Assembly: GCA_035686325.1 (NCBI GenBank)
Contig: DASRZN010000196.1
Coordinates: 2,006-66,005 of the forward strand
DNA length: 64,000 bases
DNA from: Lysobacteraceae bacterium
GTDB taxonomy: Bacteria > Pseudomonadota > Gammaproteobacteria > Xanthomonadales > Xanthomonadaceae
Direction of reading: 5' to 3'
The translations under genes and the position numbers were made by a program. Of the stretch, positions 1 to 64,000 are shown in pieces; positions within the stretch are counted from its first letter, which is position 1; each line of letters begins with the position of its first letter. The notes beneath the pieces were generated by a model. That model had not been told where the DNA came from. It made no database searches and was given only the letters and a program-made list of their open reading frames with translations.

Positions 1-2
1 TG

Positions 3-650
3 TTGCAACGCCTGTTCGCCGAGGGCGTGGTGCTGGTGACCAGTTCCAACACCGCGCCCGCCAACCTGTACGCCGGCGGCCTGCAGCGCGCGCGGTTCCT
101 GCCGGCGATCGCGTTGCTGCAGCGGCACTGCACCGTGCTGCACCTGGACAGCCCGCAGGACTACCGGCTGCGTACGCTGACCCGCTCGCCGGTCTATCGC
201 GCGCCGCTGGACGCGCAGTCGGACGCGTGGCTGGCGGCGCGCTGGCGCGAGCTGTCCGCCGGCTGCACCCCGCTGCCGCCGCCGCTGGTCATCGACGGCC
301 GGGCCATCGCGGCGCGCGCGCTGGCCGATGGCATCGCCTGGTTCGACTTCGACGCGCTGTGCGAAGGCCCGCGCGGCAGCGGCGACTACATCGAAGTCGC
401 CCGCGAGTTCCACACCGTGCTGCTCGGCGGCATTCCGCGCTTCGACGCCCGCCGCGACGACGCCGCGCGCCGCTTCGTGCACCTGGTCGACGAGCTGTAC
501 GACCGCCACGTCAACCTGGTCTGCACCGCCGATGCGCCGCCGCCGTCGCTGTACGCCGGTGAGCGGCTGGCGGGCGCGTTCGAGCGCACCGCGTCGCGGC
601 TGATCGAGATGCGGTCGGAGGACTACCTCGCGATGGAGCATCGCGGCTGA
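3..650 (+). CDS. zapE: Cell division protein ZapE / AFG1-family ATPase, C-terminal part (5' end lies upstream of the window)
   Basis: The frame is open from the window edge. The translated C-terminal region resembles AFG1/ZapE family proteins. GC3 is high, and a hairpin terminator follows. Confidence 0.75.
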   Translation: MQRLFAEGVVLVTSSNTAPANLYAGGLQRARFLPAIALLQRHCTVLHLDSPQDYRLRTLTRSPVYRAPLDAQSDAWLAARWRELSAGCTPLPPPLVIDGRAIAARALADGIAWFDFDALCEGPRGSGDYIEVAREFHTVLLGGIPRFDARRDDAARRFVHLVDELYDRHVNLVCTADAPPPSLYAGERLAGAFERTASRLIEMRSEDYLAMEHRG

Positions 651-675
651 CAAATCCGCGCGATGGGACGAAGGA

Positions 676-701
676 AAAGGCGGAGCCGAGGCTCCGCCTT
701 T
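676..701 (+). terminator. Hairpin terminator between zapE and the convergent KGG gene array
   Basis: aaaggcggagc-cgag-gctccgccttt forms an 11-bp stem. It is flanked by an A-rich stretch 5' and a T-rich stretch (tcgcgcttt) 3', so it could act in both directions. Confidence 0.6.
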
Positions 702-772
702 CGCGCTTTCCCGGGCTGCGCCCGCATTCCCGGCGTCGCTTGGCAACCAAGCCGTGATGGCGCAGGGGATGG

Positions 773-1069
773 TCAGCGGTTGGACGAGGAACCGCCCTCG
801 GCCTGCTTGCCCTTCTCGACCAGCTCGCTCACCCGCTGCCCGCCCTTCTGGCCGAGCTCGGAATAGCCCTCCGGGCCCAGCTGCTGCTTGCGCGCCTCGC
901 CTCCCATCTTGCCGAGCTCTGAATAGCCCTCCGGGCCCAGCTGCTCGCGGCGCGCCTCGCCGCCCATCTGGCCGGCTTCGCGCACGCTCATGTCGCCGCC
1001 GCTGCCGCTCGCGTTGCGGCCGCCGGCGTTGCCCTGGTTGCGGTTGTTGTCGTTGCTGTTGGTCGGCAT
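773..1069 (-). CDS. KGG-repeat general stress protein (YciG/GsiB-like hydrophilin), paralog 1
   Basis: 98 aa, Gly/Gln/Glu/Arg/Asn-rich. Contains MSVREAGQMGGEA and repeated EQLGPEGYSELGK(M/K)GG units. SD aggaga lies upstream of the ATG at 1069. Confidence 0.85.
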   Translation of the reverse strand: MPTNSNDNNRNQGNAGGRNASGSGGDMSVREAGQMGGEARREQLGPEGYSELGKMGGEARKQQLGPEGYSELGQKGGQRVSELVEKGKQAEGGSSSNR

Positions 1070-1103
1070 GGTCTGTCTCCTGTCGTGGGGGAATGACGCG
1101 GGA

Positions 1104-1301
1104 TCAGCGGTTGCGGCCGCTGCCGCCGCGCTCGGATTGCTTGCCCTGCTGCACCAGCTCGCGTTCGCGCTGGCCGCCCATCCGGCCGGCCTCGCGCACG
1201 CTCATGCCGCCTTCGCGGCCGCCGGCGTTGCGGGTGCTGTTGTCGTTGTTGCGGCTGCCGCCGCGGTTGCCGTCGTCCTGTTTGTTCTTGCCGGTGGGCA
1301 T
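1104..1301 (-). CDS. KGG-repeat general stress protein, paralog 2
   Basis: Only the last 65 aa of track ORF 1104..1853 are used (MPTGKNKQDDGN...MSVREAGRMGGQ...). ATG at 1301 is preceded by aggagg. Confidence 0.8.
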   Translation of the reverse strand: MPTGKNKQDDGNRGGSRNNDNSTRNAGGREGGMSVREAGRMGGQRERELVQQGKQSERGGSGRNR

Positions 1302-1324
1302 GGGGGTCCTCCTGGGATGCGGTG

Positions 1325-1555
1325 TCAGTTGTCGCCTTGGCTGCGGCCGCCCTCGGCCTGCTTGCCCTTCTCGATCAGCTCGCTGACGCGCTGGCCACCC
1401 TTCTCGCCGCCCTGCTGGCCGATCTGTTCGTAGAACTCGCGGCCGTGCGACGCGGACGTCGCCTCGCCGCCGCGCTGGCCGGCCTCGCGCACGCTCATGC
1501 CGCCGGACTGGTCGCGGTTGCCGCGGTTCTGGTTGTCGCGGTTGTTGTTCGCCAT
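1325..1555 (-). CDS. KGG-repeat general stress protein, paralog 3
   Basis: 76 aa with MSVREAGQRGGEA and QIGQQGGEKGGQ motifs. SD aggagg lies upstream of the ATG at 1555. Confidence 0.85.
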   Translation of the reverse strand: MANNNRDNQNRGNRDQSGGMSVREAGQRGGEATSASHGREFYEQIGQQGGEKGGQRVSELIEKGKQAEGGRSQGDN

Positions 1556-1588
1556 GGATGCCTCCTGTGTATGTGCTGATCGCGGGTG

Positions 1589-1846
1589 TCAGCGGTCGCC
1601 TTCGGCGGCCTGCTTGCCCTGTGCGATCAGGTCGCGAACGCGCTGCCCGCCGATCTCGCCGCCCTTCTGGCCGATCTGCTGGTAGAAGCCGCTGCCGTGC
1701 GCGGCGGCGGTGGCCTCGCCGCCCTTGCGGCCGAGTTGCGCATAGCCTTCGGGGCCGAGCTGCGCGCGGCGGGCCTCGCCGCCCTTGCGACCGGCTTCGC
1801 GCACGCTCATCTCGCCGTTGCCGCCGGACCGGATGTTGTTCGCCAT
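1589..1846 (-). CDS. KGG-repeat general stress protein, paralog 4
   Basis: 85 aa with MSVREAGRKGGEA, QLGRKGGEA and QIGQKGGE motifs. SD aggaga lies upstream of the ATG at 1846. Confidence 0.85.
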   Translation of the reverse strand: MANNIRSGGNGEMSVREAGRKGGEARRAQLGPEGYAQLGRKGGEATAAAHGSGFYQQIGQKGGEIGGQRVRDLIAQGKQAAEGDR

Positions 1847-1903
1847 CGCTCATCTCCTGGTTGGGGAAACCTCGCCGCAGCGCGGGACGGAAGGAGCGAC
1901 GCG

Positions 1904-2107
1904 CTAGGTGCGCTGCTTGCCCTTCTCGACCAGCTCGCTCACGCGCTGACCGCCCTTGTGGCCGGCCTCGCGCACGCTCATGCTGCCGCTGCCGCTGCCT
2001 TGGCTGCGCGCGCCGCCACCGGAGGACGCCTGCTTGCCGCTGCCCTGGTTGCCGCGGCCACCCTGGTTGTTGCCGCGGCTGCCGCTGCTGTCATTGTTCC
2101 TGGCCAT
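1904..2107 (-). CDS. KGG-repeat general stress protein, paralog 5
   Basis: 67 aa, Gly/Ser/Asn-rich, with MSVREAGHKGGQRVSELVEKGKQ. SD aaggag lies upstream of the ATG at 2107. Confidence 0.8.
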   Translation of the reverse strand: MARNNDSSGSRGNNQGGRGNQGSGKQASSGGGARSQGSGSGSMSVREAGHKGGQRVSELVEKGKQRT

Positions 2108-2219
2108 CGTGTGCTCCTTACAGTGGGGGTAATGCCGCGCGAGGCGCGTCCTGCACCGCGGTGGCGGGTGGCCCGTATCCGGGCCGCACCGCGCGTCCTG
2201 CGCGGGAACGGGGAACGCG

Positions 2220-2426
2220 CTACTCGACCTCGCCGTAGGCCTTCATCACGTCCTGCGGGCCGCCGTACTCGTCGCGGTCGAAGCGCTGGATCGTCTCCAT
2301 CACCTCGTCCGGGGCGTCGTTGCGGCGGGCGCAGTCCATCAGCGCCTGCTTGCTGGTCGGGTACTCCACGCCTTTCAGGTAGAACTGCACGTTCGCGGGC
2401 GAATTGCCGCCGAGACCTCTGGTCAT
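2220..2426 (-). CDS. DUF2795-family small protein
   Basis: Last 68 aa of track ORF 2220..2996 (MTRGLGGNSPANVQFYLKGVEYPTSKQALMDCARRNDAPDEVMETIQRF...). This matches my recollection of the DUF2795 signature. SD ggagg lies upstream of the ATG at 2426. Confidence 0.75.
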   Translation of the reverse strand: MTRGLGGNSPANVQFYLKGVEYPTSKQALMDCARRNDAPDEVMETIQRFDRDEYGGPQDVMKAYGEVE

Positions 2427-2476
2427 GTCTGCCTCCAGGCACCGGCCGCGCGGAACGCGACCGGCGCTCCCGGGAA

Positions 2477-2794
2477 TCAGGAATTGCGGCCTTCCGACTG
2501 CTTGCCCTTCTCGACCAGGTCGCTCACCCGCTGGCCGCCCTTCTGGCCCAGCTCGGAATAGCCTTCCGGCCCCAGCTGCTGCTTGCGGGCCTCGCCGCCT
2601 TCGCGGCCGATCTCGGACATCGCGTCCGGACCGCGCTGTTCGCGCAACGCTTCCACGCCCTGCTGGCCGAGCTCGGAATAGCCCTCCGGCCCCAGCTGCT
2701 GCTTGCGGGTCTCGCCGCCCATCTGGCCGGCCTCGCGCACGCTCATGTCGCCGCTGCGGCCACCCTGGTTCTGGTTGCGATCGTTGGTTGCCAT
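2477..2794 (-). CDS. KGG-repeat general stress protein, paralog 6 (first gene of the array)
   Basis: Internal Met 72 of track ORF 2477..3007 (MATNDRNQNQGG...MSVREAGQMGGE...QQLGPEGYSELGQKGGQ). The ATG at 2794 is preceded by aggagg. The upstream part of the ORF is Arg/Pro-rich shadow. Confidence 0.85.
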   Translation of the reverse strand: MATNDRNQNQGGRSGDMSVREAGQMGGETRKQQLGPEGYSELGQQGVEALREQRGPDAMSEIGREGGEARKQQLGPEGYSELGQKGGQRVSDLVEKGKQSEGRNS

Positions 2795-3266
2795 CAAGTA
2801 CCTCCTTTCGTCCGTTGCCGTGCTTCCGGTGAAGCGATGCGTCGTCGCATCGTCTGGCCGCAGCCCGTGCGGGCCCATCGCGGGCGCGACGGATCGCGAC
2901 GGAAAGACGGGTCGCAAAACCTGTGCCAAGCCCGTCGCAGGCGCGCGGTGGCCGCGCAGGCGCAGCGCACGCACGCGCAGGCGCGCACGGCGCCATGGGC
3001 TACGCACGCGCGCGTGCGCAAGGACGCCACGTGTTGCGAAGGCGTCGCGATCGACGCCGGCGACGCATGCAGCATGGAAACGGAATGCGCGCGGGCGCGC
3101 GCGGATACGCCGGTTCAGCGGCGAGGGCGCTGCTTACGCGCGAGTCAGGCGCGCGCGCTCACCGCTGCGCGCGGCGCAGCCTCGCGGGCGGCCCGCACTC
3201 GCAGGGCACCGGAAAAAACCTGCGTGCGCGAAGCAAAAGTTTCGCCGGGCGGCGCGAGGCGCGACC

Positions 3267-4595
3267 TCAGCCGCGCGACCGCGCGCGGGTGCGCAGTGCC
3301 GCGTACACCACGCCGAGCACCGCCAGCGCGATCGCGATCGCCGCCCACTCGCGTCCGCTCAGCGTGGTGACGATCAGGCCCATCGCGGCGATCGCCAGCA
3401 GCGGCACCAGCGGCCCGCCCGGCAGCACGAAGGGCGCGCCGCGTTCCTGCACGCCGCGCCGTTGCGCGCGCCACGCGGCGAGGCTGACCAGCACGTAGGT
3501 CAGGCAGATCGCGCCGCCGGAGATCAGCGCCAGCTGGTCGAAGTTGCCGAGCAGCGCCATCAGCCAGCCGAGCCCGGCGTGCACCGCCAGCGCCAGCAGC
3601 GGTACCCGGTGCTTCACGCTGACCCCGGCGAACGCGCGCGGCAGATAACCGTCGCGGCCGAGCGCGAACAGCAGCCGCGAGGAACCGAGCAGGTTGCCGA
3701 GCAGGAAGCCGGTCATCGACACGCAGGCGGTGAGCAGCAGCAGCGTGCCCCCGGGCGCCCACACCCGGCCGGCGGCCTCGGCCAGCGGCACCTGGCTGGC
3801 GCCGGCGGCGGCCGGGCCGAGCAGGCCCTGGGTCGCGATCTGCACGCCGAGGTACAGCAGCACCACCAGCACGATCGCCACGAGCGCGGCGCGGGGCACG
3901 CTGCGCGAGGGATCCTGCACTTCGCCCGAGGGCACCAGCGCGGTCTCCATGCCCGAGTAGGCGAACATCACCAGCACCATCGATGCGCCCATCGCCGACC
4001 ACGATGGCACCGCCGCCGGCGAGAAGCTGACCAGCGACCAGTCGACCAGGAACACGCCGGCGGCCGCCAGCGCCACCAGCGGTGCCAGCTTGAGCCCGGC
4101 CAGCGTCGCGATCGCGCGCGCGCCGAGCTTCACCCCGAACGCATTCAGCGCGAACAGCGCCAGCGCGACCACGGTCAGGAAGCCCGCGCGCGGCAGCGGC
4201 GCGGCCAGCGCCGGCCACAGGTTGGCGGCCTGGCCGGCGAGTGCGGCGCCGACGCCGGCGTTCGACGTCACGTTGCTGATCCACATCAGCGCGCCGGCGA
4301 GGAAGCCGAGGAAGGGGCCGAAGGTCGCGGTGACGTAGCTGTACGGGCCGCCGGTGGCGACGACCCGGCTGCCGACCGCGGCGAAGCACAGCGCGATCGG
4401 GATGATCGCCAGCGCGCCGGCGACCAGCGCCAGCGGCGCCGCCGCGCCCATCCGCGCCGCCAGCACGCCCGGCATCTGGAACACGCCGGCGCCGACGATC
4501 ACGTTGATCACCGCGGCGGTGAGCGCGAACGCGCCGACCGCGCGCAGCAGCGCGGCCTCGCCGCGCAGGGTGGAAGGTGCGTGGGCGTCGTTCAT
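3267..4595 (-). CDS. Amino acid permease (APC superfamily)
   Basis: 442 aa from MNDAHAPSTLRGEAALLRAVGAF..., with about 12 hydrophobic segments and APC-like motifs (GAGVF, GFLAGALMW). The 107 aa upstream in the track ORF are Arg/Pro-rich and overlap the divergent gene. Confidence 0.85.
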   Translation of the reverse strand: MNDAHAPSTLRGEAALLRAVGAFALTAAVINVIVGAGVFQMPGVLAARMGAAAPLALVAGALAIIPIALCFAAVGSRVVATGGPYSYVTATFGPFLGFLAGALMWISNVTSNAGVGAALAGQAANLWPALAAPLPRAGFLTVVALALFALNAFGVKLGARAIATLAGLKLAPLVALAAAGVFLVDWSLVSFSPAAVPSWSAMGASMVLVMFAYSGMETALVPSGEVQDPSRSVPRAALVAIVLVVLLYLGVQIATQGLLGPAAAGASQVPLAEAAGRVWAPGGTLLLLTACVSMTGFLLGNLLGSSRLLFALGRDGYLPRAFAGVSVKHRVPLLALAVHAGLGWLMALLGNFDQLALISGGAICLTYVLVSLAAWRAQRRGVQERGAPFVLPGGPLVPLLAIAAMGLIVTTLSGREWAAIAIALAVLGVVYAALRTRARSRG

Positions 4596-4684
4596 GGGCG
4601 GGTCCCCGGCAACGAAGCCGCGAGCCTCGCACGGGCGGCCACCGGATGGCGAGGGGGCGGTACCATCCGCGCGTTCATGAGGAG

Positions 4685-6031
4685 ATGCCGATGCGTCCGA
4701 TCGCCCTGTCCGTGCTCGCCGCCAGCCTGCTGGCCCTTTCCGTGCCGGCCCCCGCGGCGCGGGCCGCCGACGCCGTGCAGCGGCCCGAGGTCGCCGTCGC
4801 GGCGCAGCGCGAGCGCGACGCGGTCCTCGCCTGGCGTCGCGACCTGCACCGGCACCCCGAGCTGTCCAACCGCGAGGAGCGGACCGCCAAGCTGGTCGCC
4901 GACCACCTGCGGGCACTCGGCCTGCGCCCGCGCACCGGCATCGCCCACCACGGCGTCACCGCGATCATCGAGGGCGCACTGCCGGGACCGAAGCTCGCGC
5001 TGCGCGCCGACATGGACGCGCTGCCGGTGACCGAGCAGACCGGGCTGCCGTTCGCGTCGACGGTGAAGACGCAGTTCAACGGCCAGGAAACCGGCGTCAT
5101 GCACGCCTGCGGCCACGACGCGCACACCGCGATCCTGCTCGGCGTCGCCGACGCACTGGTGGCGATGCGCGAGCAGCTGCCCGGTTCGGTGATGCTGGTG
5201 TTCCAGCCGTCCGAGGAAGGCGCGCCAGCCGGCGAGGAGGGCGGCGCGTCGCTGATGCTGGAAGAAGGCCTGTTCAAGGACTTCAAGCCGGACGCGATGT
5301 TCGGCCTGCACGTGTTCTCGACCCTGCCGGCCGGCACGATCGGCGTGCGCCGGGGACCGCTGATGGCGGCGTCGGACAAGTTCACGATCAGCGTGCGCGG
5401 GCGCCAGACGCATGGTTCCGCGCCGTGGGGCGGGATCGACCCGATCGTCGCCGCCGCCGACATCGTCGGCACCGCGCAGACCATCGTCAGCCGCCGCACG
5501 AACATCGCCGCGCTGCCGGCGGTGGTGACCTTCGGTTCGATCCACGGCGGCATCCGCTACAACATCATCCCCGACGAGGTGACCCTGGTCGGCACGATCC
5601 GCACCTTCGACGAAGCGCAGCGCGCGAAGATCTTCGGCGAGCTGAAGGACGTCGCCAGCCACGTCGCCGCCGCGCACGGCGCCAGCGTGGACGCGCAGGT
5701 GCCCGACCGCGCCGGCAACCCGGTGACCTACAACGACCCGGCGCTGACCGCGCGCATGCGGCCGAGCCTGGAAGCGGTCGCCGGCAGGGACAAGGTGGTC
5801 GAGCCGCCGCTGCAGATGGGCGCGGAAGACTTTTCGTTCTACGCGAAGGAAGTGCCGGCGATGTTCTTCTTCGTCGGCGCGACCACGCCCGGCATCGATC
5901 CCGCCACCGCGCCGAGCAACCATTCACCGAAGTTCATGCTCGACGAGTCCGCGCTCGACCTCGGCCTGCGCGCGATGTTGCAGGCCACCCTGGATTACCT
6001 GCACGGCGACGATGCCGCGGAGCAGGACTGA
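4685..6031 (+). CDS. M20D-family amidohydrolase (N-acyl-amino acid amidohydrolase / hippurate hydrolase-like), secreted
   Basis: Signal peptide [28 protein letters not shown]20 motifs are present ([30 protein letters not shown]-like NHSPKF). An alternative ATG lies at 4691. Confidence 0.85.
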
Positions 6032-6839
6032 CGTGGATCCCCAGGCGCTCCCGCTCGGCCGCCAGGTCGCCTACCCGCGCCACTACGACCCGGCGCTGCT
6101 GTACCCGATCGCGCGCGCGCTCGGCCGCGCGGAGATCGGCCTCGGCGACACGCTGCCCTTCGTCGGCGTCGATCGCTGGTACGGCTACGAACTGAGCTGG
6201 CTGGACGCGCGCGGCAAGCCGGTGGTGGCGACGCTGACGCTGGAAGTGCCGGCGACCACGCCGCAGCTGGTCGAATCGAAGTCGCTCAAGCTCTACCTCA
6301 ACTCCTTCAACGCGACCCGCTTCGACGACGCCGACGCGGTCCTCGCGCGGATCAGCGAGGATCTGTCGCGCGCCGCCGGCCGCGCGGTCGCGGCGCGCTT
6401 CGGCATTCCCGCCGCGCAGGCGCACGACGACGCGACCTGCATCGACGACCTCGACGTGACGGTCGACGCCTACGGCCCGCCCGACGCCACCCTGCTGTCC
6501 GCGCACGCCGACGAAGCGGAGGAAACCCTGCTCAGCCACCTGCTCAAGTCGAACTGCCCGGTCACCGGCCAGCCGGACTGGGCCAGCCTGCGGATCGCCT
6601 ACCGCGGGCCGCGCATCGATCGCGCCGGACTGCTGCGCTACATCGCGTCCTTCCGCGACCACTGCGAGTTCCACGAGCAGTGCGTCGAGCGCGTCTTCGT
6701 CGACGTCATGGCGCGTTGCCGGCCGCGCTCGCTGTCGGTGGAGGCGCGCTACACCCGCCGCGGCGGGCTGGACATCAATCCCTGGCGCGGCACGCCCGAC
6801 CGCGCGCCGCCGCCGCCCGCGCGTGAGCTGCGCCAGTAG
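6012..6839 (+). CDS. queF: NADPH-dependent 7-cyano-7-deazaguanine reductase (two-domain YqcD-type QueF)
   Basis: QueF motifs are present: [11 protein letters not shown] and [11 protein letters not shown]. Length is about 270 aa. An in-frame GTG at 6033, just after the upstream stop, is an alternative start. Confidence 0.9.
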
Positions 6840-6901
6840 CGACGATGCCCCCTTGACGCGGGCCGTGGGAGCCTGCGCCGGCCCCACGCGAGGATTTCCC
6901 C

Positions 6902-7264
6902 ATGGCCACGCAATCGCAAGATCCCGGCAACCTTCGCCTGCAGCCCAGTCGCGGCGGCGGCGATGCGCCGCGCCCCGACTTCTCCAACGTGCGGTCGCAC
7001 AGCGACACCGTGCCGGGCAACAGCCCGACCGGCGCCGGCGCGCCCGACTTCTCCAACGTCGAAGGCCATGCCGACACCGTGCCGGCCGGCGCCCGCGCGC
7101 GCACCTACACCGTGCAGGCCGGCGACACCCTGTCGCACATCGCCCAGCGCGTGTACGGCAAGGCCAGCCGCTGGCACGCGATCTTCGACGCCAACCGCGA
7201 CCAGCTCGACGATCCCGACCTGATCCGTCCGGGCCAGGTCCTCACCCTTCCCGACACGGACTGA
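6902..7264 (+). CDS. LysM peptidoglycan-binding domain protein
   Basis: C-terminal LysM domain (YTVQAGDTLSHIAQRVYGKASRWHAIFDANRDQLDDPDLIRPGQVLTLP). The N-terminus carries two PDFSNV..H.DTVP repeats. Confidence 0.85.
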   Translation: MATQSQDPGNLRLQPSRGGGDAPRPDFSNVRSHSDTVPGNSPTGAGAPDFSNVEGHADTVPAGARARTYTVQAGDTLSHIAQRVYGKASRWHAIFDANRDQLDDPDLIRPGQVLTLPDTD

Positions 7265-7278
7265 CCCAGGAGCTTCCC

Positions 7279-7797
7279 ATGGCACGCATGCTTTCCACCG
7301 CACTCGCCGCCGCGCTGGTCGGCGCGCTCGCGCTCGCCGGCTGCAAGAAGCACGACAACGCCGACACCGCGGCCGACACCGCCAACGCGCCCGCCGCGAC
7401 CACCCCGGACGCCGCGCCCCCGGCGGCGACCGCGCCGGCCGCGGGACCGATGGCGACCACCACCCCGCCGGCGACCTCGCCGATCCTCACCGGGCTCGAC
7501 CTCGGCAACGCGGTCGGTACCGACAACCGGGTGACCAGCGCCAGCACCCGCTTCGCCAAGGGCGACACCATCCACGCCTCCATCGCCACCAACGGCGACA
7601 AGGCGGCGACCGTCACCACCCGCTGGACCTACCAGGACGGCCAGGTCGTGCATGAGGAGGACAAGTCGATCCCGGCCGGCGCCCAGGTCACCGACTTCAG
7701 CATCTCCAAGCCCGACGGCTGGCCGGCCGGCGACTACAAGGTCGAGGTGCTGATCGACGGCAACCTGGTGCAGAGCCGGGACTTCAGCGTGCAGTAA
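7279..7797 (+). CDS. Lipoprotein of unknown function
   Basis: Starts MARMLSTALAAALVGALALAGC (lipobox LAGC), followed by an Ala/Pro/Thr-rich linker and a beta-rich C-terminal domain. Only the 3' third of track ORF 6823..7797 is used. Confidence 0.75.
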   Translation: MARMLSTALAAALVGALALAGCKKHDNADTAADTANAPAATTPDAAPPAATAPAAGPMATTTPPATSPILTGLDLGNAVGTDNRVTSASTRFAKGDTIHASIATNGDKAATVTTRWTYQDGQVVHEEDKSIPAGAQVTDFSISKPDGWPAGDYKVEVLIDGNLVQSRDFSVQ

Positions 7798-7897
7798 CCG
7801 CGCGCCTGCGTGGAAGCAATGGGAGGGGCGCGGCGATGCGCCCCTCTTTGTTGTCGTGGGAATTGCTCCGGTGACGGATCTGGCGCGCGGCGAACGC

Positions 7898-7920
7898 GAG
7901 CGGAGCCAGCTCCGCTCTAC
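7898..7920. repeat. REP-like palindromic element copy (gagcggagcCagctccgctctac)
   Basis: One mismatch to the 23-nt unit also seen at 44635..44655 and 60973..60995. It overlaps the stop codon of the adjacent minus-strand gene. Confidence 0.7.
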
Positions 7921-8531
7921 GGCGGCGCGGCGCGTTCGCTCCGCCAGACCAGGCAGGCGTTGTTGGCCGGCATCGCGACGTCGCCGGTTCGCGCCAGGCC
8001 GGCCGCGCGCGCCAGCGCGTCCAGCGCTTCCACGTCGCGCACGCCCGAACGCGGATCGCGCGCGCGCAGCCAGGCGTCGAACTCGCGGTTGCTGTCGCTG
8101 GTGTGCGCGCCGCCACGCCTGAACGGGCCGTAGGCGACCAGCACGCCGTCGTCGGCGAGCGCCGCGCCGACCCCGGCGAAGCAGCGTTCGACTTCCTGCC
8201 AGCCCATGATGTGCAGGGTGTTGGCGGTGAATACCGCGTCGCAGCGCAGCGGCGGCCACGCTTCACGCACGTCCAGTTCCAGTGGCGGCGGCGTGTTGGG
8301 CAGCGCGCTCTCGTCCAGCCACTGGCGGATGCCGGGCAGGTTCGCGGCGACGTCCGAGCACTGCCAGGCCAGCCACGGCATCGCCGCTGCGAAGTACACC
8401 GCGTGCTGGCCGGTGCCGCTGCCGATCTCGAGCACCGCGCGGCGATCGGCGAAGCGGTCCCGCAGCACCGCCAGGATCGGTTCCCGGTTGCGCTCGCAGG
8501 CGGGGGCGAAGGGCTTGTCGGCCGCGTCCAT
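7917..8531 (-). CDS. SAM-dependent methyltransferase, DUF938 family
   Basis: Last 204 aa of the 1267-aa shadow ORF 7917..11720 (MDAADKPFAPACERNREPILAVL...VLEIGSGTGQHAVYFA...). Glycine-rich SAM motif I is present. Confidence 0.8.
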   Translation of the reverse strand: MDAADKPFAPACERNREPILAVLRDRFADRRAVLEIGSGTGQHAVYFAAAMPWLAWQCSDVAANLPGIRQWLDESALPNTPPPLELDVREAWPPLRCDAVFTANTLHIMGWQEVERCFAGVGAALADDGVLVAYGPFRRGGAHTSDSNREFDAWLRARDPRSGVRDVEALDALARAAGLARTGDVAMPANNACLVWRSERAAPP

Positions 8532-8569
8532 GCGCGCAGCATGCCGCCGTCGCGGCGACGGTGCACGTG

Positions 8570-9094
8570 CTAGCCGGCGGCTGGTGCGTCCTCCCGCGCC
8601 GCGCGCCGGTAGATGCCGACGAACACCGCGCGCCAGCTGGCGCCGTCGTCGTCCGACACGTCCCAGCGCTGGGTGATGCTGCCGTCGGCGGCCGGCGTCC
8701 AGGTGATGCGCTGGCGCTGCGGTCCGTGCTCGCCGGCCAGCACCCCCTGCATTTCCATCACCCCGTCGCGCAGGCCGCCTTCCAGGCGCAGCACCATGCC
8801 GTCGCCGCCCACCCAGAACTGGCGCCAGCGCCCGTCCGGCGCGTCCCAGGCGTTGAGGCTGGTGCCGTCGTTGCCCTGCGCGCTGCGCCAATGCTCCTGC
8901 AGCCAGCAACCGCCGCCTCCGGCCACGATCCGGTTGTGGCCGAGCAGCGCGCCGCGCGGGCTGCGCACTTCCCAGTCGCCGAGCCAGAAGTCGAACTGGC
9001 GGTGTTCGGCGGCGGCGCACGCCGGTGGCGGCGGTGGCGCGGGCGACGCCCCGGCGGTGCCGGCGGCTGCGAGCAACAGGGCGAGCGGCGACAT
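8570..9094 (-). CDS. Secreted hypothetical protein
   Basis: 174 aa with an N-terminal signal-like segment (MSPLALLLAAAGTAGA) and high GC3. I cannot name the family with confidence. Confidence 0.6.
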   Translation of the reverse strand: MSPLALLLAAAGTAGASPAPPPPPACAAAEHRQFDFWLGDWEVRSPRGALLGHNRIVAGGGGCWLQEHWRSAQGNDGTSLNAWDAPDGRWRQFWVGGDGMVLRLEGGLRDGVMEMQGVLAGEHGPQRQRITWTPAADGSITQRWDVSDDDGASWRAVFVGIYRRAAREDAPAAG

Positions 9095-9199
9095 GAGGGC
9101 CTCCGACGAATGTCCGGGTTCGTGCGCATCCTGCCGCCGCGCCGGCCGTGGCGCTGTGCCGCAACTGGCGGCGCGCCTTGCCGCCCGCCGGTCGCGCGG

Positions 9200-10714
9200 T
9201 CAGCCCGGCCGCATCGAGCCGGTCTCGACGAAGCGCTGGTGCCAGGACAGCGCCTCGCCGAGCAGGTGCGGGCTGTGCCGGCCGAAGCCGTCGCGGCAGG
9301 CGCGGTCGAAGTAGTCCCGCAGCAGCGGCCGGTAGTCCGGATGCGCGCAGCAGTCGATGATGCGCCGCGCGCGCTGCCGGGGCGACAGCCCGCGCAGGTC
9401 GGCGAGGCCCTGGTCGGTGACCAGCACCATCACGTCGTGCTCGGTGTGGTCCACGTGGCTGGCCATCGGCACGATCGACGACACCGCGCCGTCCTTGGCC
9501 ACGCTCGGCGACATGAACACCGACAGGTAGCCGTTGCGCGCGAAGTCGCCGCTGCCGCCGATGCCGTTCATGATCCGGCTGCCGGCGATGTGGGTGGAAT
9601 TGACGTGGCCGTACAGGTCGGCCTCGATCATGCCGTTCATCGCGATGCAGCCCAGCCGCCGGATCAGCTCCGGATGGTTGGAGATCTCCTGCGGGCGCAG
9701 CAGGATCCGCTCGCGGTAGAAGTCCACGTGCCGGTTGAACTCGGCGATGCCGTCCGGGCTGAGCGAGAACGAGGTCGCCGACGCCATCCGCAGCACGCCG
9801 GCGCGCAGCAGCTGCAGCATGCCGTCCTGGATCACCTCGGTGTAGGCGGTGAGCCCGCGGTAGCCGCCCTCGGCGAGCCCCGCCAGCACCGCGTTGGCGA
9901 TGTTGCCCACGCCCGACTGCAACGGCAGCAGGCGCGGGGTCAGCCGTCCACGCCGGATCTCGTGGCCGAGGAAGTCGAGCAGGTGGCCGGCGATCCGCCG
10001 CGAGGCTTCGTCCGGCGGCGCGAACGGCGAATTGCGGTCGGGGGCGTCGGTTTCCACCACCGCGACGACCTTGGCCGGATCCACGCGCAGGAACGGCTCG
10101 CCGATGCGGTCGTCGGGATGCAGCAGGGGAATGGGCTTGCGGTCCGGCGGCAGCGCGGTGCCGTAGTAGATGTCGTGCATCCCGGCGAGCCCTTCCGGCT
10201 GCCAGCGATTGACCTCGAGGATCACCCGGTCGGCAAGTTCCAGCCAGGTCTTGTTGTTGCCCACCGAGGACGACGGCACCAGCGTGCCGTCCGCGTTGAT
10301 GCCGGCCACTTCCACCAGCGCGACGTCGATCTCTCCGAAGAAGCCGAACCAGGCGTGCTGGGCCACGTGGCTGAGGTGGATGTCGATGTAGTCGAGCTGG
10401 CCGGCGTTGATCCGCGCGCGCACCTCGGGGTCGGACTGGTACGGCAGGCGCAACTCCATCCCGTGCACGCGGGCGAGCGCGCCATCCAGTTCCGGCGCGG
10501 TGGAGGCGCCGGTGAGCACGCGCACCCGGAACGCCTCGCCGGCGGCATGCGCCTGTTCCATGCGCGCTGCCAGCGCCTGCGGCACCGCCTTGGGGTAACC
10601 GGCGCCAGTGAAGCCGCTCATGGCGACGGTGTCGCCGGGCCGGATCAGGGCGGCGGCGGCGGTCGCGTCGAGGCGGCGGGCGGCGAGCTGTGGATGGCGG
10701 ATGCGGTCGTTCAT
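9200..10714 (-). CDS. Acetyl-CoA hydrolase/transferase family enzyme (succinate/acetate CoA-transferase, AarC/ScpC-like)
   Basis: 504 aa from MNDRIRHPQL. Family motifs are present: SGFTGAGYPKAVP, TGASTAPELDG, SSVGNN and EHDVMVLVTDQGLADLRGLSPRQRA. Confidence 0.85.
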   Translation of the reverse strand: MNDRIRHPQLAARRLDATAAAALIRPGDTVAMSGFTGAGYPKAVPQALAARMEQAHAAGEAFRVRVLTGASTAPELDGALARVHGMELRLPYQSDPEVRARINAGQLDYIDIHLSHVAQHAWFGFFGEIDVALVEVAGINADGTLVPSSSVGNNKTWLELADRVILEVNRWQPEGLAGMHDIYYGTALPPDRKPIPLLHPDDRIGEPFLRVDPAKVVAVVETDAPDRNSPFAPPDEASRRIAGHLLDFLGHEIRRGRLTPRLLPLQSGVGNIANAVLAGLAEGGYRGLTAYTEVIQDGMLQLLRAGVLRMASATSFSLSPDGIAEFNRHVDFYRERILLRPQEISNHPELIRRLGCIAMNGMIEADLYGHVNSTHIAGSRIMNGIGGSGDFARNGYLSVFMSPSVAKDGAVSSIVPMASHVDHTEHDVMVLVTDQGLADLRGLSPRQRARRIIDCCAHPDYRPLLRDYFDRACRDGFGRHSPHLLGEALSWHQRFVETGSMRPG

Positions 10715-10838
10715 GGCGGCGGGGCGGCGGCGGTGGCCGAGATCGCAGTCTAGGCCGGCCGGCGCGGGCCCCCGCGCGAACGCCGCGCAACGCTGCATTC
10801 CACCCGGCCGGACGCGCCCCGGTTGCTAGAATTCCGTG

Positions 10839-11645
10839 ATGCAGTTGATCGACATCGGCGCCAATCTCACCCACGACAGCTTCGACCACGACCGCGCCGC
10901 GGTGCTGCAGCGCGCGCGCGAGGCGGGCGTCGCGTGGATGGTGGTGACCGGCGCCAGCCGCGAGCATTCGCCGAAGGCGCTGGCGCTGGCCCAGGCGCAT
11001 CCCGGCGAGCTCTTCGCCACCGCCGGCGTGCATCCGCACCACGCCAGCGAGTACACCGCCGAGTGCGACGCGGAACTGCGCGCGTTGCTCGCCCACGACG
11101 AAGTCGTCGCGGTCGGCGAATGCGGCCTCGACTACTTCCGCGATTTCTCGCCGCGGCCGGCGCAGCGCAAGGCGTTCGCGCGCCAGCTGGAGATCGCCGC
11201 CGACCTCGCCGCCGCCGGGAACCCGAAGCCGTTGTTCCTGCACCAGCGCGACGCGCACGCGGACTTCGTCGCGGTGATGCGCGAGTTCGAGGGGCGGATC
11301 GGGCAGGCGGTGGTGCACTGCTTCACCGGCAGCCGCGAGGAGCTGTTCGACTACCTCGACCGCGACTGGCACGTCGGCATCACCGGCTGGCTGTGCGACG
11401 AGCGCCGCGGCGCGCACCTGCGCGAGCTGGTGCGGCACATCCCCGCGCACCGGCTGATGATCGAGACCGACGCGCCCTACCTGCTGCCGCGCACGGTGCG
11501 CCCGCAGCCCGCGCACCGGCGCAACGAGCCGATGTACCTCGCCCACATCGTCGGCGAGCTGGCACGCGACCGCGGCGAAGAGGTCGCGGCCACCGCCGCC
11601 GCGACCACCGCGACGGCGAGCGCGTTCTTCCGCCTGCCGGGCTGA
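10839..11645 (+). CDS. tatD: TatD-family metal-dependent DNase/hydrolase
   Basis: Starts MQLIDIGANLTHDSF (cf. E. coli MFDIGVNLTS) and contains GECGLDY and HCFTG motifs. The track ORF starts one codon earlier, at a GTG at 10836. Confidence 0.9.
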   Translation: MQLIDIGANLTHDSFDHDRAAVLQRAREAGVAWMVVTGASREHSPKALALAQAHPGELFATAGVHPHHASEYTAECDAELRALLAHDEVVAVGECGLDYFRDFSPRPAQRKAFARQLEIAADLAAAGNPKPLFLHQRDAHADFVAVMREFEGRIGQAVVHCFTGSREELFDYLDRDWHVGITGWLCDERRGAHLRELVRHIPAHRLMIETDAPYLLPRTVRPQPAHRRNEPMYLAHIVGELARDRGEEVAATAAATTATASAFFRLPG

Positions 11646-11649
11646 CGCG

Positions 11650-12192
11650 CTACATCGCGATGTCGCCGCAGCCGTCGCGCGGCGCCTGGCCCTCGACGTC
11701 CACCTGCACCTTCCACGCATGCGCGCCGGCCTCGTCGATGCAGGCCTCGCGCTGCAGGTGCACGCGCATCGGCGCGTCGCCCTGCGGCCCGTGCAGGGCG
11801 CCGTGCAGGTCGAACGGGCCGCCCTCGTCGACCCCGGGCACCGGCCGGTAGCCGAGCGCGCCGGTCATCCGCACGCCGCCCTGGGTCAGCACGACGTCGT
11901 GGCGGAGGTCGCCGACCGACTGGATCTCGATCCGCCAGTGCGGGTCGCCGCCGTGGAACGCCGGCACCGGGCTGATCGCGGCGGCGTCCGCGTCCGCCTC
12001 GGCGGCCGCGACCTCCAGCGCCGACTCCGCCGCCGTCGCGTCCGGGTCCGCCAGGCCGAGGATCTGCTGGGTCCCGTCCGGCGCGTAGCCGGCCGGACGG
12101 CCGTCCGGGCCGCAACCGGTGCACAGCGCCAGCGCGCACAGGGCCGCGGCGCGGCGGAGGAGGTGGCGTTGCGATGGGCGGCTGGTCGGCAT
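11650..12192 (-). CDS. Lipoprotein of unknown function
   Basis: Last 180 aa of track ORF 11650..12648. Contains the signal and lipobox AALCALALCTGC, and has high GC3. Confidence 0.65.
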   Translation of the reverse strand: MPTSRPSQRHLLRRAAALCALALCTGCGPDGRPAGYAPDGTQQILGLADPDATAAESALEVAAAEADADAAAISPVPAFHGGDPHWRIEIQSVGDLRHDVVLTQGGVRMTGALGYRPVPGVDEGGPFDLHGALHGPQGDAPMRVHLQREACIDEAGAHAWKVQVDVEGQAPRDGCGDIAM

Positions 12193-12263
12193 GTCCGTGC
12201 GTTCCCGGCGAGCGCGCGCAGTGTCGGCGTGGGGGCGCGAAGGCCGCGCGAGGCCGCCGGCCC

Positions 12264-13061
12264 TCAGCTGCGCAGGCCGACCCCGCGCCGCAGCAGCCAC
12301 AGGGCGAACGCGGCCAGCACCACCACGAACGCGAGCATCAGCGCGTAGGCGATCGACAGGCGCACGTCGGTGATGCCGAGCAAGCCGTAACGGAACGCGT
12401 TGACCATGTAGAAGATCGGGTTGAGGTGGGTCGCCGCCTCCGCCCAGCCGGGCAGCAGCCGCACCGAATAGAACACGCCGCCGAGGTAGGTCAGCGGGGT
12501 CAGGATGAAGGTCGGCACGATCGCCACGTCGTCGAACTTCTTCGCGTACACGGCGTTGACGAAGCCGGCGAGGGCGAAGATCGTCGCGCCCAGCAGCACC
12601 GTGCTCAGCGTCACCAGCGGATGCGGGATGCGCACCGGCGTGAAGCACATCGCGATCAGCAGCACGATCACGCCGACCATCAGCCCGCGCAGCACCGCGC
12701 CGGCGACGTAGCCGGCCAGCACCACCCAGTGCGGCATCGGGCTGACCAGCAGCTCCTCGACGTGGCGGCCGAACTTGGCGCCGAAGAACGACGAGGAGAT
12801 GTTGCCGTAGCTGTTCTGGATGATGCTCATCATCACCAGGCCGGGGACGATGAAGTCCATGTAGCGGATGCCGTCCATCTTCCCGACCCGCGAGCCGATC
12901 AGGCCGCCGAAGATCAGGAAGTACAGGGTCATCGTGATCGCCGGCGGGATCAGGGTCTGGGTCCAGATGCGCAGGATGCGCTGCACCTCGCGGCGCGCGA
13001 TGGTGCCGAGCGCGACCAGGTTGCGGCCGGCCACGCTGCGTTCGGCGACCGGGACGTCCAT
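12264..13061 (-). CDS. yadH: ABC-2 type transporter permease YadH
   Basis: 265 aa, near-colinear by eye with E. coli YadH (IWTQTLIPPAITMTLYFLIFG, SSFFGAKF, THLNPIFYMVNAFRYG, C-terminal RGVGLRS). Confidence 0.9.
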   Translation of the reverse strand: MDVPVAERSVAGRNLVALGTIARREVQRILRIWTQTLIPPAITMTLYFLIFGGLIGSRVGKMDGIRYMDFIVPGLVMMSIIQNSYGNISSSFFGAKFGRHVEELLVSPMPHWVVLAGYVAGAVLRGLMVGVIVLLIAMCFTPVRIPHPLVTLSTVLLGATIFALAGFVNAVYAKKFDDVAIVPTFILTPLTYLGGVFYSVRLLPGWAEAATHLNPIFYMVNAFRYGLLGITDVRLSIAYALMLAFVVVLAAFALWLLRRGVGLRS

Positions 13062-13075
13062 GCGGCGCGGCGCGT

Positions 13076-14047
<972 letters not shown>

Positions 14048-14187
14048 GGACGCACCTGTGCCGCGGCCGGCGCGGCGAAGCCGGTAGTATAGGAGCCCCC
14101 ACCGCGGCGCCCCGGGGACACTGCGTCCCGCCACCGGGCCTGTCGCGCGCCCGCCGCGCCGCGCTTCCCCGACTGCGATCTTCATCC

Positions 14188-14955
14188 TTGGCCATCGTCC
14201 ACTTCCCGCTCAAGCTGGTTTCGCGCCGCATGCTGGCGCCGACCGTCGCCCACCTCGCCTTCGTCCGCGACGACGGACAGCCGCTGGACTTCATCCCCGG
14301 CCAGTTCCTGCAGGTGCACTTCCAGTACGCGGACGGCACCGCGACCAAGCGCTCGTATTCGCTGGCGACCATCCACGAACGCGCGCTCGGGCCCGGCGAA
14401 CTGGTCGAGATCGCGGTCAGCTACGTCGCCGGCGGCGCCGCGACCGCGCTGTTCGAGAACCTGCCGATCGGCGGCCACGTGGACGCCAGCGGCCCGTACG
14501 GCCGCTTCTGCCTGATGCCGGGCGACGCCAACCGCCGCTACCTGCTGATCGGCACCGGCACCGGCGTCACCCCGTACCGGGCGATGCTGCCGCAACTGGA
14601 ACAGCTGATCGCGACCCGCGGCATCGAGGTGGTGTTGCTGCAGGGCGCGCGCGCGCCGAATGAACTGCTGTACGGCGACGAGTTCCGCGCCTTCGCCGAC
14701 AAACACCCCGGCAACGTGCGCTTCGTGCCCTGCCTGTCGCGCGAACTGCCCGGCGCCGGTTCGGCGCACGCGCACGCCGACGTGCGCCACGGCTACGTGC
14801 AGCAGTTCCTGCCGGAGTTCGCGCCCGCCGCGGACGGCGACATCGCCTACCTGTGCGGCAACCCGAACATGGTGGATGCGAGCTTCGAGGCGCTGAAGGA
14901 ACACGGCCTGGCGGTCGCCCAGATCCGGCGCGAGAAGTACATCAGCAACAAGTAG
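14188..14955 (+). CDS. Ferredoxin-NADP(+) reductase-like FAD/NAD(P)-binding oxidoreductase
   Basis: 255 aa with RSYS FAD motif (KRSYSLA), GTGVTPYRAM NAD(P) motif and C-terminal ...KYISNK. TTG start. Divergent from yadG. Confidence 0.8.
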   Translation: MAIVHFPLKLVSRRMLAPTVAHLAFVRDDGQPLDFIPGQFLQVHFQYADGTATKRSYSLATIHERALGPGELVEIAVSYVAGGAATALFENLPIGGHVDASGPYGRFCLMPGDANRRYLLIGTGTGVTPYRAMLPQLEQLIATRGIEVVLLQGARAPNELLYGDEFRAFADKHPGNVRFVPCLSRELPGAGSAHAHADVRHGYVQQFLPEFAPAADGDIAYLCGNPNMVDASFEALKEHGLAVAQIRREKYISNK

Positions 14956-15062
14956 CGGCTCGCGTGTACGCGAGCCGGCGCGCACTGGCCGCCACCGCGC
15001 CGCGTGCCGCCGGCCGCGATTCCTGCGCATACTCGGCGCGTCCTCCCGCCGCCGCCCGTCCC

Positions 15063-16340
15063 ATGCGCGACGCCTCGCCCCGCCGCATCCTGTTCGCCAG
15101 CCTGATCGGCACCACGATCGAGTTCTTCGATTTCTACATCTACGCGACCGCGGCGGTGCTGGTGTTCCCCGCGCTGTTCTTCCCGGCGCACGAGCCGACC
15201 GCGGCCACCCTGCAGTCGCTGGCGACCTTCGCGCTGGCGTTCTTCGCGCGGCCGCTGGGTTCGGCGTTGTTCGGCCACTTCGGCGACCGCATCGGCCGCA
15301 AGGCAACCCTGGTCGCGGCGCTGTTGACGATGGGTATCTCCACCGTGGTCATCGGCCTGCTGCCGACCCATGCGCAGATCGGCGTCGCGGCGCCGGCGCT
15401 GCTGGCGCTGTGCCGGATCGGCCAGGGCCTGGGCCTGGGCGGCGAGTGGGGCGGCGCGGTGCTGCTGGCGACCGAGCACGCGCCGCCGGGCAAGCGCGCC
15501 TGGTACGGGATGTTCCCGCAGCTGGGCGCGCCGATCGGCTTCCTGTGCGCGACGGGGGTGTTCCTGCTGCTGGCGCACTTCCTCGACGACGCGCAGTTCC
15601 TGGCCTGGGGCTGGCGCGTGCCGTTCATCGCCAGCGCGGTGCTGGTGCTGCTCGGCTTGTGGGTGCGGCTGCGGATCTCCGAAACGCCGCAGTTCCGCGA
15701 CGCGCTGGCGCGCGGAGAGCGCGAGCGCCTGCCGATGCTGGCGGTGCTGGCGCGGCACCCGCGCGCACTGCTGGTGGGCATGCTGTCGTTGCTGGCGACC
15801 TTCGTGCTGTTCTACCTGATGACGGTATTCGCGCTGAGCTGGGGCACCTCGGCGCTGGGCTACGGCCGCGAGCAGTTCCTGCTGCTGCAGATGCTGGGCG
15901 TGCTGTGCTTCGCCGCGACCATCCCCCTGTCGGCGGTCTACGCCGACCGCGTCGGCCGGCGCCGGGCGATGCTGGCGGCGACCGCCGGGATCCTCGCCTT
16001 CGGCCTGCTGTTCGAACCGCTGTTCGCCGCCGGCAACGCCTGGCAGGTGTTGCTGTTCCTGGCGCTCGGCCTCGGCCTGATGGGCTTCACCTACGGTCCC
16101 TGCGGCACGCTGCTGGCCGGCATGTTCCCGACGCCGGTGCGCTATACCGGCGCCTCGCTGGCCTTCAACCTCGCCGGCATCCTCGGCGCCTCGCCCGCGC
16201 CCTACCTCGCGACCCGGCTCGCGGCCGGCCACGGCATCGGCGCGGTCGGCGGTTACCTGGCGGTGATGGCGGCGCTGACCCTGCTCGCGTTGCTGGCGGT
16301 GCGACCCGACGGCGTGCCGGGGGGTGTCAAGGGCACTTGA
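15063..16340 (+). CDS. MFS transporter, metabolite:H+ symporter (MHS) family
   Basis: 425 aa from MRDASPRRILFASLIGTTIEFFDFYIY. Contains GHFGDRIGRK and the LGGEWGGAVL motif typical of ShiA/KgtP/ProP-like carriers. Confidence 0.85.
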   Translation: MRDASPRRILFASLIGTTIEFFDFYIYATAAVLVFPALFFPAHEPTAATLQSLATFALAFFARPLGSALFGHFGDRIGRKATLVAALLTMGISTVVIGLLPTHAQIGVAAPALLALCRIGQGLGLGGEWGGAVLLATEHAPPGKRAWYGMFPQLGAPIGFLCATGVFLLLAHFLDDAQFLAWGWRVPFIASAVLVLLGLWVRLRISETPQFRDALARGERERLPMLAVLARHPRALLVGMLSLLATFVLFYLMTVFALSWGTSALGYGREQFLLLQMLGVLCFAATIPLSAVYADRVGRRRAMLAATAGILAFGLLFEPLFAAGNAWQVLLFLALGLGLMGFTYGPCGTLLAGMFPTPVRYTGASLAFNLAGILGASPAPYLATRLAAGHGIGAVGGYLAVMAALTLLALLAVRPDGVPGGVKGT

Positions 16341-16389
16341 CAGCACGCGGCGCGCGCGGCTATCGTGCCTGTCAAGTTCATTTGACAGG
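16325..16389 (+). promoter_or_regulatory. Candidate promoter with two TGTCAA/TTGACA palindromic operators upstream of the membrane-protein/XRE operon
   Basis: IR1 is tgtcaag-ggca-cttgaca (16325..16342). IR2 is cctgtcaa-gttcat-ttgacagg (16368..16389). Both have perfect arms. TTGACA at 16337..16342 plus an 18-nt spacer plus TATCGT at 16361..16366 forms a sigma70-like promoter. Confidence 0.5.
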
Positions 16390-16398
16390 CCTCCGCGC

Positions 16399-16977
16399 AT
16401 GTCGCGCACCGCCCGCCGCTACCTCATCGCCGGCCTGCTGGTCCTGGCCGCGCCAATGGTCCTGGACCGGTTCTGGCCCGACCTGCTGGCGGACTTCGCG
16501 CGCGGGCTGGTCTACGGCGTCGCGCTCGGCCTGCTGCTGGGTGCCCTGGTCAAGGCCCGCGCGACCGAGGCCTGCGACAGCTCGACCCCGGCCCTGCGCC
16601 GGCGCTACCTGCGCGAGTTCCTGCCGCCGATGACGGCCTACGTGGTCGCGGTGCTGGTCTCGATGACCTGGCTGCGCCACGTCGAGACGCCGGCCCTGCG
16701 CGCGCTGGTCGCGCTGCTGCCGGTGCCGGCGATCGCGCTGGCGATGCGCGCGATCGTCCGCCACATTCGCGACACCGACGAAATGCAACGCCGGATCGAG
16801 CTGGAAGCGGTGAGCATCGCCACCGCGCTGGTCTCGCTGGTCTACCTGAGCGCGGGCTTCCTGCAGTCGGCCAAGGTCATCGACATCCCGTCGGCTGTCG
16901 CGATGATCTGGGTGTTTCCGCTGGTCATCGTGGTCTACGCCATCGCCAAGCTGGCGATCGCGCGGCGCTACCGCTGA
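16399..16977 (+). CDS. Integral membrane protein of unknown function (partner of a small XRE regulator)
   Basis: 192 aa from MSRTARRYLIAGLLVLAAP, with 5-6 hydrophobic helices. Its stop overlaps the ATG of the next gene (TGATG). There is no clear SD, and an alternative ATG lies at 16324. Confidence 0.65.
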   Translation: MSRTARRYLIAGLLVLAAPMVLDRFWPDLLADFARGLVYGVALGLLLGALVKARATEACDSSTPALRRRYLREFLPPMTAYVVAVLVSMTWLRHVETPALRALVALLPVPAIALAMRAIVRHIRDTDEMQRRIELEAVSIATALVSLVYLSAGFLQSAKVIDIPSAVAMIWVFPLVIVVYAIAKLAIARRYR

Positions 16978-17174
16978 TGGAAAGCCGCGTGCGCGAACTG
17001 CGCGAGGCGCGCGGCTGGTCGCAGGGCGAGCTGGCCGAGCACCTGGCCGTCTCGCGCCAGACCGTGAACGCCATCGAGACCGGCAAGTACGACCCGAGCC
17101 TGCCGCTCGCCTTCCGCATCGCGCGGCTGTTCCGGCAGCCGATCGAAGCGATCTTCCTTCCGGACCAGGCCTGA
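16977..17174 (+). CDS. Small XRE/Cro-C1 family HTH transcriptional regulator (YozG-like)
   Basis: 65 aa (RVRELREARGWSQGELAEHLAVSRQTVNAIETGKYDPSLPLAFRIARLF), a canonical HTH_3 pattern. Confidence 0.9.
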   Translation: MESRVRELREARGWSQGELAEHLAVSRQTVNAIETGKYDPSLPLAFRIARLFRQPIEAIFLPDQA

Positions 17175-17184
17175 GGAGCGCCCC

Positions 17185-17409
17185 ATGCACGAGCAGGATC
17201 CACACGACCTCGACGAACGCGGCGATGCCCGCCGGCTGGCCGCGACCGGCCTCTCCTTCCTCGGTTGCGGCCTGGCCTTCCTGGTGGTGGGCGGCGTCAT
17301 CCACCTGCCGGCGATGGCCGCGGTCGGCGTAGCGCTGATGGTGCTGGGCAGCGCCTTCCTCGTCCGCGCGCGCAATGCAGGCAACGGCCGCGCCGGCTCG
17401 CACGACTGA
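17185..17409 (+). CDS. Small two-TM membrane protein
   Basis: 74 aa with two hydrophobic helices. SD gaggag lies 5 nt upstream of the ATG, and the gene starts 10 nt after the XRE gene. Confidence 0.55.
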   Translation: MHEQDPHDLDERGDARRLAATGLSFLGCGLAFLVVGGVIHLPAMAAVGVALMVLGSAFLVRARNAGNGRAGSHD

Positions 17410-17430
17410 ACTCGACTCGCGGAGAACCCG

Positions 17431-18987
17431 ATGTCCCGCAAGACCCGCACCATCGTGACCCTGCTGCTGGTCGCCGGCCTGTTCGGCTGGCGCAGCCTGC
17501 GCGACCACGCCAGGCCCGACGCCCAAGCCGGCGACGCGCCCACCGCCGCCACGCAGCAGACCGCCGCGCCCGTGCGCACGCTCGGCCGAATCGCGTTCCG
17601 GCCGTGCACGCTGACCGCCCCGGTCGGCGCCGGGGCCGCCGGCGTCGAGGCGCAGTGCGGTTCGCTCAGCGTACCCGAAGACCCCGCGCGGCCGCAGGGC
17701 CGCAAGATCGCGCTCAACATCGCCTGGCTGCCTGCGGCCCTGGACGGGCCGAACGAACCGGACCCGGTGTTCATGCTCGCCGGCGGCCCCGGCCAGTCCG
17801 CCACCGAGACCTATCCGCAGGTCGCGCCGGCCTTCGCCGAGATCCGCAAGCACCGCAGCGTGGTCCTGGTCGACCAGCGCGGCACCGGCGGCAGCAATCG
17901 CCTTGTCTGCAAGGACGACGAAGACGGCAGGGACGCCGCCACTCCCGACAATGCCGCGGCCGCGCGCGAGGCGGCGGAGCGCTGCCGCGACGCGCTGCAG
18001 GCGAAGGCCGATCTGCGCTTCTACACGACCACCGACGCGATCCGCGACCTCGACGCGGTGCGCGCGGCGATCGGCGCCGCGCAGGTCAACCTGGTCGGCA
18101 TCTCCTACGGCACCCGCGTCGCCCAGCAGTACGCGCGCCGCTACCCGGCCCACACCCGCGCGCTGGTGCTCGACTCGGTCGCGCCGAACACGCTGTACTT
18201 CGGCAACGACTTCGCCCGCAACCTCGACGACGCGCTCGACCTGCAGTTCGGCCAGTGCGCGCAGGTGCCGGCCTGCGCGAAGGCGCTGGGCGATCCGCGC
18301 TCGCGCCTGGACGCGCTGTTGGCCAGGCTGCGCAGCGATCCGCCGACCGTGCGCTACCGCGACGCCAGCACCGGCGAGGCGAAGCAGGACGTGCTCAAGC
18401 CCGAAGCGGTCGCCGGCCTGGTGCGCATGTTCGCCTACATCCCGGCCGCGGCGTCGGTGCTGCCGCTGCAGATCAAGGAGGCCGCGGAAGGCCGCTACGA
18501 GACGCTGATGGCGATGGCGCAGATGCTGGGCGGCGCGATGTCCGACTCCATGGCGATGGGCATGCAGCTGTCGGTGGTGTGCAGCGAGGACGCCGCCGGC
18601 ATCCACACCGACGACGGCGACGACGGCACCCTGCTCGGCACCCAGCTCACCGACTTCCTCGGCGCGCAGTGCGCGGTGTGGCCCAAGGGCGCGATGCCGG
18701 CCGACTTCCACCAGCCGCTGCGCAGCGACGTGCCGGCACTGGTGCTGGCAGGCGAGTTCGACCCGGTGACCCCGCCGCGCTACGGCGAGGAAGTCGTCGC
18801 CACTCTGCCCAACGCGCGCCTGTTCGTGCTCGAGGGCCAGGGCCACAACGTGATCGGCGCCGGCTGCATGCCGAAGCTGGTCGCGCAGTTCCTCGACACC
18901 CGCGATGCGAAGGCGCTGGACGGCAAGTGCCTGGACACGCTCACCGCCACGCCGCCGTTCACCAGCTTCGGCGGCTGGGAACCGTGA
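17431..18987 (+). CDS. Alpha/beta hydrolase, S33 tripeptidyl/prolyl aminopeptidase-like (TAP C-terminal domain type), membrane-anchored or secreted
   Basis: 518 aa with an N-terminal hydrophobic anchor, nucleophile elbow GISYG, and HNV near the C-terminus (EGQGHNV). Confidence 0.8.
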   Translation: MSRKTRTIVTLLLVAGLFGWRSLRDHARPDAQAGDAPTAATQQTAAPVRTLGRIAFRPCTLTAPVGAGAAGVEAQCGSLSVPEDPARPQGRKIALNIAWLPAALDGPNEPDPVFMLAGGPGQSATETYPQVAPAFAEIRKHRSVVLVDQRGTGGSNRLVCKDDEDGRDAATPDNAAAAREAAERCRDALQAKADLRFYTTTDAIRDLDAVRAAIGAAQVNLVGISYGTRVAQQYARRYPAHTRALVLDSVAPNTLYFGNDFARNLDDALDLQFGQCAQVPACAKALGDPRSRLDALLARLRSDPPTVRYRDASTGEAKQDVLKPEAVAGLVRMFAYIPAAASVLPLQIKEAAEGRYETLMAMAQMLGGAMSDSMAMGMQLSVVCSEDAAGIHTDDGDDGTLLGTQLTDFLGAQCAVWPKGAMPADFHQPLRSDVPALVLAGEFDPVTPPRYGEEVVATLPNARLFVLEGQGHNVIGAGCMPKLVAQFLDTRDAKALDGKCLDTLTATPPFTSFGGWEP

Positions 18988-19006
18988 GCTCCGACGAGAC
19001 CCGACC

Positions 19007-19758
<752 letters not shown>

Positions 19759-19762
<4 letters not shown>

Positions 19763-20928
19763 AGGCGCTGCTGACGGTGTGGATGAAGGAACTGCGGGAG
19801 CTGGTGCGCGACCGGCGCACCCTGCTGCTGGCGCTGCTGATGGGTCCGGTGCTGGCGCCCGCGCTGATCATCGGGCTCGGCACGATGGCGCAGCAGCGGG
19901 TCAAGAGCCAGATCGAGAAGCCGCTGGAAGTGGTGATCGTCGGCGCCGAGCGCGCGCCCAACCTGGTCGCCTGGCTCGGCGGCCAGGGCATCACCCGCAA
20001 GGACTTCAAGGGCGACCCGGACGCGGCGATCCGCAGCCAGGCGGAGGACGTCTACCTGCGCATCGAAGCCGATTACGCGAAGCACTGGCGCGAAGGCGTG
20101 CCGGCGCTGGTCGAGATCGTGCACGACTCGACCCGCGACGCCTCGCGGATCCCGGTCCGGCGGGTGGAAGCCGCGCTCGACGGCTACCGCCAGCAGGTCG
20201 GCGCGCTGCGCCTGCTCGCGCGCGGGATCAGCCCCGCGGTGGCGATGCCGGTGACGACCTCGCACAAGGACCTGTCCACGCCTGAAGCGCGCAAGGGCAT
20301 GGCGATGGCGTTCCTGCCCTACCTGTTGATCCTCAGCGCGTTCCTCGGCGGCGCGCACATCGTCATCGACACCACCGCCGGCGAGCGCGAGCGGCAGTCG
20401 CTGGAGCCGCTGCTGGCCACGCCCGCGTCGCGCGGGGCGATCGTCAGCGGCAAGATCGCGGCGGCCTGCGCGGTCGGCGTGGCGGCGCTGCTGCTGACCC
20501 TGCTCGCGTTCAAGCTCGGCGCGCAGCTGGCGCCGGACATCGGCCGGCAGATGGACGTCAGCGTGTCGGCGATCGCGAAGATGCTGGTGGTGCTGCTGCC
20601 GATGGTGTTCATCGGCGGCTGCCTGCTGACCGTCATCGCCGCCGGCGCGAAGTCGGTCAAGGAAGCGCAGAGTTACATGGCGGTGCTGATGCTGCTGCCG
20701 ATGATCCCGACCATCGCGCTGATGGTGAGCCCGGTGAAGGACGCGCTGTGGATGTTCACCGTGCCGTTCCTGGCGCAGAACCAGATGCTGCTGAAGGTGA
20801 TCCGCAGCGAGGGCATCGACCTGCAGACCTGGGCGGTTTACCTGGGCGCGGGCTTCGGCCTGGCCGCGCTGCTGTGGTTCGCCGCGACCCGCCGCTACCG
20901 GCAGGAGAAGCTGGCGGTCTCGGCCTGA
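19759..20928 (+). CDS. natB: ABC-2 transporter permease, NatB-like
   Basis: 389 aa from MKALLTVWMKELRELVRDRRTL. A large periplasmic loop is followed by 5 TM segments. The ATG overlaps the natA stop (ATGA). Confidence 0.8.
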
Positions 20929-21355
20929 CGCCACGGCGCGCGCGGATCGGCCGCGCGCGCCGAAAAAAAAGGCGCCGCGGCCAGGCAGGCCGTGGATGCG
21001 GTTGGTGTCGGGGGATGGGCCGCCGCGAACGCGGGGCCAAGGGCGCAGCCGGCGCCAAGAGGGGTAAATGCCGACGTCCCTGTCGGCGGCGACCATTGAA
21101 GCGAATCTTCACCCGGTCCGCACGTGCCCGGACGCCGCCGGAAGGTGAATACCGGTAGCGGGCACCTCGGTGGGTTCGTACAGAATCAATAACTTGTAGA
21201 TCGACCGCTACCGAAAGCGCACTACCTGAGGTGAATGTTGGTCACCTCGTGACTAGCGGTCACCTCCCGGCGAGCCGGCACAGCTCCCGCACCGGACGGG
21301 GCCAACCCGGACCTCGCCCTTCCCCCGCCATCGCCACCTGCGCCAAGCTGGCCGC

Positions 21356-21835
21356 ATGCTCGACGTCATCCTGCACCAGCCGGAAATACCGCCCAATACC
21401 GGCAACGTGATCCGCCTGTGCGCCAACACCGGCGCGCGGCTGCACCTGGTGGCGCCGCTCGGGTTTTCGCTGGAGGACCGCCAGCTCAGGCGCGCCGGCC
21501 TGGACTACCACGAGTACGCCACGTTGCGGGTGCACGACACGCTCGCGGACGCCCTGCACGCGATCGCCCGGGCGAACGGCGCGCCGGCGCGGGTGTTCGC
21601 GCTCAGCACCCGCGGCACGCGACGCTTCGATGCGCCGCGCTACCAGGCAGGCGACGCCTTCCTGTTCGGCGCGGAAACGCGCGGCCTGCCGGCGGAGGTG
21701 CTGGCCGCGATTCCGGAAGCGCAGCGCCTGCGCCTTCCGATGCGCCCGGAAAGCCGCAGCCTGAACCTGTCCAACACGGTCGCGGTCGTCGTGTACGAAG
21801 CGTGGCGACAACTGGGATTCGACGGCGGCGCGTGA
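21356..21835 (+). CDS. trmL: tRNA (cytidine/uridine-2'-O-)-methyltransferase TrmL (SpoU/TrmH class)
   Basis: 159 aa starting [26 protein letters not shown], with [10 protein letters not shown] and RSLNLSN(T)VAVVVYEA motifs. Confidence 0.92.
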
Positions 21836-21960
21836 CTGCGGGGCACGCGCGAAGTTCCGCCGCAACGACGCGCCGCTTCAGTGCGGATTCTGACGCGGCG
21901 GGGACAATGCGCGGCACCGCGCCGGTGCGCGGCCCATAACAAGACATCGGAGAGTCCCCC

Positions 21961-22530
21961 ATGAAGCGTTCCCCCCTGGCTTCCTCCCTCGCCGTCCTCG
22001 CCCTGCTCGCGGCCGTGCCGTTCGCGGCGTCGGCGGCCGAGGGCATTTCCTACAACTACGTCGAAGGTGGCTACTCGGCGACCAACACCGACCTCGCCGA
22101 CGCCGACGGCTGGGGCGTCAAGGGTTCGGTCGCGGTGGCACCGAACTTCCACCTGTTCGGCGACTACGCGCGCCAGGACCTCAACGACTTCGACGCCGAC
22201 TTCGACCAGTGGCGCGTGGGCGTCGGCTACAACCACGAGATCTCGCCGAAGGCCGACCTGCTGACCCGCGTGGCCTACGAGAAGTTCGACGCCGGCGACG
22301 GCCTGGACGCGGACGGCTACAGCGTCGAGGCGGGCGTGCGCGGCGCCCTGACCCGGCGCCTGGAAGGCTACGCGCTGGCCGGCTGGGAAGACGGCGACGA
22401 GTACGACGGCGACTTCTACGGCCGCCTCGGCGCGCAGGTGAAGTTCAACCCGAACTGGGGCCTGTCGGCGGACGTGAAGTTCGTCGAGGGCGACACCCAG
22501 TGGTTCGTCGGTCCGCGCTTCACCTGGTAA
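21961..22530 (+). CDS. Ax21-family outer-membrane beta-barrel protein
   Basis: 189 aa with signal peptide ...PFAASAAEG. ISYNYVEGGY, DADGWGVKGS and the C-terminal WFVGPRFTW match my recollection of Xanthomonas/Stenotrophomonas Ax21. Confidence 0.88.
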   Translation: MKRSPLASSLAVLALLAAVPFAASAAEGISYNYVEGGYSATNTDLADADGWGVKGSVAVAPNFHLFGDYARQDLNDFDADFDQWRVGVGYNHEISPKADLLTRVAYEKFDAGDGLDADGYSVEAGVRGALTRRLEGYALAGWEDGDEYDGDFYGRLGAQVKFNPNWGLSADVKFVEGDTQWFVGPRFTW

Positions 22531-22557
22531 ATCCAGCGGTTCGTCCGCGTGACGCAA

Positions 22558-22586
22558 GCCCGGCCGGCGACGGCCGGGCTTTTTTT
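22558..22586 (+). terminator. Rho-independent terminator of the Ax21-family gene
   Basis: gcccggccg-gcga-cggccgggc followed by T7. Confidence 0.9.
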
Positions 22587-22592
22587 GCATCC

Positions 22593-22615
22593 GCAAAGCG
22601 GAGCTTGCTGCGCTG
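22593..22615. repeat. Degenerate REP-like palindromic element copy
   Basis: gcaaagcggagcttgctgcgctg matches about 19 of 23 positions of the unit gtagagcggagcttgctccgctc. Confidence 0.5.
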
Positions 22616-22680
22616 CACGCCGTCGGCGCGCCCACGCCCAGTCCTGCGCGTTCATTCCTGCGCACTCAATTCCTGTGCGT

Positions 22681-23724
22681 TTATTCCTGTGTAAACAGGC
22701 GAGTCGTGTATTCGGCCTTCTGCTCTCTCGCGAGCAGGCGGCGCAGGCCCTCGGCCGGGGAGATATCGCCGTGCAGCACGTCGCGCACATTGACCGCGAT
22801 CGGCAACTCGACGCCGTGGCGATCGGCCAGGCGCATGACTTCGTCCGCGGTCTGCACGGACTCGACCACCTGGCCGATCTCGCGCACCGCGTCCTGCAGC
22901 GACTGCCCGCGGCCCAGCGCGAGGCCGAGCCGGCGGTTGCGCGACAAATCGCCGGTGCAGGTCAGCACCAGGTCGCCGAGCCCGGCCAGGCCCATCAGGG
23001 TTTCCGGGCGGCCGCCGATCGCGTTGTTGAGGCGCAGCATCTCGTTGAGGCCGCGGGTGATCAGGCCGGCGCGCGCGTTGAGGCCGAGGTCCATGCCGTC
23101 GGCGACGCCGGTGGCGACCGCCAGCACGTTCTTCATCGCGCCGCCGAGCTCGGCGCCGCGCATGTCGTCGCCGGTGTAGGCGCGGAAAGCGGGGCCGTGC
23201 AGCAGTTCGGCGACCTCGCGGGTGAACGCCGCGTCGTCGCCGTGCACGGTCAGCGCGGTCGGCTGGCCGGCGGCGACCTCGCGCGCGAACGACGGCCCGG
23301 TCACCACCGCCAGCGGCACATCGGGGCCGAGCATCTCCGCGGCGACTTCATGCAGGAAGCGGCCGCTGCCCGGTTCGAAGCCCTTGGTCGCCCACGCCAC
23401 GCCGGCGCCCGCGGGCCGCAGCGGCGCGAGCGCGCGCAGGGTCTCGGCGAAGGCGTGCGACGGCACCGCCACCAGCACCAGGCGCGCGTCGCGCAGGGCG
23501 CCGGCGAGGTCGCTGGTGGCGCGCAACGCGTCGGGCAGCGGGGTGCCGGGCAGGTAGCGCGGGTTCTCGTGGCGGGCGGCGATCGCCTCGATCGTCGCCG
23601 CGTCGCGCCCCCACAGCACGACCGGGTGGCCGTGCCGGGCGATCAGGGCGGCGAGCGCGGTGCCCCACGAGCCCGCGCCCAGGACGGCGATCGCGGGCGC
23701 GTGCGCTGGCGTTCCTGCCGTCAT
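22681..23724 (-). CDS. gpsA: NAD(P)H-dependent glycerol-3-phosphate dehydrogenase
   Basis: 347 aa from [25 protein letters not shown], containing the [12 protein letters not shown] motif. Start at ATG 23724, 6 nt after the secB stop. Confidence 0.93.
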
Positions 23725-23729
23725 GCCGG

Positions 23730-24242
23730 TCAGGCGTTGCCGGCGGCTTCCGTGTCGGCCAGGCCGCCCTGCTGTCCCTGCTGGGCGCGCTGGCGCAGGC
23801 CTTCGGCGTACAGCGCCTCGAAGTTCAGCGGCTGCAGCAGGAACGGCGGGAAGCCGCCGGCCGTGATCAGGTCGCTGATCGCCTGGCGCGCGTACGGGTA
23901 CAGCGCGTTCGGGCAATGGGTGCCGAGCATCGCGTCGAGGGTCTGATCGTCGAAGCCGGCCAGGCCGAACACGCCGGCCTGCTGGACCTCGGCCAGGTAG
24001 GCGGTCTTGTCGCCGACGGTGCAGGTCAGGGTCACGCCGAGCACGACCTCGAAGGCGGTATCGGACAGGCGCTGCACCTTCTGGTTGAGGTTCATCTGCA
24101 GCTGCGGCTGGCCCTGCTCGTTGAACACCTGCGGTGCGCCCGGGGCCTCGAACGAAACGTCCTTGACGTACAGCTTCTCGACGGTGAAGGTCGGGCCTTC
24201 GGCTTGCGGCGCGACAGCGCCATTCAGGGTTTCATCGGCCAT
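23730..24242 (-). CDS. secB: Protein-export chaperone SecB
   Basis: Starts MADETLNG, with [16 protein letters not shown] and [17 protein letters not shown] motifs. The track ORF starts 8 codons upstream. Confidence 0.93.
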
Positions 24243-24340
24243 GGTCGGCTCCGGGAAGGCGGGCAAAGAGGGGAATTATGGCATGCGGGCCGGCGGGCCC
24301 CAGGACTGGGTGGGGCCGCGCGGCGCGGATGCAAGGCCGC

Positions 24341-24778
24341 TCAGGCGCGGCCGCGGGCGAGTGGCAGGTCGGCCTGCTGCCAGGCCTGGATGCCGCCCTC
24401 GAGCACGTAGACCTGCTCGAAGCCGGCCTGCTTCAGCCGCTTGGCGGCGGCGCCGGCGCTTTGCCCGGCCTTGCACACCAGCACCACCGGCAGCGCGCGC
24501 GCGGCCGCCAGTTGCTTGTGCTCGGGATCGAACTGGCTGGGCTGCACGTTCTTCGCGCCGGCGATGTGGCCCTTCTCGAACTCGGCGATCGGGCGCAGGT
24601 CGACCACCAGCGCATTGTCGCGGTTGACCAGCGCGGTCAGGCGCGCGGGCGGGATCCGCTTGTACCCGGTCAGGCGGCCGGCGATTTCGTTGTAGGCGAT
24701 CGCCACGGTCAGGGCGGCCAGGCCCAGCGAGAGGTAGGGGTGGCGGCCGGCGAAGGCCATCAGTTCGGCAAGGGTCAC
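24341..24778 (-). CDS. Rhodanese-domain protein with N-terminal membrane anchor (YibN-like)
   Basis: 145 aa. A hydrophobic N-terminus is followed by a rhodanese fold (VVDLRPIAEFEKGHIAGAKN ... VLVCKAGQSA). It lies upstream of secB-gpsA, as yibN does in E. coli. Confidence 0.85.
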   Translation of the reverse strand: MTLAELMAFAGRHPYLSLGLAALTVAIAYNEIAGRLTGYKRIPPARLTALVNRDNALVVDLRPIAEFEKGHIAGAKNVQPSQFDPEHKQLAAARALPVVLVCKAGQSAGAAAKRLKQAGFEQVYVLEGGIQAWQQADLPLARGRA

Positions 24779-24877
24779 GGGAACGTCTTGAGGACCGCGG
24801 GCCGGCGATTGTCGCCGCTCGCGGCGGGCGGGGCAAAGCCCGGGCGACGAGCCCGGCCGCCGCCCGTCAGCGCGGCG

Positions 24878-25291
24878 TCAGTCCGCCTGCCACAGGTCCG
24901 GCAGGCCGCTGGTGTTCCACCAGGTCTTGGTCGCGGGGTCATAGCGCCAGCGCTCGCTGTAGCGGGTCTGGCGCTCGACCAGGGTGTTGCGGTTGACCAC
25001 GTGGATCAGCACCTCGCGCTGGGCGTCGGTCTCGCCGATGCGCTCGCCGAGCTCGTTGTAGCCGGAGATCTGGATCTGCTTGTAGCGGGCGAACTCGAGC
25101 TCGGTCATCGGGTGCGCCTTGCGCAGCGCCGGGTCGACCAGGTTCCAGGCACCCTCGAAATCGCCCCAGCGGATCGCCGCCGACCAGGCGTACTGCATGT
25201 CGCGCAGTGCGTTGTTGCGGTCCATGGTGGTGGCGCAGCCGGCCAGCGCCAGCAGCGCCGCGAGCATCAGCATTCCCCGCAACAGGCGCAT
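24878..25291 (-). CDS. Lipoprotein of unknown function
   Basis: 137 aa with lipobox LALAGC and high GC3. Confidence 0.7.
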   Translation of the reverse strand: MRLLRGMLMLAALLALAGCATTMDRNNALRDMQYAWSAAIRWGDFEGAWNLVDPALRKAHPMTELEFARYKQIQISGYNELGERIGETDAQREVLIHVVNRNTLVERQTRYSERWRYDPATKTWWNTSGLPDLWQAD

Positions 25292-25321
25292 CGCGTGTCT
25301 CCCCGGTGGTCGGCGGCCATC

Positions 25322-25789
25322 CTACCCCGTCGCGATCGCGACGTAGCGCGCCGTCATGCGGGCGGCATCGCCGCCGCCGGGCAACGCGACCGTGGCGGCG
25401 ATCGTCGCTTCGCCGCGGCCGCGAGCGCGCAGGACGTCGAGCAGCGGCTCCCAGCCCGCGTCCGGGGCGAGCCGCGCGGCCGCCTCGAGGTCGGCGTACA
25501 GCGGCTTGCGGAAGCGCACCGCGCTGTCGGCGACGAACACGTCGGCGCGCAGCCCGGCGGCCTGCAGGCGCAGGGTGACCAGGCCCCAGCCGGCCAGCGT
25601 CATCAGCGACACCAGGCTGCCGCCGAACGCGCAGCCCTTGTCGTTGACGTGGCGCGCGAGCGGCGCGGCCAGGCGCAGGCAGTCGCCGTCGAAGCCGGCG
25701 ATCGCGATGTCCATGGCGGCCACCGGCGGCATCCCGCGGAAGTACGCGGCGAGCGCGTCCAGGCCGGCGGCGTGTGGATCGGTGGGCAT
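25322..25789 (-). CDS. YiiD C-terminal-domain-like (hot-dog fold) putative thioesterase
   Basis: 155 aa. NDKGCAFGGSLVSLMTLAGWG resembles the YiiD_C/DUF4442 type. The family assignment is from memory. Confidence 0.6.
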   Translation of the reverse strand: MPTDPHAAGLDALAAYFRGMPPVAAMDIAIAGFDGDCLRLAAPLARHVNDKGCAFGGSLVSLMTLAGWGLVTLRLQAAGLRADVFVADSAVRFRKPLYADLEAAARLAPDAGWEPLLDVLRARGRGEATIAATVALPGGGDAARMTARYVAIATG

Positions 25790-25805
25790 TGGCTATCCTT
25801 GCCGC

Positions 25806-26594
25806 ATGTCGCGCGCGGCCGCCGGATGCTACGTGATTTCGCTGCGGCCGGTCGGCGCGCACGCGCCGATGCGGCGCGCCGCGGCGCGCACCGGCGCGCG
25901 CGTGCTGGCGTTGTCGCCGTGGCGGATCGTGCAGCGTGACGATGCCGCCGCCCGCCGCGCGCTCGCCGCGGCGCTGGCCGCCGACGTCGTGCTGTTCACC
26001 AGTCCCGCCGCGGTGCAGGCAGCGGCCCGGCTACGCCGGTTGCGGCCGCGGCGCGGGCAGGCCTGGTGCGCAGTCGGCGCCGGCACCGCGGCCGCGTTGC
26101 GGCGCGCCGGCGTGGCCGAGGTGCAGGCGCCTACGCGCATGGACAGCGAGGGCCTGCTGGCGCTGCCGGTGCTGCAGGCGCTGCGCGGGCGCAGTGTCGG
26201 CCTGGTGACCGCGCCCGGCGGCCGCGGCACGCTCGCGCCGGCGCTGGCGCAGCGCGGCGCGCGGGTGCTGCGCGCGGACGTCTACGAACGGATGCCCGTG
26301 CCGCCCTCGCCGGCGGCGCGGGCCCGGTTGCGCGCCCTGCGCGCGCGGCCGTGGCTGGCGCTGGGCAGCGGCGAGGCGCTGGCGCGGCTGCTCGCCGCGT
26401 TGCCGGCGGACGACGCGGCGCGCCTGCGCAGGGCGCGGGTGGTCGCGGCAAGCGAGCGGTTGCGGGCGTTGGCGCGCGCGCAGGGCTTCGCCGAGGACGC
26501 CGTGGTCGCCGCCAGCGCACGCCCCGCCGACCTGCTGGCTGCCGTTCAGGCTGCCGCCCTGCATTCAACGCGGCGCCCACAACCCCCGCGCTAG
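25806..26594 (+). CDS. hemD: Uroporphyrinogen-III synthase
   Basis: 262 aa from MSRAAAGCYVISLRP. HemD pattern present (VLFTSPAAV, AVGAGTAAALRRAG, MDSEGLL). It is followed by hemY. Confidence 0.8.
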   Translation: MSRAAAGCYVISLRPVGAHAPMRRAAARTGARVLALSPWRIVQRDDAAARRALAAALAADVVLFTSPAAVQAAARLRRLRPRRGQAWCAVGAGTAAALRRAGVAEVQAPTRMDSEGLLALPVLQALRGRSVGLVTAPGGRGTLAPALAQRGARVLRADVYERMPVPPSPAARARLRALRARPWLALGSGEALARLLAALPADDAARLRRARVVAASERLRALARAQGFAEDAVVAASARPADLLAAVQAAALHSTRRPQPPR

Positions 26595-26620
26595 CGTGAA
26601 GACCTCGTAAGGAGGTCTCC

Positions 26621-27880
26621 ATGAAGCTGCTGCGCGTGCTGTCCTGGATCGTCCTGCTGGCGCTCGGCCTGGTCGCGGCGCAGTGGTTGCTCGCCGACCC
26701 CGGCTACGTGCTGCTGCGGTTCCGCGGCAGCGACTACACGACCACGGTCGCCTGGCTCGCACTTGGACTGCTCGCCGGCCTGGTGGTGCTGGCGCTGGCA
26801 TGGCAGCTGCTGACCTGGCCGGTGCACGGCTGGCGCCGGCGCCGCGACCGGCGCGCCCGCGCCCGCCTCGGGGAAGGCCTGCAGGCGTTGCACGACGGCG
26901 ACTACGCCAACGCCGAACGCCTGCTCGCCGACGCCGCCTCGGAAGATGCGGAGGTCGCCGCCGCTGCACGCCTGGCCGCGTCGCGCGCCGCGGTCCGGCG
27001 CGGCGACCTCGCCGCCGCGCATGGCCACCTGCACGCGCTCGGCCAGGAGGCCGCGGCCAGCCGCGCGATCGCGTTGGCCGAGCTCGCGCTCGACGCGCAG
27101 CGCCCCACCGATGCCCTGGTCGCGCTCGACGCGCCCGCCGTGCAGCCGCTGCCGCCGCGCGGCCTGCTGCTGCGCGCGCAGGCGCTGGCGGCGTCGGGCC
27201 AGGCCGGCGAAGCCTATGGCCTGATCGGCAGCCTGCGCCAGCAGCAGGCGCTGCCGGCGGTGCGCCTGGACGAACTGCAGGAGCGCTGGGCCGCCGCTTC
27301 GTTGCGCGAGGCGACCGACCCGAACCTGCTCGCCGCGCGCTGGGACGCACTGCCCAAGCCGCTGCGCAGCACGCCGCCGGTGGCCGCCGCCTACGCCCGC
27401 CGCGCCGCCGTCTTCGGCTGGGACGAGGCCGCCCAGCAGGCGCTCGAACAATCGCTCGACGCGCGCTGGGACGAGGGCCTGGTCGCGCTCTACGGCGAAC
27501 TGCCGGTGGCGCGGCGCGATACCAGACTGGCCCACGCCGAACGCTGGCTGCAGGCGCACCCGGCGAGCCCGGCGCTGCTGCTGGTGCTGGGCCGGCTGGC
27601 CCGCGCGCGCGGCGACTGGCCGCGCGCGCAGGACTACCTGCATCAGGCGCTGGCGCAGGGCGCTGGGCACCCAGCCTGGGAGGAGCTCGGCCATGGCTGG
27701 TCGCAGGCCGGCGACGAGTCGCGCGCGCGCCTGGCCTACGCGAACGCGCTGCGCGCCGCCCGCGGCGAACCGGTAGTGCCGATCCCGGCCGCGCCGGAAC
27801 CCGCCTTCGCCGAGGCGACGCCGGAACCGTTGCTGCGCCCGCCGCCGCCGCGCGACCTCCCGCCGCGCCTGCATTCCTGA
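26621..27880 (+). CDS. hemY: HemY-like heme-biosynthesis-associated TPR membrane protein
   Basis: 419 aa with two N-terminal TM helices (HemY_N-like) followed by TPR-like Ala-rich repeats. Located downstream of hemD. Confidence 0.75.
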   Translation: MKLLRVLSWIVLLALGLVAAQWLLADPGYVLLRFRGSDYTTTVAWLALGLLAGLVVLALAWQLLTWPVHGWRRRRDRRARARLGEGLQALHDGDYANAERLLADAASEDAEVAAAARLAASRAAVRRGDLAAAHGHLHALGQEAAASRAIALAELALDAQRPTDALVALDAPAVQPLPPRGLLLRAQALAASGQAGEAYGLIGSLRQQQALPAVRLDELQERWAAASLREATDPNLLAARWDALPKPLRSTPPVAAAYARRAAVFGWDEAAQQALEQSLDARWDEGLVALYGELPVARRDTRLAHAERWLQAHPASPALLLVLGRLARARGDWPRAQDYLHQALAQGAGHPAWEELGHGWSQAGDESRARLAYANALRAARGEPVVPIPAAPEPAFAEATPEPLLRPPPPRDLPPRLHS

Positions 27881-27890
27881 AGGCGGGGAG

Positions 27891-28265
27891 GTGCTGCCGC
27901 CCTCGCTCGACCCTGCCGGGCTGGATGCGCTGCCCGGCTTCCGCCACTGGTTCCGCTACCCGCTGCACGCGCGCGACTTCCACGCCTTGCGCGACGACGG
28001 TCGCCTGCTCGGCCACTACGCGGCCAAGCCGCTGTACGGCCGGCTCGATGCGCGCGGCCGGGTCGACCGCACCGGCGACTTCGACGGGCGCATCGCGGTG
28101 GTGTTCGTGCCGTCGCCGGCGCGTTCGCTGCGGCATGCGCGGCTGTTGCTCGCGCGCGCACCGCGGGCATCGCTGCGCCGCGCCGACGGTCGCCGCGACT
28201 GGCCGCGGATCCGTGCCGGCGCCGAGCGCGCACTGCGGCGCGCGCTGGCGCGCGAGCACGGCTAG
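27891..28265 (+). CDS. Hypothetical protein
   Basis: 124 aa with strongly GC3-biased codons consistent with coding, and a GTG start. Its end overlaps the convergent algC stop by 4 nt. No recognisable family. Confidence 0.45.
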   Translation: MLPPSLDPAGLDALPGFRHWFRYPLHARDFHALRDDGRLLGHYAAKPLYGRLDARGRVDRTGDFDGRIAVVFVPSPARSLRHARLLLARAPRASLRRADGRRDWPRIRAGAERALRRALAREHG

Positions 28266-30619
28266 AACGGCAGCGCGAGGTCCGGCTTGAGCGCCAGCAG
28301 CTGCTCGCGGAACGCGGTCTGGATCCGCGCCAGCGCCTCCGGGGAGTCGGCGTCGAAGCGCAGCACCAGCACCGGCGTCGTGTTGGACGCGCGCACCAGG
28401 CCCCAGCCGTCGTTCCAGTCCACCCGCAGGCCGTCGATGGTCGAGCTGCGCGCGCCCTCGAACTTCGCCGCCTCGCGGAAGCGTTTGACGAAGGCATGCG
28501 GATCGCCGTCCGGCGCATCCACCTTGATCTCCGGGGTCGATACGCCATTGGGCAGCGCGTCGAGCTGTACGCCCGGCGCTTCCTCGCGCGAGGACAGGAT
28601 CTCGAGCAGGCGCGCGGCGGCGTAGATGCCGTCGTCGAAGCCGTACCAGCGCTCGGCGAAGAAGAAGTGGCCGCTCATCTCGCCGGCCAGCTCCGCTTCG
28701 GTTTCGCGCATCTTCGCCTTGATCAGCGAATGCCCGGTCTTCCACATCAGCGGGCTGCCGCCGTGGCGCAGGATATGCCCGGGCAGGCGGCCGGTGCACT
28801 TGACGTCGTACACGATCACCGCGCCCGGGTTGCGCTCCAGCACGTCGGCGGCGAACAGCATCAGCAGGCGGTCGGGGAAGATGTTCTGGCCGTCGCGGGT
28901 GACCACGCCGAGGCGGTCGCCGTCGCCGTCGAAGGCGATGCCGAGGTCCGCGTCCAGGCGCTGCACCATCCGCACCAGGTCCTCGAGGTTGTGCGGCTCG
29001 CTCGGGTCCGGGTGGTGGTTGGGGAAGCTGCCGTCGATCTCGCAGTACAGCGGCACCACCTGCGCGCCGATCGCCTCCAGCACGCGCGGGCCGATCTCGC
29101 CGGCGACGCCGTTGCCGGCATCCACCACCACCTTCAGCCGGCGGTCCATCTGCACGTCGCCGGCGATGCGGGAGACGTAGTCGTCGCTGATCTCGCGCTG
29201 GCTCAGGGTGCCGGGCGCGTCGGCGGTGTGCAGGCGGTCCTCGGCGATGCGGGTGTGCAGGTCGGTGATCGCGTTCCCGGACAGGGTGACGCCGCCGACC
29301 ACGATCTTGAAGCCGTTGTAGTCGGGCGGGTTGTGGCTGCCGGTGACCGCGATACCGCAGCCGGTGCGCAGGTGGAAGGTGCCGAAATAGACCACCGGGG
29401 TCGGAACCATGCCGATGTCAATGACGTTGCGGCCGGCCCGGCGCAGGCCGTCGGTGAGGCCATCGACCAGCTCGGGACCGGACAGCCGGCCGTCGCGGCC
29501 GACCACGATGTCGGTCAGGTTCTGCTCGAACATCAGGGTGCCGATCGCATGACCGATCAGCTCGGCGACGCCGCGGTCGAGGGTCTGCCCGACCACGCCG
29601 CGGATGTCGTAGGCGCGGAAGATGCCACGGTCGATCGCGACCGGTTCGCGCGGCGCCAGCGCGGCGGCCGGCGCCGCGGCCGGCTTCGGCGCCGGCGGCC
29701 CGGCGGCATCGTCCGTCGTACTCGCCGGCGTCGCCTCGGCGGTGGGGGCCGGCGGCGGCGGGGTCAGCACGGCGTCGGCCAGGGTCGGCGCGTCGTCCGC
29801 TTCGACGGTGTGGCCAGGGCTGCGCCGCGACGCACGCCAGGCCAGTCCGGCCAGCAGCAGCAACACCAGCGCGGCGACGCCCGAGGGAATCGCGCCCAGC
29901 CCGAACAGCCCGTTCGCCTCCTCCGGCAACCCCGCGGCAATGCGCAGGTCGGTGCCCGGGACCTTGGCCGCGAGCGCCTCCGCGCTCTCCGCCAGCGCGG
30001 CATCGCCGCGTTCAAGGACCCGCGCGGTGCCCTGGCGCAGCGACAGGTAGACGCCGTCGGCGACCGCGACCGACTGCAGGGCGTCGGTCGCCACCTGCAG
30101 CGGCAGGCGCACGTAGGCGACGCCGACCACGGCATCGCCGGCGCGCGCGGGCGCGGCCAGCACCAGCTTCGCGCCGCCGCCGTCGCGGGCGATGCGCGCG
30201 ACCGGGGCGTCGGTGGCCAGCGCCGCCTCCAGCGCCGCCAGCTTGCCGAAGCCGGTGCCCGGCAGGCCGGCGACGCCCGCATCGAGGTCGGCCGGCACCA
30301 CCTCCGCCGCTTCCACATGGGCCCAGCCGGCGCGCAGGCGCGTGGCGGCGGCGGCGTTGTCGCCGGCGGCCAGCGCGTCCTGCACCGGCGCCGACGCCAG
30401 CCGCTCGCGCAGCTGCTGCTTCTGCCGGTCCAGCGCGCGCTGGGTGCCCTGCACGGCAAGGTCGCGCGAGGTCTGCAACGCCTCGCTGCGGCGCGCGTCC
30501 TGCCACTGCCGCCAACCGGTCCAGGCGAACAGCAGGGCCAGCACCAGGCAGGCCAGGGCCAGCGCCGGCAGCAGCGGGCGCAGCTGCTCGGCACCGGGGC
30601 GTCGTGTGTTCTCGCTCAT
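28262..30619 (-). CDS. algC: Phosphomannomutase/phosphoglucomutase (AlgC/XanA-type) with about a 330-aa N-terminal membrane/periplasmic extension
   Basis: The C-terminal 450 aa carry PMM/PGM motifs (TGSHNPPDYNGFK, DGDGDR, GEMSGH). The N-terminus has 2 TM helices flanking about 210 aa, followed by a Pro/Ala linker. Located next to dut-coaC/B, as in Pseudomonas. Confidence 0.9.
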   Translation of the reverse strand: MSENTRRPGAEQLRPLLPALALACLVLALLFAWTGWRQWQDARRSEALQTSRDLAVQGTQRALDRQKQQLRERLASAPVQDALAAGDNAAAATRLRAGWAHVEAAEVVPADLDAGVAGLPGTGFGKLAALEAALATDAPVARIARDGGGAKLVLAAPARAGDAVVGVAYVRLPLQVATDALQSVAVADGVYLSLRQGTARVLERGDAALAESAEALAAKVPGTDLRIAAGLPEEANGLFGLGAIPSGVAALVLLLLAGLAWRASRRSPGHTVEADDAPTLADAVLTPPPPAPTAEATPASTTDDAAGPPAPKPAAAPAAALAPREPVAIDRGIFRAYDIRGVVGQTLDRGVAELIGHAIGTLMFEQNLTDIVVGRDGRLSGPELVDGLTDGLRRAGRNVIDIGMVPTPVVYFGTFHLRTGCGIAVTGSHNPPDYNGFKIVVGGVTLSGNAITDLHTRIAEDRLHTADAPGTLSQREISDDYVSRIAGDVQMDRRLKVVVDAGNGVAGEIGPRVLEAIGAQVVPLYCEIDGSFPNHHPDPSEPHNLEDLVRMVQRLDADLGIAFDGDGDRLGVVTRDGQNIFPDRLLMLFAADVLERNPGAVIVYDVKCTGRLPGHILRHGGSPLMWKTGHSLIKAKMRETEAELAGEMSGHFFFAERWYGFDDGIYAAARLLEILSSREEAPGVQLDALPNGVSTPEIKVDAPDGDPHAFVKRFREAAKFEGARSSTIDGLRVDWNDGWGLVRASNTTPVLVLRFDADSPEALARIQTAFREQLLALKPDLALPF

Positions 30620-30631
30620 CGCGTTCCCCTG

Positions 30632-31090
30632 TCAGCGCACGCCGGTGTGGCCGAAGCCGCCGACGCCGCGCGCACTTTCCTCGAATGCCTCCACCACCTG
30701 CAGCGATGCCCGCACCAGCGGCAGCACCAGCAACTGGGCGATGCGGTCCCCGGGGGCGATGGTGAACGGTTCGCCGCCGCGATTCCAGACGCTGATCAGC
30801 AGCGGGCCCTGGTAATCGGCGTCGATCAGGCCGGTGCCGTTGCCCAGCACGATCCCGTGCTTGTGGCCGAGCCCGGAGCGCGGCAGCACCAGCGCGCACA
30901 GCGCCGGGTCGGCGAGGTGGATCGCCAGGCCCGAGGGCACCAGCGCGGCGTCGCCGGGCGCCAGGACCAGCGGCGCGTCGAGCGCGGCGCGCAGGTCGAG
31001 CGCGGCGCTGGCCGCGGTCGCGTAGTCGGGCAACGGCCACTCGGCGCCGAAGCGCGGGTCGAGCACTTTGACTTCCAGCGTGCGTTGCAT
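30632..31090 (-). CDS. dut: dUTP diphosphatase
   Basis: 152 aa from [15 protein letters not shown]. Motifs [23 protein letters not shown] and GFGHTG are present. The ATG shares one nt with the coaB stop. Confidence 0.95.
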
Positions 31091-31746
31091 CAGGTCAGGC
31101 GCTCCGCGACCAGGTCGAGCAGGGCGTCGGCGAGTTCCGGCTTGGGCGCGGGCCCGAGTGCGCGGACCAGGTCGTCGGCGTACACCGTGAGCTGGTTGTC
31201 GTCGCTCTCGAACCCGCTGCCGGCCACGCCGACGCGGTTGGCGGCGATCAGGTCGAGGCGCTTGGCGGCCAGCTTGCCACGCGCGTAGCGCTCGACGTCG
31301 CCGGTTTCGGCGGCGAAGCCGACCACCAGCGCGGGCCGCCGCCCGTGCGCGGCGACTTCCGCGAGGATGTCCGGCGTGCGCACCAGCTCCAGCGTCATCG
31401 TGTCCACGCCAGCCTGCTTCTTCAGCTTGTGCGCGGCGGTCGCGCGCGGCCGCCAGTCGGCGACCGCGGCGGCGCCGACGTAGACGTCGCACGGCAACGC
31501 GGCCAGCACCGCGGCGCGCATCTGCTCGGCCGAACGCACGTCCACCCGCTGCACGCCGGTTGGCGTCGCCAGCTGCACCGGTCCGGCGACCAGCACCACC
31601 TGCGCGCCGCGCCGCGCGGCCGCGGCGGCGACCGCGAAGCCCATCTTGCCGCTGCTGCGGTTGCCCAGGAAGCGGACCGGGTCGATGTCCTCGCAGGTCG
31701 GCCCGGCGCTGACCAGCACCCGGCGCCCGGCCAGCGTCGCGCTCAC
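31090..31746 (-). CDS. coaB: Phosphopantothenate--cysteine ligase (CoaB module), apparently a separate ORF starting at GTG
   Basis: Contains [27 protein letters not shown] and the rest of a CoaB domain. The in-frame GTG at 31746..31744 overlaps the coaC TGA (GTGA). The upstream 172 codons of track ORF 31090..32262 are shadow of coaC. Confidence 0.7.
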
Positions 31747-32300
31747 CGTCGTCCCGCCGCGGCCAGCGCCTGCACGATCGCGTCCGGTTCGACCAGCCGG
31801 CCGGGACCGAATTCGCCGCAGGCCTGCGGGCCATCGTCGGGCCCGATCACCAGCGCGCCGCGCGCGACGAGGGTGGCGACGTTGGCCCGGGTCGCCGGAT
31901 GCGCCCACATGCGGTGGTTCATCGCGGGGGCGATCGCCAGCGGCGCGGTGGTCGCCAGGCACAAGGTGCTGACCAGGTCGTCGGCGAGGCCGTGCGCGAG
32001 TTTCGCGATCGTGTTGGCGGTGGCCGGCGCCACCAGCACCTGCTCGGCCCAGCGCGCGAGTTCGATGTGGCCCATCGCGGCTTCCGCGTTCTCGTCCCAC
32101 AGCGAGCTGCGCACGGTGCGGCCGGACACCGCCTGGAAGCTCTGCGCGCCGACGAAGCGCAGCGCGTCCCCGGTCATCGCCACCTGCACCTGGGCGCCGG
32201 CGTCGCCGAGCCGGCGCACCAGCTCCACCGCCTTGTAGGCGGCGATGCCGCCGCACACGCACAGCAGCACGCGGCGTTCGAGGCGGGCGGGACCGTCCAT
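31743..32300 (-). CDS. coaC: Phosphopantothenoylcysteine decarboxylase (CoaC flavoprotein module)
   Basis: 185 aa. Contains [23 protein letters not shown] and [13 protein letters not shown]. It ends in what is normally the CoaBC interdomain linker. Confidence 0.85.
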
Positions 32301-32450
32301 GCGGGTCGGGAAATTCCTACGGCGGAAGTGGCGGTTAGCTTACCCGACGGGGGCGTTGAGACCGATCGCGCGGGCGGCGCGGCGCGGGGACAGTGAGGTC
32401 ATTCCTCCGGCGCCGCGACCGCGGGCGCCGCCTCCCGACCAGGTGCCCCG

Positions 32451-33125
32451 ATGCACATCCGCGACTGGCCCGCCGGCGAACGTCCCCGCGAGAAGCTGCT
32501 CGCCCGCGGCGCGCAGGTGCTGTCGGACGCCGAACTGCTGGCGCTGTTCCTCGGCTCCGGCCTGCGCGGCCAGGACGCGGTGGCGACCGCGCGCGACCTG
32601 CTCGCCGCGCACGGCCCGCTGCGCGCGCTGCTCGAGCGCAGCCCGGCGCATCTGGCGGAACTGCCCGGTCTCGGCCCCGCCCGCGCCGCCCAGCTGGCGG
32701 CCGCGCTGGAACTGTGCAGCCGCTACCTCGCCGCCGGCCTGGAACGCGGCGAGGCGCTGTCCGACCCGGCCGCCGCCGGCCGCTACTTCGCCCAGCGCCT
32801 GCGCGGCTACCCGCACGAGGTCTTCGCCGCGCTGTTCCTCGACGCCCGCCATCGCGCGCTCGCCTTCGAGGAGCTGTTCCGCGGCACCATCGACGGCGCC
32901 GAGGTGCATCCGCGCGAGGTGGTACGCCGCGCGCTGGCGCACAACGCCGCTGCGGTGATCGTCGGCCACAACCACCCCAGCGGCAGCGCCGAGCCGAGCG
33001 CCGCCGACCGCGCGGTCACCGCCCGCCTCAAGCAGAGCCTTGCGCTGGTCGACATCCGCCTGCTCGACCATTTCGTGATCGGCGACGGCGCCCCGGTGTC
33101 GCTGGCGGCGCGCGGCTGGGTGTAG
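32451..33125 (+). CDS. radC: RadC-family JAB/MPN domain protein (UPF0758, YicR-like)
   Basis: 224 aa. Contains PREKLL..G...LSDAELLA, the HhH motif [12 protein letters not shown], and the JAMM motif [14 protein letters not shown]. Confidence 0.92.
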
Positions 33126-33201
33126 CGCGCGCCGGAGGCAGGCGGGGCGGCGGCCGCGCCCGCTACAATGCCACTCCGTTGAACCTTCGCAGAACCTCCG
33201 C

Positions 33202-34899
33202 GTGAAAGCCCAGCTCCGCGCCCTGATCCAGCAGGGTATCGATGCCCTGCGTGCCGATGGCACCCTGCCGGCCGAGGCCGCGACGCCGGAGTTCGTCGTG
33301 GAGCGCCCGAAGGATCGCGGCCACGGCGACTTCTCCACCAACGTCGCGATGCTGCTGGCGAAGGCCGCGAAGACCAATCCGCGCGCGCTGGCGCAGGCGC
33401 TGCTGCCGCGCATCCAGGGCGCCGATGCCGACGGCCTGCTCGCCACCGCCGAGATCGCCGGCCCCGGCTTCCTCAACTTCCGGCTCGCGCCGGCCGCGTG
33501 GCAGGCACAGCTGCGCGCGATCCACGCCGAGGGCGCGGGCTACGGCCGCAACGCGAGCGGCAGGGGCCACCGCGCCGGCGTCGAATACGTTTCCGCCAAC
33601 CCGACCGGCCCGCTGCACGTCGGCCACGGCCGCGCCGCGGTGATCGGCGACTGCATCGCGCGCGTGCTCGCCGCCAACGGCTGGGACGTGGTGCGCGAGT
33701 TCTACTACAACGACGCCGGCGCGCAGATCGACAACCTGGCCAAGTCGGTGCAGGCGCGCGCGCTGGGCCAGACCCCCGATGATCCGTCCTGGCCGGAGGA
33801 CGGCTACCGCGGCGACTACATCGTCGACGTCGCCCAGGCCTACCTGCGCGGCGACAGCGTCGAGGTCGAAGGCCACGTCGTCGCCGGCGCCCAGGATCCG
33901 CGGGACCTGGACGCGATCCGCCGCTTCGCGGTGGCCTGGCTGCGCCGCGAGCAGAACGCCGACCTCGCCGCCTACGGCGTCGCCTTCGACGTGTACTTCC
34001 TGGAGTCCTCGCTGTACGCCGACGGCAAGGTGGAGGAAACCGTGCGCGAGTTGATCGCGCACGGCCACACCTACGAGGAGGGCGGCGCGCTGTGGCTGCG
34101 CACCACCGACTTCGGCGACGACAAGGACCGGGTGATGCGCAAGTCCGACGGCACGTACACCTATTTCGTGCCGGACGTCGCCTACCACCTGTCCAAGTGG
34201 CAGCGCGGCTACGAGCGCGCGATCACCGAGCTCGGCGCCGACCACCACGGCTCGCTGGCGCGGGTGAAGGCCGGCCTGCAGGCGCTCGACCTCGGCATCC
34301 CGGCCGGCTACCCGGAATACGTGCTGCACCAGATGGTGACGGTGATGCGCGGCGGCGAGGAGGTGAAGCTGTCCAAGCGCGCCGGCAGCTACCTCACCCT
34401 GCGCGACCTGATCGACGAGGTCGGCCGCGACGCCACCCGCTGGTTCCTGCTCGCGCGCCGGCCCGATTCGCAGCTCACCTTCGACATCGACCTGGCGCGC
34501 AGCCAGTCGCTGGACAACCCGGTCTACTACGTGCAGCTGTCGCACGCGCGCACCTGCGGCCTGTTCCGCCAGGCGCGCGAGCGCGGCGTCGCCTTCGACC
34601 TCGGCAACGGCCTGGCGCAACTGCCGGACCTCGCCGACGCGCGCACCCGCGAGCTGCTGACCGAGCTGTCGCGCTATCCCGAGGTCGTGGCCGCGGCCGG
34701 CGAGCAGCTCGAGCCGCACCAGCTCGCCGCCTACCTGCACGAGCTGGCGCAGGCCTTCCAGTCGTACTACAACGAACACCAGTTCCTGGTCGACGACGCC
34801 AACGTGCGCGACGCGCGCCTCGCGCTCGCGCAGGCGACTCGCCAGGTGCTGGCGAACGGGCTCGGATTGATTGGCGTCTCGGCGCCGGAGGCGATGTAG
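33202..34899 (+). CDS. argS: Arginine--tRNA ligase
   Basis: 565 aa with a GTG start. HIGH-type motif ([13 protein letters not shown]), a KMSKS-like element and the C-terminal anticodon-binding domain are present. Confidence 0.95.
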
Positions 34900-35652
34900 G
34901 TGGCGGCACGCAAGGGCAAGTCGCAGGCGCGGCGCAACCACGGCGGGGACCACGGCCTGCCGGGCTGGGCCTGGCTGGTGCTGGGCGTGGTACTGACCGC
35001 GGTGGTGTTGCTGGGCGCGCCGAAGCTGCTGCACAAGGGCGAGGGCGACGGCTTCTTCCGGCCCACGCCGAATCCCGACGCGCAACCGGCGGGAACGGCG
35101 GAGGACGAGGCGATCGTCGCCACCGACGCCCACCCGGCCACGCGCGGGGACGACGACGCGAACGAAGACACCGCGCCGCCGAAAGACACCCGCTACGACT
35201 TCTACACCCTGCTGCCCAGCGACGAAGTGCCGATGAGCGACGCCGAGCTGGAAGCGACCGCGCGCGCGGAAGCGGCGCGTGCCGCGCGCCCGCAGCCGCC
35301 GGCGCCGGTGGATGACGCCGACACGACGCCGCGCCCGGCCGCCGCAGCCGGCGCGCCCGGCGAAGACGACGCCACCACGCGCGCGACGCCCCCTGCCACC
35401 GCTACCGCCGCCGCCGTTGACACGCCTTACCTGCTGCAGGCCGGCGCCTTCGGTGCGTCCGGCGACGCCGAGGCGCTGAAGGCACGGATCGCCCTGCTCG
35501 GGCTGTCGGCGCGGGTGGAATCGGCGCAGATCGGCGGCCGCACCGTGTACCGCGTGCGCATGGGCCCCTACGGCACCGCCTCCGAGCTGGCCGACGCCAA
35601 GCGCAAGCTGGCCGCCGGCGGCTTGCCGGCGCTGGCGATCAAGGCTAAATAA
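34900..35652 (+). CDS. SPOR-domain cell-division protein (FtsN-like)
   Basis: 250 aa with a GTG start immediately after the argS stop. One TM helix, a Pro/Ala/Asp-rich linker and a C-terminal SPOR domain (YLLQAGAFGASGDAEALKARIALLG...YRVRMGPY) are present. Confidence 0.85.
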   Translation: MAARKGKSQARRNHGGDHGLPGWAWLVLGVVLTAVVLLGAPKLLHKGEGDGFFRPTPNPDAQPAGTAEDEAIVATDAHPATRGDDDANEDTAPPKDTRYDFYTLLPSDEVPMSDAELEATARAEAARAARPQPPAPVDDADTTPRPAAAAGAPGEDDATTRATPPATATAAAVDTPYLLQAGAFGASGDAEALKARIALLGLSARVESAQIGGRTVYRVRMGPYGTASELADAKRKLAAGGLPALAIKAK

Positions 35653-35686
35653 GCCGGCCACGACGGGTGGCGCGCCAGGCGAACGC

Positions 35687-36067
35687 ATGCCCTACGACCT
35701 GCGGCTGGACCAGACCAACCGCCTGCTCGACCTGCGCTACCACGGCGTGGTGTCGGTCGCCCAGCGCCTGCAGGCGTGGGAGGAATCGGCGCCCCTGCTG
35801 GAGGCCAGCGGCTTCCGCCGCCTGCTGATCGACCTCACCGCCGCGATCGCGGCGACCGAGCCCCTGCGCAACACGCGCGCCTTCGTCGGCCGCCTGACCC
35901 ACGAGCCGTTGCTGCTCGCCTCGCGCACCGCCTTCGTCGCCCCGCCCGCGCATCCGGCCAACCACCTGTTCGAGGTGCTGGCGGCCGCCCACCACTACCC
36001 GTTCGCGCGCTTCGACGCCCGCGACGCGGCGCTCGCGTGGCTGCTCAGCGAGGAGCCGCCGGTCTGA
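35687..36067 (+). CDS. Hypothetical protein
   Basis: 126 aa with high GC3. Family not recognised. Confidence 0.55.
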   Translation: MPYDLRLDQTNRLLDLRYHGVVSVAQRLQAWEESAPLLEASGFRRLLIDLTAAIAATEPLRNTRAFVGRLTHEPLLLASRTAFVAPPAHPANHLFEVLAAAHHYPFARFDARDAALAWLLSEEPPV

Positions 36068-36093
36068 ACCGGGCGCGGCCTTAGAATCCGCGC

Positions 36094-36843
36094 ATGGACA
36101 AGCTCGCCTTCATCACCGGGGCCACCTCCGGCTTCGGCCGCGCCGCCGCGCGCCGCTTCGTTGCCGGCGGCTGGCGCGTGGTCGCCACCGGCCGCCGCGC
36201 CGACCGCCTCGACGCGCTGGTCGCCGAACTCGGCGCCGACCGCGTGCACCCCGCCTGCTTCGACCTGCGCGACGCGGCGGCGATGCGCGCCGTGCTCGAC
36301 GCGCTGCCGGACGGCTTCCGCGCCATCGACCTGCTGGTCAACAACGCCGGCCTCGCCCAGGGCACCGCGCCGGCGCAGGAAGCCAGCCTCGAAGACTGGC
36401 GGACCATGATCGACACCAACATCACCACGCTGGTGACGCTCACCCACGCGCTGCTGCCGGCGCTCGTCGCGCGCCGCGGCGCGATCGTCAACGTCAGTTC
36501 CACCGCGGCGAAGTATCCGTACCCGGGCGGCAACGTCTACGGCGGCACCAAGGCCTTCGTCAGCCAGTTCTCGCTCAACCTGCGCACCGACCTGCACGGC
36601 ACCGGCGTGCGGGTGACCGCGCTCGAGCCGGGCATGGCGGAAACCGAGTTCACCCTGGTCCGCACCCACGGCGACCAGGCGGCCTCCGACGCGCTGTACC
36701 GCGGGGTCGAGCCGATGACCGCCGAGGACATCGCGGAGACGCTGTGGTGGGTCGCCAACCTGCCGCCGCACCTTAACGTCAACCGGCTGGAGCTGATGCC
36801 GACCCGGCAGTCGTTCGCCGGCTTCCAGCTGCAGCGCGAGTGA
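36094..36843 (+). CDS. ydfG: NADP-dependent 3-hydroxy acid dehydrogenase (YdfG-type SDR)
   Basis: 249 aa. Contains TGATSGFG, NNAG, the catalytic Y..GTK (YGGTKAF), and a C-terminal tail typical of YdfG. Confidence 0.85.
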   Translation: MDKLAFITGATSGFGRAAARRFVAGGWRVVATGRRADRLDALVAELGADRVHPACFDLRDAAAMRAVLDALPDGFRAIDLLVNNAGLAQGTAPAQEASLEDWRTMIDTNITTLVTLTHALLPALVARRGAIVNVSSTAAKYPYPGGNVYGGTKAFVSQFSLNLRTDLHGTGVRVTALEPGMAETEFTLVRTHGDQAASDALYRGVEPMTAEDIAETLWWVANLPPHLNVNRLELMPTRQSFAGFQLQRE

Positions 36844-36870
36844 CGGCGGCGGGGAACGCGGAAGCGGCGT

Positions 36871-37125
36871 CTACGCCGTGTTCCACTCGCGCACGCTCAC
36901 CTCGGACGCGCCGGTGACGTGCAGCGGATCGGCGAAGGCCATCGCCTGCGCCTGTTCCAGCGATTCGGCGCGCAGCACGTAGGCGCCGCCGCTGCGGTCG
37001 CCGAACGGGCCGTACAGTTCCAGCGCGCCGCGCGCGCGCAAGCCGTCCAGGTGCGCGTAGTGCGGCGCGATCAGCGCCGGGTCGAACTGCGGCCGGCGCA
37101 AGGTCAGGACCAGGAAGCGCTTCAC
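36871..37125 (-). CDS. YciI-family protein
   Basis: 84 aa (VKRFLVLTLRRP...HYAHL...GPF...GGAYVL.A.S.E.A...DP). The GTG start overlaps the speA TGA (GTGA). Confidence 0.75.
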   Translation of the reverse strand: MKRFLVLTLRRPQFDPALIAPHYAHLDGLRARGALELYGPFGDRSGGAYVLRAESLEQAQAMAFADPLHVTGASEVSVREWNTA

Positions 37126-39032
37126 GCGGACGCGCCCGCCGGCGTCGCCAGCGGCTCGTCGCTGAGGTAGGTGTAGGCGGTCAGCCCGGCCTCCAGCGCC
37201 GCGTCCAGGCGCGCCGCCTCGTCGCCGGGCAGCCGCGCGGCGGCGACCTTGTCGCGGTACGCGCGGCGCAGGTCGTCGAGCCGGTAGCCGACGTAGTCGA
37301 GCATCACGTCGGTGGTGTCGCCGCGCCGCTGCTGGCGGACGACGTAGTCGCCGTTGTCGAGGTGGACCTCGACCGCGTCGGTGTCGCCGAACAGGTTGTG
37401 GATGTCGCCGAGGATTTCCTGGTAGGCGCCGACCAGGAAGAAGCCGAGCCGGTACTGCTCGCCCGCGCGCAGCTCGTGCAGCGGCAGCGAGCTGTGCAGG
37501 CCCTCGCCCTCGACGTAGCAGTCGACCTTGCCGTCGGAGTCGCAGGTCAGGTCGGCAATCACCCCGCGCCGCGCCGGCGCCTCGTCCAGCCGCTCGATCG
37601 GCGCGATCGGGAACACCTGGTCGATCGCCCACACGTCCGGCATCGACTCGAACACGCTGAAGTTGACGAAGTACTTGTCGACGAGACGCTCGTCGAGTTC
37701 GTCGAGCAACTCCCGATGGTTGCGTTCGCGCACGTCGAGGCGCTCGCGCACCGCGTGGGCGATCGCGTAGAACAAGTCGTCGATGCGCGCGCGGTGGGCG
37801 AGGTCCAGCTGGCCCAGCGCGTACAGCGACAGGCCTTCGCCGTGGCGGTACTGCGCCTCGTGGAAGATTTCCACCGGCGGGCGCGCGCCGAGCTCGCCGT
37901 GCAGGTCGCGCAGGTGGCGGATCACCTGCGGCTCGTCGTCGTGCGCGTCGGGTACCCGGCCTTCCGGCGCGCGCTCGATCTCGGCGACGTTGGCGACCAG
38001 CACCGCGTGGTGCGCGGTCATCGCCCGGCCGCATTCGGTGACGATCCGCGGCGGCGGCAGGTCGTTCTGCGCGCAGGCCTCGGCCAGCGGCTGCACGATG
38101 TTGCCGGCGTACTGGTCCAGCCCGTAGTTGATCGAACAGTAGCTGCGCGAGCGGGTGCCCTCGTAATCCACGCCCAGTCCGCCGCCCACGTCCATGTACT
38201 TCACCTGCGCGCCGAGCTTCGACAGCTCGATGAAGTAGCGCGTCGCCTCGCGCATGCCCTTGGCGATGTCGCGCACGTTGGAGATCTGCGAGCCCATGTG
38301 GAAGTGCAGCAGTTGCAGGCAGTCGCCCATTCCCGCGTCGCGCAGGGTCTTCCACAGGTCGAGCACCTGGCGCGGCATCAGTCCGAACTTGGCCTTGTCG
38401 CCGCCGCTGTTCTGCCACTTGCCGGCGCCGAGCGAAGCCAGGCGCATGCGCACGCCGATGCCGGGGCGGATGCCGAGCGCGCGCGCCTCGTCGAGGATCA
38501 GCGGCAGCTCGGACGGCTTCTCGACGACGATGAAGGTCTCCAGGCCGAGCCGGCGCCCGATCAGGGCCAGGCGGATGTACTCGCGGTCCTTGTAGCCGTT
38601 GCAGACGATCAATCCGCCCGGACGCGACAGCGCCAGCACTGCCATCAGCTCCGGCTTGCTGCCCGCCTCCAGGCCGAAGCCCTCGCCGGCGTGCGAGGCC
38701 AGCACGCCGGCCACGCCCGCGTGCTGGTTGACCTTGATCGGATACACGGCGGTGTAGCCGCCGCGGTAATCCCATTCCGCCTGGGCGCGGCCGAAGGCCT
38801 CCTGCAGCTGGCGCAGGCGGTCGCCGAGGATGTCCGGGAAGCGCACCAGCAGCGGCAGCTTGGCGCCGTTCGCGCGCGCCGCGTCCACGACTTCCGGCAG
38901 CGCGATCGCCGGCCCGGCCGCGCCGCGCGGGCGCACCACGATCCGGCCCCCCGCATCCACGTCGAAATAGCCGCCGGCCCAGTGCGGGATCGAATAGGTC
39001 TTGCGGGCGTGGTCGGTGGACCAGGCGGTCAT
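37122..39032 (-). CDS. speA: Biosynthetic arginine decarboxylase
   Basis: 636 aa from MTAWSTDHARKTYSIPHWAGGYFDV. Contains YPIKVNQ (PLP Lys) and GGGLGVDYEG. The rest of the 1080-aa track ORF upstream is shadow. Confidence 0.95.
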   Translation of the reverse strand: MTAWSTDHARKTYSIPHWAGGYFDVDAGGRIVVRPRGAAGPAIALPEVVDAARANGAKLPLLVRFPDILGDRLRQLQEAFGRAQAEWDYRGGYTAVYPIKVNQHAGVAGVLASHAGEGFGLEAGSKPELMAVLALSRPGGLIVCNGYKDREYIRLALIGRRLGLETFIVVEKPSELPLILDEARALGIRPGIGVRMRLASLGAGKWQNSGGDKAKFGLMPRQVLDLWKTLRDAGMGDCLQLLHFHMGSQISNVRDIAKGMREATRYFIELSKLGAQVKYMDVGGGLGVDYEGTRSRSYCSINYGLDQYAGNIVQPLAEACAQNDLPPPRIVTECGRAMTAHHAVLVANVAEIERAPEGRVPDAHDDEPQVIRHLRDLHGELGARPPVEIFHEAQYRHGEGLSLYALGQLDLAHRARIDDLFYAIAHAVRERLDVRERNHRELLDELDERLVDKYFVNFSVFESMPDVWAIDQVFPIAPIERLDEAPARRGVIADLTCDSDGKVDCYVEGEGLHSSLPLHELRAGEQYRLGFFLVGAYQEILGDIHNLFGDTDAVEVHLDNGDYVVRQQRRGDTTDVMLDYVGYRLDDLRRAYRDKVAAARLPGDEAARLDAALEAGLTAYTYLSDEPLATPAGASA

Positions 39033-39176
39033 CGGCGGCGTCCGGGGAAAACAGCGGGCGCGCAGTGTAGCGCCGGGGGCGTGTACGCGAGCCGGGGCCG
39101 CACGGCGGCGCTTTGCTTGCGTCTCCGCCACCAGCCGTCCGCTACAATCCGCGCCCCCGCACGACGGACCGCCGCG

Positions 39177-40034
39177 ATGACCGAGCCCTCCTGGCACTAC
39201 GAGAACTTCGAACCGACCGGCTCGGCGATCGGCTACCGCGTCACCGGCAAGCTCGACGAAGTGCAGTCGCCGTTCCAGAAGATCGAGATCTACGGCACCA
39301 CCGACTGGGGCAATCTCATGCTGATCGACGGCGCGGTGATGCTCACCAGCCGCGACAACTTCCTGTACCACGAGATGATGGCGCACCCGGCCCTGTTCAC
39401 CCATCCGGCCCCGAAGCGGGTGGTGATCATCGGCGGCGGCGACTGCGGCACCCTGCGCGAGGTGCTGCGCCATCCGGGCGTCGAGCAGGCGGTGCAGTGC
39501 GACATCGACGAGCAGGTCACGCGCATGGCGGAGAAGTGGTTCCCCGAGCTGTGCGAATCCAACCAGGACCCGCGCGCGCGCCTGCTGTTCGACGACGGCG
39601 TCGCCTACATGCGCGACTGCGAACCCGGCAGCGTGGACATCGTGATCGTCGACTCCACCGATCCGGTCGGCCCCGCCCAGGGCCTGTTCAACCGCGCGTT
39701 CTACGAAAGCTGCTTCCGCGCGCTGAAGGACGACGGGATCCTGGTCCAGCAGTCGGAGTCGCCGCTGGCGCTGCTCGCGCTGATCCGCGAGATGCGCGCC
39801 GAAATGGCCAAGGCCGGCTTCGCCCGCTTCGCCATCCTGCCGTTCCCGCAGCCCTGTTACCCGACCGGCTGGTGGAGCTGCACCCTGGCGCGCAAGCCCG
39901 GCGGCGGCGACGGCTTCGGCTTCCGCGAGCAGGACGCGCGGACCAAGCGGTTCCCGACCCGCTACTACAGCGCCGACGTGCACCGCGGCGCGTTGGCGAC
40001 GCCGCCCTTCGTCGCCGAGGCCCTGGCCGGCTGA
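39177..40034 (+). CDS. speE: Spermidine synthase (polyamine aminopropyltransferase)
   Basis: 285 aa. Contains FQKIEIY, LIDGAVMLTSRDNFLYHEMM, GGGDCGTLREV and DSTDPVGPA. Divergent from speA. Confidence 0.93.
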   Translation: MTEPSWHYENFEPTGSAIGYRVTGKLDEVQSPFQKIEIYGTTDWGNLMLIDGAVMLTSRDNFLYHEMMAHPALFTHPAPKRVVIIGGGDCGTLREVLRHPGVEQAVQCDIDEQVTRMAEKWFPELCESNQDPRARLLFDDGVAYMRDCEPGSVDIVIVDSTDPVGPAQGLFNRAFYESCFRALKDDGILVQQSESPLALLALIREMRAEMAKAGFARFAILPFPQPCYPTGWWSCTLARKPGGGDGFGFREQDARTKRFPTRYYSADVHRGALATPPFVAEALAG

Positions 40035-40152
40035 ACCATGCAGCCGGCAAAATGTGCCGGCCGTCGCAAAAACGGGCGTACGGGGTGCACCGGACCGCCG
40101 GACTGCCGACAATCCGGCGACTGGCGCAGGGGGGCGCCGGTAAGGAGTCCTT

Positions 40153-42084
40153 TTGCGCTTTCGCCGCGCCTGGTTGTTCGGGCTGCTGCTGCTGCTTGCG
40201 GGCGGAGGTTTGGCCCTGCCCGCACGGGCCGCTGCCGGCGATGCATTCGACGCCCTGTTCCGACGCCTGGAACGCGGCGAGATCTGGACCCTGGACCAGG
40301 CCGCCACCGACCGCCGGCTGGGTGACCTCGCCGCCCTGATCCCGCCCGGCGACGTCCATCGCACCCTGCTTCACCAGGCCCTGCGCTGCGACTGGCACTG
40401 GCGCAACGACCCCCCCGGGCAGCTCGCCGACGCCGAGGACGGCCTGCGCCGCGCCAACGCGGCCGCGGACGTCGAGGCCCGGATCCGCTTCCACTACTGC
40501 CGCGCCGCCGCGCGCGAGCAGGTCGACACCAATGCCTCCGCGCTGGAGGACTACGACGCCGGCATTGCGCTGGCGCGCGGCAGCGAGAACGAGCGCCTGC
40601 TCGCCGACGGACTGGCCGCGCGCGGCGGCATGCATTCGCTGCTGGGCGAACAGAGCCGCGCGGTGCTCGACTTCCTCGCCGCCCAGCGGCTGTACGAGCG
40701 CGCCGGCGCGCGCCCGGACGCCGAGTTCAACCTGCTCAACCTCGCGATCGCCTACCGGCGCATGGGCGACACCGCAAAGGCCGCCGATTACCTGCGCCAG
40801 AGCGAGCGCTTCACCGAGCGCAGCGGCGATTGGGCCGGCCTGAGCTCGACCCTCATGCAGCAGGCCTACCTCGCCGAGGATGCGGGCCAGCCGGACGAGG
40901 CGATGGCGCGCTACGAACGGGTGCTGTCCATCGCCCGCAAGCAGGACAGCGTGTACGACATGGGCGCCGCCCACCTCGGCATGGCGTTGCCCTACATCAT
41001 GCGCCGCGAATACCGGCGCGCGCTGGCCACGCTGGCGCAGGCCGAGCGCGAGTTCGCCGCCGCCGGCGACAATTCGAACGGCGACATGCTGGCCCTGCGC
41101 CGCGGCCAGGCCCACGCCGGCCTCGGCGAGCACGCGCGCGCGCTCGAGGCTTACGCGCGCGCGGCCGAGTGGATCGAGCGCAGCGGCAACCTGCGCTACC
41201 AGGCGCTGCTGTACGAGGCGCGCTCGGCCAGCCACGAGGCGCTGGGCGACAAGGACGCCGCGCTCGCCGACCTGCGCCGCTACATCGCCGCCACCGAGGC
41301 GCTGGAAAAGCGCAACCACGACCAGCAGGCGGAAACGCTGCGCTTCCAGTTCGACGCGGAGCGCGGCGAGCTGGAAGACCGCCGCCACGACGCCGAGCAG
41401 GCCCTGCGCGACCGCCAGCTGGAAACCCTGCTGAAGGCGCGCCGCTGGCAGCGGATCGCAACCGTGCTGGCGGGGGTGCTGGTGCTGCTGCTCGGGGTGC
41501 TCGTGCTGCGCCAGTTCGCGCGCATGCGCCGCCTGCGCGAGCTGGCGTCCACCGACCCGCTGACCGGCGTCGCCAACCGCCGCAGCATCGAGGTCCAGGG
41601 CGAGGCGATGCTGCTGCACGCGCGCCTGCACGGCCACCCGTTGTGCGCGCTGCTGGTCGACCTCGACCACTTCAAGCGGATCAACGACGCCAACGGCCAC
41701 CTCGCCGGCGACGAGGTGCTGGCGCGCGCCGCGCGTGCCTGCCAGGGCGCCCTGCGCCACGGCGACCGGCTCGGCCGGATCGGTGGCGAGGAGTTCCTGG
41801 TGCTGCTGCCCAACACCCGCATCGCGCAGGCGCTGCCGGTCGCGGAGCGGCTGCGCGAGGCGCTGCGTGCGCTCGACTGCAGCGATATCCCTGCGGATGC
41901 CGAGGTCACCGGCAGCGTCGGCGTCGCCGAGCTGCGCGCGCAGGACGAGGACCTGAAGGCATTGATCCAGCGCGCCGACCTCGCGCTGTACCGCGCCAAG
42001 CACCGCGGCCGCGACCGCGTCGAGGTCGCCGAGGACGCGGCCGGCCCGGCGCGCGAGCCGGCGGTCGAGCTGGAAACGGGCTAG
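40153..42084 (+). CDS. Diguanylate cyclase with periplasmic TPR-like sensor region
   Basis: 643 aa. TTG start 5 nt after SD aaggag. Signal peptide, about a 400-aa TPR-like region, one TM, then a GGDEF domain with active-site GGEEF and an RHGD (RxxD) I-site. Confidence 0.9.
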   Translation: MRFRRAWLFGLLLLLAGGGLALPARAAAGDAFDALFRRLERGEIWTLDQAATDRRLGDLAALIPPGDVHRTLLHQALRCDWHWRNDPPGQLADAEDGLRRANAAADVEARIRFHYCRAAAREQVDTNASALEDYDAGIALARGSENERLLADGLAARGGMHSLLGEQSRAVLDFLAAQRLYERAGARPDAEFNLLNLAIAYRRMGDTAKAADYLRQSERFTERSGDWAGLSSTLMQQAYLAEDAGQPDEAMARYERVLSIARKQDSVYDMGAAHLGMALPYIMRREYRRALATLAQAEREFAAAGDNSNGDMLALRRGQAHAGLGEHARALEAYARAAEWIERSGNLRYQALLYEARSASHEALGDKDAALADLRRYIAATEALEKRNHDQQAETLRFQFDAERGELEDRRHDAEQALRDRQLETLLKARRWQRIATVLAGVLVLLLGVLVLRQFARMRRLRELASTDPLTGVANRRSIEVQGEAMLLHARLHGHPLCALLVDLDHFKRINDANGHLAGDEVLARAARACQGALRHGDRLGRIGGEEFLVLLPNTRIAQALPVAERLREALRALDCSDIPADAEVTGSVGVAELRAQDEDLKALIQRADLALYRAKHRGRDRVEVAEDAAGPAREPAVELETG

Positions 42085-42119
42085 CCGCGTCGCTCGCCGC
42101 GCGGACGCCGCCGACCGGG

Positions 42120-42458
<339 letters not shown>

Positions 42459-42664
42459 TCACGCGGTCTCCATGTCGGCTCCCAGCAGGATACCGTGCCG
42501 GTGGCGCGCGCCGCCGGCGGCCAACGCACGGCGGGCTGTGTTCCAATACGGGCCCGCACGCCGGCCATCGGACTAGTCCGACGGTTCGGCGCGGCCCCCG
42601 CCGACGGCGCGGGTCCGGGACGCTGGCGATGCTGTAGGCCACCACGCGCGACCACGGAGCCGCC

Positions 42665-43003
42665 ATGAACGCCACCGTCAGCACCCCCCTCAGCACGAGC
42701 AGCACCTCGTTGACCAGCATGATCGACCTCGGCCACATCGACGAACTCGCCCGCCGCCTGAGCAACCTGGTGCCGCCGGCAATGCGCACGAACGGCTTCG
42801 AGGACCTGCGCGAGGAGCTGCAGGAGAACTTCAAGTCGGTGCTGCAGGCCGGGCTGGCCAAGCTCGACCTGGTGACCCGCGAGGAGTTCGAGGTGCAGCG
42901 CGCGGTACTGTTGCGCACCCGCGAGAAGCTGGACGCGCTGCAGCGCACCGTCGCCGAACTGGAAGGCGCGCGGGCGGCGCAAGCCGCACCCCCGCAAGCC
43001 TGA
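42665..43003 (+). CDS. ubiK: Ubiquinone biosynthesis accessory factor UbiK (YqiC/BMFP family)
   Basis: 112 aa. Contains the coiled-coil [27 protein letters not shown], typical of this family. Confidence 0.8.
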
Positions 43004-43014
43004 GCCCCGCCGCC

Positions 43015-44526
43015 ATGGGCCTGGCCCTCGTGCACAGCCGTGCACGCGCCGGCGTGCGCGCGCCCGCCGTGCGCGTCGAGGTGTACCTCGGCGGCGGCCT
43101 GCCGTCGATGTCGATCGTCGGCCTGCCGGAAGCCGCCGTGCGCGAAGCCAAGGACCGCGTGCGGGCAGCGATCCAGTGCGCGCAGTTCGAATTCCCCGCG
43201 CGCCGCATCACGGTCAACCTGGCGCCGGCCGACCTGCCCAAGGACGGCGGCCGCTTCGACCTGCCGATCGCGCTCGGCATCCTCGCCGCCAGCGGCCAGG
43301 TGCCGGCCGAGGCGTTGCGCGACATCGAGTTCCTCGGCGAACTCGGCCTGACCGGCGAGCTGCGCCCGGTGGACGGCGTGCTGCCCGCGGCGCTGGCGGC
43401 GGCGGCCGAGGGCCGCCGGCTGGTGGTGCCGACCGCCAACGGCGCCGAGGCCGCGCTGCCGCGCGACGGCCAGGCGAGTACCGCCCGCACCCTGCTGGAG
43501 GTCTGCGCCGCGCTCGACGGCCGGCGCACGCTGCCGGACGCGGAAGCACCCGCGCCCCGCGCCGCGCACGTCCCCGACCTCGTCGACGTGCGCGGCCAGC
43601 TGCACGCGCGCCGCGCGCTCGAGATCGCCGCGGCCGGCGGCCACCACCTGCTGCTGGTCGGGCCGCCCGGCTGCGGCAAGACCCTGCTCGCCTCGCGCTT
43701 GCCGGGGCTGCTGCCGCCGCTGGGCGAGGCCGAGGCGCTGGAAACCGCGACCATCGCCTCGATCAGCGGCCGCGGCCTGGACCCGGCGCGCTGGCGCGCG
43801 CGGCCCTACCGCGCGCCGCACCACACCGCCAGCGCGGTCGCCCTGGTCGGCGGCGGCAGCCAGCCGCGGCCCGGGGAGATCTCGCTGGCGCACAACGGCG
43901 TGCTGTTCCTCGACGAATTGCCGGAGTGGGGCCGGCAGGCGCTGGAGGTGCTGCGCGAGCCGCTGGAATCCGGCGTGGTCACCATCTCGCGCGCGGCGCG
44001 GCAATGCGAATTCCCGGCGCGTTTCCAGCTGGTCGCGGCGATGAATCCCTGTCCCTGCGGCTGGGCGGGCGATCCCTCCGGTCGCTGCCGCTGCAGTGCC
44101 GACCTGATCCAGCGCTATCGCGCGCGCATTTCCGGGCCGCTGCTGGACCGCATCGATTTGCAGGTGGACGTGCCGCGGCTGCCGCCGGCCGAACTGCGCC
44201 CCGACGCGCCCGCCGGCGAACCCAGCGCGACGGTGCGCGCGCGCGTGGTCGCGGCGCGCGCGCTGCAACAGGCGCGCGCCAGCCGCTGCAACGCGCACCT
44301 GGACCAGGCGGCGACCCTGGCGCACTGCCGGCTGGCGCCGTCCGACCAGGCCCTGCTCGAACGCGCGATCGACGGCCTGCAGCTGTCGGCGCGCGCGATG
44401 CACCGGATCCTGCGCGTCGCCCGCACCATCGCCGACCTCGCCGGCAGCGAGGCGATCGCCACCGCGCACCTGACCGAAGCCCTCGGCTACCGCCGCCTGG
44501 ATCGCCGGCAGCCGCTCGCGGCCTGA
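43015..44526 (+). CDS. comM: YifB/ComM Mg-chelatase-like ATPase
   Basis: 503 aa. A Lon-like N-domain is followed by an AAA+ domain ([21 protein letters not shown]) and a C-terminal zinc motif (CPCG...C.C). Confidence 0.92.
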
Positions 44527-44595
44527 CACCGGCGCCCGAGCGAGCGCTCCCGACCGCTGCCCGATGGCGCGAATCCCTGCGCCTTCCGCCGGCCC

Positions 44596-44655
44596 GTAGA
44601 GCGGAGCTTGCTCCGCTATCGTGTGCCTCCCACGGCGGAGCAAGCTCCGCTCTAC
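44596..44655. repeat. Inverted pair of REP-like elements (BIME-like)
   Basis: gtagagcggagcttgctccgc (44596..44616) and its exact reverse complement gcggagcaagctccgctctac (44635..44655), separated by 18 nt. Confidence 0.85.
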
Positions 44656-44672
44656 GCAATGTCTTGCACGCA

Positions 44673-45440
44673 ATGCCCGGATTTTTGCCCACCGACGCGC
44701 TGCCCATCCTGTACGAGGACGAACGCCTCGCGGTCGTCGCCAAGCCGGCCGGGCTGATGGTCCACGACAGCGCGCTGGCGCGCGGCGAAACCGACTTCGC
44801 CGCCGACCGCCTGCGCGCGCAGTTCGCCAGGCCGGTGTTCCTGGTGCACCGCCTGGACCGCGCCACCAGCGGCTGCCTGCTGGTCGCCTTCGACCGCGAC
44901 GCCGCCTCCGCGCTGGGCAAGGCGCTGATGGCCAGCGCGCCGCCGGTCGATCCGGCCGCGCGCGCGGCCGCGGTGCGCGCCGCGTTCGACAAGGAATACC
45001 TGGCGGTCTGCCGCGGCTGGCCGGAGCCGGCGTTCGTCATCGACCATCCGCTGGACGGCGGCCCCGGCAAGCCGTTGAAGAAGGAAGCGGTGACCGCCTT
45101 CGAGCGACTTGCCACCTGCGAGCTCTCCCTGCCCTCGGCCGGCTTTCCGACCTCCCGTTACGCGCTGCTGCGCGCGCGCCCGCTCACCGGCCGCTTTCGC
45201 CAGATCCGCCGACACCTCAAGCACGCCTCGCACCACCTGGTCGGCGACAGCAGCCACGGCGACGGCCGCCACAACCGCAACTTCCGCATGCTCGGCATCC
45301 ACCGCATGCTGCTGCACGCCTGGCGGCTGCGCTTCCCGCACCCGGCGACGGGCGCCACGGTGGTGGTGACCGCGCCGCCCGACGACGCCTTCCGGCGCGC
45401 GCTCGCGCTGTTCGACGCCGTGCCGCCCGACCTCGCCTGA
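44673..45440 (+). CDS. truC: tRNA pseudouridine(65) synthase TruC
   Basis: 255 aa. Contains ILYEDERLAVVAKPAG, HRLDRATSG, KEYLAVCRGW, and RQIRRHLKH..HHLVGDS.HGDGR.NR, which aligns by eye with E. coli TruC. Confidence 0.88.
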   Translation: MPGFLPTDALPILYEDERLAVVAKPAGLMVHDSALARGETDFAADRLRAQFARPVFLVHRLDRATSGCLLVAFDRDAASALGKALMASAPPVDPAARAAAVRAAFDKEYLAVCRGWPEPAFVIDHPLDGGPGKPLKKEAVTAFERLATCELSLPSAGFPTSRYALLRARPLTGRFRQIRRHLKHASHHLVGDSSHGDGRHNRNFRMLGIHRMLLHAWRLRFPHPATGATVVVTAPPDDAFRRALALFDAVPPDLA

Positions 45441-45488
45441 CCCGCGCGACCCATTCCGCATGCGCGCGCCGCCCCTACAATCCCCCGC

Positions 45489-45908
45489 ATGCTGCAGGTC
45501 TCGCCCACGCTGGAGATCCCCGACGCGGAGCTGGTCGAGCGTTTCGTACGCGCGGCCGGCCCCGGCGGGCAGAACGTCAACAAGGTTGCGACCGCGGTCG
45601 AGTTGCGCTTCGACGTGGCAGGCTCGCCGTCGCTTCCCGAGGCGGTGCGTGCGCGGCTGCTCGCCCGCCGCGACCGCCGCCTGACCGACGCCGGCACCCT
45701 GGTGATCAGCGCCCAGCGCTTCCGCACCCAGGAACGCAATCGCGAGGACGCGCGCGAACGCCTGGCCGCCTTCATCGCCGCCGGCCTGCGCGCGCCGACC
45801 CCGCGCATCGCCACCCGCCCCACCCGCGCCTCCAGGCAGCGCCGGCTGGAGGCCAAGCGCGGCCGCAGCACGCTCAAGCGCGAGCGGACCCGTCGCGACT
45901 GGGACTGA
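45489..45908 (+). CDS. arfB: Alternative ribosome-rescue factor ArfB (peptidyl-tRNA hydrolase, YaeJ)
   Basis: 139 aa with the GGQ motif (GPGGQNVNKVATAV) and a basic C-terminal tail. Confidence 0.92.
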   Translation: MLQVSPTLEIPDAELVERFVRAAGPGGQNVNKVATAVELRFDVAGSPSLPEAVRARLLARRDRRLTDAGTLVISAQRFRTQERNREDARERLAAFIAAGLRAPTPRIATRPTRASRQRRLEAKRGRSTLKRERTRRDWD

Positions 45909-45911
45909 CGC

Positions 45912-46538
45912 ATGGCCGATGCCCCCCTGCAACCCGTCCTCCCGCCGCCGGGATCGATCCTGCCGCTGCCGCCCCATGCCCCCCGCGTTCCGCCCAACCG
46001 ATTCACCCGCTGGGTCGGGCGCACGGTGCTGCGGCTGGGCGGTTGGCGCATGGTCGGGGCGTTTCCCGACATCCCGAAGCTGGTCCTGATCGGCGCGCCG
46101 CACTCGTCGAACTGGGACGGGATCTGGGGCTTCGCCGCCAAGCTCGCGCTCGGGCTGGACATTCGCATTCTCGGCAAGCACCAGCTGTTCTGGTGGCCGC
46201 TCGGGGTGCTGCTGCGCCGGCTCGGCGTGATCTCGGTGGACCGCACCGCGGCGCAGGGCGTGGTCGAGCAGGCGGCGGCGCTGATTGTCAGTGCCGAACA
46301 ATTTTGGTTCGGTTTGGCCCCTGAGGGCACACGCAAGCCGGTCGAGCACTGGAAACCGGGGTTCTGGAAGATCGCCCACGCCGCTGGCGTGCCGGTGCTG
46401 CCGGCCTACTTCCACTACCCGGACAAGGTCATCGGGATCGGACCGCCGTTCGACCTCGGGGACGACATGGCCGCCGACATCGCCCGCATCCGCGCCTGGT
46501 ACCGCCCGTGGCAGGGGCGCCACCACGGCACGCCCTGA
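45912..46538 (+). CDS. Lysophospholipid acyltransferase family protein (PlsC-like)
   Basis: 208 aa. A variant of the HX4D block (APHSSNWD) and the PEGTR motif (APEGTRKP) are present. Confidence 0.75.
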   Translation: MADAPLQPVLPPPGSILPLPPHAPRVPPNRFTRWVGRTVLRLGGWRMVGAFPDIPKLVLIGAPHSSNWDGIWGFAAKLALGLDIRILGKHQLFWWPLGVLLRRLGVISVDRTAAQGVVEQAAALIVSAEQFWFGLAPEGTRKPVEHWKPGFWKIAHAAGVPVLPAYFHYPDKVIGIGPPFDLGDDMAADIARIRAWYRPWQGRHHGTP

Positions 46539-46587
46539 CCTTCGGCCTGCGCGTTCGTGAAAAAGCCGTGAAAGAATGTGACCGGGT

Positions 46588-46603
46588 TGGCACGCTTAGT
46601 GCG
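46588..46603 (+). promoter_or_regulatory. Candidate sigma54 (RpoN) -24/-12 promoter
   Basis: TGGCACG-ctta-GTGC compared with the consensus TGGCACG-N4-TTGC. The GG and GC dinucleotides have the correct 12-nt register. It lies in a locally AT-rich intergenic patch. Confidence 0.3.
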
Positions 46604-46653
46604 TAGTTACCGGCAGTAGCGCCTGCCTGGCCGCCGCACCCGCCCCTGCCCGA

Positions 46654-46735
46654 GGGACGCGCAGCGCCGGCGGCGGCCCGGGGAACCGACGAGACGAGGC
46701 CGCCATCCCGCGGCCCGTCGGCGTCCCGGTTTTTT
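46654..46735 (+). terminator. GC-rich compound stem-loop ending in a T6 run
   Basis: gggacgc (46654..46660) pairs with gcgtccc (46721..46727), with internal stems ggcggcc/ggccgcc and ccgacg/cgtcgg. It is followed by gg and T6 (46730..46735), abutting the stop of the convergent phosphatase gene. Confidence 0.4.
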
Positions 46736-47727
46736 CATTCGGTCGCGGCGCCCGCAGTGGCCGCGGCGGCAGGGGGAGCAGCTTGGAGCCGGTCCAGCAT
46801 CGCACGGGTTTCCGCGTTGTCGGGGTTGCGCGCCAGCGCCTGCCGGAACAGGGCGATCGCGTCGGCATCGCGCCCCTGCCGGTGGCGTGCGTGGGCGAGG
46901 CCCTCGATCGCCGCGCCGTCGCCCGGCCGCGCCCGCAGCACCGCCTCGAAGCCGGCCGCGGCCTGGTCGGGTTCGCCGTCGCGCAGGGCGCAGTAGGCCA
47001 GGCCGGTGCGCGACTCGAGGTCGCCGGCATCCAGCGCCAGCGCGCGGCTGAAGCGTTCACGCGCCTGCGCGATCTCCCCTTTGCGGTAGTGCGCCCATCC
47101 GGCAAGCTGCAGCGCCCCCGGGCCGGGTGCGCGGATCGTCGCCAGCTCGGACAGCGCCGCGTCGTAGCGGCCGTCCATGAAGGCGAAGTTGGCGCGGTCC
47201 AGCGCCTGGGTGTCGGCCGGACGGGTGCCGGCCACGCTGCCGCGGTAGTCGGCGGTGGCGCCGAACTGGGCCAGGTATTTCTGCACGTTCTTGGCCCGGT
47301 GCAGGCCGAGGTAGCAGTGGATGTAGGCGGTGCCTTCGGCGGCCAGCGCGGCCTGCGCGGCGGCCCGGGAGTTCTTGATGTAGTCCGCGCCGAAGGACCG
47401 GCCGAGGATGCTCGCCATGGGGAAGTTGCGCACCTGCATCCCGTGGCGCGCGGCGCGTTCGCGTTCCTGCGCGAGCAGCACCTTCTCGTAGGGGATTGCG
47501 GGATCGAGCAGGCTGATGATGGTGGTCACGCCGCGCTTTTCGAGCGCGACGAAGTCGGCCTCGACGGGGTAGGGGCCGAACAGGACGCGGTCGGACATCT
47601 GGCTGCGTTCGGCGCGCCAGGGCTGCACGAACAGGCTCGCCGGGTGCAGCAGCACCCAGACGCCGAACGCGCCGCCGGCGAGGCCGAGCAGCAGGATCGC
47701 GACCAGCCAGGACTTGCGGATACGCAT
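46735..47727 (-). CDS. Membrane-anchored dual-specificity/tyrosine phosphatase-like domain (CX5R) fused to TPR repeats
   Basis: Last 330 aa of track ORF 46735..48699. N-terminal TM (WLVAILLLGLAGGAFGVWVLL). P-loop IHCYLGLHRA fits HCxxGxxR. The C-terminal 150 aa are TPR-like. Confidence 0.75.
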   Translation of the reverse strand: MRIRKSWLVAILLLGLAGGAFGVWVLLHPASLFVQPWRAERSQMSDRVLFGPYPVEADFVALEKRGVTTIISLLDPAIPYEKVLLAQERERAARHGMQVRNFPMASILGRSFGADYIKNSRAAAQAALAAEGTAYIHCYLGLHRAKNVQKYLAQFGATADYRGSVAGTRPADTQALDRANFAFMDGRYDAALSELATIRAPGPGALQLAGWAHYRKGEIAQARERFSRALALDAGDLESRTGLAYCALRDGEPDQAAAGFEAVLRARPGDGAAIEGLAHARHRQGRDADAIALFRQALARNPDNAETRAMLDRLQAAPPAAAATAGAATE

Positions 47728-47857
47728 CGCCTTTCCCCCGAAGGCATGGCGTGCATGGACGCCGGCAGCAGGTGTTATCCGGTCCCTCGCGGGACCTGTC
47801 AACGGCCGGACGTCGCCTGCGGGCGGAAGTCCGGCCAAAGCGAACCGAGGTGAGCCC

Positions 47858-48922
47858 GTGGATTTCCTGAGTGGTGCGGACGCGAAGCTGGTCTTCGCCT
47901 TCTGGCTGGGCGTGGTGGTGGTGTGCGTGGCGGTGATCATGCTGCTGGTGATCGTCGGCATGCGCCAGGCGATGCTGCGCAAGCAGCGCATCCACGACGA
48001 GGCGGCGCGGGTGTGGGGCGCGATCCTGTCGGACGTGGTGCACGGCAGCGCGGCCGACGTGCCCAGGCTCGCGCGCGCCGACGTGTCCGGCTTCATCGAG
48101 GCCTGGAACCAGCTGCACGCGGCGCTGCCGCCGGGCGGCTCGCCGCCGCTGCGGAAGGCGGCCGGGCAGGCCGGCGCCGGCGACCAGCTGCGCGCGATGC
48201 TGGATCGCGGCGGATTCCACGACCGGGTGGTCGCGATCATCGCGCTCGGCCACCTGCGCGAGCGCGACGACTTCGACCGCCTCGCCCGCTTCCTGCACGC
48301 GCCCAGCGCGATCGTGTCGCTGTCGGCGGCGCGCGCGCTGATGCAGGTCGACAACGAGCGCGCGGTCGCGCTGTTCGTGCCGCAGATCGTCGCCCGCCTC
48401 GACTGGTCGCAGAGCGGCGTCGCCGAGATCCTGCGCGAGGCCGACACCGCGATCGTGTCCAGGGAGCTGGGCGAAGTCGCCCTGCAGGCGAATGCCGAGG
48501 CCGCGCCGCGGCTGGTGCGCTTCCTCGCCGACATCAGCCCGACCGACGCCGCGCCGGTGATCCGCCGGATCCTGCAGTCCTCGCAGGACGAGCACCTGAT
48601 CTCGACCTGCCTGCAGGTGCTCGAGGACCCGCGCGACCTGCACCTGGTGCGCGGCCTGCTCGGCCGCGAGCGCTGGCACGTGCGCATGCACGCCGCCACC
48701 GCGCTCGGCCGGCTGGGCGAGAAGGACGACGAGTGGCTGCTGCTGCCGATGCTGTCCGACGCGCAGTGGTGGGTGCGCTACCGCGCGGCGCAGGCGCTGG
48801 TCCGCCTGTTCCGCCTGCACAGCCAGGATCCCGACTCGCTGCGCGGCGGCTTGGTCGATCCCTACGCGCGCGACATCCTCGACCAGGTGCTGGCCGAGCA
48901 ACGCCTTGGAGTCCAGCGATGA
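47858..48922 (+). CDS. Membrane-anchored HEAT-repeat protein (first gene of the candidate EPS operon)
   Basis: GTG at 47858, 6 nt after gaggtg. TM helix (LVFAFWLGVVVVCVAVIMLLVIV). It is followed by repeats of the (A)A.ALG.L/R..A..AL HEAT/PBS-lyase type (VVAIIALGHL, LSAARALMQV, ATALGRLG, WVRYRAAQAL). Confidence 0.7.
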   Translation: MDFLSGADAKLVFAFWLGVVVVCVAVIMLLVIVGMRQAMLRKQRIHDEAARVWGAILSDVVHGSAADVPRLARADVSGFIEAWNQLHAALPPGGSPPLRKAAGQAGAGDQLRAMLDRGGFHDRVVAIIALGHLRERDDFDRLARFLHAPSAIVSLSAARALMQVDNERAVALFVPQIVARLDWSQSGVAEILREADTAIVSRELGEVALQANAEAAPRLVRFLADISPTDAAPVIRRILQSSQDEHLISTCLQVLEDPRDLHLVRGLLGRERWHVRMHAATALGRLGEKDDEWLLLPMLSDAQWWVRYRAAQALVRLFRLHSQDPDSLRGGLVDPYARDILDQVLAEQRLGVQR

Positions 48923-50430
48923 ACCTGACCCTGCCGCCGGCGCTGGTCGCCGCCATGGACTGGATGCAGTGGGTGTTCTTCGCCTACTTCATCGGCCTCA
49001 ACATCGCCTACCTCTGCCTCAACTACGTCTCGGTGTTCGGCGTGATCCGCTACATGCGCGAGCACGGCGGACGCATGCTGCTGAAGAACTTCGCGCGCTA
49101 CCAGCCGCCGGTGACGATCATCGTCCCGGCCTACAACGAGGAACGCACGATCGTCTCCTCGATCCGCTCGCTGCTTCAGCTGGGCTACCCGGAGTACGAG
49201 GTGCTGGTCGTCAACGACGGCTCGACCGACCGCACCCTGGAGGCGGTGGTCGAGGCGTTCTCGCTGGTCGAGTTCCCGGAGGCCTACCGCCGCCGCCTGC
49301 CGACCGCGCCGGTGCGCCGGGTGTTCGCCTCGCCGACCCACGCCCGCGTGCGCCTGGTCGACAAGGAGAACGGCGGCAAGGCCGACGCCCTCAACGCCGG
49401 CATCAACTGCGCGCGCTACCCGCTGTTCTGCGTGGTCGACGCCGACTGCATCCTGCAGCACGACAGCCTGACCCGCGTGGTCCAGCCGTTCCTCGAGGAC
49501 TCGACCACGGTGGCCGCCGGCGGCGTGATCCGCGTGGTCAACGGCTGCCGCGTGGAGAACGGCCACCTGGCCAAGATCGATCTGCCGCGCAGCCTGCTGG
49601 CGATGTTCCAGACGGTCGAATACCTGCGCGCGTTCCTGTTCGGGCGCCTGGGCTGGTCGCCGATGAACGCGCTGCTGATCATCTCCGGCGCGTTCGGCGT
49701 GTTCTACAAGGAACGCGTGATCGCCGCCGGCGGTTACCGCACCGACACCGTCGGCGAGGACATGGACCTGGTGGTGCGCCTGCACCGCACCCTGCGCGAG
49801 GAGCGCCGCGCCTACCGGATCACCTTCGTCCCCGATCCGATCTGCTGGACCGAGGCGCCGGAGGACCTGCACTCGCTGCGCAGCCAGCGCGCGCGCTGGC
49901 AGCAGGGCCTGGTCGAGAGCCTGCTGCCGAACTGGCGGCTGATGTTCCGCCGCAACGGCGGCGCGGTCGGCTGGCTGGCCTTCCCCTTCATGTTCATCTT
50001 CGAATGCATCGGCCCGCTGATCGAAGTGGCCGGCTACGTCGCCGTGATTGTGCTGTTCATCGCCGGGCTGCTGTCGCCGGAGGCGTTCGGGGTGTTCCTG
50101 TTCGCCTCGGTCGGCCTGGGCGTGCTGCTGTCGGTCAACGCACTGTTGCTGGAGGAACTGTCGTTCCACCTGTACTCGCGCCCGTCGCAACAGTTGCGGC
50201 TGTTCATCGTCGCGATCCTGGAGAACTTCGGCTATCGCCAGCTGACCTCGGTCTGGCGCCTCCTCGGCATCTTCCGCTGGGTGTTCGGCGTGGGCGGCCG
50301 CAGCCGCCGCTGGGGCCGCATGCAACGGCACGCGAGCTGGCAACAGGACATGGACACGGTGCACGCCCCGGCGCTGGCCGACAAGCCGGTGCCCGCGGCG
50401 GCGCGACCGACCGAGACGAGTGGCGCGTGA
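48919..50430 (+). CDS. Processive family-2 glycosyltransferase (PgaC/NfrB/BcsA-like polysaccharide synthase core)
   Basis: 503 aa. N-terminal TMs, then IIVPAYNEE, VVNDGSTD, VVDADC, GEDMD and SQRARWQQG (QxxRW), followed by 3-4 C-terminal TMs. The ATG overlaps the upstream stop (ATGA). Confidence 0.88.
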   Translation: MNLTLPPALVAAMDWMQWVFFAYFIGLNIAYLCLNYVSVFGVIRYMREHGGRMLLKNFARYQPPVTIIVPAYNEERTIVSSIRSLLQLGYPEYEVLVVNDGSTDRTLEAVVEAFSLVEFPEAYRRRLPTAPVRRVFASPTHARVRLVDKENGGKADALNAGINCARYPLFCVVDADCILQHDSLTRVVQPFLEDSTTVAAGGVIRVVNGCRVENGHLAKIDLPRSLLAMFQTVEYLRAFLFGRLGWSPMNALLIISGAFGVFYKERVIAAGGYRTDTVGEDMDLVVRLHRTLREERRAYRITFVPDPICWTEAPEDLHSLRSQRARWQQGLVESLLPNWRLMFRRNGGAVGWLAFPFMFIFECIGPLIEVAGYVAVIVLFIAGLLSPEAFGVFLFASVGLGVLLSVNALLLEELSFHLYSRPSQQLRLFIVAILENFGYRQLTSVWRLLGIFRWVFGVGGRSRRWGRMQRHASWQQDMDTVHAPALADKPVPAAARPTETSGA

Positions 50431-50450
50431 CCTTGCACAGGAACCCTTAC

Positions 50451-51719
50451 ATGACCCGTTTGCCGCGCCCGCTGGCGCTCGCCGCCGCCATCGCCCTGTC
50501 CCCGGCGTTGCCCGCCTTCGCCCAGGAGGCGCCGCCGCAACCCGGCTTCGCCGAGCAGCTCGCCGAGGCGCGTGCGCTGGCGACGTCCGACCGCGAAGCC
50601 GAGGCGCTCGCCCGCTACGACGCGATGCTGCAGACCTCGCCCGGCAACAGCGACGTGCTGCTGGCGCGCGGCCGCACCTATGCGTGGATGGCGCGCTGGC
50701 CGGAGTCCGAGGCCGACCTGCTCGCGGTGACCGCGGCCAAGCCCGACTACGCGGACGCGTGGTCGGCGCTGGGCGACATGTACCTGTGGAGCGATCGGCC
50801 CGCGCAGGCGGTCGACGCCTACGCGCGGCGCGCCGCCCTGCAGCCGGATTCGCCGGACGCGCAGGTCGCGCTCGGCCGCGCGCAGCGCTCCGCCGGCGAC
50901 CTCGCCGGCGCGCGCGCGTCCTTCGAGGCGGCCGGCGCGCGCGGGCTGCCGGCGCAGGAAGTCGCCGACCTCGTCGCCACCCTGCAGCCGCGCACCGCCA
51001 ACCCGGACGTCACCGCCGGCGGCTACACGTGGTCGCTGCGCATCGGCGCCGAGCACACCACTTTCGACCCCGACCGCGACGCCTGGAACGAATCCAACGT
51101 CACCCTGCGCCGCCACTTCGCGCACGGCTCGCTGGGCCTGGAACTGCTGCACGCCGACCGCTTCGATCGCCGCGACACCGCGTGGGCGCTGGACGCCTAC
51201 GCGCCGCTGTGGTCGCGCGCCTACGCCAACCTGCGGTACCAGCACGGCGATCCGGACGGCCTGTTCGCGCGGCGCGCGTGGCGCGTCGAGGTGTTCCAGG
51301 GGGTGGGCAGCGGCTGGGAGCTGTCTGGCAGCTACGACCGCCTCGAATTCGGCGGCCCCGGCGTCGACATGTACGGCGTCGGCGTCGGCCGCTACCTCGG
51401 CAACTGGTATTACCGCTACCGCGCGCTGCACGTGCCGGGCGTGGGCGGCGGCAGCCTCAGCCACCGCGGCCTCGCGCGCTGGTACTACGCCGGCAACGCC
51501 GATGACTATCTGGAGATGAGTGCCGGCACCGGCCGCAGCGTCGACGAGGTCGGCGGCGCCACCGGCGAGACCATCCGTCGCAGCAGCGCCTCGCTGGGCG
51601 TGGCCTGGGTGCGCTTCCCGGATCCGCGCTGGGGCTTCAAGCTCGGTGCGAACATCGCCAACAACGTGGACGGCTTCGACGAGCGCGCGGTATCGGGCGC
51701 GCTCTACCTGCGCTGGTGA
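50451..51719 (+). CDS. Outer-membrane protein: N-terminal TPR region plus C-terminal beta-barrel (YaiO-family-like)
   Basis: 422 aa with signal peptide ...LPAFAQE and about 170 aa of TPR-like repeats. An alternating-hydrophobicity C-terminal half ends in the aromatic residue ...GALYLRW. The YaiO assignment is from memory of family and context. Confidence 0.65.
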   Translation: MTRLPRPLALAAAIALSPALPAFAQEAPPQPGFAEQLAEARALATSDREAEALARYDAMLQTSPGNSDVLLARGRTYAWMARWPESEADLLAVTAAKPDYADAWSALGDMYLWSDRPAQAVDAYARRAALQPDSPDAQVALGRAQRSAGDLAGARASFEAAGARGLPAQEVADLVATLQPRTANPDVTAGGYTWSLRIGAEHTTFDPDRDAWNESNVTLRRHFAHGSLGLELLHADRFDRRDTAWALDAYAPLWSRAYANLRYQHGDPDGLFARRAWRVEVFQGVGSGWELSGSYDRLEFGGPGVDMYGVGVGRYLGNWYYRYRALHVPGVGGGSLSHRGLARWYYAGNADDYLEMSAGTGRSVDEVGGATGETIRRSSASLGVAWVRFPDPRWGFKLGANIANNVDGFDERAVSGALYLRW

Positions 51720-54085
51720 CCGCGATGCGGCGGGACGACCGCGGCGCGTTCGCGCGTTTTCTCCCGCTGCTGCCGGCATTGCTGCTGGCAGAAGCCGCGC
51801 TCGGCCTGTGGTCGCTGTACGCGGGGTTGCCGCCGACGGGCGCCTCCGATGCCTGGCGCATCGGCGCGGCGTCCTTCGCCGGCGGCGTGTTGCTGCTGCT
51901 GCGCGCGTTGCCGCTGCTGTTCCTGCTCGCCTGGCCACTGCTGCGGCTGCGCGGCCCGCATGCGCGCGTGGTCGCGGTCGGCCTGCTGTTCACGGCCTGG
52001 CTGCTGGCGCGGATCGCGCTGGAGCAGTTCCACCTCGCCGCCCGGGTGCCGCTGGGCGCCGAACTGTTCGGCTATTCGTTCGCCGAATTGCGCACCACCG
52101 TCGGCGCCGGCGCGCGCACCGACGCGCTGGCCCTGGCCGGCTGGATCGTGCCGCCGGCGCTGCTGTGGCTGGCGCTGGGCCCACTGGCGCGCTGGCGACC
52201 GCGCACCCCGCGCGCGCTCGCATTCGCCCTGCCGCTGGCCTGCGCGCTGGCCTGGCTGCCGCCGCTGCAGCCGGCCGCCGCCGACTGGCCGCGCGAGGAC
52301 GCCTATGCCTTGGCGCTCGACAAGCCGGCGTACTTCGTCGCCGAGAACCTGCGCTGGCTGCGGCGCGACGATGCGCCTGCGCCCACGGCGGCCGCCGTCG
52401 CCAGTGCGCACGCGGGAACGGCCGACCCGCGCCATCCCTTCGTGCATGAGGAGCGCACGCCGGACGTGCTCGGCCCGCTGTTCGCCGACGGGGACGCGCC
52501 GCCGCACCTGGTGTTCGTGATCGTCGAGGGCCTCGGCCGGTCGTTCTCGGGACCGGACGCGACGCTCGGCAGCTTCACGCCGTTCCTCGACGACCTGGCG
52601 ACGCGCAGCCTCTATTTCGACAACTTCCTCGCCAACCAGGGGCGCACCTTCGGCGTGCTGCCCTCGCTGTTCGGGTCGCTGCCGTTCGGCGCGGAGGGTT
52701 ATGCCGCGCTCGGCGAACGGATGCCGCCGCACGCGGGGCTTCTGTCGCTGCTCGCCGCGCAGGGTTACAGCACGAGTTTCTACATCGGCACCGATGCCGA
52801 CTTCGACAACGAGCGGCTTTACCTGCAGCGGCAGGGCGTGCAGCGGATCGTCGACATCCACGACTTCGGCACGGGTTACCCGCGTAGCCCGGGCGGCGAC
52901 CTCAGCTGGGGCTACGCCGACGGCGAGCTGATCCGCCGCGTGCTGGCCGACGGCGCCCCGGCGGGCGACGCGCCCACGCTGCGGGTGATCCAGACGATCA
53001 GCATGCACACGCCCTACAGCTTCCCGGGCCAGGCCGCATACCACGCGCGCTTCGCGCAGCGGCTGGACGCGCTGGGCATCGCCGGCGACGCGCGCGCCGC
53101 CTACACGGCCTTCGCGCCGATCTACCAGTCAGTGCTGTACACCGACGACGCGCTGCGCGCCTTCTTCGAGGCCGAGGCGCGCACGCCGGCCTATGCCAAC
53201 ACGATCTACGTGGTGACCGGCGACCACCGCCTGCCTGAGCTGCCGATGGCCGATCGCATCGAGCGTTACCACGTGCCGCTGCTGATCCATTCGCCGCTGC
53301 TGAAGCAGCCGCGACGGATCCGCGCGGTGTCCTCGCACCTGGACGTGGCGCCCTCGCTGCTCGCGTTCCTCGCGCACCGCCACGGCTTGAAGCGGCCGGC
53401 GCGCGCGACGTGGCTCGGCAAGGGCCTGGACCTGTCGCCAGCGTTCCGCAACGTCCACGATATCCCGCTCAAGCAGAGCAAGACCCTGCTCACCGACTTC
53501 GTGTCCGGCGCGTGGTACCTCAACCGCGGTCAGCTCTACGCGTTGTCGGACGGCATGGCGATCGAGCCCGCGAACGACCCGACCACCGCGGCGCAGGTGG
53601 AAGCGCGCTTCGCCGCGTTCCGCGCCGCCAACGACCGCTTCGGCCGCGAAGGCGAGCTGTCGCCGGAAGGCGCCGCGCCGGCGCTGGTCGCCTACGTCGA
53701 ACCGCCGCCCGCGTCCGCCCAAGCGGACACCGTCGCCGGCCCACCCTTCGCCGTGCGCACGGTCGACCTGCCGCCGTCGACGCCGGCCGCGCGCATCCAG
53801 GTGTCCGCCCTGTTCGCCAACGACGCGGCGACGCCGAGCCCGACCTTCGTGCCGCTGGTGGTGGTGAGCGGCGAGGACGGCGTCGAAGTGGGCGAGTACT
53901 ACGGTGCCGCGCTGCAGCTGCCGGCGCATGCGCGGCGCGAGGTGCCGGTCGCGGTCGACCTCGGCAAGCTCGCGCCGGGCCGCTACTTCGTCGCGGTGAT
54001 TCCGTCGCATCCGGACACCGGCCACAGCCTCGGCGCCGGGCGCTACCGGATCCCGCTGCAGGTGCGCGCCGGGACCGCGCCATGA
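51716..54085 (+). CDS. LTA-synthase/OpgB/BcsG-type membrane phosphotransferase (alkaline-phosphatase/sulfatase superfamily) with extra C-terminal domain
   Basis: 789 aa. About 5 N-terminal TMs. The sulfatase-type core has VFVIVEGLGRS (metal ligand), GRTFGVLPSLF (putative Thr nucleophile) and VVTGDHR. The last 150 aa are a beta-rich extension. GTG overlaps the upstream TGA, and an alternative ATG lies at 51725. Confidence 0.8.
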   Translation: MTAMRRDDRGAFARFLPLLPALLLAEAALGLWSLYAGLPPTGASDAWRIGAASFAGGVLLLLRALPLLFLLAWPLLRLRGPHARVVAVGLLFTAWLLARIALEQFHLAARVPLGAELFGYSFAELRTTVGAGARTDALALAGWIVPPALLWLALGPLARWRPRTPRALAFALPLACALAWLPPLQPAAADWPREDAYALALDKPAYFVAENLRWLRRDDAPAPTAAAVASAHAGTADPRHPFVHEERTPDVLGPLFADGDAPPHLVFVIVEGLGRSFSGPDATLGSFTPFLDDLATRSLYFDNFLANQGRTFGVLPSLFGSLPFGAEGYAALGERMPPHAGLLSLLAAQGYSTSFYIGTDADFDNERLYLQRQGVQRIVDIHDFGTGYPRSPGGDLSWGYADGELIRRVLADGAPAGDAPTLRVIQTISMHTPYSFPGQAAYHARFAQRLDALGIAGDARAAYTAFAPIYQSVLYTDDALRAFFEAEARTPAYANTIYVVTGDHRLPELPMADRIERYHVPLLIHSPLLKQPRRIRAVSSHLDVAPSLLAFLAHRHGLKRPARATWLGKGLDLSPAFRNVHDIPLKQSKTLLTDFVSGAWYLNRGQLYALSDGMAIEPANDPTTAAQVEARFAAFRAANDRFGREGELSPEGAAPALVAYVEPPPASAQADTVAGPPFAVRTVDLPPSTPAARIQVSALFANDAATPSPTFVPLVVVSGEDGVEVGEYYGAALQLPAHARREVPVAVDLGKLAPGRYFVAVIPSHPDTGHSLGAGRYRIPLQVRAGTAP

Positions 54086-55023
54086 GGGCGCTGCTGCCGC
54101 TGCTGTTGGCGCTGGCGTTGGCCCTGCCGCTGCGCGCCGCGGCGGCGCCGGCGGCGCAAGACCGCGCGGTGTGGGTGTGGGAGCGCGACGCCTACGCGAT
54201 GGTCGAGTCCCGGACGATGGCCGACGAGGCCTTCGCCTTCCTGCGCGACAAGGACGTCAATGTGCTCTACCTGTACGCCGACGCGTGGCAGGGCCGCAAC
54301 CTGATCGTCGACCGACCCCAGGCCTATCGCCGCTTCATCGCGCGGGCCCACGACGATGGCTTCAAGGTCTACGCGCTGCTGGGATCGGCCTACCTGAAGA
54401 CCGAGGAATACGTGCTGCCGGGCCGGCTGGACGAGGCCGGCGCGATGTTCCAGCGCGTGCTCGACTACAACGCCGCCGCAGCGGAGGGCGAGCGCTTCGA
54501 CGGCGTGAACTACGACATCGAACCGCACCTGCTCGACGCCTGGGACACGCGCCGGACCGAACTGCTGCTCGGCTTCCTCGACATGACCGCCGACTTCGCG
54601 CGACGCAAGGCCGCGTCGGGCCAGCGGCTCGCGATCGGCCCGGCGATGCCGTTCTGGTGGGACAACATCCGGATCGAATGGCGCGGCAACACCCGCCCGA
54701 TGAGCGAGCATGTCGCCGACCTGACCGACTACGTCGCGCTGATGGACTACCGCAACGAAGCCGAAGGCAACGACGGCATCGTCGACCACGCCGAGGCGGA
54801 GATCGCCTACGCGGCGCGCGCCGGCCGCAAGGTGGTGATCGGCCTGGAGTTGAGCCCGAGCGAACCGCGCAAGGTCACGTTCAACCACCTGACCGAAGCC
54901 GACCTCGCGCGCGAGATGCGCCTGACCGAGCGCGCGCTGGGCGCCAGTCCCGCCTTCGGCGGTTTCGTGCTGCACCACTATCGCGGCTACGTCGAGTGGG
55001 TGCGCCGCCAGGCAGCCGAGTGA
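54082..55023 (+). CDS. Secreted TIM-barrel glycoside-hydrolase-like protein
   Basis: 313 aa with signal peptide MRALLPLLLALALALPLRAAAA. The alternating beta/alpha pattern includes FDGVNYDIEP and VVIGLE, reminiscent of GH114/PelA-N/PgaB-C-like folds. The ATG overlaps the upstream stop. Confidence 0.6.
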   Translation: MRALLPLLLALALALPLRAAAAPAAQDRAVWVWERDAYAMVESRTMADEAFAFLRDKDVNVLYLYADAWQGRNLIVDRPQAYRRFIARAHDDGFKVYALLGSAYLKTEEYVLPGRLDEAGAMFQRVLDYNAAAAEGERFDGVNYDIEPHLLDAWDTRRTELLLGFLDMTADFARRKAASGQRLAIGPAMPFWWDNIRIEWRGNTRPMSEHVADLTDYVALMDYRNEAEGNDGIVDHAEAEIAYAARAGRKVVIGLELSPSEPRKVTFNHLTEADLAREMRLTERALGASPAFGGFVLHHYRGYVEWVRRQAAE

Positions 55024-55038
55024 CGCGCCGCCCGGCGC

Positions 55039-55968
55039 TCACTCCTTGCCGTTGCGCACCAGTTCCACGAACGCGCGCGCCTGCGGCGACAGCAGCTTGC
55101 CCTTGCGCATCACCACGCCGTAGCTGCGCGACGGGAACCACGGCGCCAGCGAACGCGCCGCCAAGCGCGCGCGATCGGCGTCGGTCAGGCAGATCGCGGT
55201 GACGATGGAGATGCCCAGGCCCATCGCCACGTACTGCTTGATCACCTCCCAGCCGCCGACCTCCAGCGCGACCGTGTACGGCACCCGGTTGCGCTGGAAC
55301 ACGAGGTCCACCATCCGGTAGGTGGTCAACCGGCGTGGCGGCAGGATCAGGCCATAGGGCGACAGGTCCTCGAGCGTGAGATCGGGCTTGCCGGCGAGCG
55401 GATGGTCGACCGGCGTGATCAGCATCGGCTCGAATTCGAAGATCGGCGCGTAATCCAGGTCCGGTGGCACGTCCAGCATCGAGCCCACCGCGAAGTCGAC
55501 CGCGTCCGAGCGCAGCAGGTTGAGCCCGCCGGCGCCGGTGACGTTGTGCAGCTTCAGCCGCACCTCCGGCTGGCGCTGGCGGAAGGCGTCGACGAAGCGC
55601 GGCAGCAGGTAGAGGATGGTCGAGCTGCCGGCGGCGATGTCCAGCTCGCCCACGTCCAGGCCGCTGACCTCGGCGCGAAACGCGGCGTCGAGCCCGTCGA
55701 TGCCCTCCACCAGCGGCCGTGCCAGCGCGTACAGCGCCTCGCCCTCGCGGGTCGGCGACAGCCGGCGGCCGCTGCGGTCAAGCAGGCGCACGCCGAACTC
55801 GCGCTCCAGCGCCTGCAGCTGCAGGGTCACCGCCGGCTGGCTGAGATACAGGGCCTCCGCCGCGCGCGACACCGACCCCAGCCGCACGACCTGGCAGAAG
55901 GCCCGCAGCGGCTTGAGGCGGTCGCCCTTGTAGGAGAAGCGCGGCGTAGCAGGTCGCCGGTCGGCCAT
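55039..55968 (-). CDS. LysR-family transcriptional regulator
   Basis: 309 aa from MADRRPATPRF. HTH segment (LRAFCQVVRLGSVSRAAEALYLSQPAVTLQLQALE) plus a LysR substrate-binding domain. Divergent from aceB. Confidence 0.9.
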   Translation of the reverse strand: MADRRPATPRFSYKGDRLKPLRAFCQVVRLGSVSRAAEALYLSQPAVTLQLQALEREFGVRLLDRSGRRLSPTREGEALYALARPLVEGIDGLDAAFRAEVSGLDVGELDIAAGSSTILYLLPRFVDAFRQRQPEVRLKLHNVTGAGGLNLLRSDAVDFAVGSMLDVPPDLDYAPIFEFEPMLITPVDHPLAGKPDLTLEDLSPYGLILPPRRLTTYRMVDLVFQRNRVPYTVALEVGGWEVIKQYVAMGLGISIVTAICLTDADRARLAARSLAPWFPSRSYGVVMRKGKLLSPQARAFVELVRNGKE

Positions 55969-55983
55969 GAGTGAAGGCCATCT

Positions 55984-56031
55984 ATAAGTTTGCCTTATGG
56001 TACCTATTGGCAAAACTGCTTTGTCAAATAG
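55984..56031. promoter_or_regulatory. LysR-type T-N11-A box and second imperfect palindrome in the LysR/aceB divergent region
   Basis: ATAAG-tttgc-CTTAT (55984..55998) is a perfect T-N11-A dyad. ctattggcaaaact/gctttgtcaaatag (56004..56031) is an imperfect dyad containing TTGTCA. The patch is locally AT-rich. Confidence 0.55.
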
Positions 56032-56079
56032 CAAGACGCCCCCGTACGGTCTGGGCTCCCACGGACAGGAGCCAGCGCC

Positions 56080-57744
<1,665 letters not shown>

Positions 57745-57793
57745 TTCGCGTTTCCCGCCACCGGCCACCGCCACCGACCGAAGGACCGCCACC

Positions 57794-59089
<1,296 letters not shown>

Positions 59090-59166
59090 CCCACGGCGGA
59101 TGGCCTATGGACAAGCACCCGGGGATATGCTGACCTGCGGCTTCCAACCCTCCCTGGTTCCACAAG

Positions 59167-59646
59167 ATGAACGCATTTCCGCTCAAGACCTTCGTCCTTG
59201 CCGCCCTGTTCGCGCTGGCCGCCGGGCCTGCGTTCGCCGACGACAACGGCGTGGACGACACCGTGCCCGAGATCCTCGCCACCCAGCACGCGCTGCGCGC
59301 CAAGCTCGACCAGCCGACCGGCGAGTACTCCAAGTTCAGCAATGCCGACCTCGCCCGCATGCGTCGCGCGCAGGACAGGGTCTTCGAGATGCTGGACGGC
59401 GTGACCTCGCTGGACGAGCTCAACGAGGCAGAGCGCACCGAGCTGTCGAACGCGCTCAGCCAGATCAAGGCCACCCTGGCCTCAGACGAGGGCTCGCGCC
59501 TGGTCTGCTACCGCGAACGCAAGACCGGGACCAACCTGGTGACCAAGCGCTGCGAGACGGTGGCCGAGCGCGAGGCGCGGGCGCGGGCTTCGCAGGAGCA
59601 GCTGCGCGAGTACGCTCCGACTCCGTCCCTGCGCGCCGGCAATTGA
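59167..59646 (+). CDS. Secreted hypothetical protein
   Basis: 159 aa with signal peptide MNAFPLKTFVLAALFALAAGPAFA. The mature part is helical and charged with 2 Cys. A hairpin follows. Confidence 0.65.
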   Translation: MNAFPLKTFVLAALFALAAGPAFADDNGVDDTVPEILATQHALRAKLDQPTGEYSKFSNADLARMRRAQDRVFEMLDGVTSLDELNEAERTELSNALSQIKATLASDEGSRLVCYRERKTGTNLVTKRCETVAEREARARASQEQLREYAPTPSLRAGN

Positions 59647-59671
59647 CCGCGGTTTCCTGATCCGTCCTTGG

Positions 59672-59695
59672 AACGGCCGCCGCGAGGCGGCCGTT
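59672..59695 (+). terminator. Hairpin terminator (weak U-tract)
   Basis: aacggccgcc-gcga-ggcggccgtt followed by tccgtt. Confidence 0.5.
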
Positions 59696-59739
59696 TCCGT
59701 TGCGGGGGCCGTCATCCCGCCGCGCCGTAGAATGGCGGG

Positions 59740-60903
59740 ATGAGTGAATTGCCCACCGTCCGCCTGAAGAACGCCTGGAAATCGTCCCACCCCTGGATCT
59801 TCCAGAAGCTGGTGGAAAAGCCCGCGGTCCGGCCCAAGCCCGGCAGCATCGTCGACGTCATCGGCGTCGACGGCGAGTGGATCGGCCGCGGCTTCTACAA
59901 CGGCCACTCGCGGATCGCCGTACGCATCCTCGAGACGCGCCGGGACGTGCCGGTGGACGCGGCGTGGTTCGCGCGCAGGATCGCCGACGCGGTGGCCCTG
60001 CGCCGCGAGCTGCTGCGGCTGGACCAAGTCAGCGACGCCTGGCGGGTGGTGCACAGCGAAGGCGACGGCCTGAGCGGGTTGGTCGTGGATCGCTACGCCG
60101 ACCTGCTGGTGCTGGAGTTCTTCAGCGCCGGCATGTTCCGCCACCGCGAGTGGATCCAGGACGCGCTGCGCGCGCAGTTTCCCGACTGCCGTTTCCACAG
60201 CTTCGCCGACGAGCACGTGCAGAAGCAGGAATCGTTCGACTTCCGCGGCTCGCAGCCGGCGGCGCCGGCGATCATCACCGAGCACGGCATCCGCTTCCGA
60301 GCAGATCCGGCCGGGGCGCACAAGACCGGCTTCTTCGCCGACCAGCGCGAGAACCGGCAGTGGCTGTCGCAGTTCGCCGCCGGCGCGCGCGTGCTCGACC
60401 TGTGCTGCAACACCGGCGGCTTCGGCGTCTACGCCGCGGTGCGCGGGGCCAGCGAGGTGGTCGGCGTCGACATCGACGAGGCGGTGCTGGACATCGCCCG
60501 CGGCAACGCCCGGCTCAACGACGTGCGGCCGCGTTTCGTGCAGGCCGACATCTTCCCGTGGCTGCGCGACGCCCACGCCAACGGCGAGCGCTTCGACATC
60601 GTGGTCCTGGACCCCGCCAAGATGACCCGGGACCGCGAGCAGGTCATCCCCGCGCTGAAGAAATACCTCGACATGAACAAGCTGGCGCTGGGCGTGGTGA
60701 AGCCCGGCGGCCTGTTCGCGACCTTCTCCTGCACCGGCCTGGTCGGCGAGGACCAGTTCCTCGACATGCTGCGCCGGGCCGCGTTCTACGCCGGCCGCGG
60801 CGTGCAGGTGCTGAAGGTCGCCGGCGCCGGGCCGGACCACCCGTTCCTGGCGCAGGCGCCGGAATCGCGCTACCTGAAGGCGGTGTTCTGCCGGGTGGAG
60901 TAG
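59740..60903 (+). CDS. rlmI: 23S rRNA m5C1962 methyltransferase RlmI-like (PUA + class I SAM MTase)
   Basis: 387 aa, colinear by eye with E. coli RlmI (HPWIF, GDGLSGLVVDRY, HKTGFFADQR, VLDLCCNTGGF, VVLDPAK, FSCTG, YLKAVFCRVE). Confidence 0.88.
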   Translation: MSELPTVRLKNAWKSSHPWIFQKLVEKPAVRPKPGSIVDVIGVDGEWIGRGFYNGHSRIAVRILETRRDVPVDAAWFARRIADAVALRRELLRLDQVSDAWRVVHSEGDGLSGLVVDRYADLLVLEFFSAGMFRHREWIQDALRAQFPDCRFHSFADEHVQKQESFDFRGSQPAAPAIITEHGIRFRADPAGAHKTGFFADQRENRQWLSQFAAGARVLDLCCNTGGFGVYAAVRGASEVVGVDIDEAVLDIARGNARLNDVRPRFVQADIFPWLRDAHANGERFDIVVLDPAKMTRDREQVIPALKKYLDMNKLALGVVKPGGLFATFSCTGLVGEDQFLDMLRRAAFYAGRGVQVLKVAGAGPDHPFLAQAPESRYLKAVFCRVE

Positions 60904-60933
60904 GGGACGAACCGCGTCACCTTGCCCGGGTTG

Positions 60934-60995
60934 GAGCGGCTTGTTCCGCGGCCATCGCCGCCGGCGGGCACCGAGCGGAGCAAGCTGCGCTCTAC
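60934..60995. repeat. Second inverted pair of REP-like elements (one arm degenerate)
   Basis: gagcggcttgttccgc (60934..60949, degenerate) and gagcggagcaagctgcgctctac (60973..60995, one mismatch to the unit). Confidence 0.6.
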
Positions 60996-61180
60996 GGATC
61001 CCCGAACGGCGGACTGATCGCCCCGGCCGTGCCTGGAAGACCGGACGCCCGCTTCGATGGGCGCCGTTGCTGCCGCCCTGGGCGCTACCCCTCGGGCTTC
61101 GGAACGCCCGGCCCGGCCATCCGTGGCCGGGCGTTCGGCACCGCAGCCGATGCCGGGGGGCATCGGCTAGACGCGGTGCC

Positions 61181-62215
61181 TCACCCCCCCGGGTTGAAGC
61201 TGATGGTGCGGCGGGTGGTCACCGGCGCGCCGATCGGCTGGAAGCGCCAGCGCTTGACCGCCGAGACCGCCTCGCGGTCGAACACCCGCGGCGGATTGGC
61301 GCGGACCACGCGCACGTCGGAGACCGAGCCGTCGGCCGCCACGGTGAACTCGACCTGGACTTCGCCGGAGGTGCCGGCGCGGTAGGCCTCGGTCGGATAG
61401 CGCGGCGCCGGCGTGCTGATCGGACGCAGGTCGCTCGCGCTCGCGCTCGGGCGCGCCGCGGCGGTCTGCGCCGGCTGCTGGGCAGGACGCTGCTGGGCGG
61501 CGCGCTGCGCGGCGGCGGCCGCTTCGGCCTGGCGCTGCTGCTCCGCCTGCCGCGCCTGCTCTTGGCGCTGCTGTTCGGCCTGCTGCGCGGCGAGTTGCTG
61601 GGCCGCCTGCTGCTGCGCGCGCTGCTGGTCGGCGGCGCGCTGCTTCTCCAGCTCGGCTTGGCGCTTGGCCTCTTCCTCGGCCTTCACCTTCTCCTGCTCC
61701 GCGCGCTGGGCGACCGCCTGCTGTTGGCGGGCGATCGAGTCCTTCAGGCGCGGCAGCGCCGGCGCGTTGGGGTCGGCCTTCTCCAGCAGCGCGTACAGGC
61801 GCTGCGCTTCGGCGAAGTCCTCGCGGTTGATGCTCTGCTCGGTGGCGATGACCGTGTACGGCATGAGGTCGGTCAGCGCGCTGGCGACGCCGGGATCGCC
61901 CGGGGCCTTGTCGCGCAGCGCGAGGTAGTACTCGACCGCGTTGTCGCCGGCCGGCGCGTACAGGCGCTGCTCCGCCTGCGCCTTGCGGGCGGCCTGGCGC
62001 AGGGCGTCGACGTCCATCGCGGCGACCTTCTCGGACACGGCGGGCGTGGCGGCGACCTGTTGTTGTTGCTGTTGCTGCGCGGCGGGCGCGGTGGTGCTGG
62101 CGCCCGGCTCGGGCGCCGCGTCTTCCTTCTTGCACCCGGCCACGGCGCAAAGTACGGCCAGGCCGGCGACCAGTCCCATGGACACCGGCCGCGCCTGCAA
62201 AGGCTTCACGGACAT
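61181..62215 (-). CDS. Lipoprotein with Gln/Ala/Glu-rich coiled region and C-terminal TonB-C domain
   Basis: 344 aa from MSVKPLQARPVSMGLVAGLAVLCAVAGC (lipobox). Contains a poly-Q (QQQQQQQ) and a long AEQQRQ-type low-complexity stretch. The C-terminus (PRYPTEAYRAGTSGEVQVEFTVAADGSVSDVRVV...AVKRWRFQP) is a TonB_C fold signature. Confidence 0.8.
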   Translation of the reverse strand: MSVKPLQARPVSMGLVAGLAVLCAVAGCKKEDAAPEPGASTTAPAAQQQQQQQVAATPAVSEKVAAMDVDALRQAARKAQAEQRLYAPAGDNAVEYYLALRDKAPGDPGVASALTDLMPYTVIATEQSINREDFAEAQRLYALLEKADPNAPALPRLKDSIARQQQAVAQRAEQEKVKAEEEAKRQAELEKQRAADQQRAQQQAAQQLAAQQAEQQRQEQARQAEQQRQAEAAAAAQRAAQQRPAQQPAQTAAARPSASASDLRPISTPAPRYPTEAYRAGTSGEVQVEFTVAADGSVSDVRVVRANPPRVFDREAVSAVKRWRFQPIGAPVTTRRTISFNPGG

Positions 62216-62309
62216 CGAAAACGCTCCCCTGACTGTGCGACGGAGGCCGCACGCCCCGCTAAGGACGCGACAGGACGGCCCGTTTGTCAACTCCCGCCGC
62301 CCGGCGCGG

Positions 62310-63650
62310 CTACTTGCCGATGCAGAAGGAGGCGAAAATGTGACCCAGTAGCGCGTCGGCGCCGACCTTGCCGGTGATCGCGCCGAGCGCGTCGTGCGCG
62401 GCGCGCAGCGACTCGGCGGCGAGCTCCAGCGCCTCGGAATCGCAGGCGGCCAGGGCCGCTTCGAGCTCGCCGGCGGCACTGCGCAGGGCGGCGACATGGC
62501 GGGCGCGGGCGGTGAACGCCCCTTCGGAAGCGTCGCCTGCGCCGGCGAGCGCCCGCAGGCGGGCATGCAAGGCGTCCAGGCCGAGGCCGGTGCGCGCCGA
62601 CACCACCAAGCTCTCGCCGTCGGCCGGCGTCGGCGGGGCATCGAGCAGGTCGGCCTTGTTGTGCAGCCACAGCACCTGGCCGATGCCGGCCAGCGCCGGC
62701 GCGACCGCGGCGCGGCCGGCATCGGGTTCTCGCGCGTCGAGCACCACCAGGGCGAGGTCGGCGCGGGCGAGTTCGGCCTGCGCGCGGCGCATGCCTTCGC
62801 GTTCGATCGCGTCGCCGCCCTCGCGCAGGCCGGCCGTGTCGACCAGCGTCAGTTCGAGGCCGTCGACGCGCAGCGTTTCACGCAGCAGGTCGCGGGTGGT
62901 GCCGGCGATGTCGGTGACGATCGCGCGCTCGCTGCCGGCGAGCGCATTGAGCAGCGAACTCTTGCCGGCGTTGGGCGGGCCGACCAGCACCGCGTGCAGC
63001 CCGTCGCGCAGCTTCTGCCCGCGTTCGGTTTCGGCGAGCAAGCCGGCCAGCGCGGCCTGCGTGCCCGCAAGCCCGCGCCGCACCGCGTCGCCGCCGAGCG
63101 TGTCGAGCGGTTCGTCGGCGAAGTCGATTGCCGCTTCTACGTGCACGCGCAGGCGCAGCAGGTCCGCCGCCAGCGCATCGACCCGCTGCGAGAACACGCC
63201 GTCGAGAGCACGGCGGGCGGCACGGGCGGCGCGCGCGTCGCCGGCCGCGATCAGGTCGGCGACCGCCTCGGCCTGGGCGAGGTCGAGCCGGCCGTTGAGG
63301 AAGGCGCGTTCGCTGAACTCCCCGGGCCGCGCCATCCGCGCGCCGAGCGCGACGCAGCGCGCCACTAGTTCGCGCAGCACCGGCGGGCTGCCGTGCGCCT
63401 GCAGTTCGACCACGTCCTCGCCGGTGAAGCTGGCCGGCGCGGCGAAATGCAGCGCGATGCCGTCGTCGATGACCTCGCCGCCGGCATCGCGGAAGCGCAC
63501 ATGGTGCGCGTGCCGCGGCCGCAGCGTGCGGGCGCAGAGCGCCTGCGCGATCGCCGGCGAACGCGGGCCCGACAGCCGCACCACGCCGATCCCGGCCGAG
63601 CCGCCGGCGGTGGCGATCGCGACGATGGTGTCGGTGTCCATGCGCGTCAT
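62310..63650 (-). CDS. mnmE: tRNA modification GTPase MnmE
   Basis: 446 aa. Contains [27 protein letters not shown] and the C-terminal FCIGK. Confidence 0.96.
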
Positions 63651-63675
63651 CCTCGCAGAACCTGGCGCCGCAAAC

Positions 63676-63704
63676 GAAGAAGCCCGCGCGCGGCGGGCTT
63701 CTTC
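63676..63704 (-). terminator. Hairpin between yidC and mnmE (terminator/attenuator)
   Basis: On the minus strand, gaagaagcccgc-cgcgc-gcgggcttcttc (12-bp stem) is followed by gtttg. Confidence 0.55.
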
Positions 63705-63720
63705 GCAACCGGACGCCGGG

Positions 63721-64000
63721 TCAGGCCTTCGCGGGCTGTGCGCTGCCGCCGTACTTGCGCGTCATCCACCACTGCTGCAACAGGCCGAGCGAGCCGTTCG
63801 TCACCCAGTACAGCACCAGGCCCGCCGGGAAGAACGCGAACATCACGCCCATCGCGATCGGCATGAACTGCATCAGCTTGCGCTGGGTCGGGTCCATGCC
63901 CGGCATCGGCGTGAGCTTCTGCGTCGCCCAGGTCACGGCGACGTTGATCGCCGGCAGGATGAAATAGGGATCCGGCGCGGTCAGGTTCTGGATCCAGCCG
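63721..64000 (-). CDS. yidC: Membrane protein insertase YidC, C-terminal part (5' end beyond the window)
   Basis: The frame is open to the window edge. [20 protein letters not shown]...[30 protein letters not shown] aligns by eye with the E. coli YidC C-terminus. Confidence 0.93.

Follow-up and report, generated by a model that had tools for sequence, protein, structure and literature searches.

The question raised by this locus, at positions 46735-55023 of a 64,000-nucleotide stretch of Lysobacteraceae DNA (the window), is whether its genes together build and export a polysaccharide and, if so, whether the system is already known. Our favored reading, held as likely, is that the operon codes for a machine of the synthase-dependent kind, in which a surface or extracellular polysaccharide is produced, tailored and exported. 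Throughout, the domain, motif and fold assignments are computed, and we infer all roles and all steps of the mechanism.

A GC3 frame plot together with translation gave six protein genes over this interval, one on the minus strand followed by five on the plus strand, and the source assembly's own gene calls contain the same set. The minus-strand gene g0 (46735-47727, 330 aa, CX5R-motif domain plus TPRs) is separated by a 130-bp intergenic region (47728-47857) from the divergent plus-strand operon, which comprises g1 (47858-48922, 354 aa, one TM helix plus HEAT repeats), g2 (48919-50430, 503 aa, a membrane-embedded GT2), g3 (50451-51719, 422 aa, signal peptide, TPR and YaiO-family beta-barrel), g4 (51716-54085, 789 aa, multi-TM, LtaS/OpgB-type) and g5 (54082-55023, 313 aa, a secreted (beta/alpha)8 barrel). 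With the domain searches added, all six genes and their domains were found where the original prediction had placed them. Translation also reproduced the tight junctions described there: the g1 stop overlaps the g2 start in ATGA at 48919-48922, a 20-nt gap (50431-50450) lies between g2 and g3, and ATGA recurs at 54082-54085 between g4 and g5. For the g3/g4 junction, the letters GTGA are present at 51716-51719, but the claimed overlap hinges on the choice of the g4 start. The source gene caller starts g4 at ATG 51725 (786 aa) rather than at GTG 51716, so the two genes either overlap by 4 nt or stand 5 nt apart.

The perfect dyad reported for the divergent region, GGTCCC-TCGC-GGGACC, does lie at 47781-47796. 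When the window was shuffled 100 times, 26 of the shuffles contained its pattern with one mismatch allowed, and the dyad occurred in none of the 88 loci examined, most of them related loci; it is not above chance expectation. The same region contains a second inverted repeat (47804-47814/47826-47836) and, upstream of the GTG start of g1, GAGGTGAG. Searches of 47728-47857 returned neither a sigma-70-like promoter nor an Rfam match. No sugar-nucleotide genes flank the operon in the window.

The central enzyme is g2, which matched Pfam GT2 families and Chitin_synth_2. Its motifs D100, D174xD176, E280-D281 and Q323xxR326W327 are invariant in 50 homologues, as is GED, the form that the ED motif takes here. 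The AF2 model (pLDDT 80.4) shows one long helix in its N-terminal part and four in its C-terminal part, and its top Foldseek matches, over about 490 columns, are hyaluronan synthases, BcsA and chitin synthases. The invariant motifs and the HAS/BcsA-like model fold agree with the earlier assignment of a processive-type GT2, and g2 is predicted to be a processive synthase-translocase. The closest curated families are PgaC/IcaA: g2 is 25% identical to E. coli PgaC (BLASTP) and scores 133.7 bits (E 8e-39) against the PgaC_IcaA model TIGR03937, whose cut-off is 422.3. Overall, g2 reaches the curated equivalog cut-off of none of the named synthases, and in public annotation it bears generic names only, such as 'glycosyltransferase family 2 protein'.

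Immediately upstream, g1 combines one N-terminal TM helix with a HEAT-repeat (PBS-lyase-type) solenoid (HEAT_2, 57 bits in Pfam), and its profile matched only alphaRep/PBS-HEAT structures in the PDB. The g1 family comprises 360 clusters at 50% identity (E<=1e-30). A single TM near residue 17 is found in 135 of the 139 full-length representatives; in these 135 it is flanked by 0.8 K/R before and 4.9 K/R after, and for 131 of them the prediction places the HEAT domain in the cytoplasm.

Downstream of the synthase, g3 scored 118.3 bits against TIGR04390 (cut-off 32) and 94 bits against PF19413 (cut-off 23.9). It has about 3-4 TPRs, with TPR_19 and TPR_14 above cut-off, an N-terminal signal peptide (MTRLPRPLALAAAIALSPALPAFA, followed by QE) and the C-terminal end ...YLRW. 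The proposed arrangement of signal peptide, TPR and beta-barrel ending in Trp is therefore borne out, and g3 is predicted from these sequence features to be the outer-membrane exporter of the polymer. Its YaiO barrel domain spans only about 230 residues, fewer than make up the barrels of PgaA, BcsC and AlgE.

For g4, a PF00884 Sulfatase/LtaS-type domain (96 bits) follows 4-5 hydrophobic segments at residues 11-185, as expected of an LtaS/OpgB-type enzyme behind an N-terminal multi-TM anchor. The top PDB match was 3lxq (1.7e-18), followed by LtaP and LtaS, and 16 homologues, Bacteroidota included, all keep residues E271, T311, W398, H431, D503 and H504, which supply the metal-binding Glu, the Thr nucleophile and the Asp-His pair expected of LtaS/OpgB phosphotransferases. 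Against the equivalogs, g4 scored 21.8 for OpgB (cut-off 572) and 19.1 for LtaS (cut-off 970); it is therefore a member of a superfamily branch and an orthologue of neither. An extra conserved C-terminal domain (about residues 560-789) occurs together with the LtaS domain in 16 loci. The LtaS-type catalytic residues, by analogy with OpgB and BcsG, suggest that the polysaccharide may be phospho-substituted, as originally proposed.

The last gene, g5, has a signal peptide and a high-confidence (beta/alpha)8-barrel AF2 model (pLDDT 94.7), which upholds the description of a secreted TIM-barrel. Its family assignment is harder. No Pfam match was found even at E<=10, nor any NCBIfam match; there are 547 homologues, and none of the 120 listed carries a Pfam domain. 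The g5 profile matched PDB entry 10yv, 'putative GH97 from Cellulomonas fimi', at 2.3e-11, and Foldseek returned GH18 chitinases, Cwp19, the PgaB C-terminal domain and PslG with TM 0.5-0.6. The motif F139-D-G-x-N143-x-D145-x-E147-P-H149 is invariant, and within it D140-x-x-N143-x-D145-x-E147 partially resembles the GH18 DxxDxDxE motif. Comparison by hhalign with PgaB and with E. coli ChiA gave no significant match. Membership in GH18 or in the GH153 PgaB-C family was rejected, since the likeness is at the level of fold and partial motif and there is no sequence-profile membership. We regard g5 as predicted, from its model, to be glycoside-hydrolase-like and to belong to a family outside Pfam coverage, for which public annotation offers generic names only, e.g. 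'hypothetical protein'.

The divergent g0 begins with MRIRK and a hydrophobic segment (residues 8-26), which together form an N-terminal signal-anchor, and it ends in TPRs (residues ~200-315, TPR families). Its HCYLGLHR (CX5R) motif is invariant in 3-4 homologues. The TM anchor, motif and TPRs were thus as described; the N-terminal domain had no Pfam or PDB sequence match, and the label 'phosphatase' is putative, taken from the HCX5R motif. Homologues of g0 adjoin the same cluster in three loci (L002, L046 and L008) in three different orientations, and g0 is an optional accessory of the cluster.

How much of this arrangement is general? We compared 82 loci chosen by GT2 similarity, a choice that makes the co-occurrence counts no unbiased census. 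The HEAT gene lies directly upstream of GT2 and co-directional with it in all 80 loci where this could be assessed, across many bacterial phyla, and the pair is also found on annotated plasmids of haloarchaea, Deinococcus and Planococcus. A YaiO-type barrel adjoins the pair in 60/82 loci. The 22 loci with no detectable barrel include diderm Gemmatimonadota as well as all four monoderm-lineage loci (Clostridia, Actinomycetota, Symbiobacteriaceae). In 57/82 loci the gene directly upstream encodes a stand-alone receiver; this holds for none of the Lysobacteraceae-type loci, the window included. Accessory genes are less frequent (LtaS-like in 19, glycosidase-like in 17 and CX5R-TPR in 4 of the 82). 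The window represents the Lysobacteraceae-type variant, which has no receiver gene and all three accessories. Its five-gene order is kept in 11 other complete loci (L003-L011, L046, L047) and one truncated contig, from Lysobacter, Thermomonas, Stenotrophomonas, Steroidobacteraceae and unclassified proteobacterial MAGs. The view of the cluster as one conserved unit stands for these relatives, but the core is the HEAT-GT2 pair. The LtaS-like, glycosidase-like and CX5R-TPR genes are additions particular to certain lineages; most loci do without g4, g5 and g0, so tailoring is no intrinsic part of the system. Overall, the operon is a local elaboration of a synthase module spread over bacteria and archaea, for which the databases searched hold no functional name.

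These genes form the coherent set of synthase-dependent type that had been proposed: the processive GT2 and the TPR/beta-barrel protein are accompanied by two periplasmic enzymes, one LtaS-like and one glycosidase-like. In the mechanism that we favor, g2 would sit in the inner membrane, build the chain from a nucleotide sugar on the cytoplasmic side and pass it through its own transmembrane channel. With its one-helix anchor and cytoplasmic HEAT solenoid, g1 would be a co-subunit of the synthase, in most lineages probably coupling it to the stand-alone CheY-like receiver that the gene just upstream specifies. On the periplasmic side, g4, held by its membrane anchor, would take a phospho-head group from a phospholipid of the membrane, most likely glycerol phosphate from phosphatidylglycerol, and attach it to the chain. 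The TIM-barrel g5 would trim or release the chain, the TPR-YaiO barrel g3 would let it through the outer membrane, and g0 may serve as an optional periplasmic accessory.

The monomer is most likely, though on weak support, an N-acetyl-hexosamine. One hint is that the nearest curated relatives of g2 are PgaC/IcaA and that it matches Chitin_synth_2; another is the GH18-like D-x-x-N-x-D-x-E motif of g5 with its GH18/PgaB-like fold matches. A further hint comes from a haloarchaeal HEAT-GT2 pair (GT 44% identical), downstream of which lie glmS and a gene for a sugar-phosphate nucleotidyltransferase. Substrates probably vary between lineages, since in a Legionella relative the flanking genes encode a UDP-sugar dehydrogenase and an epimerase.

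The most serious challenge to novelty comes from Xanthomonas. The cluster could be an orthologue of xagABCD with an inserted LtaS-like gene (g1=xagA, g2=xagB, g3=xagC, g5=xagD), which we put somewhat short of an even chance. This locus is a genetically studied biofilm locus regulated by quorum sensing and c-di-GMP/Clp (PMC3609779, PMC3364877, PMC9040811). It comes from a sister genus in the same family as our source organism, and its four co-transcribed genes are needed for biofilm and extracellular polysaccharide. As in our operon, the second gene, xagB (XC_3555), is a GT2 (COG1215/K20327; PMC3364877, PMC9040811, PMC3609779). The xagD-like Sfz4 (323-345 aa, annotated as a family-10 glycosyl hydrolase) fits g5 when likened by description, and the xagC-like Sfz3 has about 500 aa and no recognised domain (PMC8250860). 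xagA shares a GTG start with g1 (PMC3528676). The Agrilutibacter niabensis locus (L002) shows exactly HEAT-GT2-barrel-GH without the LtaS gene. Primer sequences are suggestive at the nucleotide level: a Xoc xagA primer matches the HEAT gene in frame at a homologous site (14-17/20 nt) in 11/11 loci tested, and one xagC primer matches the barrel gene on the expected strand (15/19 nt).

On the other hand, the 120 best matches of g2, and likewise those of a Stenotrophomonas GT2, include no Xanthomonas protein, in lists extending to 63% identity. The xagA primer peptides occur in none of 150 HEAT-family representatives, and the xag primer-peptide matches were no better than shuffled controls. GC3 of a fused deletion primer favours the other xagA frame, which gives a lipobox-looking ...SGIGAC; if that frame is right, the xagA nucleotide match is due to chance. 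A further difference is that the four xag genes have no reported LtaS-like member, which the operon here has. Clp/DSF control is reported for xagABCD, and g1 has no Clp box upstream (no TGTGA-N6-TCACA-like CRP/Clp site with up to 2 mismatches in 47728-47857), although the Clp operator is a trait of Xcc regulation and not of the protein family. The xag literature cited describes neither the polymer nor the protein domains of XagA, XagC and XagD. Orthology touches the novelty of the operon and not its mechanism, and is compatible with our preferred explanation. xagABCD may be the orthologous locus of the operon, in which case the present model would be the first domain-level mechanistic model for this plant-pathogen biofilm locus.

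A different objection concerns the product, which could stay in the envelope as a phosphoglycerol-decorated, OPG-like periplasmic glycan (OpgH/OpgB logic) or an LTA-like, glycolipid-anchored glycerol-phosphate polymer, with no secreted exopolysaccharide. We think this improbable. In its favor, the curated families nearest to g4 are LtaS and the OpgB phosphoglycerol transferase, the barrel of g3 is small, and g2 weakly matches Pfam Glyco_transf_21, a family with lipid-glycosylating enzymes. In addition, xagB relatives are auto-annotated as beta-monoglucosyldiacylglycerol synthase (PMC4643136). Nevertheless, the QxxRW and GED motifs, C-terminal TM bundle and HAS/BcsA-like fold of g2 point to a polymer-translocating synthase; the operon encodes a TPR-barrel outer-membrane protein of a kind missing in the four monoderm-lineage loci; and no OpgG/D-like gene is present. 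Because g4 is missing from 63/82 loci, it cannot define the product. Least credible is that g2 is non-processive, adding single sugars to a lipid carrier or protein beside unrelated genes adjacent by accident: Foldseek also returned the non-polymerising PcManGT mannosyltransferase and small GT-A enzymes, and g2 falls below the curated cut-offs, but every processive motif is invariant in its homologues, its top full-length fold matches are processive synthases, and chance adjacency is excluded by the overlapping or near-abutting frames, the order kept across genera and the universal HEAT pairing.

Of the routes by which bacteria make a biofilm matrix, the synthase-dependent ones (cellulose, PNAG, alginate, Pel, Nfr) are understood best, and each has taught its own way of synthase activation. 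The HEAT-GT2 module is abundant, in many bacterial phyla and haloarchaea. If HEAT is a regulatory co-subunit and the YaiO barrel a pore, many unnamed GT2 genes gain a function, the E. coli YaiO family gains a role, and activation from receiver through HEAT to synthase becomes testable. By analogy, the LtaS-like gene would add to pEtN-cellulose a second example from nature in which a secreted glycan receives a lipid-derived phospho-group. Going further, receiver-(YaiO barrel)-HEAT-GT2 could be an unrecognised phosphorelay-controlled synthase family of bacteria and archaea, with the HEAT solenoid as obligatory co-subunit and receiver dock and YaiO barrels as a new class of export pore; the Lysobacteraceae variant would have replaced receiver control and added an LtaS-type enzyme, yielding a glycerol-phosphate-decorated, teichoic-acid-like exopolysaccharide in a Gram-negative. 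This wider proposal is speculative, and we hold it with considerable doubt.

Compared with known systems, the operon carries the generic hallmarks of synthase-dependent secretion, namely a processive-motif GT2 and a gene for TPRs with an outer-membrane beta-barrel. The claim that it matches no characterised system holds against Pga, Bcs and Nfr, but the word 'undescribed' is uncertain given xagABCD. PgaABCD/IcaADBC, the poly-beta-1,6-GlcNAc system, shares a membrane-anchored partner, small in that system, whose translation is coupled to that of the synthase; it also shares an exporter that joins TPRs to a beta-barrel, and its PgaB C-terminal domain has a fold that the periplasmic TIM-barrel g5 resembles. 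In contrast to PgaD, the partner here is a 354-aa cytoplasmic HEAT solenoid encoded upstream of the synthase; in contrast to PgaA, the exporter pairs 3-4 TPRs with a YaiO barrel of ~230 residues; and the operon has an LtaS-like enzyme and no deacetylase domain (Pfam). PgaABCD orthology was rejected on the TIGR03937 score of g2 and on TIGR03939 (PgaA), at 18-25 against 366. E. coli PgaA, PgaB and PgaD had no significant BLASTP match to the operon proteins.

Bcs with BcsG (pEtN cellulose) likewise has a processive GT2 of BcsA-like fold, a periplasmic glycosidase and a TPR-barrel exporter. Bcs cellulose synthase was rejected for g2 (CelA model TIGR03030, 51.6 bits against 699.1; PRK11498, 19.9 against 992), and the operon has no Pfam match to PilZ or BcsB. 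BcsG shares the sulfatase-type (PF00884) fold of g4, for which lipid-derived phospho-decoration is proposed by analogy; by description, g4 is set apart as LtaS/OpgB type (Thr nucleophile in GRTF, GDH motif). With LtaS and OpgB (MdoB) themselves, g4 shares the N-terminal multi-TM anchor, PF00884 and residues equated with the LtaS active site, and differs in its extra ~230-residue C-terminal domain and its place within a GT2 synthase operon. NfrB-NfrA-YbcH, an E. coli exopolysaccharide system activated by c-di-GMP, has the same compact set of GT2, TPR/beta-barrel protein and periplasmic auxiliary, under signalling control. The operon has no MshEN domain and no YbcH homologue (BLASTP), g3 resembles NfrA in its TPRs only, and NfrAB-YbcH was rejected, with g2 aligning to NfrB over 124 aa only at 24%. 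The E. coli yai cluster lacks a HEAT partner as well as LtaS-like and GH-like genes, and its YaiO carries no TPR; what it has instead is a PIG-L-type deacetylase together with an acyltransferase. In K-12, yaiX is disrupted by IS2, and annotations of the yai cluster are putative only. The proximity of yaiO to yaiP noted earlier is correct, as yaiS, yaiP, yaiX and yaiO are co-directional. As in the operon, a GT2 gene is thus co-directional with a YaiO-family barrel gene, and YaiP and g2 share 29% identity in the catalytic domain as well as the ISGAxG and EDxDL motifs.

We defined the six genes of the cluster where a codon-position GC plot, direct translation and the gene calls of the source assembly agreed. 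All six genes of the original prediction were borne out: the divergent CX5R-TPR gene g0 (46735-47727, minus strand, 330 aa) and, on the plus strand, the HEAT gene g1 (47858-48922, 354 aa), the GT2 gene g2 (48919-50430, 503 aa), the TPR-YaiO barrel gene g3 (50451-51719, 422 aa), the LtaS-like gene g4 (51716-54085, 789 aa, or 786 aa from the ATG at 51725) and the glycosidase-like gene g5 (54082-55023, 313 aa). Translation also recovered every junction that had been predicted. The GTGA between g3 and g4 is present in the sequence; judging from the source gene calls, whether it forms an overlap hinges on the start codon chosen. The G+C content of the window is ~72%, so many of its long ORFs are spurious. 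The ORFs at 39688-44673 (minus), 44652-46526 (minus) and 55971-57797 (plus) were rejected as genes, having the wrong GC1/GC2/GC3 phase and no family matches. Rejected ORFs of this sort near the cluster reach 1661 aa and shadow real genes of the high-G+C DNA, either antisense or out of frame. Elsewhere in the window, the 2-kb bin at 26001-28000 has a G+C content of 78%, versus ~72% for the rest.

The cluster is flanked by unrelated housekeeping genes on both sides. Upstream lie Mg-chelatase-like, pseudouridine synthase, RF-1-domain and acyltransferase genes. Downstream, a LysR-family regulator gene (55039 onward, minus strand) is convergent with g5, their stops 15 bp apart, and is divergent from the genes for malate synthase (56080-57744) and isocitrate lyase (57794-59089). 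The region 55039-59089, a glyoxylate-shunt unit with no relation to the cluster, sets the downstream boundary. About 7-9 kb downstream of the cluster (window ~62300-64000; from L089:18229-20942) we observed mnmE/trmE and yidC, genes whose presence may place the window near the origin region of the chromosome. The g5 protein is 100% identical to one on a 155-kb 'Xanthomonadaceae bacterium' MAG contig, and the closest named relatives of g2, among the matches listed, belong to Lysobacter, Thermomonas, Luteimonas, Pseudoxanthomonas and Stenotrophomonas.

The g2 protein matches several GT2 families and Chitin_synth_2 in Pfam, and its nearest curated model is PgaC/IcaA, whose cut-off of 422 bits it misses with a score of 133.7. 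The motifs from which a processive GT2 had been predicted (D100, D174-x-D176, E280-D281 and Q323-x-x-R326-W327) proved invariant in 50 homologues, and the AlphaFold model (pLDDT 80.4) finds its closest structural matches in hyaluronan synthases, BcsA and chitin synthases, with ~490 columns aligned. These motifs and this fold are the grounds for regarding g2 as a processive synthase that translocates its own product. In the g1 protein, PBS-lyase-type HEAT repeats follow a single hydrophobic helix at the N-terminus. Its family comprises 360 clusters at 50% identity (E<=1e-30), and the helix starts near residue 17 in 135 of the 139 full-length representatives. Lys/Arg residues flanking this helix number 4.9 in the 15 residues after it versus 0.8 before, a bias which, under the positive-inside rule, would place the HEAT solenoid in the cytoplasm.

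How much of the cluster is conserved was quantified in 82 loci. A one-genome-per-species contig scan gave at least 590 loci with relatives of g2; the best 80 were retained, a Mesorhizobium plasmid locus and the window were added, and all ORFs were searched with family HMMs built for this analysis. Because the loci were picked by GT2 similarity, the following fractions are a property of the GT2 family of g2 and not of genomes at large. A co-directional HEAT gene lies immediately upstream of the GT2 gene in 80 of the 82 loci; in both HEAT-less loci the GT2 gene sits at a contig end, so the arrangement holds in 80/80 assessable loci. A YaiO-type barrel gene is beside the GT2 gene in 60/82 loci, its placement alternating between barrel-HEAT-GT2 and HEAT-GT2-barrel. 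No barrel was found in the four loci from monoderm lineages (Clostridia, Actinomycetota, Symbiobacteriaceae) or in several from Gemmatimonadota. Directly upstream, 57/82 loci carry a co-directional receiver-domain gene, mostly of 130-160 codons; stand-alone CheY-like receivers (range L012-L081 of the compared loci) include L027:7390-7776, L037:7371-7760, L081:3821-4213 and, on the Halosolutus plasmid, L094:2510-2881. Hybrid histidine kinase, Hpt or GGDEF genes often lie near the receiver-bearing units.

The accessory genes are much rarer beside the GT2 gene: LtaS-like genes in 19/82 loci, g5-like genes in 17/82, and the g0-like domain in 4/82, in three different orientations. The complete order of the window is retained in L003-L011, L046 and L047, while L002 is without the LtaS gene and L022 without g5. 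None of the loci with the layout of the window has a receiver gene. What is conserved is the HEAT-GT2 synthase core, to which a YaiO barrel and a receiver are usually added; the window cluster is a derived Lysobacteraceae-type variant whose accessories are the LtaS-like, glycosidase-like and CX5R-TPR genes. The original prediction was right about the kind of system and too specific about the five-gene set.

The core also occurs on plasmids. The Mesorhizobium plasmid carries HK-RR-RR-YaiO-HEAT-GT2-Hpt, a Legionella plasmid UDP-sugar dehydrogenase-epimerase-YaiO-HEAT-GT2-epimerase, a Deinococcus plasmid TPR-HEAT-GT and a Planococcus plasmid hypothetical-HEAT-GT. Three haloarchaeal plasmids likewise have the receiver upstream of the HEAT-GT2 unit: those of Salinirubellus and Haloarcula read RR-HEAT-GT2, and that of Halosolutus gelatinilyticus reads RR-hypothetical-HEAT-GT2 (the pair at L094:5585-8559, with a GT 44% identical to g2), after which come a sugar-phosphate nucleotidyltransferase gene and glmS. 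The last two genes are absent beside the bacterial loci. Within Xanthomonadales (protein matches P0244, P0251, P0257 and P0259), the Stenotrophomonas sp. SY1 GT2 shares 79-82% identity with its counterparts in Dyella and Rhodanobacter (Rhodanobacteraceae) and only ~64% with the GT2s of Lysobacter and the window, which suggests that the cluster moved horizontally in this order.

The g3 protein ends in Trp and combines a signal peptide with 3-4 TPRs and a YaiO-family barrel that scores above curated cut-offs. The N-terminal part of g4 contains 4-5 hydrophobic segments; the protein also has a sulfatase-fold domain whose best solved relatives are VP1736, LtaP and LtaS. Its residues E271, T311, W398, H431, D503 and H504, which we take to be LtaS E255, T300, W354, H416, D475 and H476, are invariant in 16 homologues, Bacteroidota included, and the catalytic set is complete. 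A C-terminal domain of ~230 residues (residues ~560-789; window 53400-54085) travels with the LtaS domain in 16/19 LtaS-bearing loci; it has no Pfam match and is possibly a carbohydrate-binding or Ig-like module. The g5 protein carries a signal peptide, and neither Pfam nor NCBIfam gave a match for it, even at E<=10; its profile matched one solved structure, a putative GH97 from Cellulomonas fimi (2.3e-11). The protein is modelled (pLDDT 94.7) as a (beta/alpha)8 barrel similar, at TM 0.5-0.6, to GH18 chitinases, Cwp19, PslG and the C-terminal domain of PgaB, with a partial motif and fold that are GH18-like. Sequence-level kinship of g5 to PgaB or E. coli ChiA found no support, the profile comparisons not being significant. 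The divergent g0 protein has a signal-anchor, C-terminal TPRs and an invariant HCYLGLHR motif. This motif agrees with the predicted phosphatase, the Pfam and PDB sequence searches with the N-terminal domain gave no match, and the identity is at present a motif-level guess.

Between g0 and g1, the perfect dyad at 47781-47796 was rejected as regulatory evidence, since its frequency is at chance level and it is not conserved in related loci. Upstream of g1 we found no sigma-70 promoter, riboswitch or Clp box. A second inverted repeat at 47804-47836 (GGCCGGACGTC / GAAGTCCGGCC; 11-nt arms, 91% complementary, 11-nt loop) sits directly upstream of the g1 ribosome-binding site and could be a 5'-UTR hairpin.

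For the mechanism, domain, motif and fold assignments are tool results, and from here on we infer roles. The g2 synthase would polymerise the chain and translocate its own product. Universal pairing, translational coupling and the predicted cytoplasmic solenoid point to g1 as a co-subunit of the synthase. The stand-alone receiver directly upstream in most lineages suggests that the solenoid could be the entry point of a phosphorelay input; the lineage of the window has no upstream receiver gene. OpgB acts on osmoregulated glucans and BcsG on cellulose, and by this analogy the g4 domain predicted to face the periplasm would move a phospho-head group, most likely glycerol phosphate, from a phospholipid onto the nascent chain. 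The TIM-barrel g5 may shorten or free chains in the manner of BcsZ, PslG and the C-terminal domain of PgaB, and the TPR-YaiO barrel g3 would carry the chain out. An N-acetyl-hexosamine polymer is weakly favoured as the product, given the PgaC/IcaA/chitin-synthase affinities of g2, the GH18-like features of g5 and the glmS context in one archaeon, Halosolutus, which hints that the synthase uses UDP-GlcNAc.

The main rival reading is that the cluster is an orthologue of Xanthomonas xagABCD, a locus already named genetically. This locus is needed for biofilm formation and extracellular polysaccharide, and is repressed by DSF signalling and Clp, a repression lifted by c-di-GMP (PMC3609779, PMC3528676, PMC3364877, PMC9040811, PMC4643136, PMC8250860). 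Its second gene, xagB (XC_3555), encodes a COG1215 GT2 (PMC3364877, PMC9040811, PMC3609779), and xagD-like proteins appear in the FeOB stalk literature as glycosyl-hydrolase-like proteins of ~330 aa (PMC8250860). The reported gene content fits the four-gene form of L002. When the published Xoc xagA-D primers (PMC3609779 Table S1) were used as probes, those for xagA and xagC gave suggestive nucleotide matches in related loci, but these failed peptide-level and primer-pair controls. A co-linear mapping of the primers by eye was rejected, as the same tests equalled shuffles and partly pointed to 'wrong' genes. Two metagenome scans with the primers yielded no matches and then six random ones, and none of the primer peptides occurs in 150 HEAT-family representatives. 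Xanthomonas is absent from the best 120 matches of two GT2 searches reaching down to 63% identity, from the matches listed for the window GT2, g5 and the Stenotrophomonas GT2, and from the best 80 of the at least 590 scanned loci; the protein-cluster member names inspected for xag were all generic. We put the orthology at somewhat under an even chance. A defence-system reading, whose sole support was a weak HEAT/ARM match in PADLOC, was dropped.

We found no paper connecting YaiO, HEAT proteins and GT2 synthases in the literature searched. Tested against the features that define Pga, Bcs and Nfr, the cluster is none of the three, in line with the predicted mismatch with characterised systems. 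A distant analogue is the E. coli K-12 cluster at 380069-384616 (L088:4070-8617), with putative annotations only, where yaiS (deacetylase), yaiP (GT2), yaiX (an acyltransferase pseudogene interrupted by IS2) and yaiO (encoding an outer-membrane barrel) share one direction and YaiP is 29% identical to g2. It resembles a decayed, distantly analogous GT2-plus-YaiO polysaccharide cluster. The HEAT-GT2-YaiO cluster of the window adds a new form to synthase-dependent polysaccharide secretion; its partner protein and pore type are unusual for such systems, and it is both widely distributed and unannotated.
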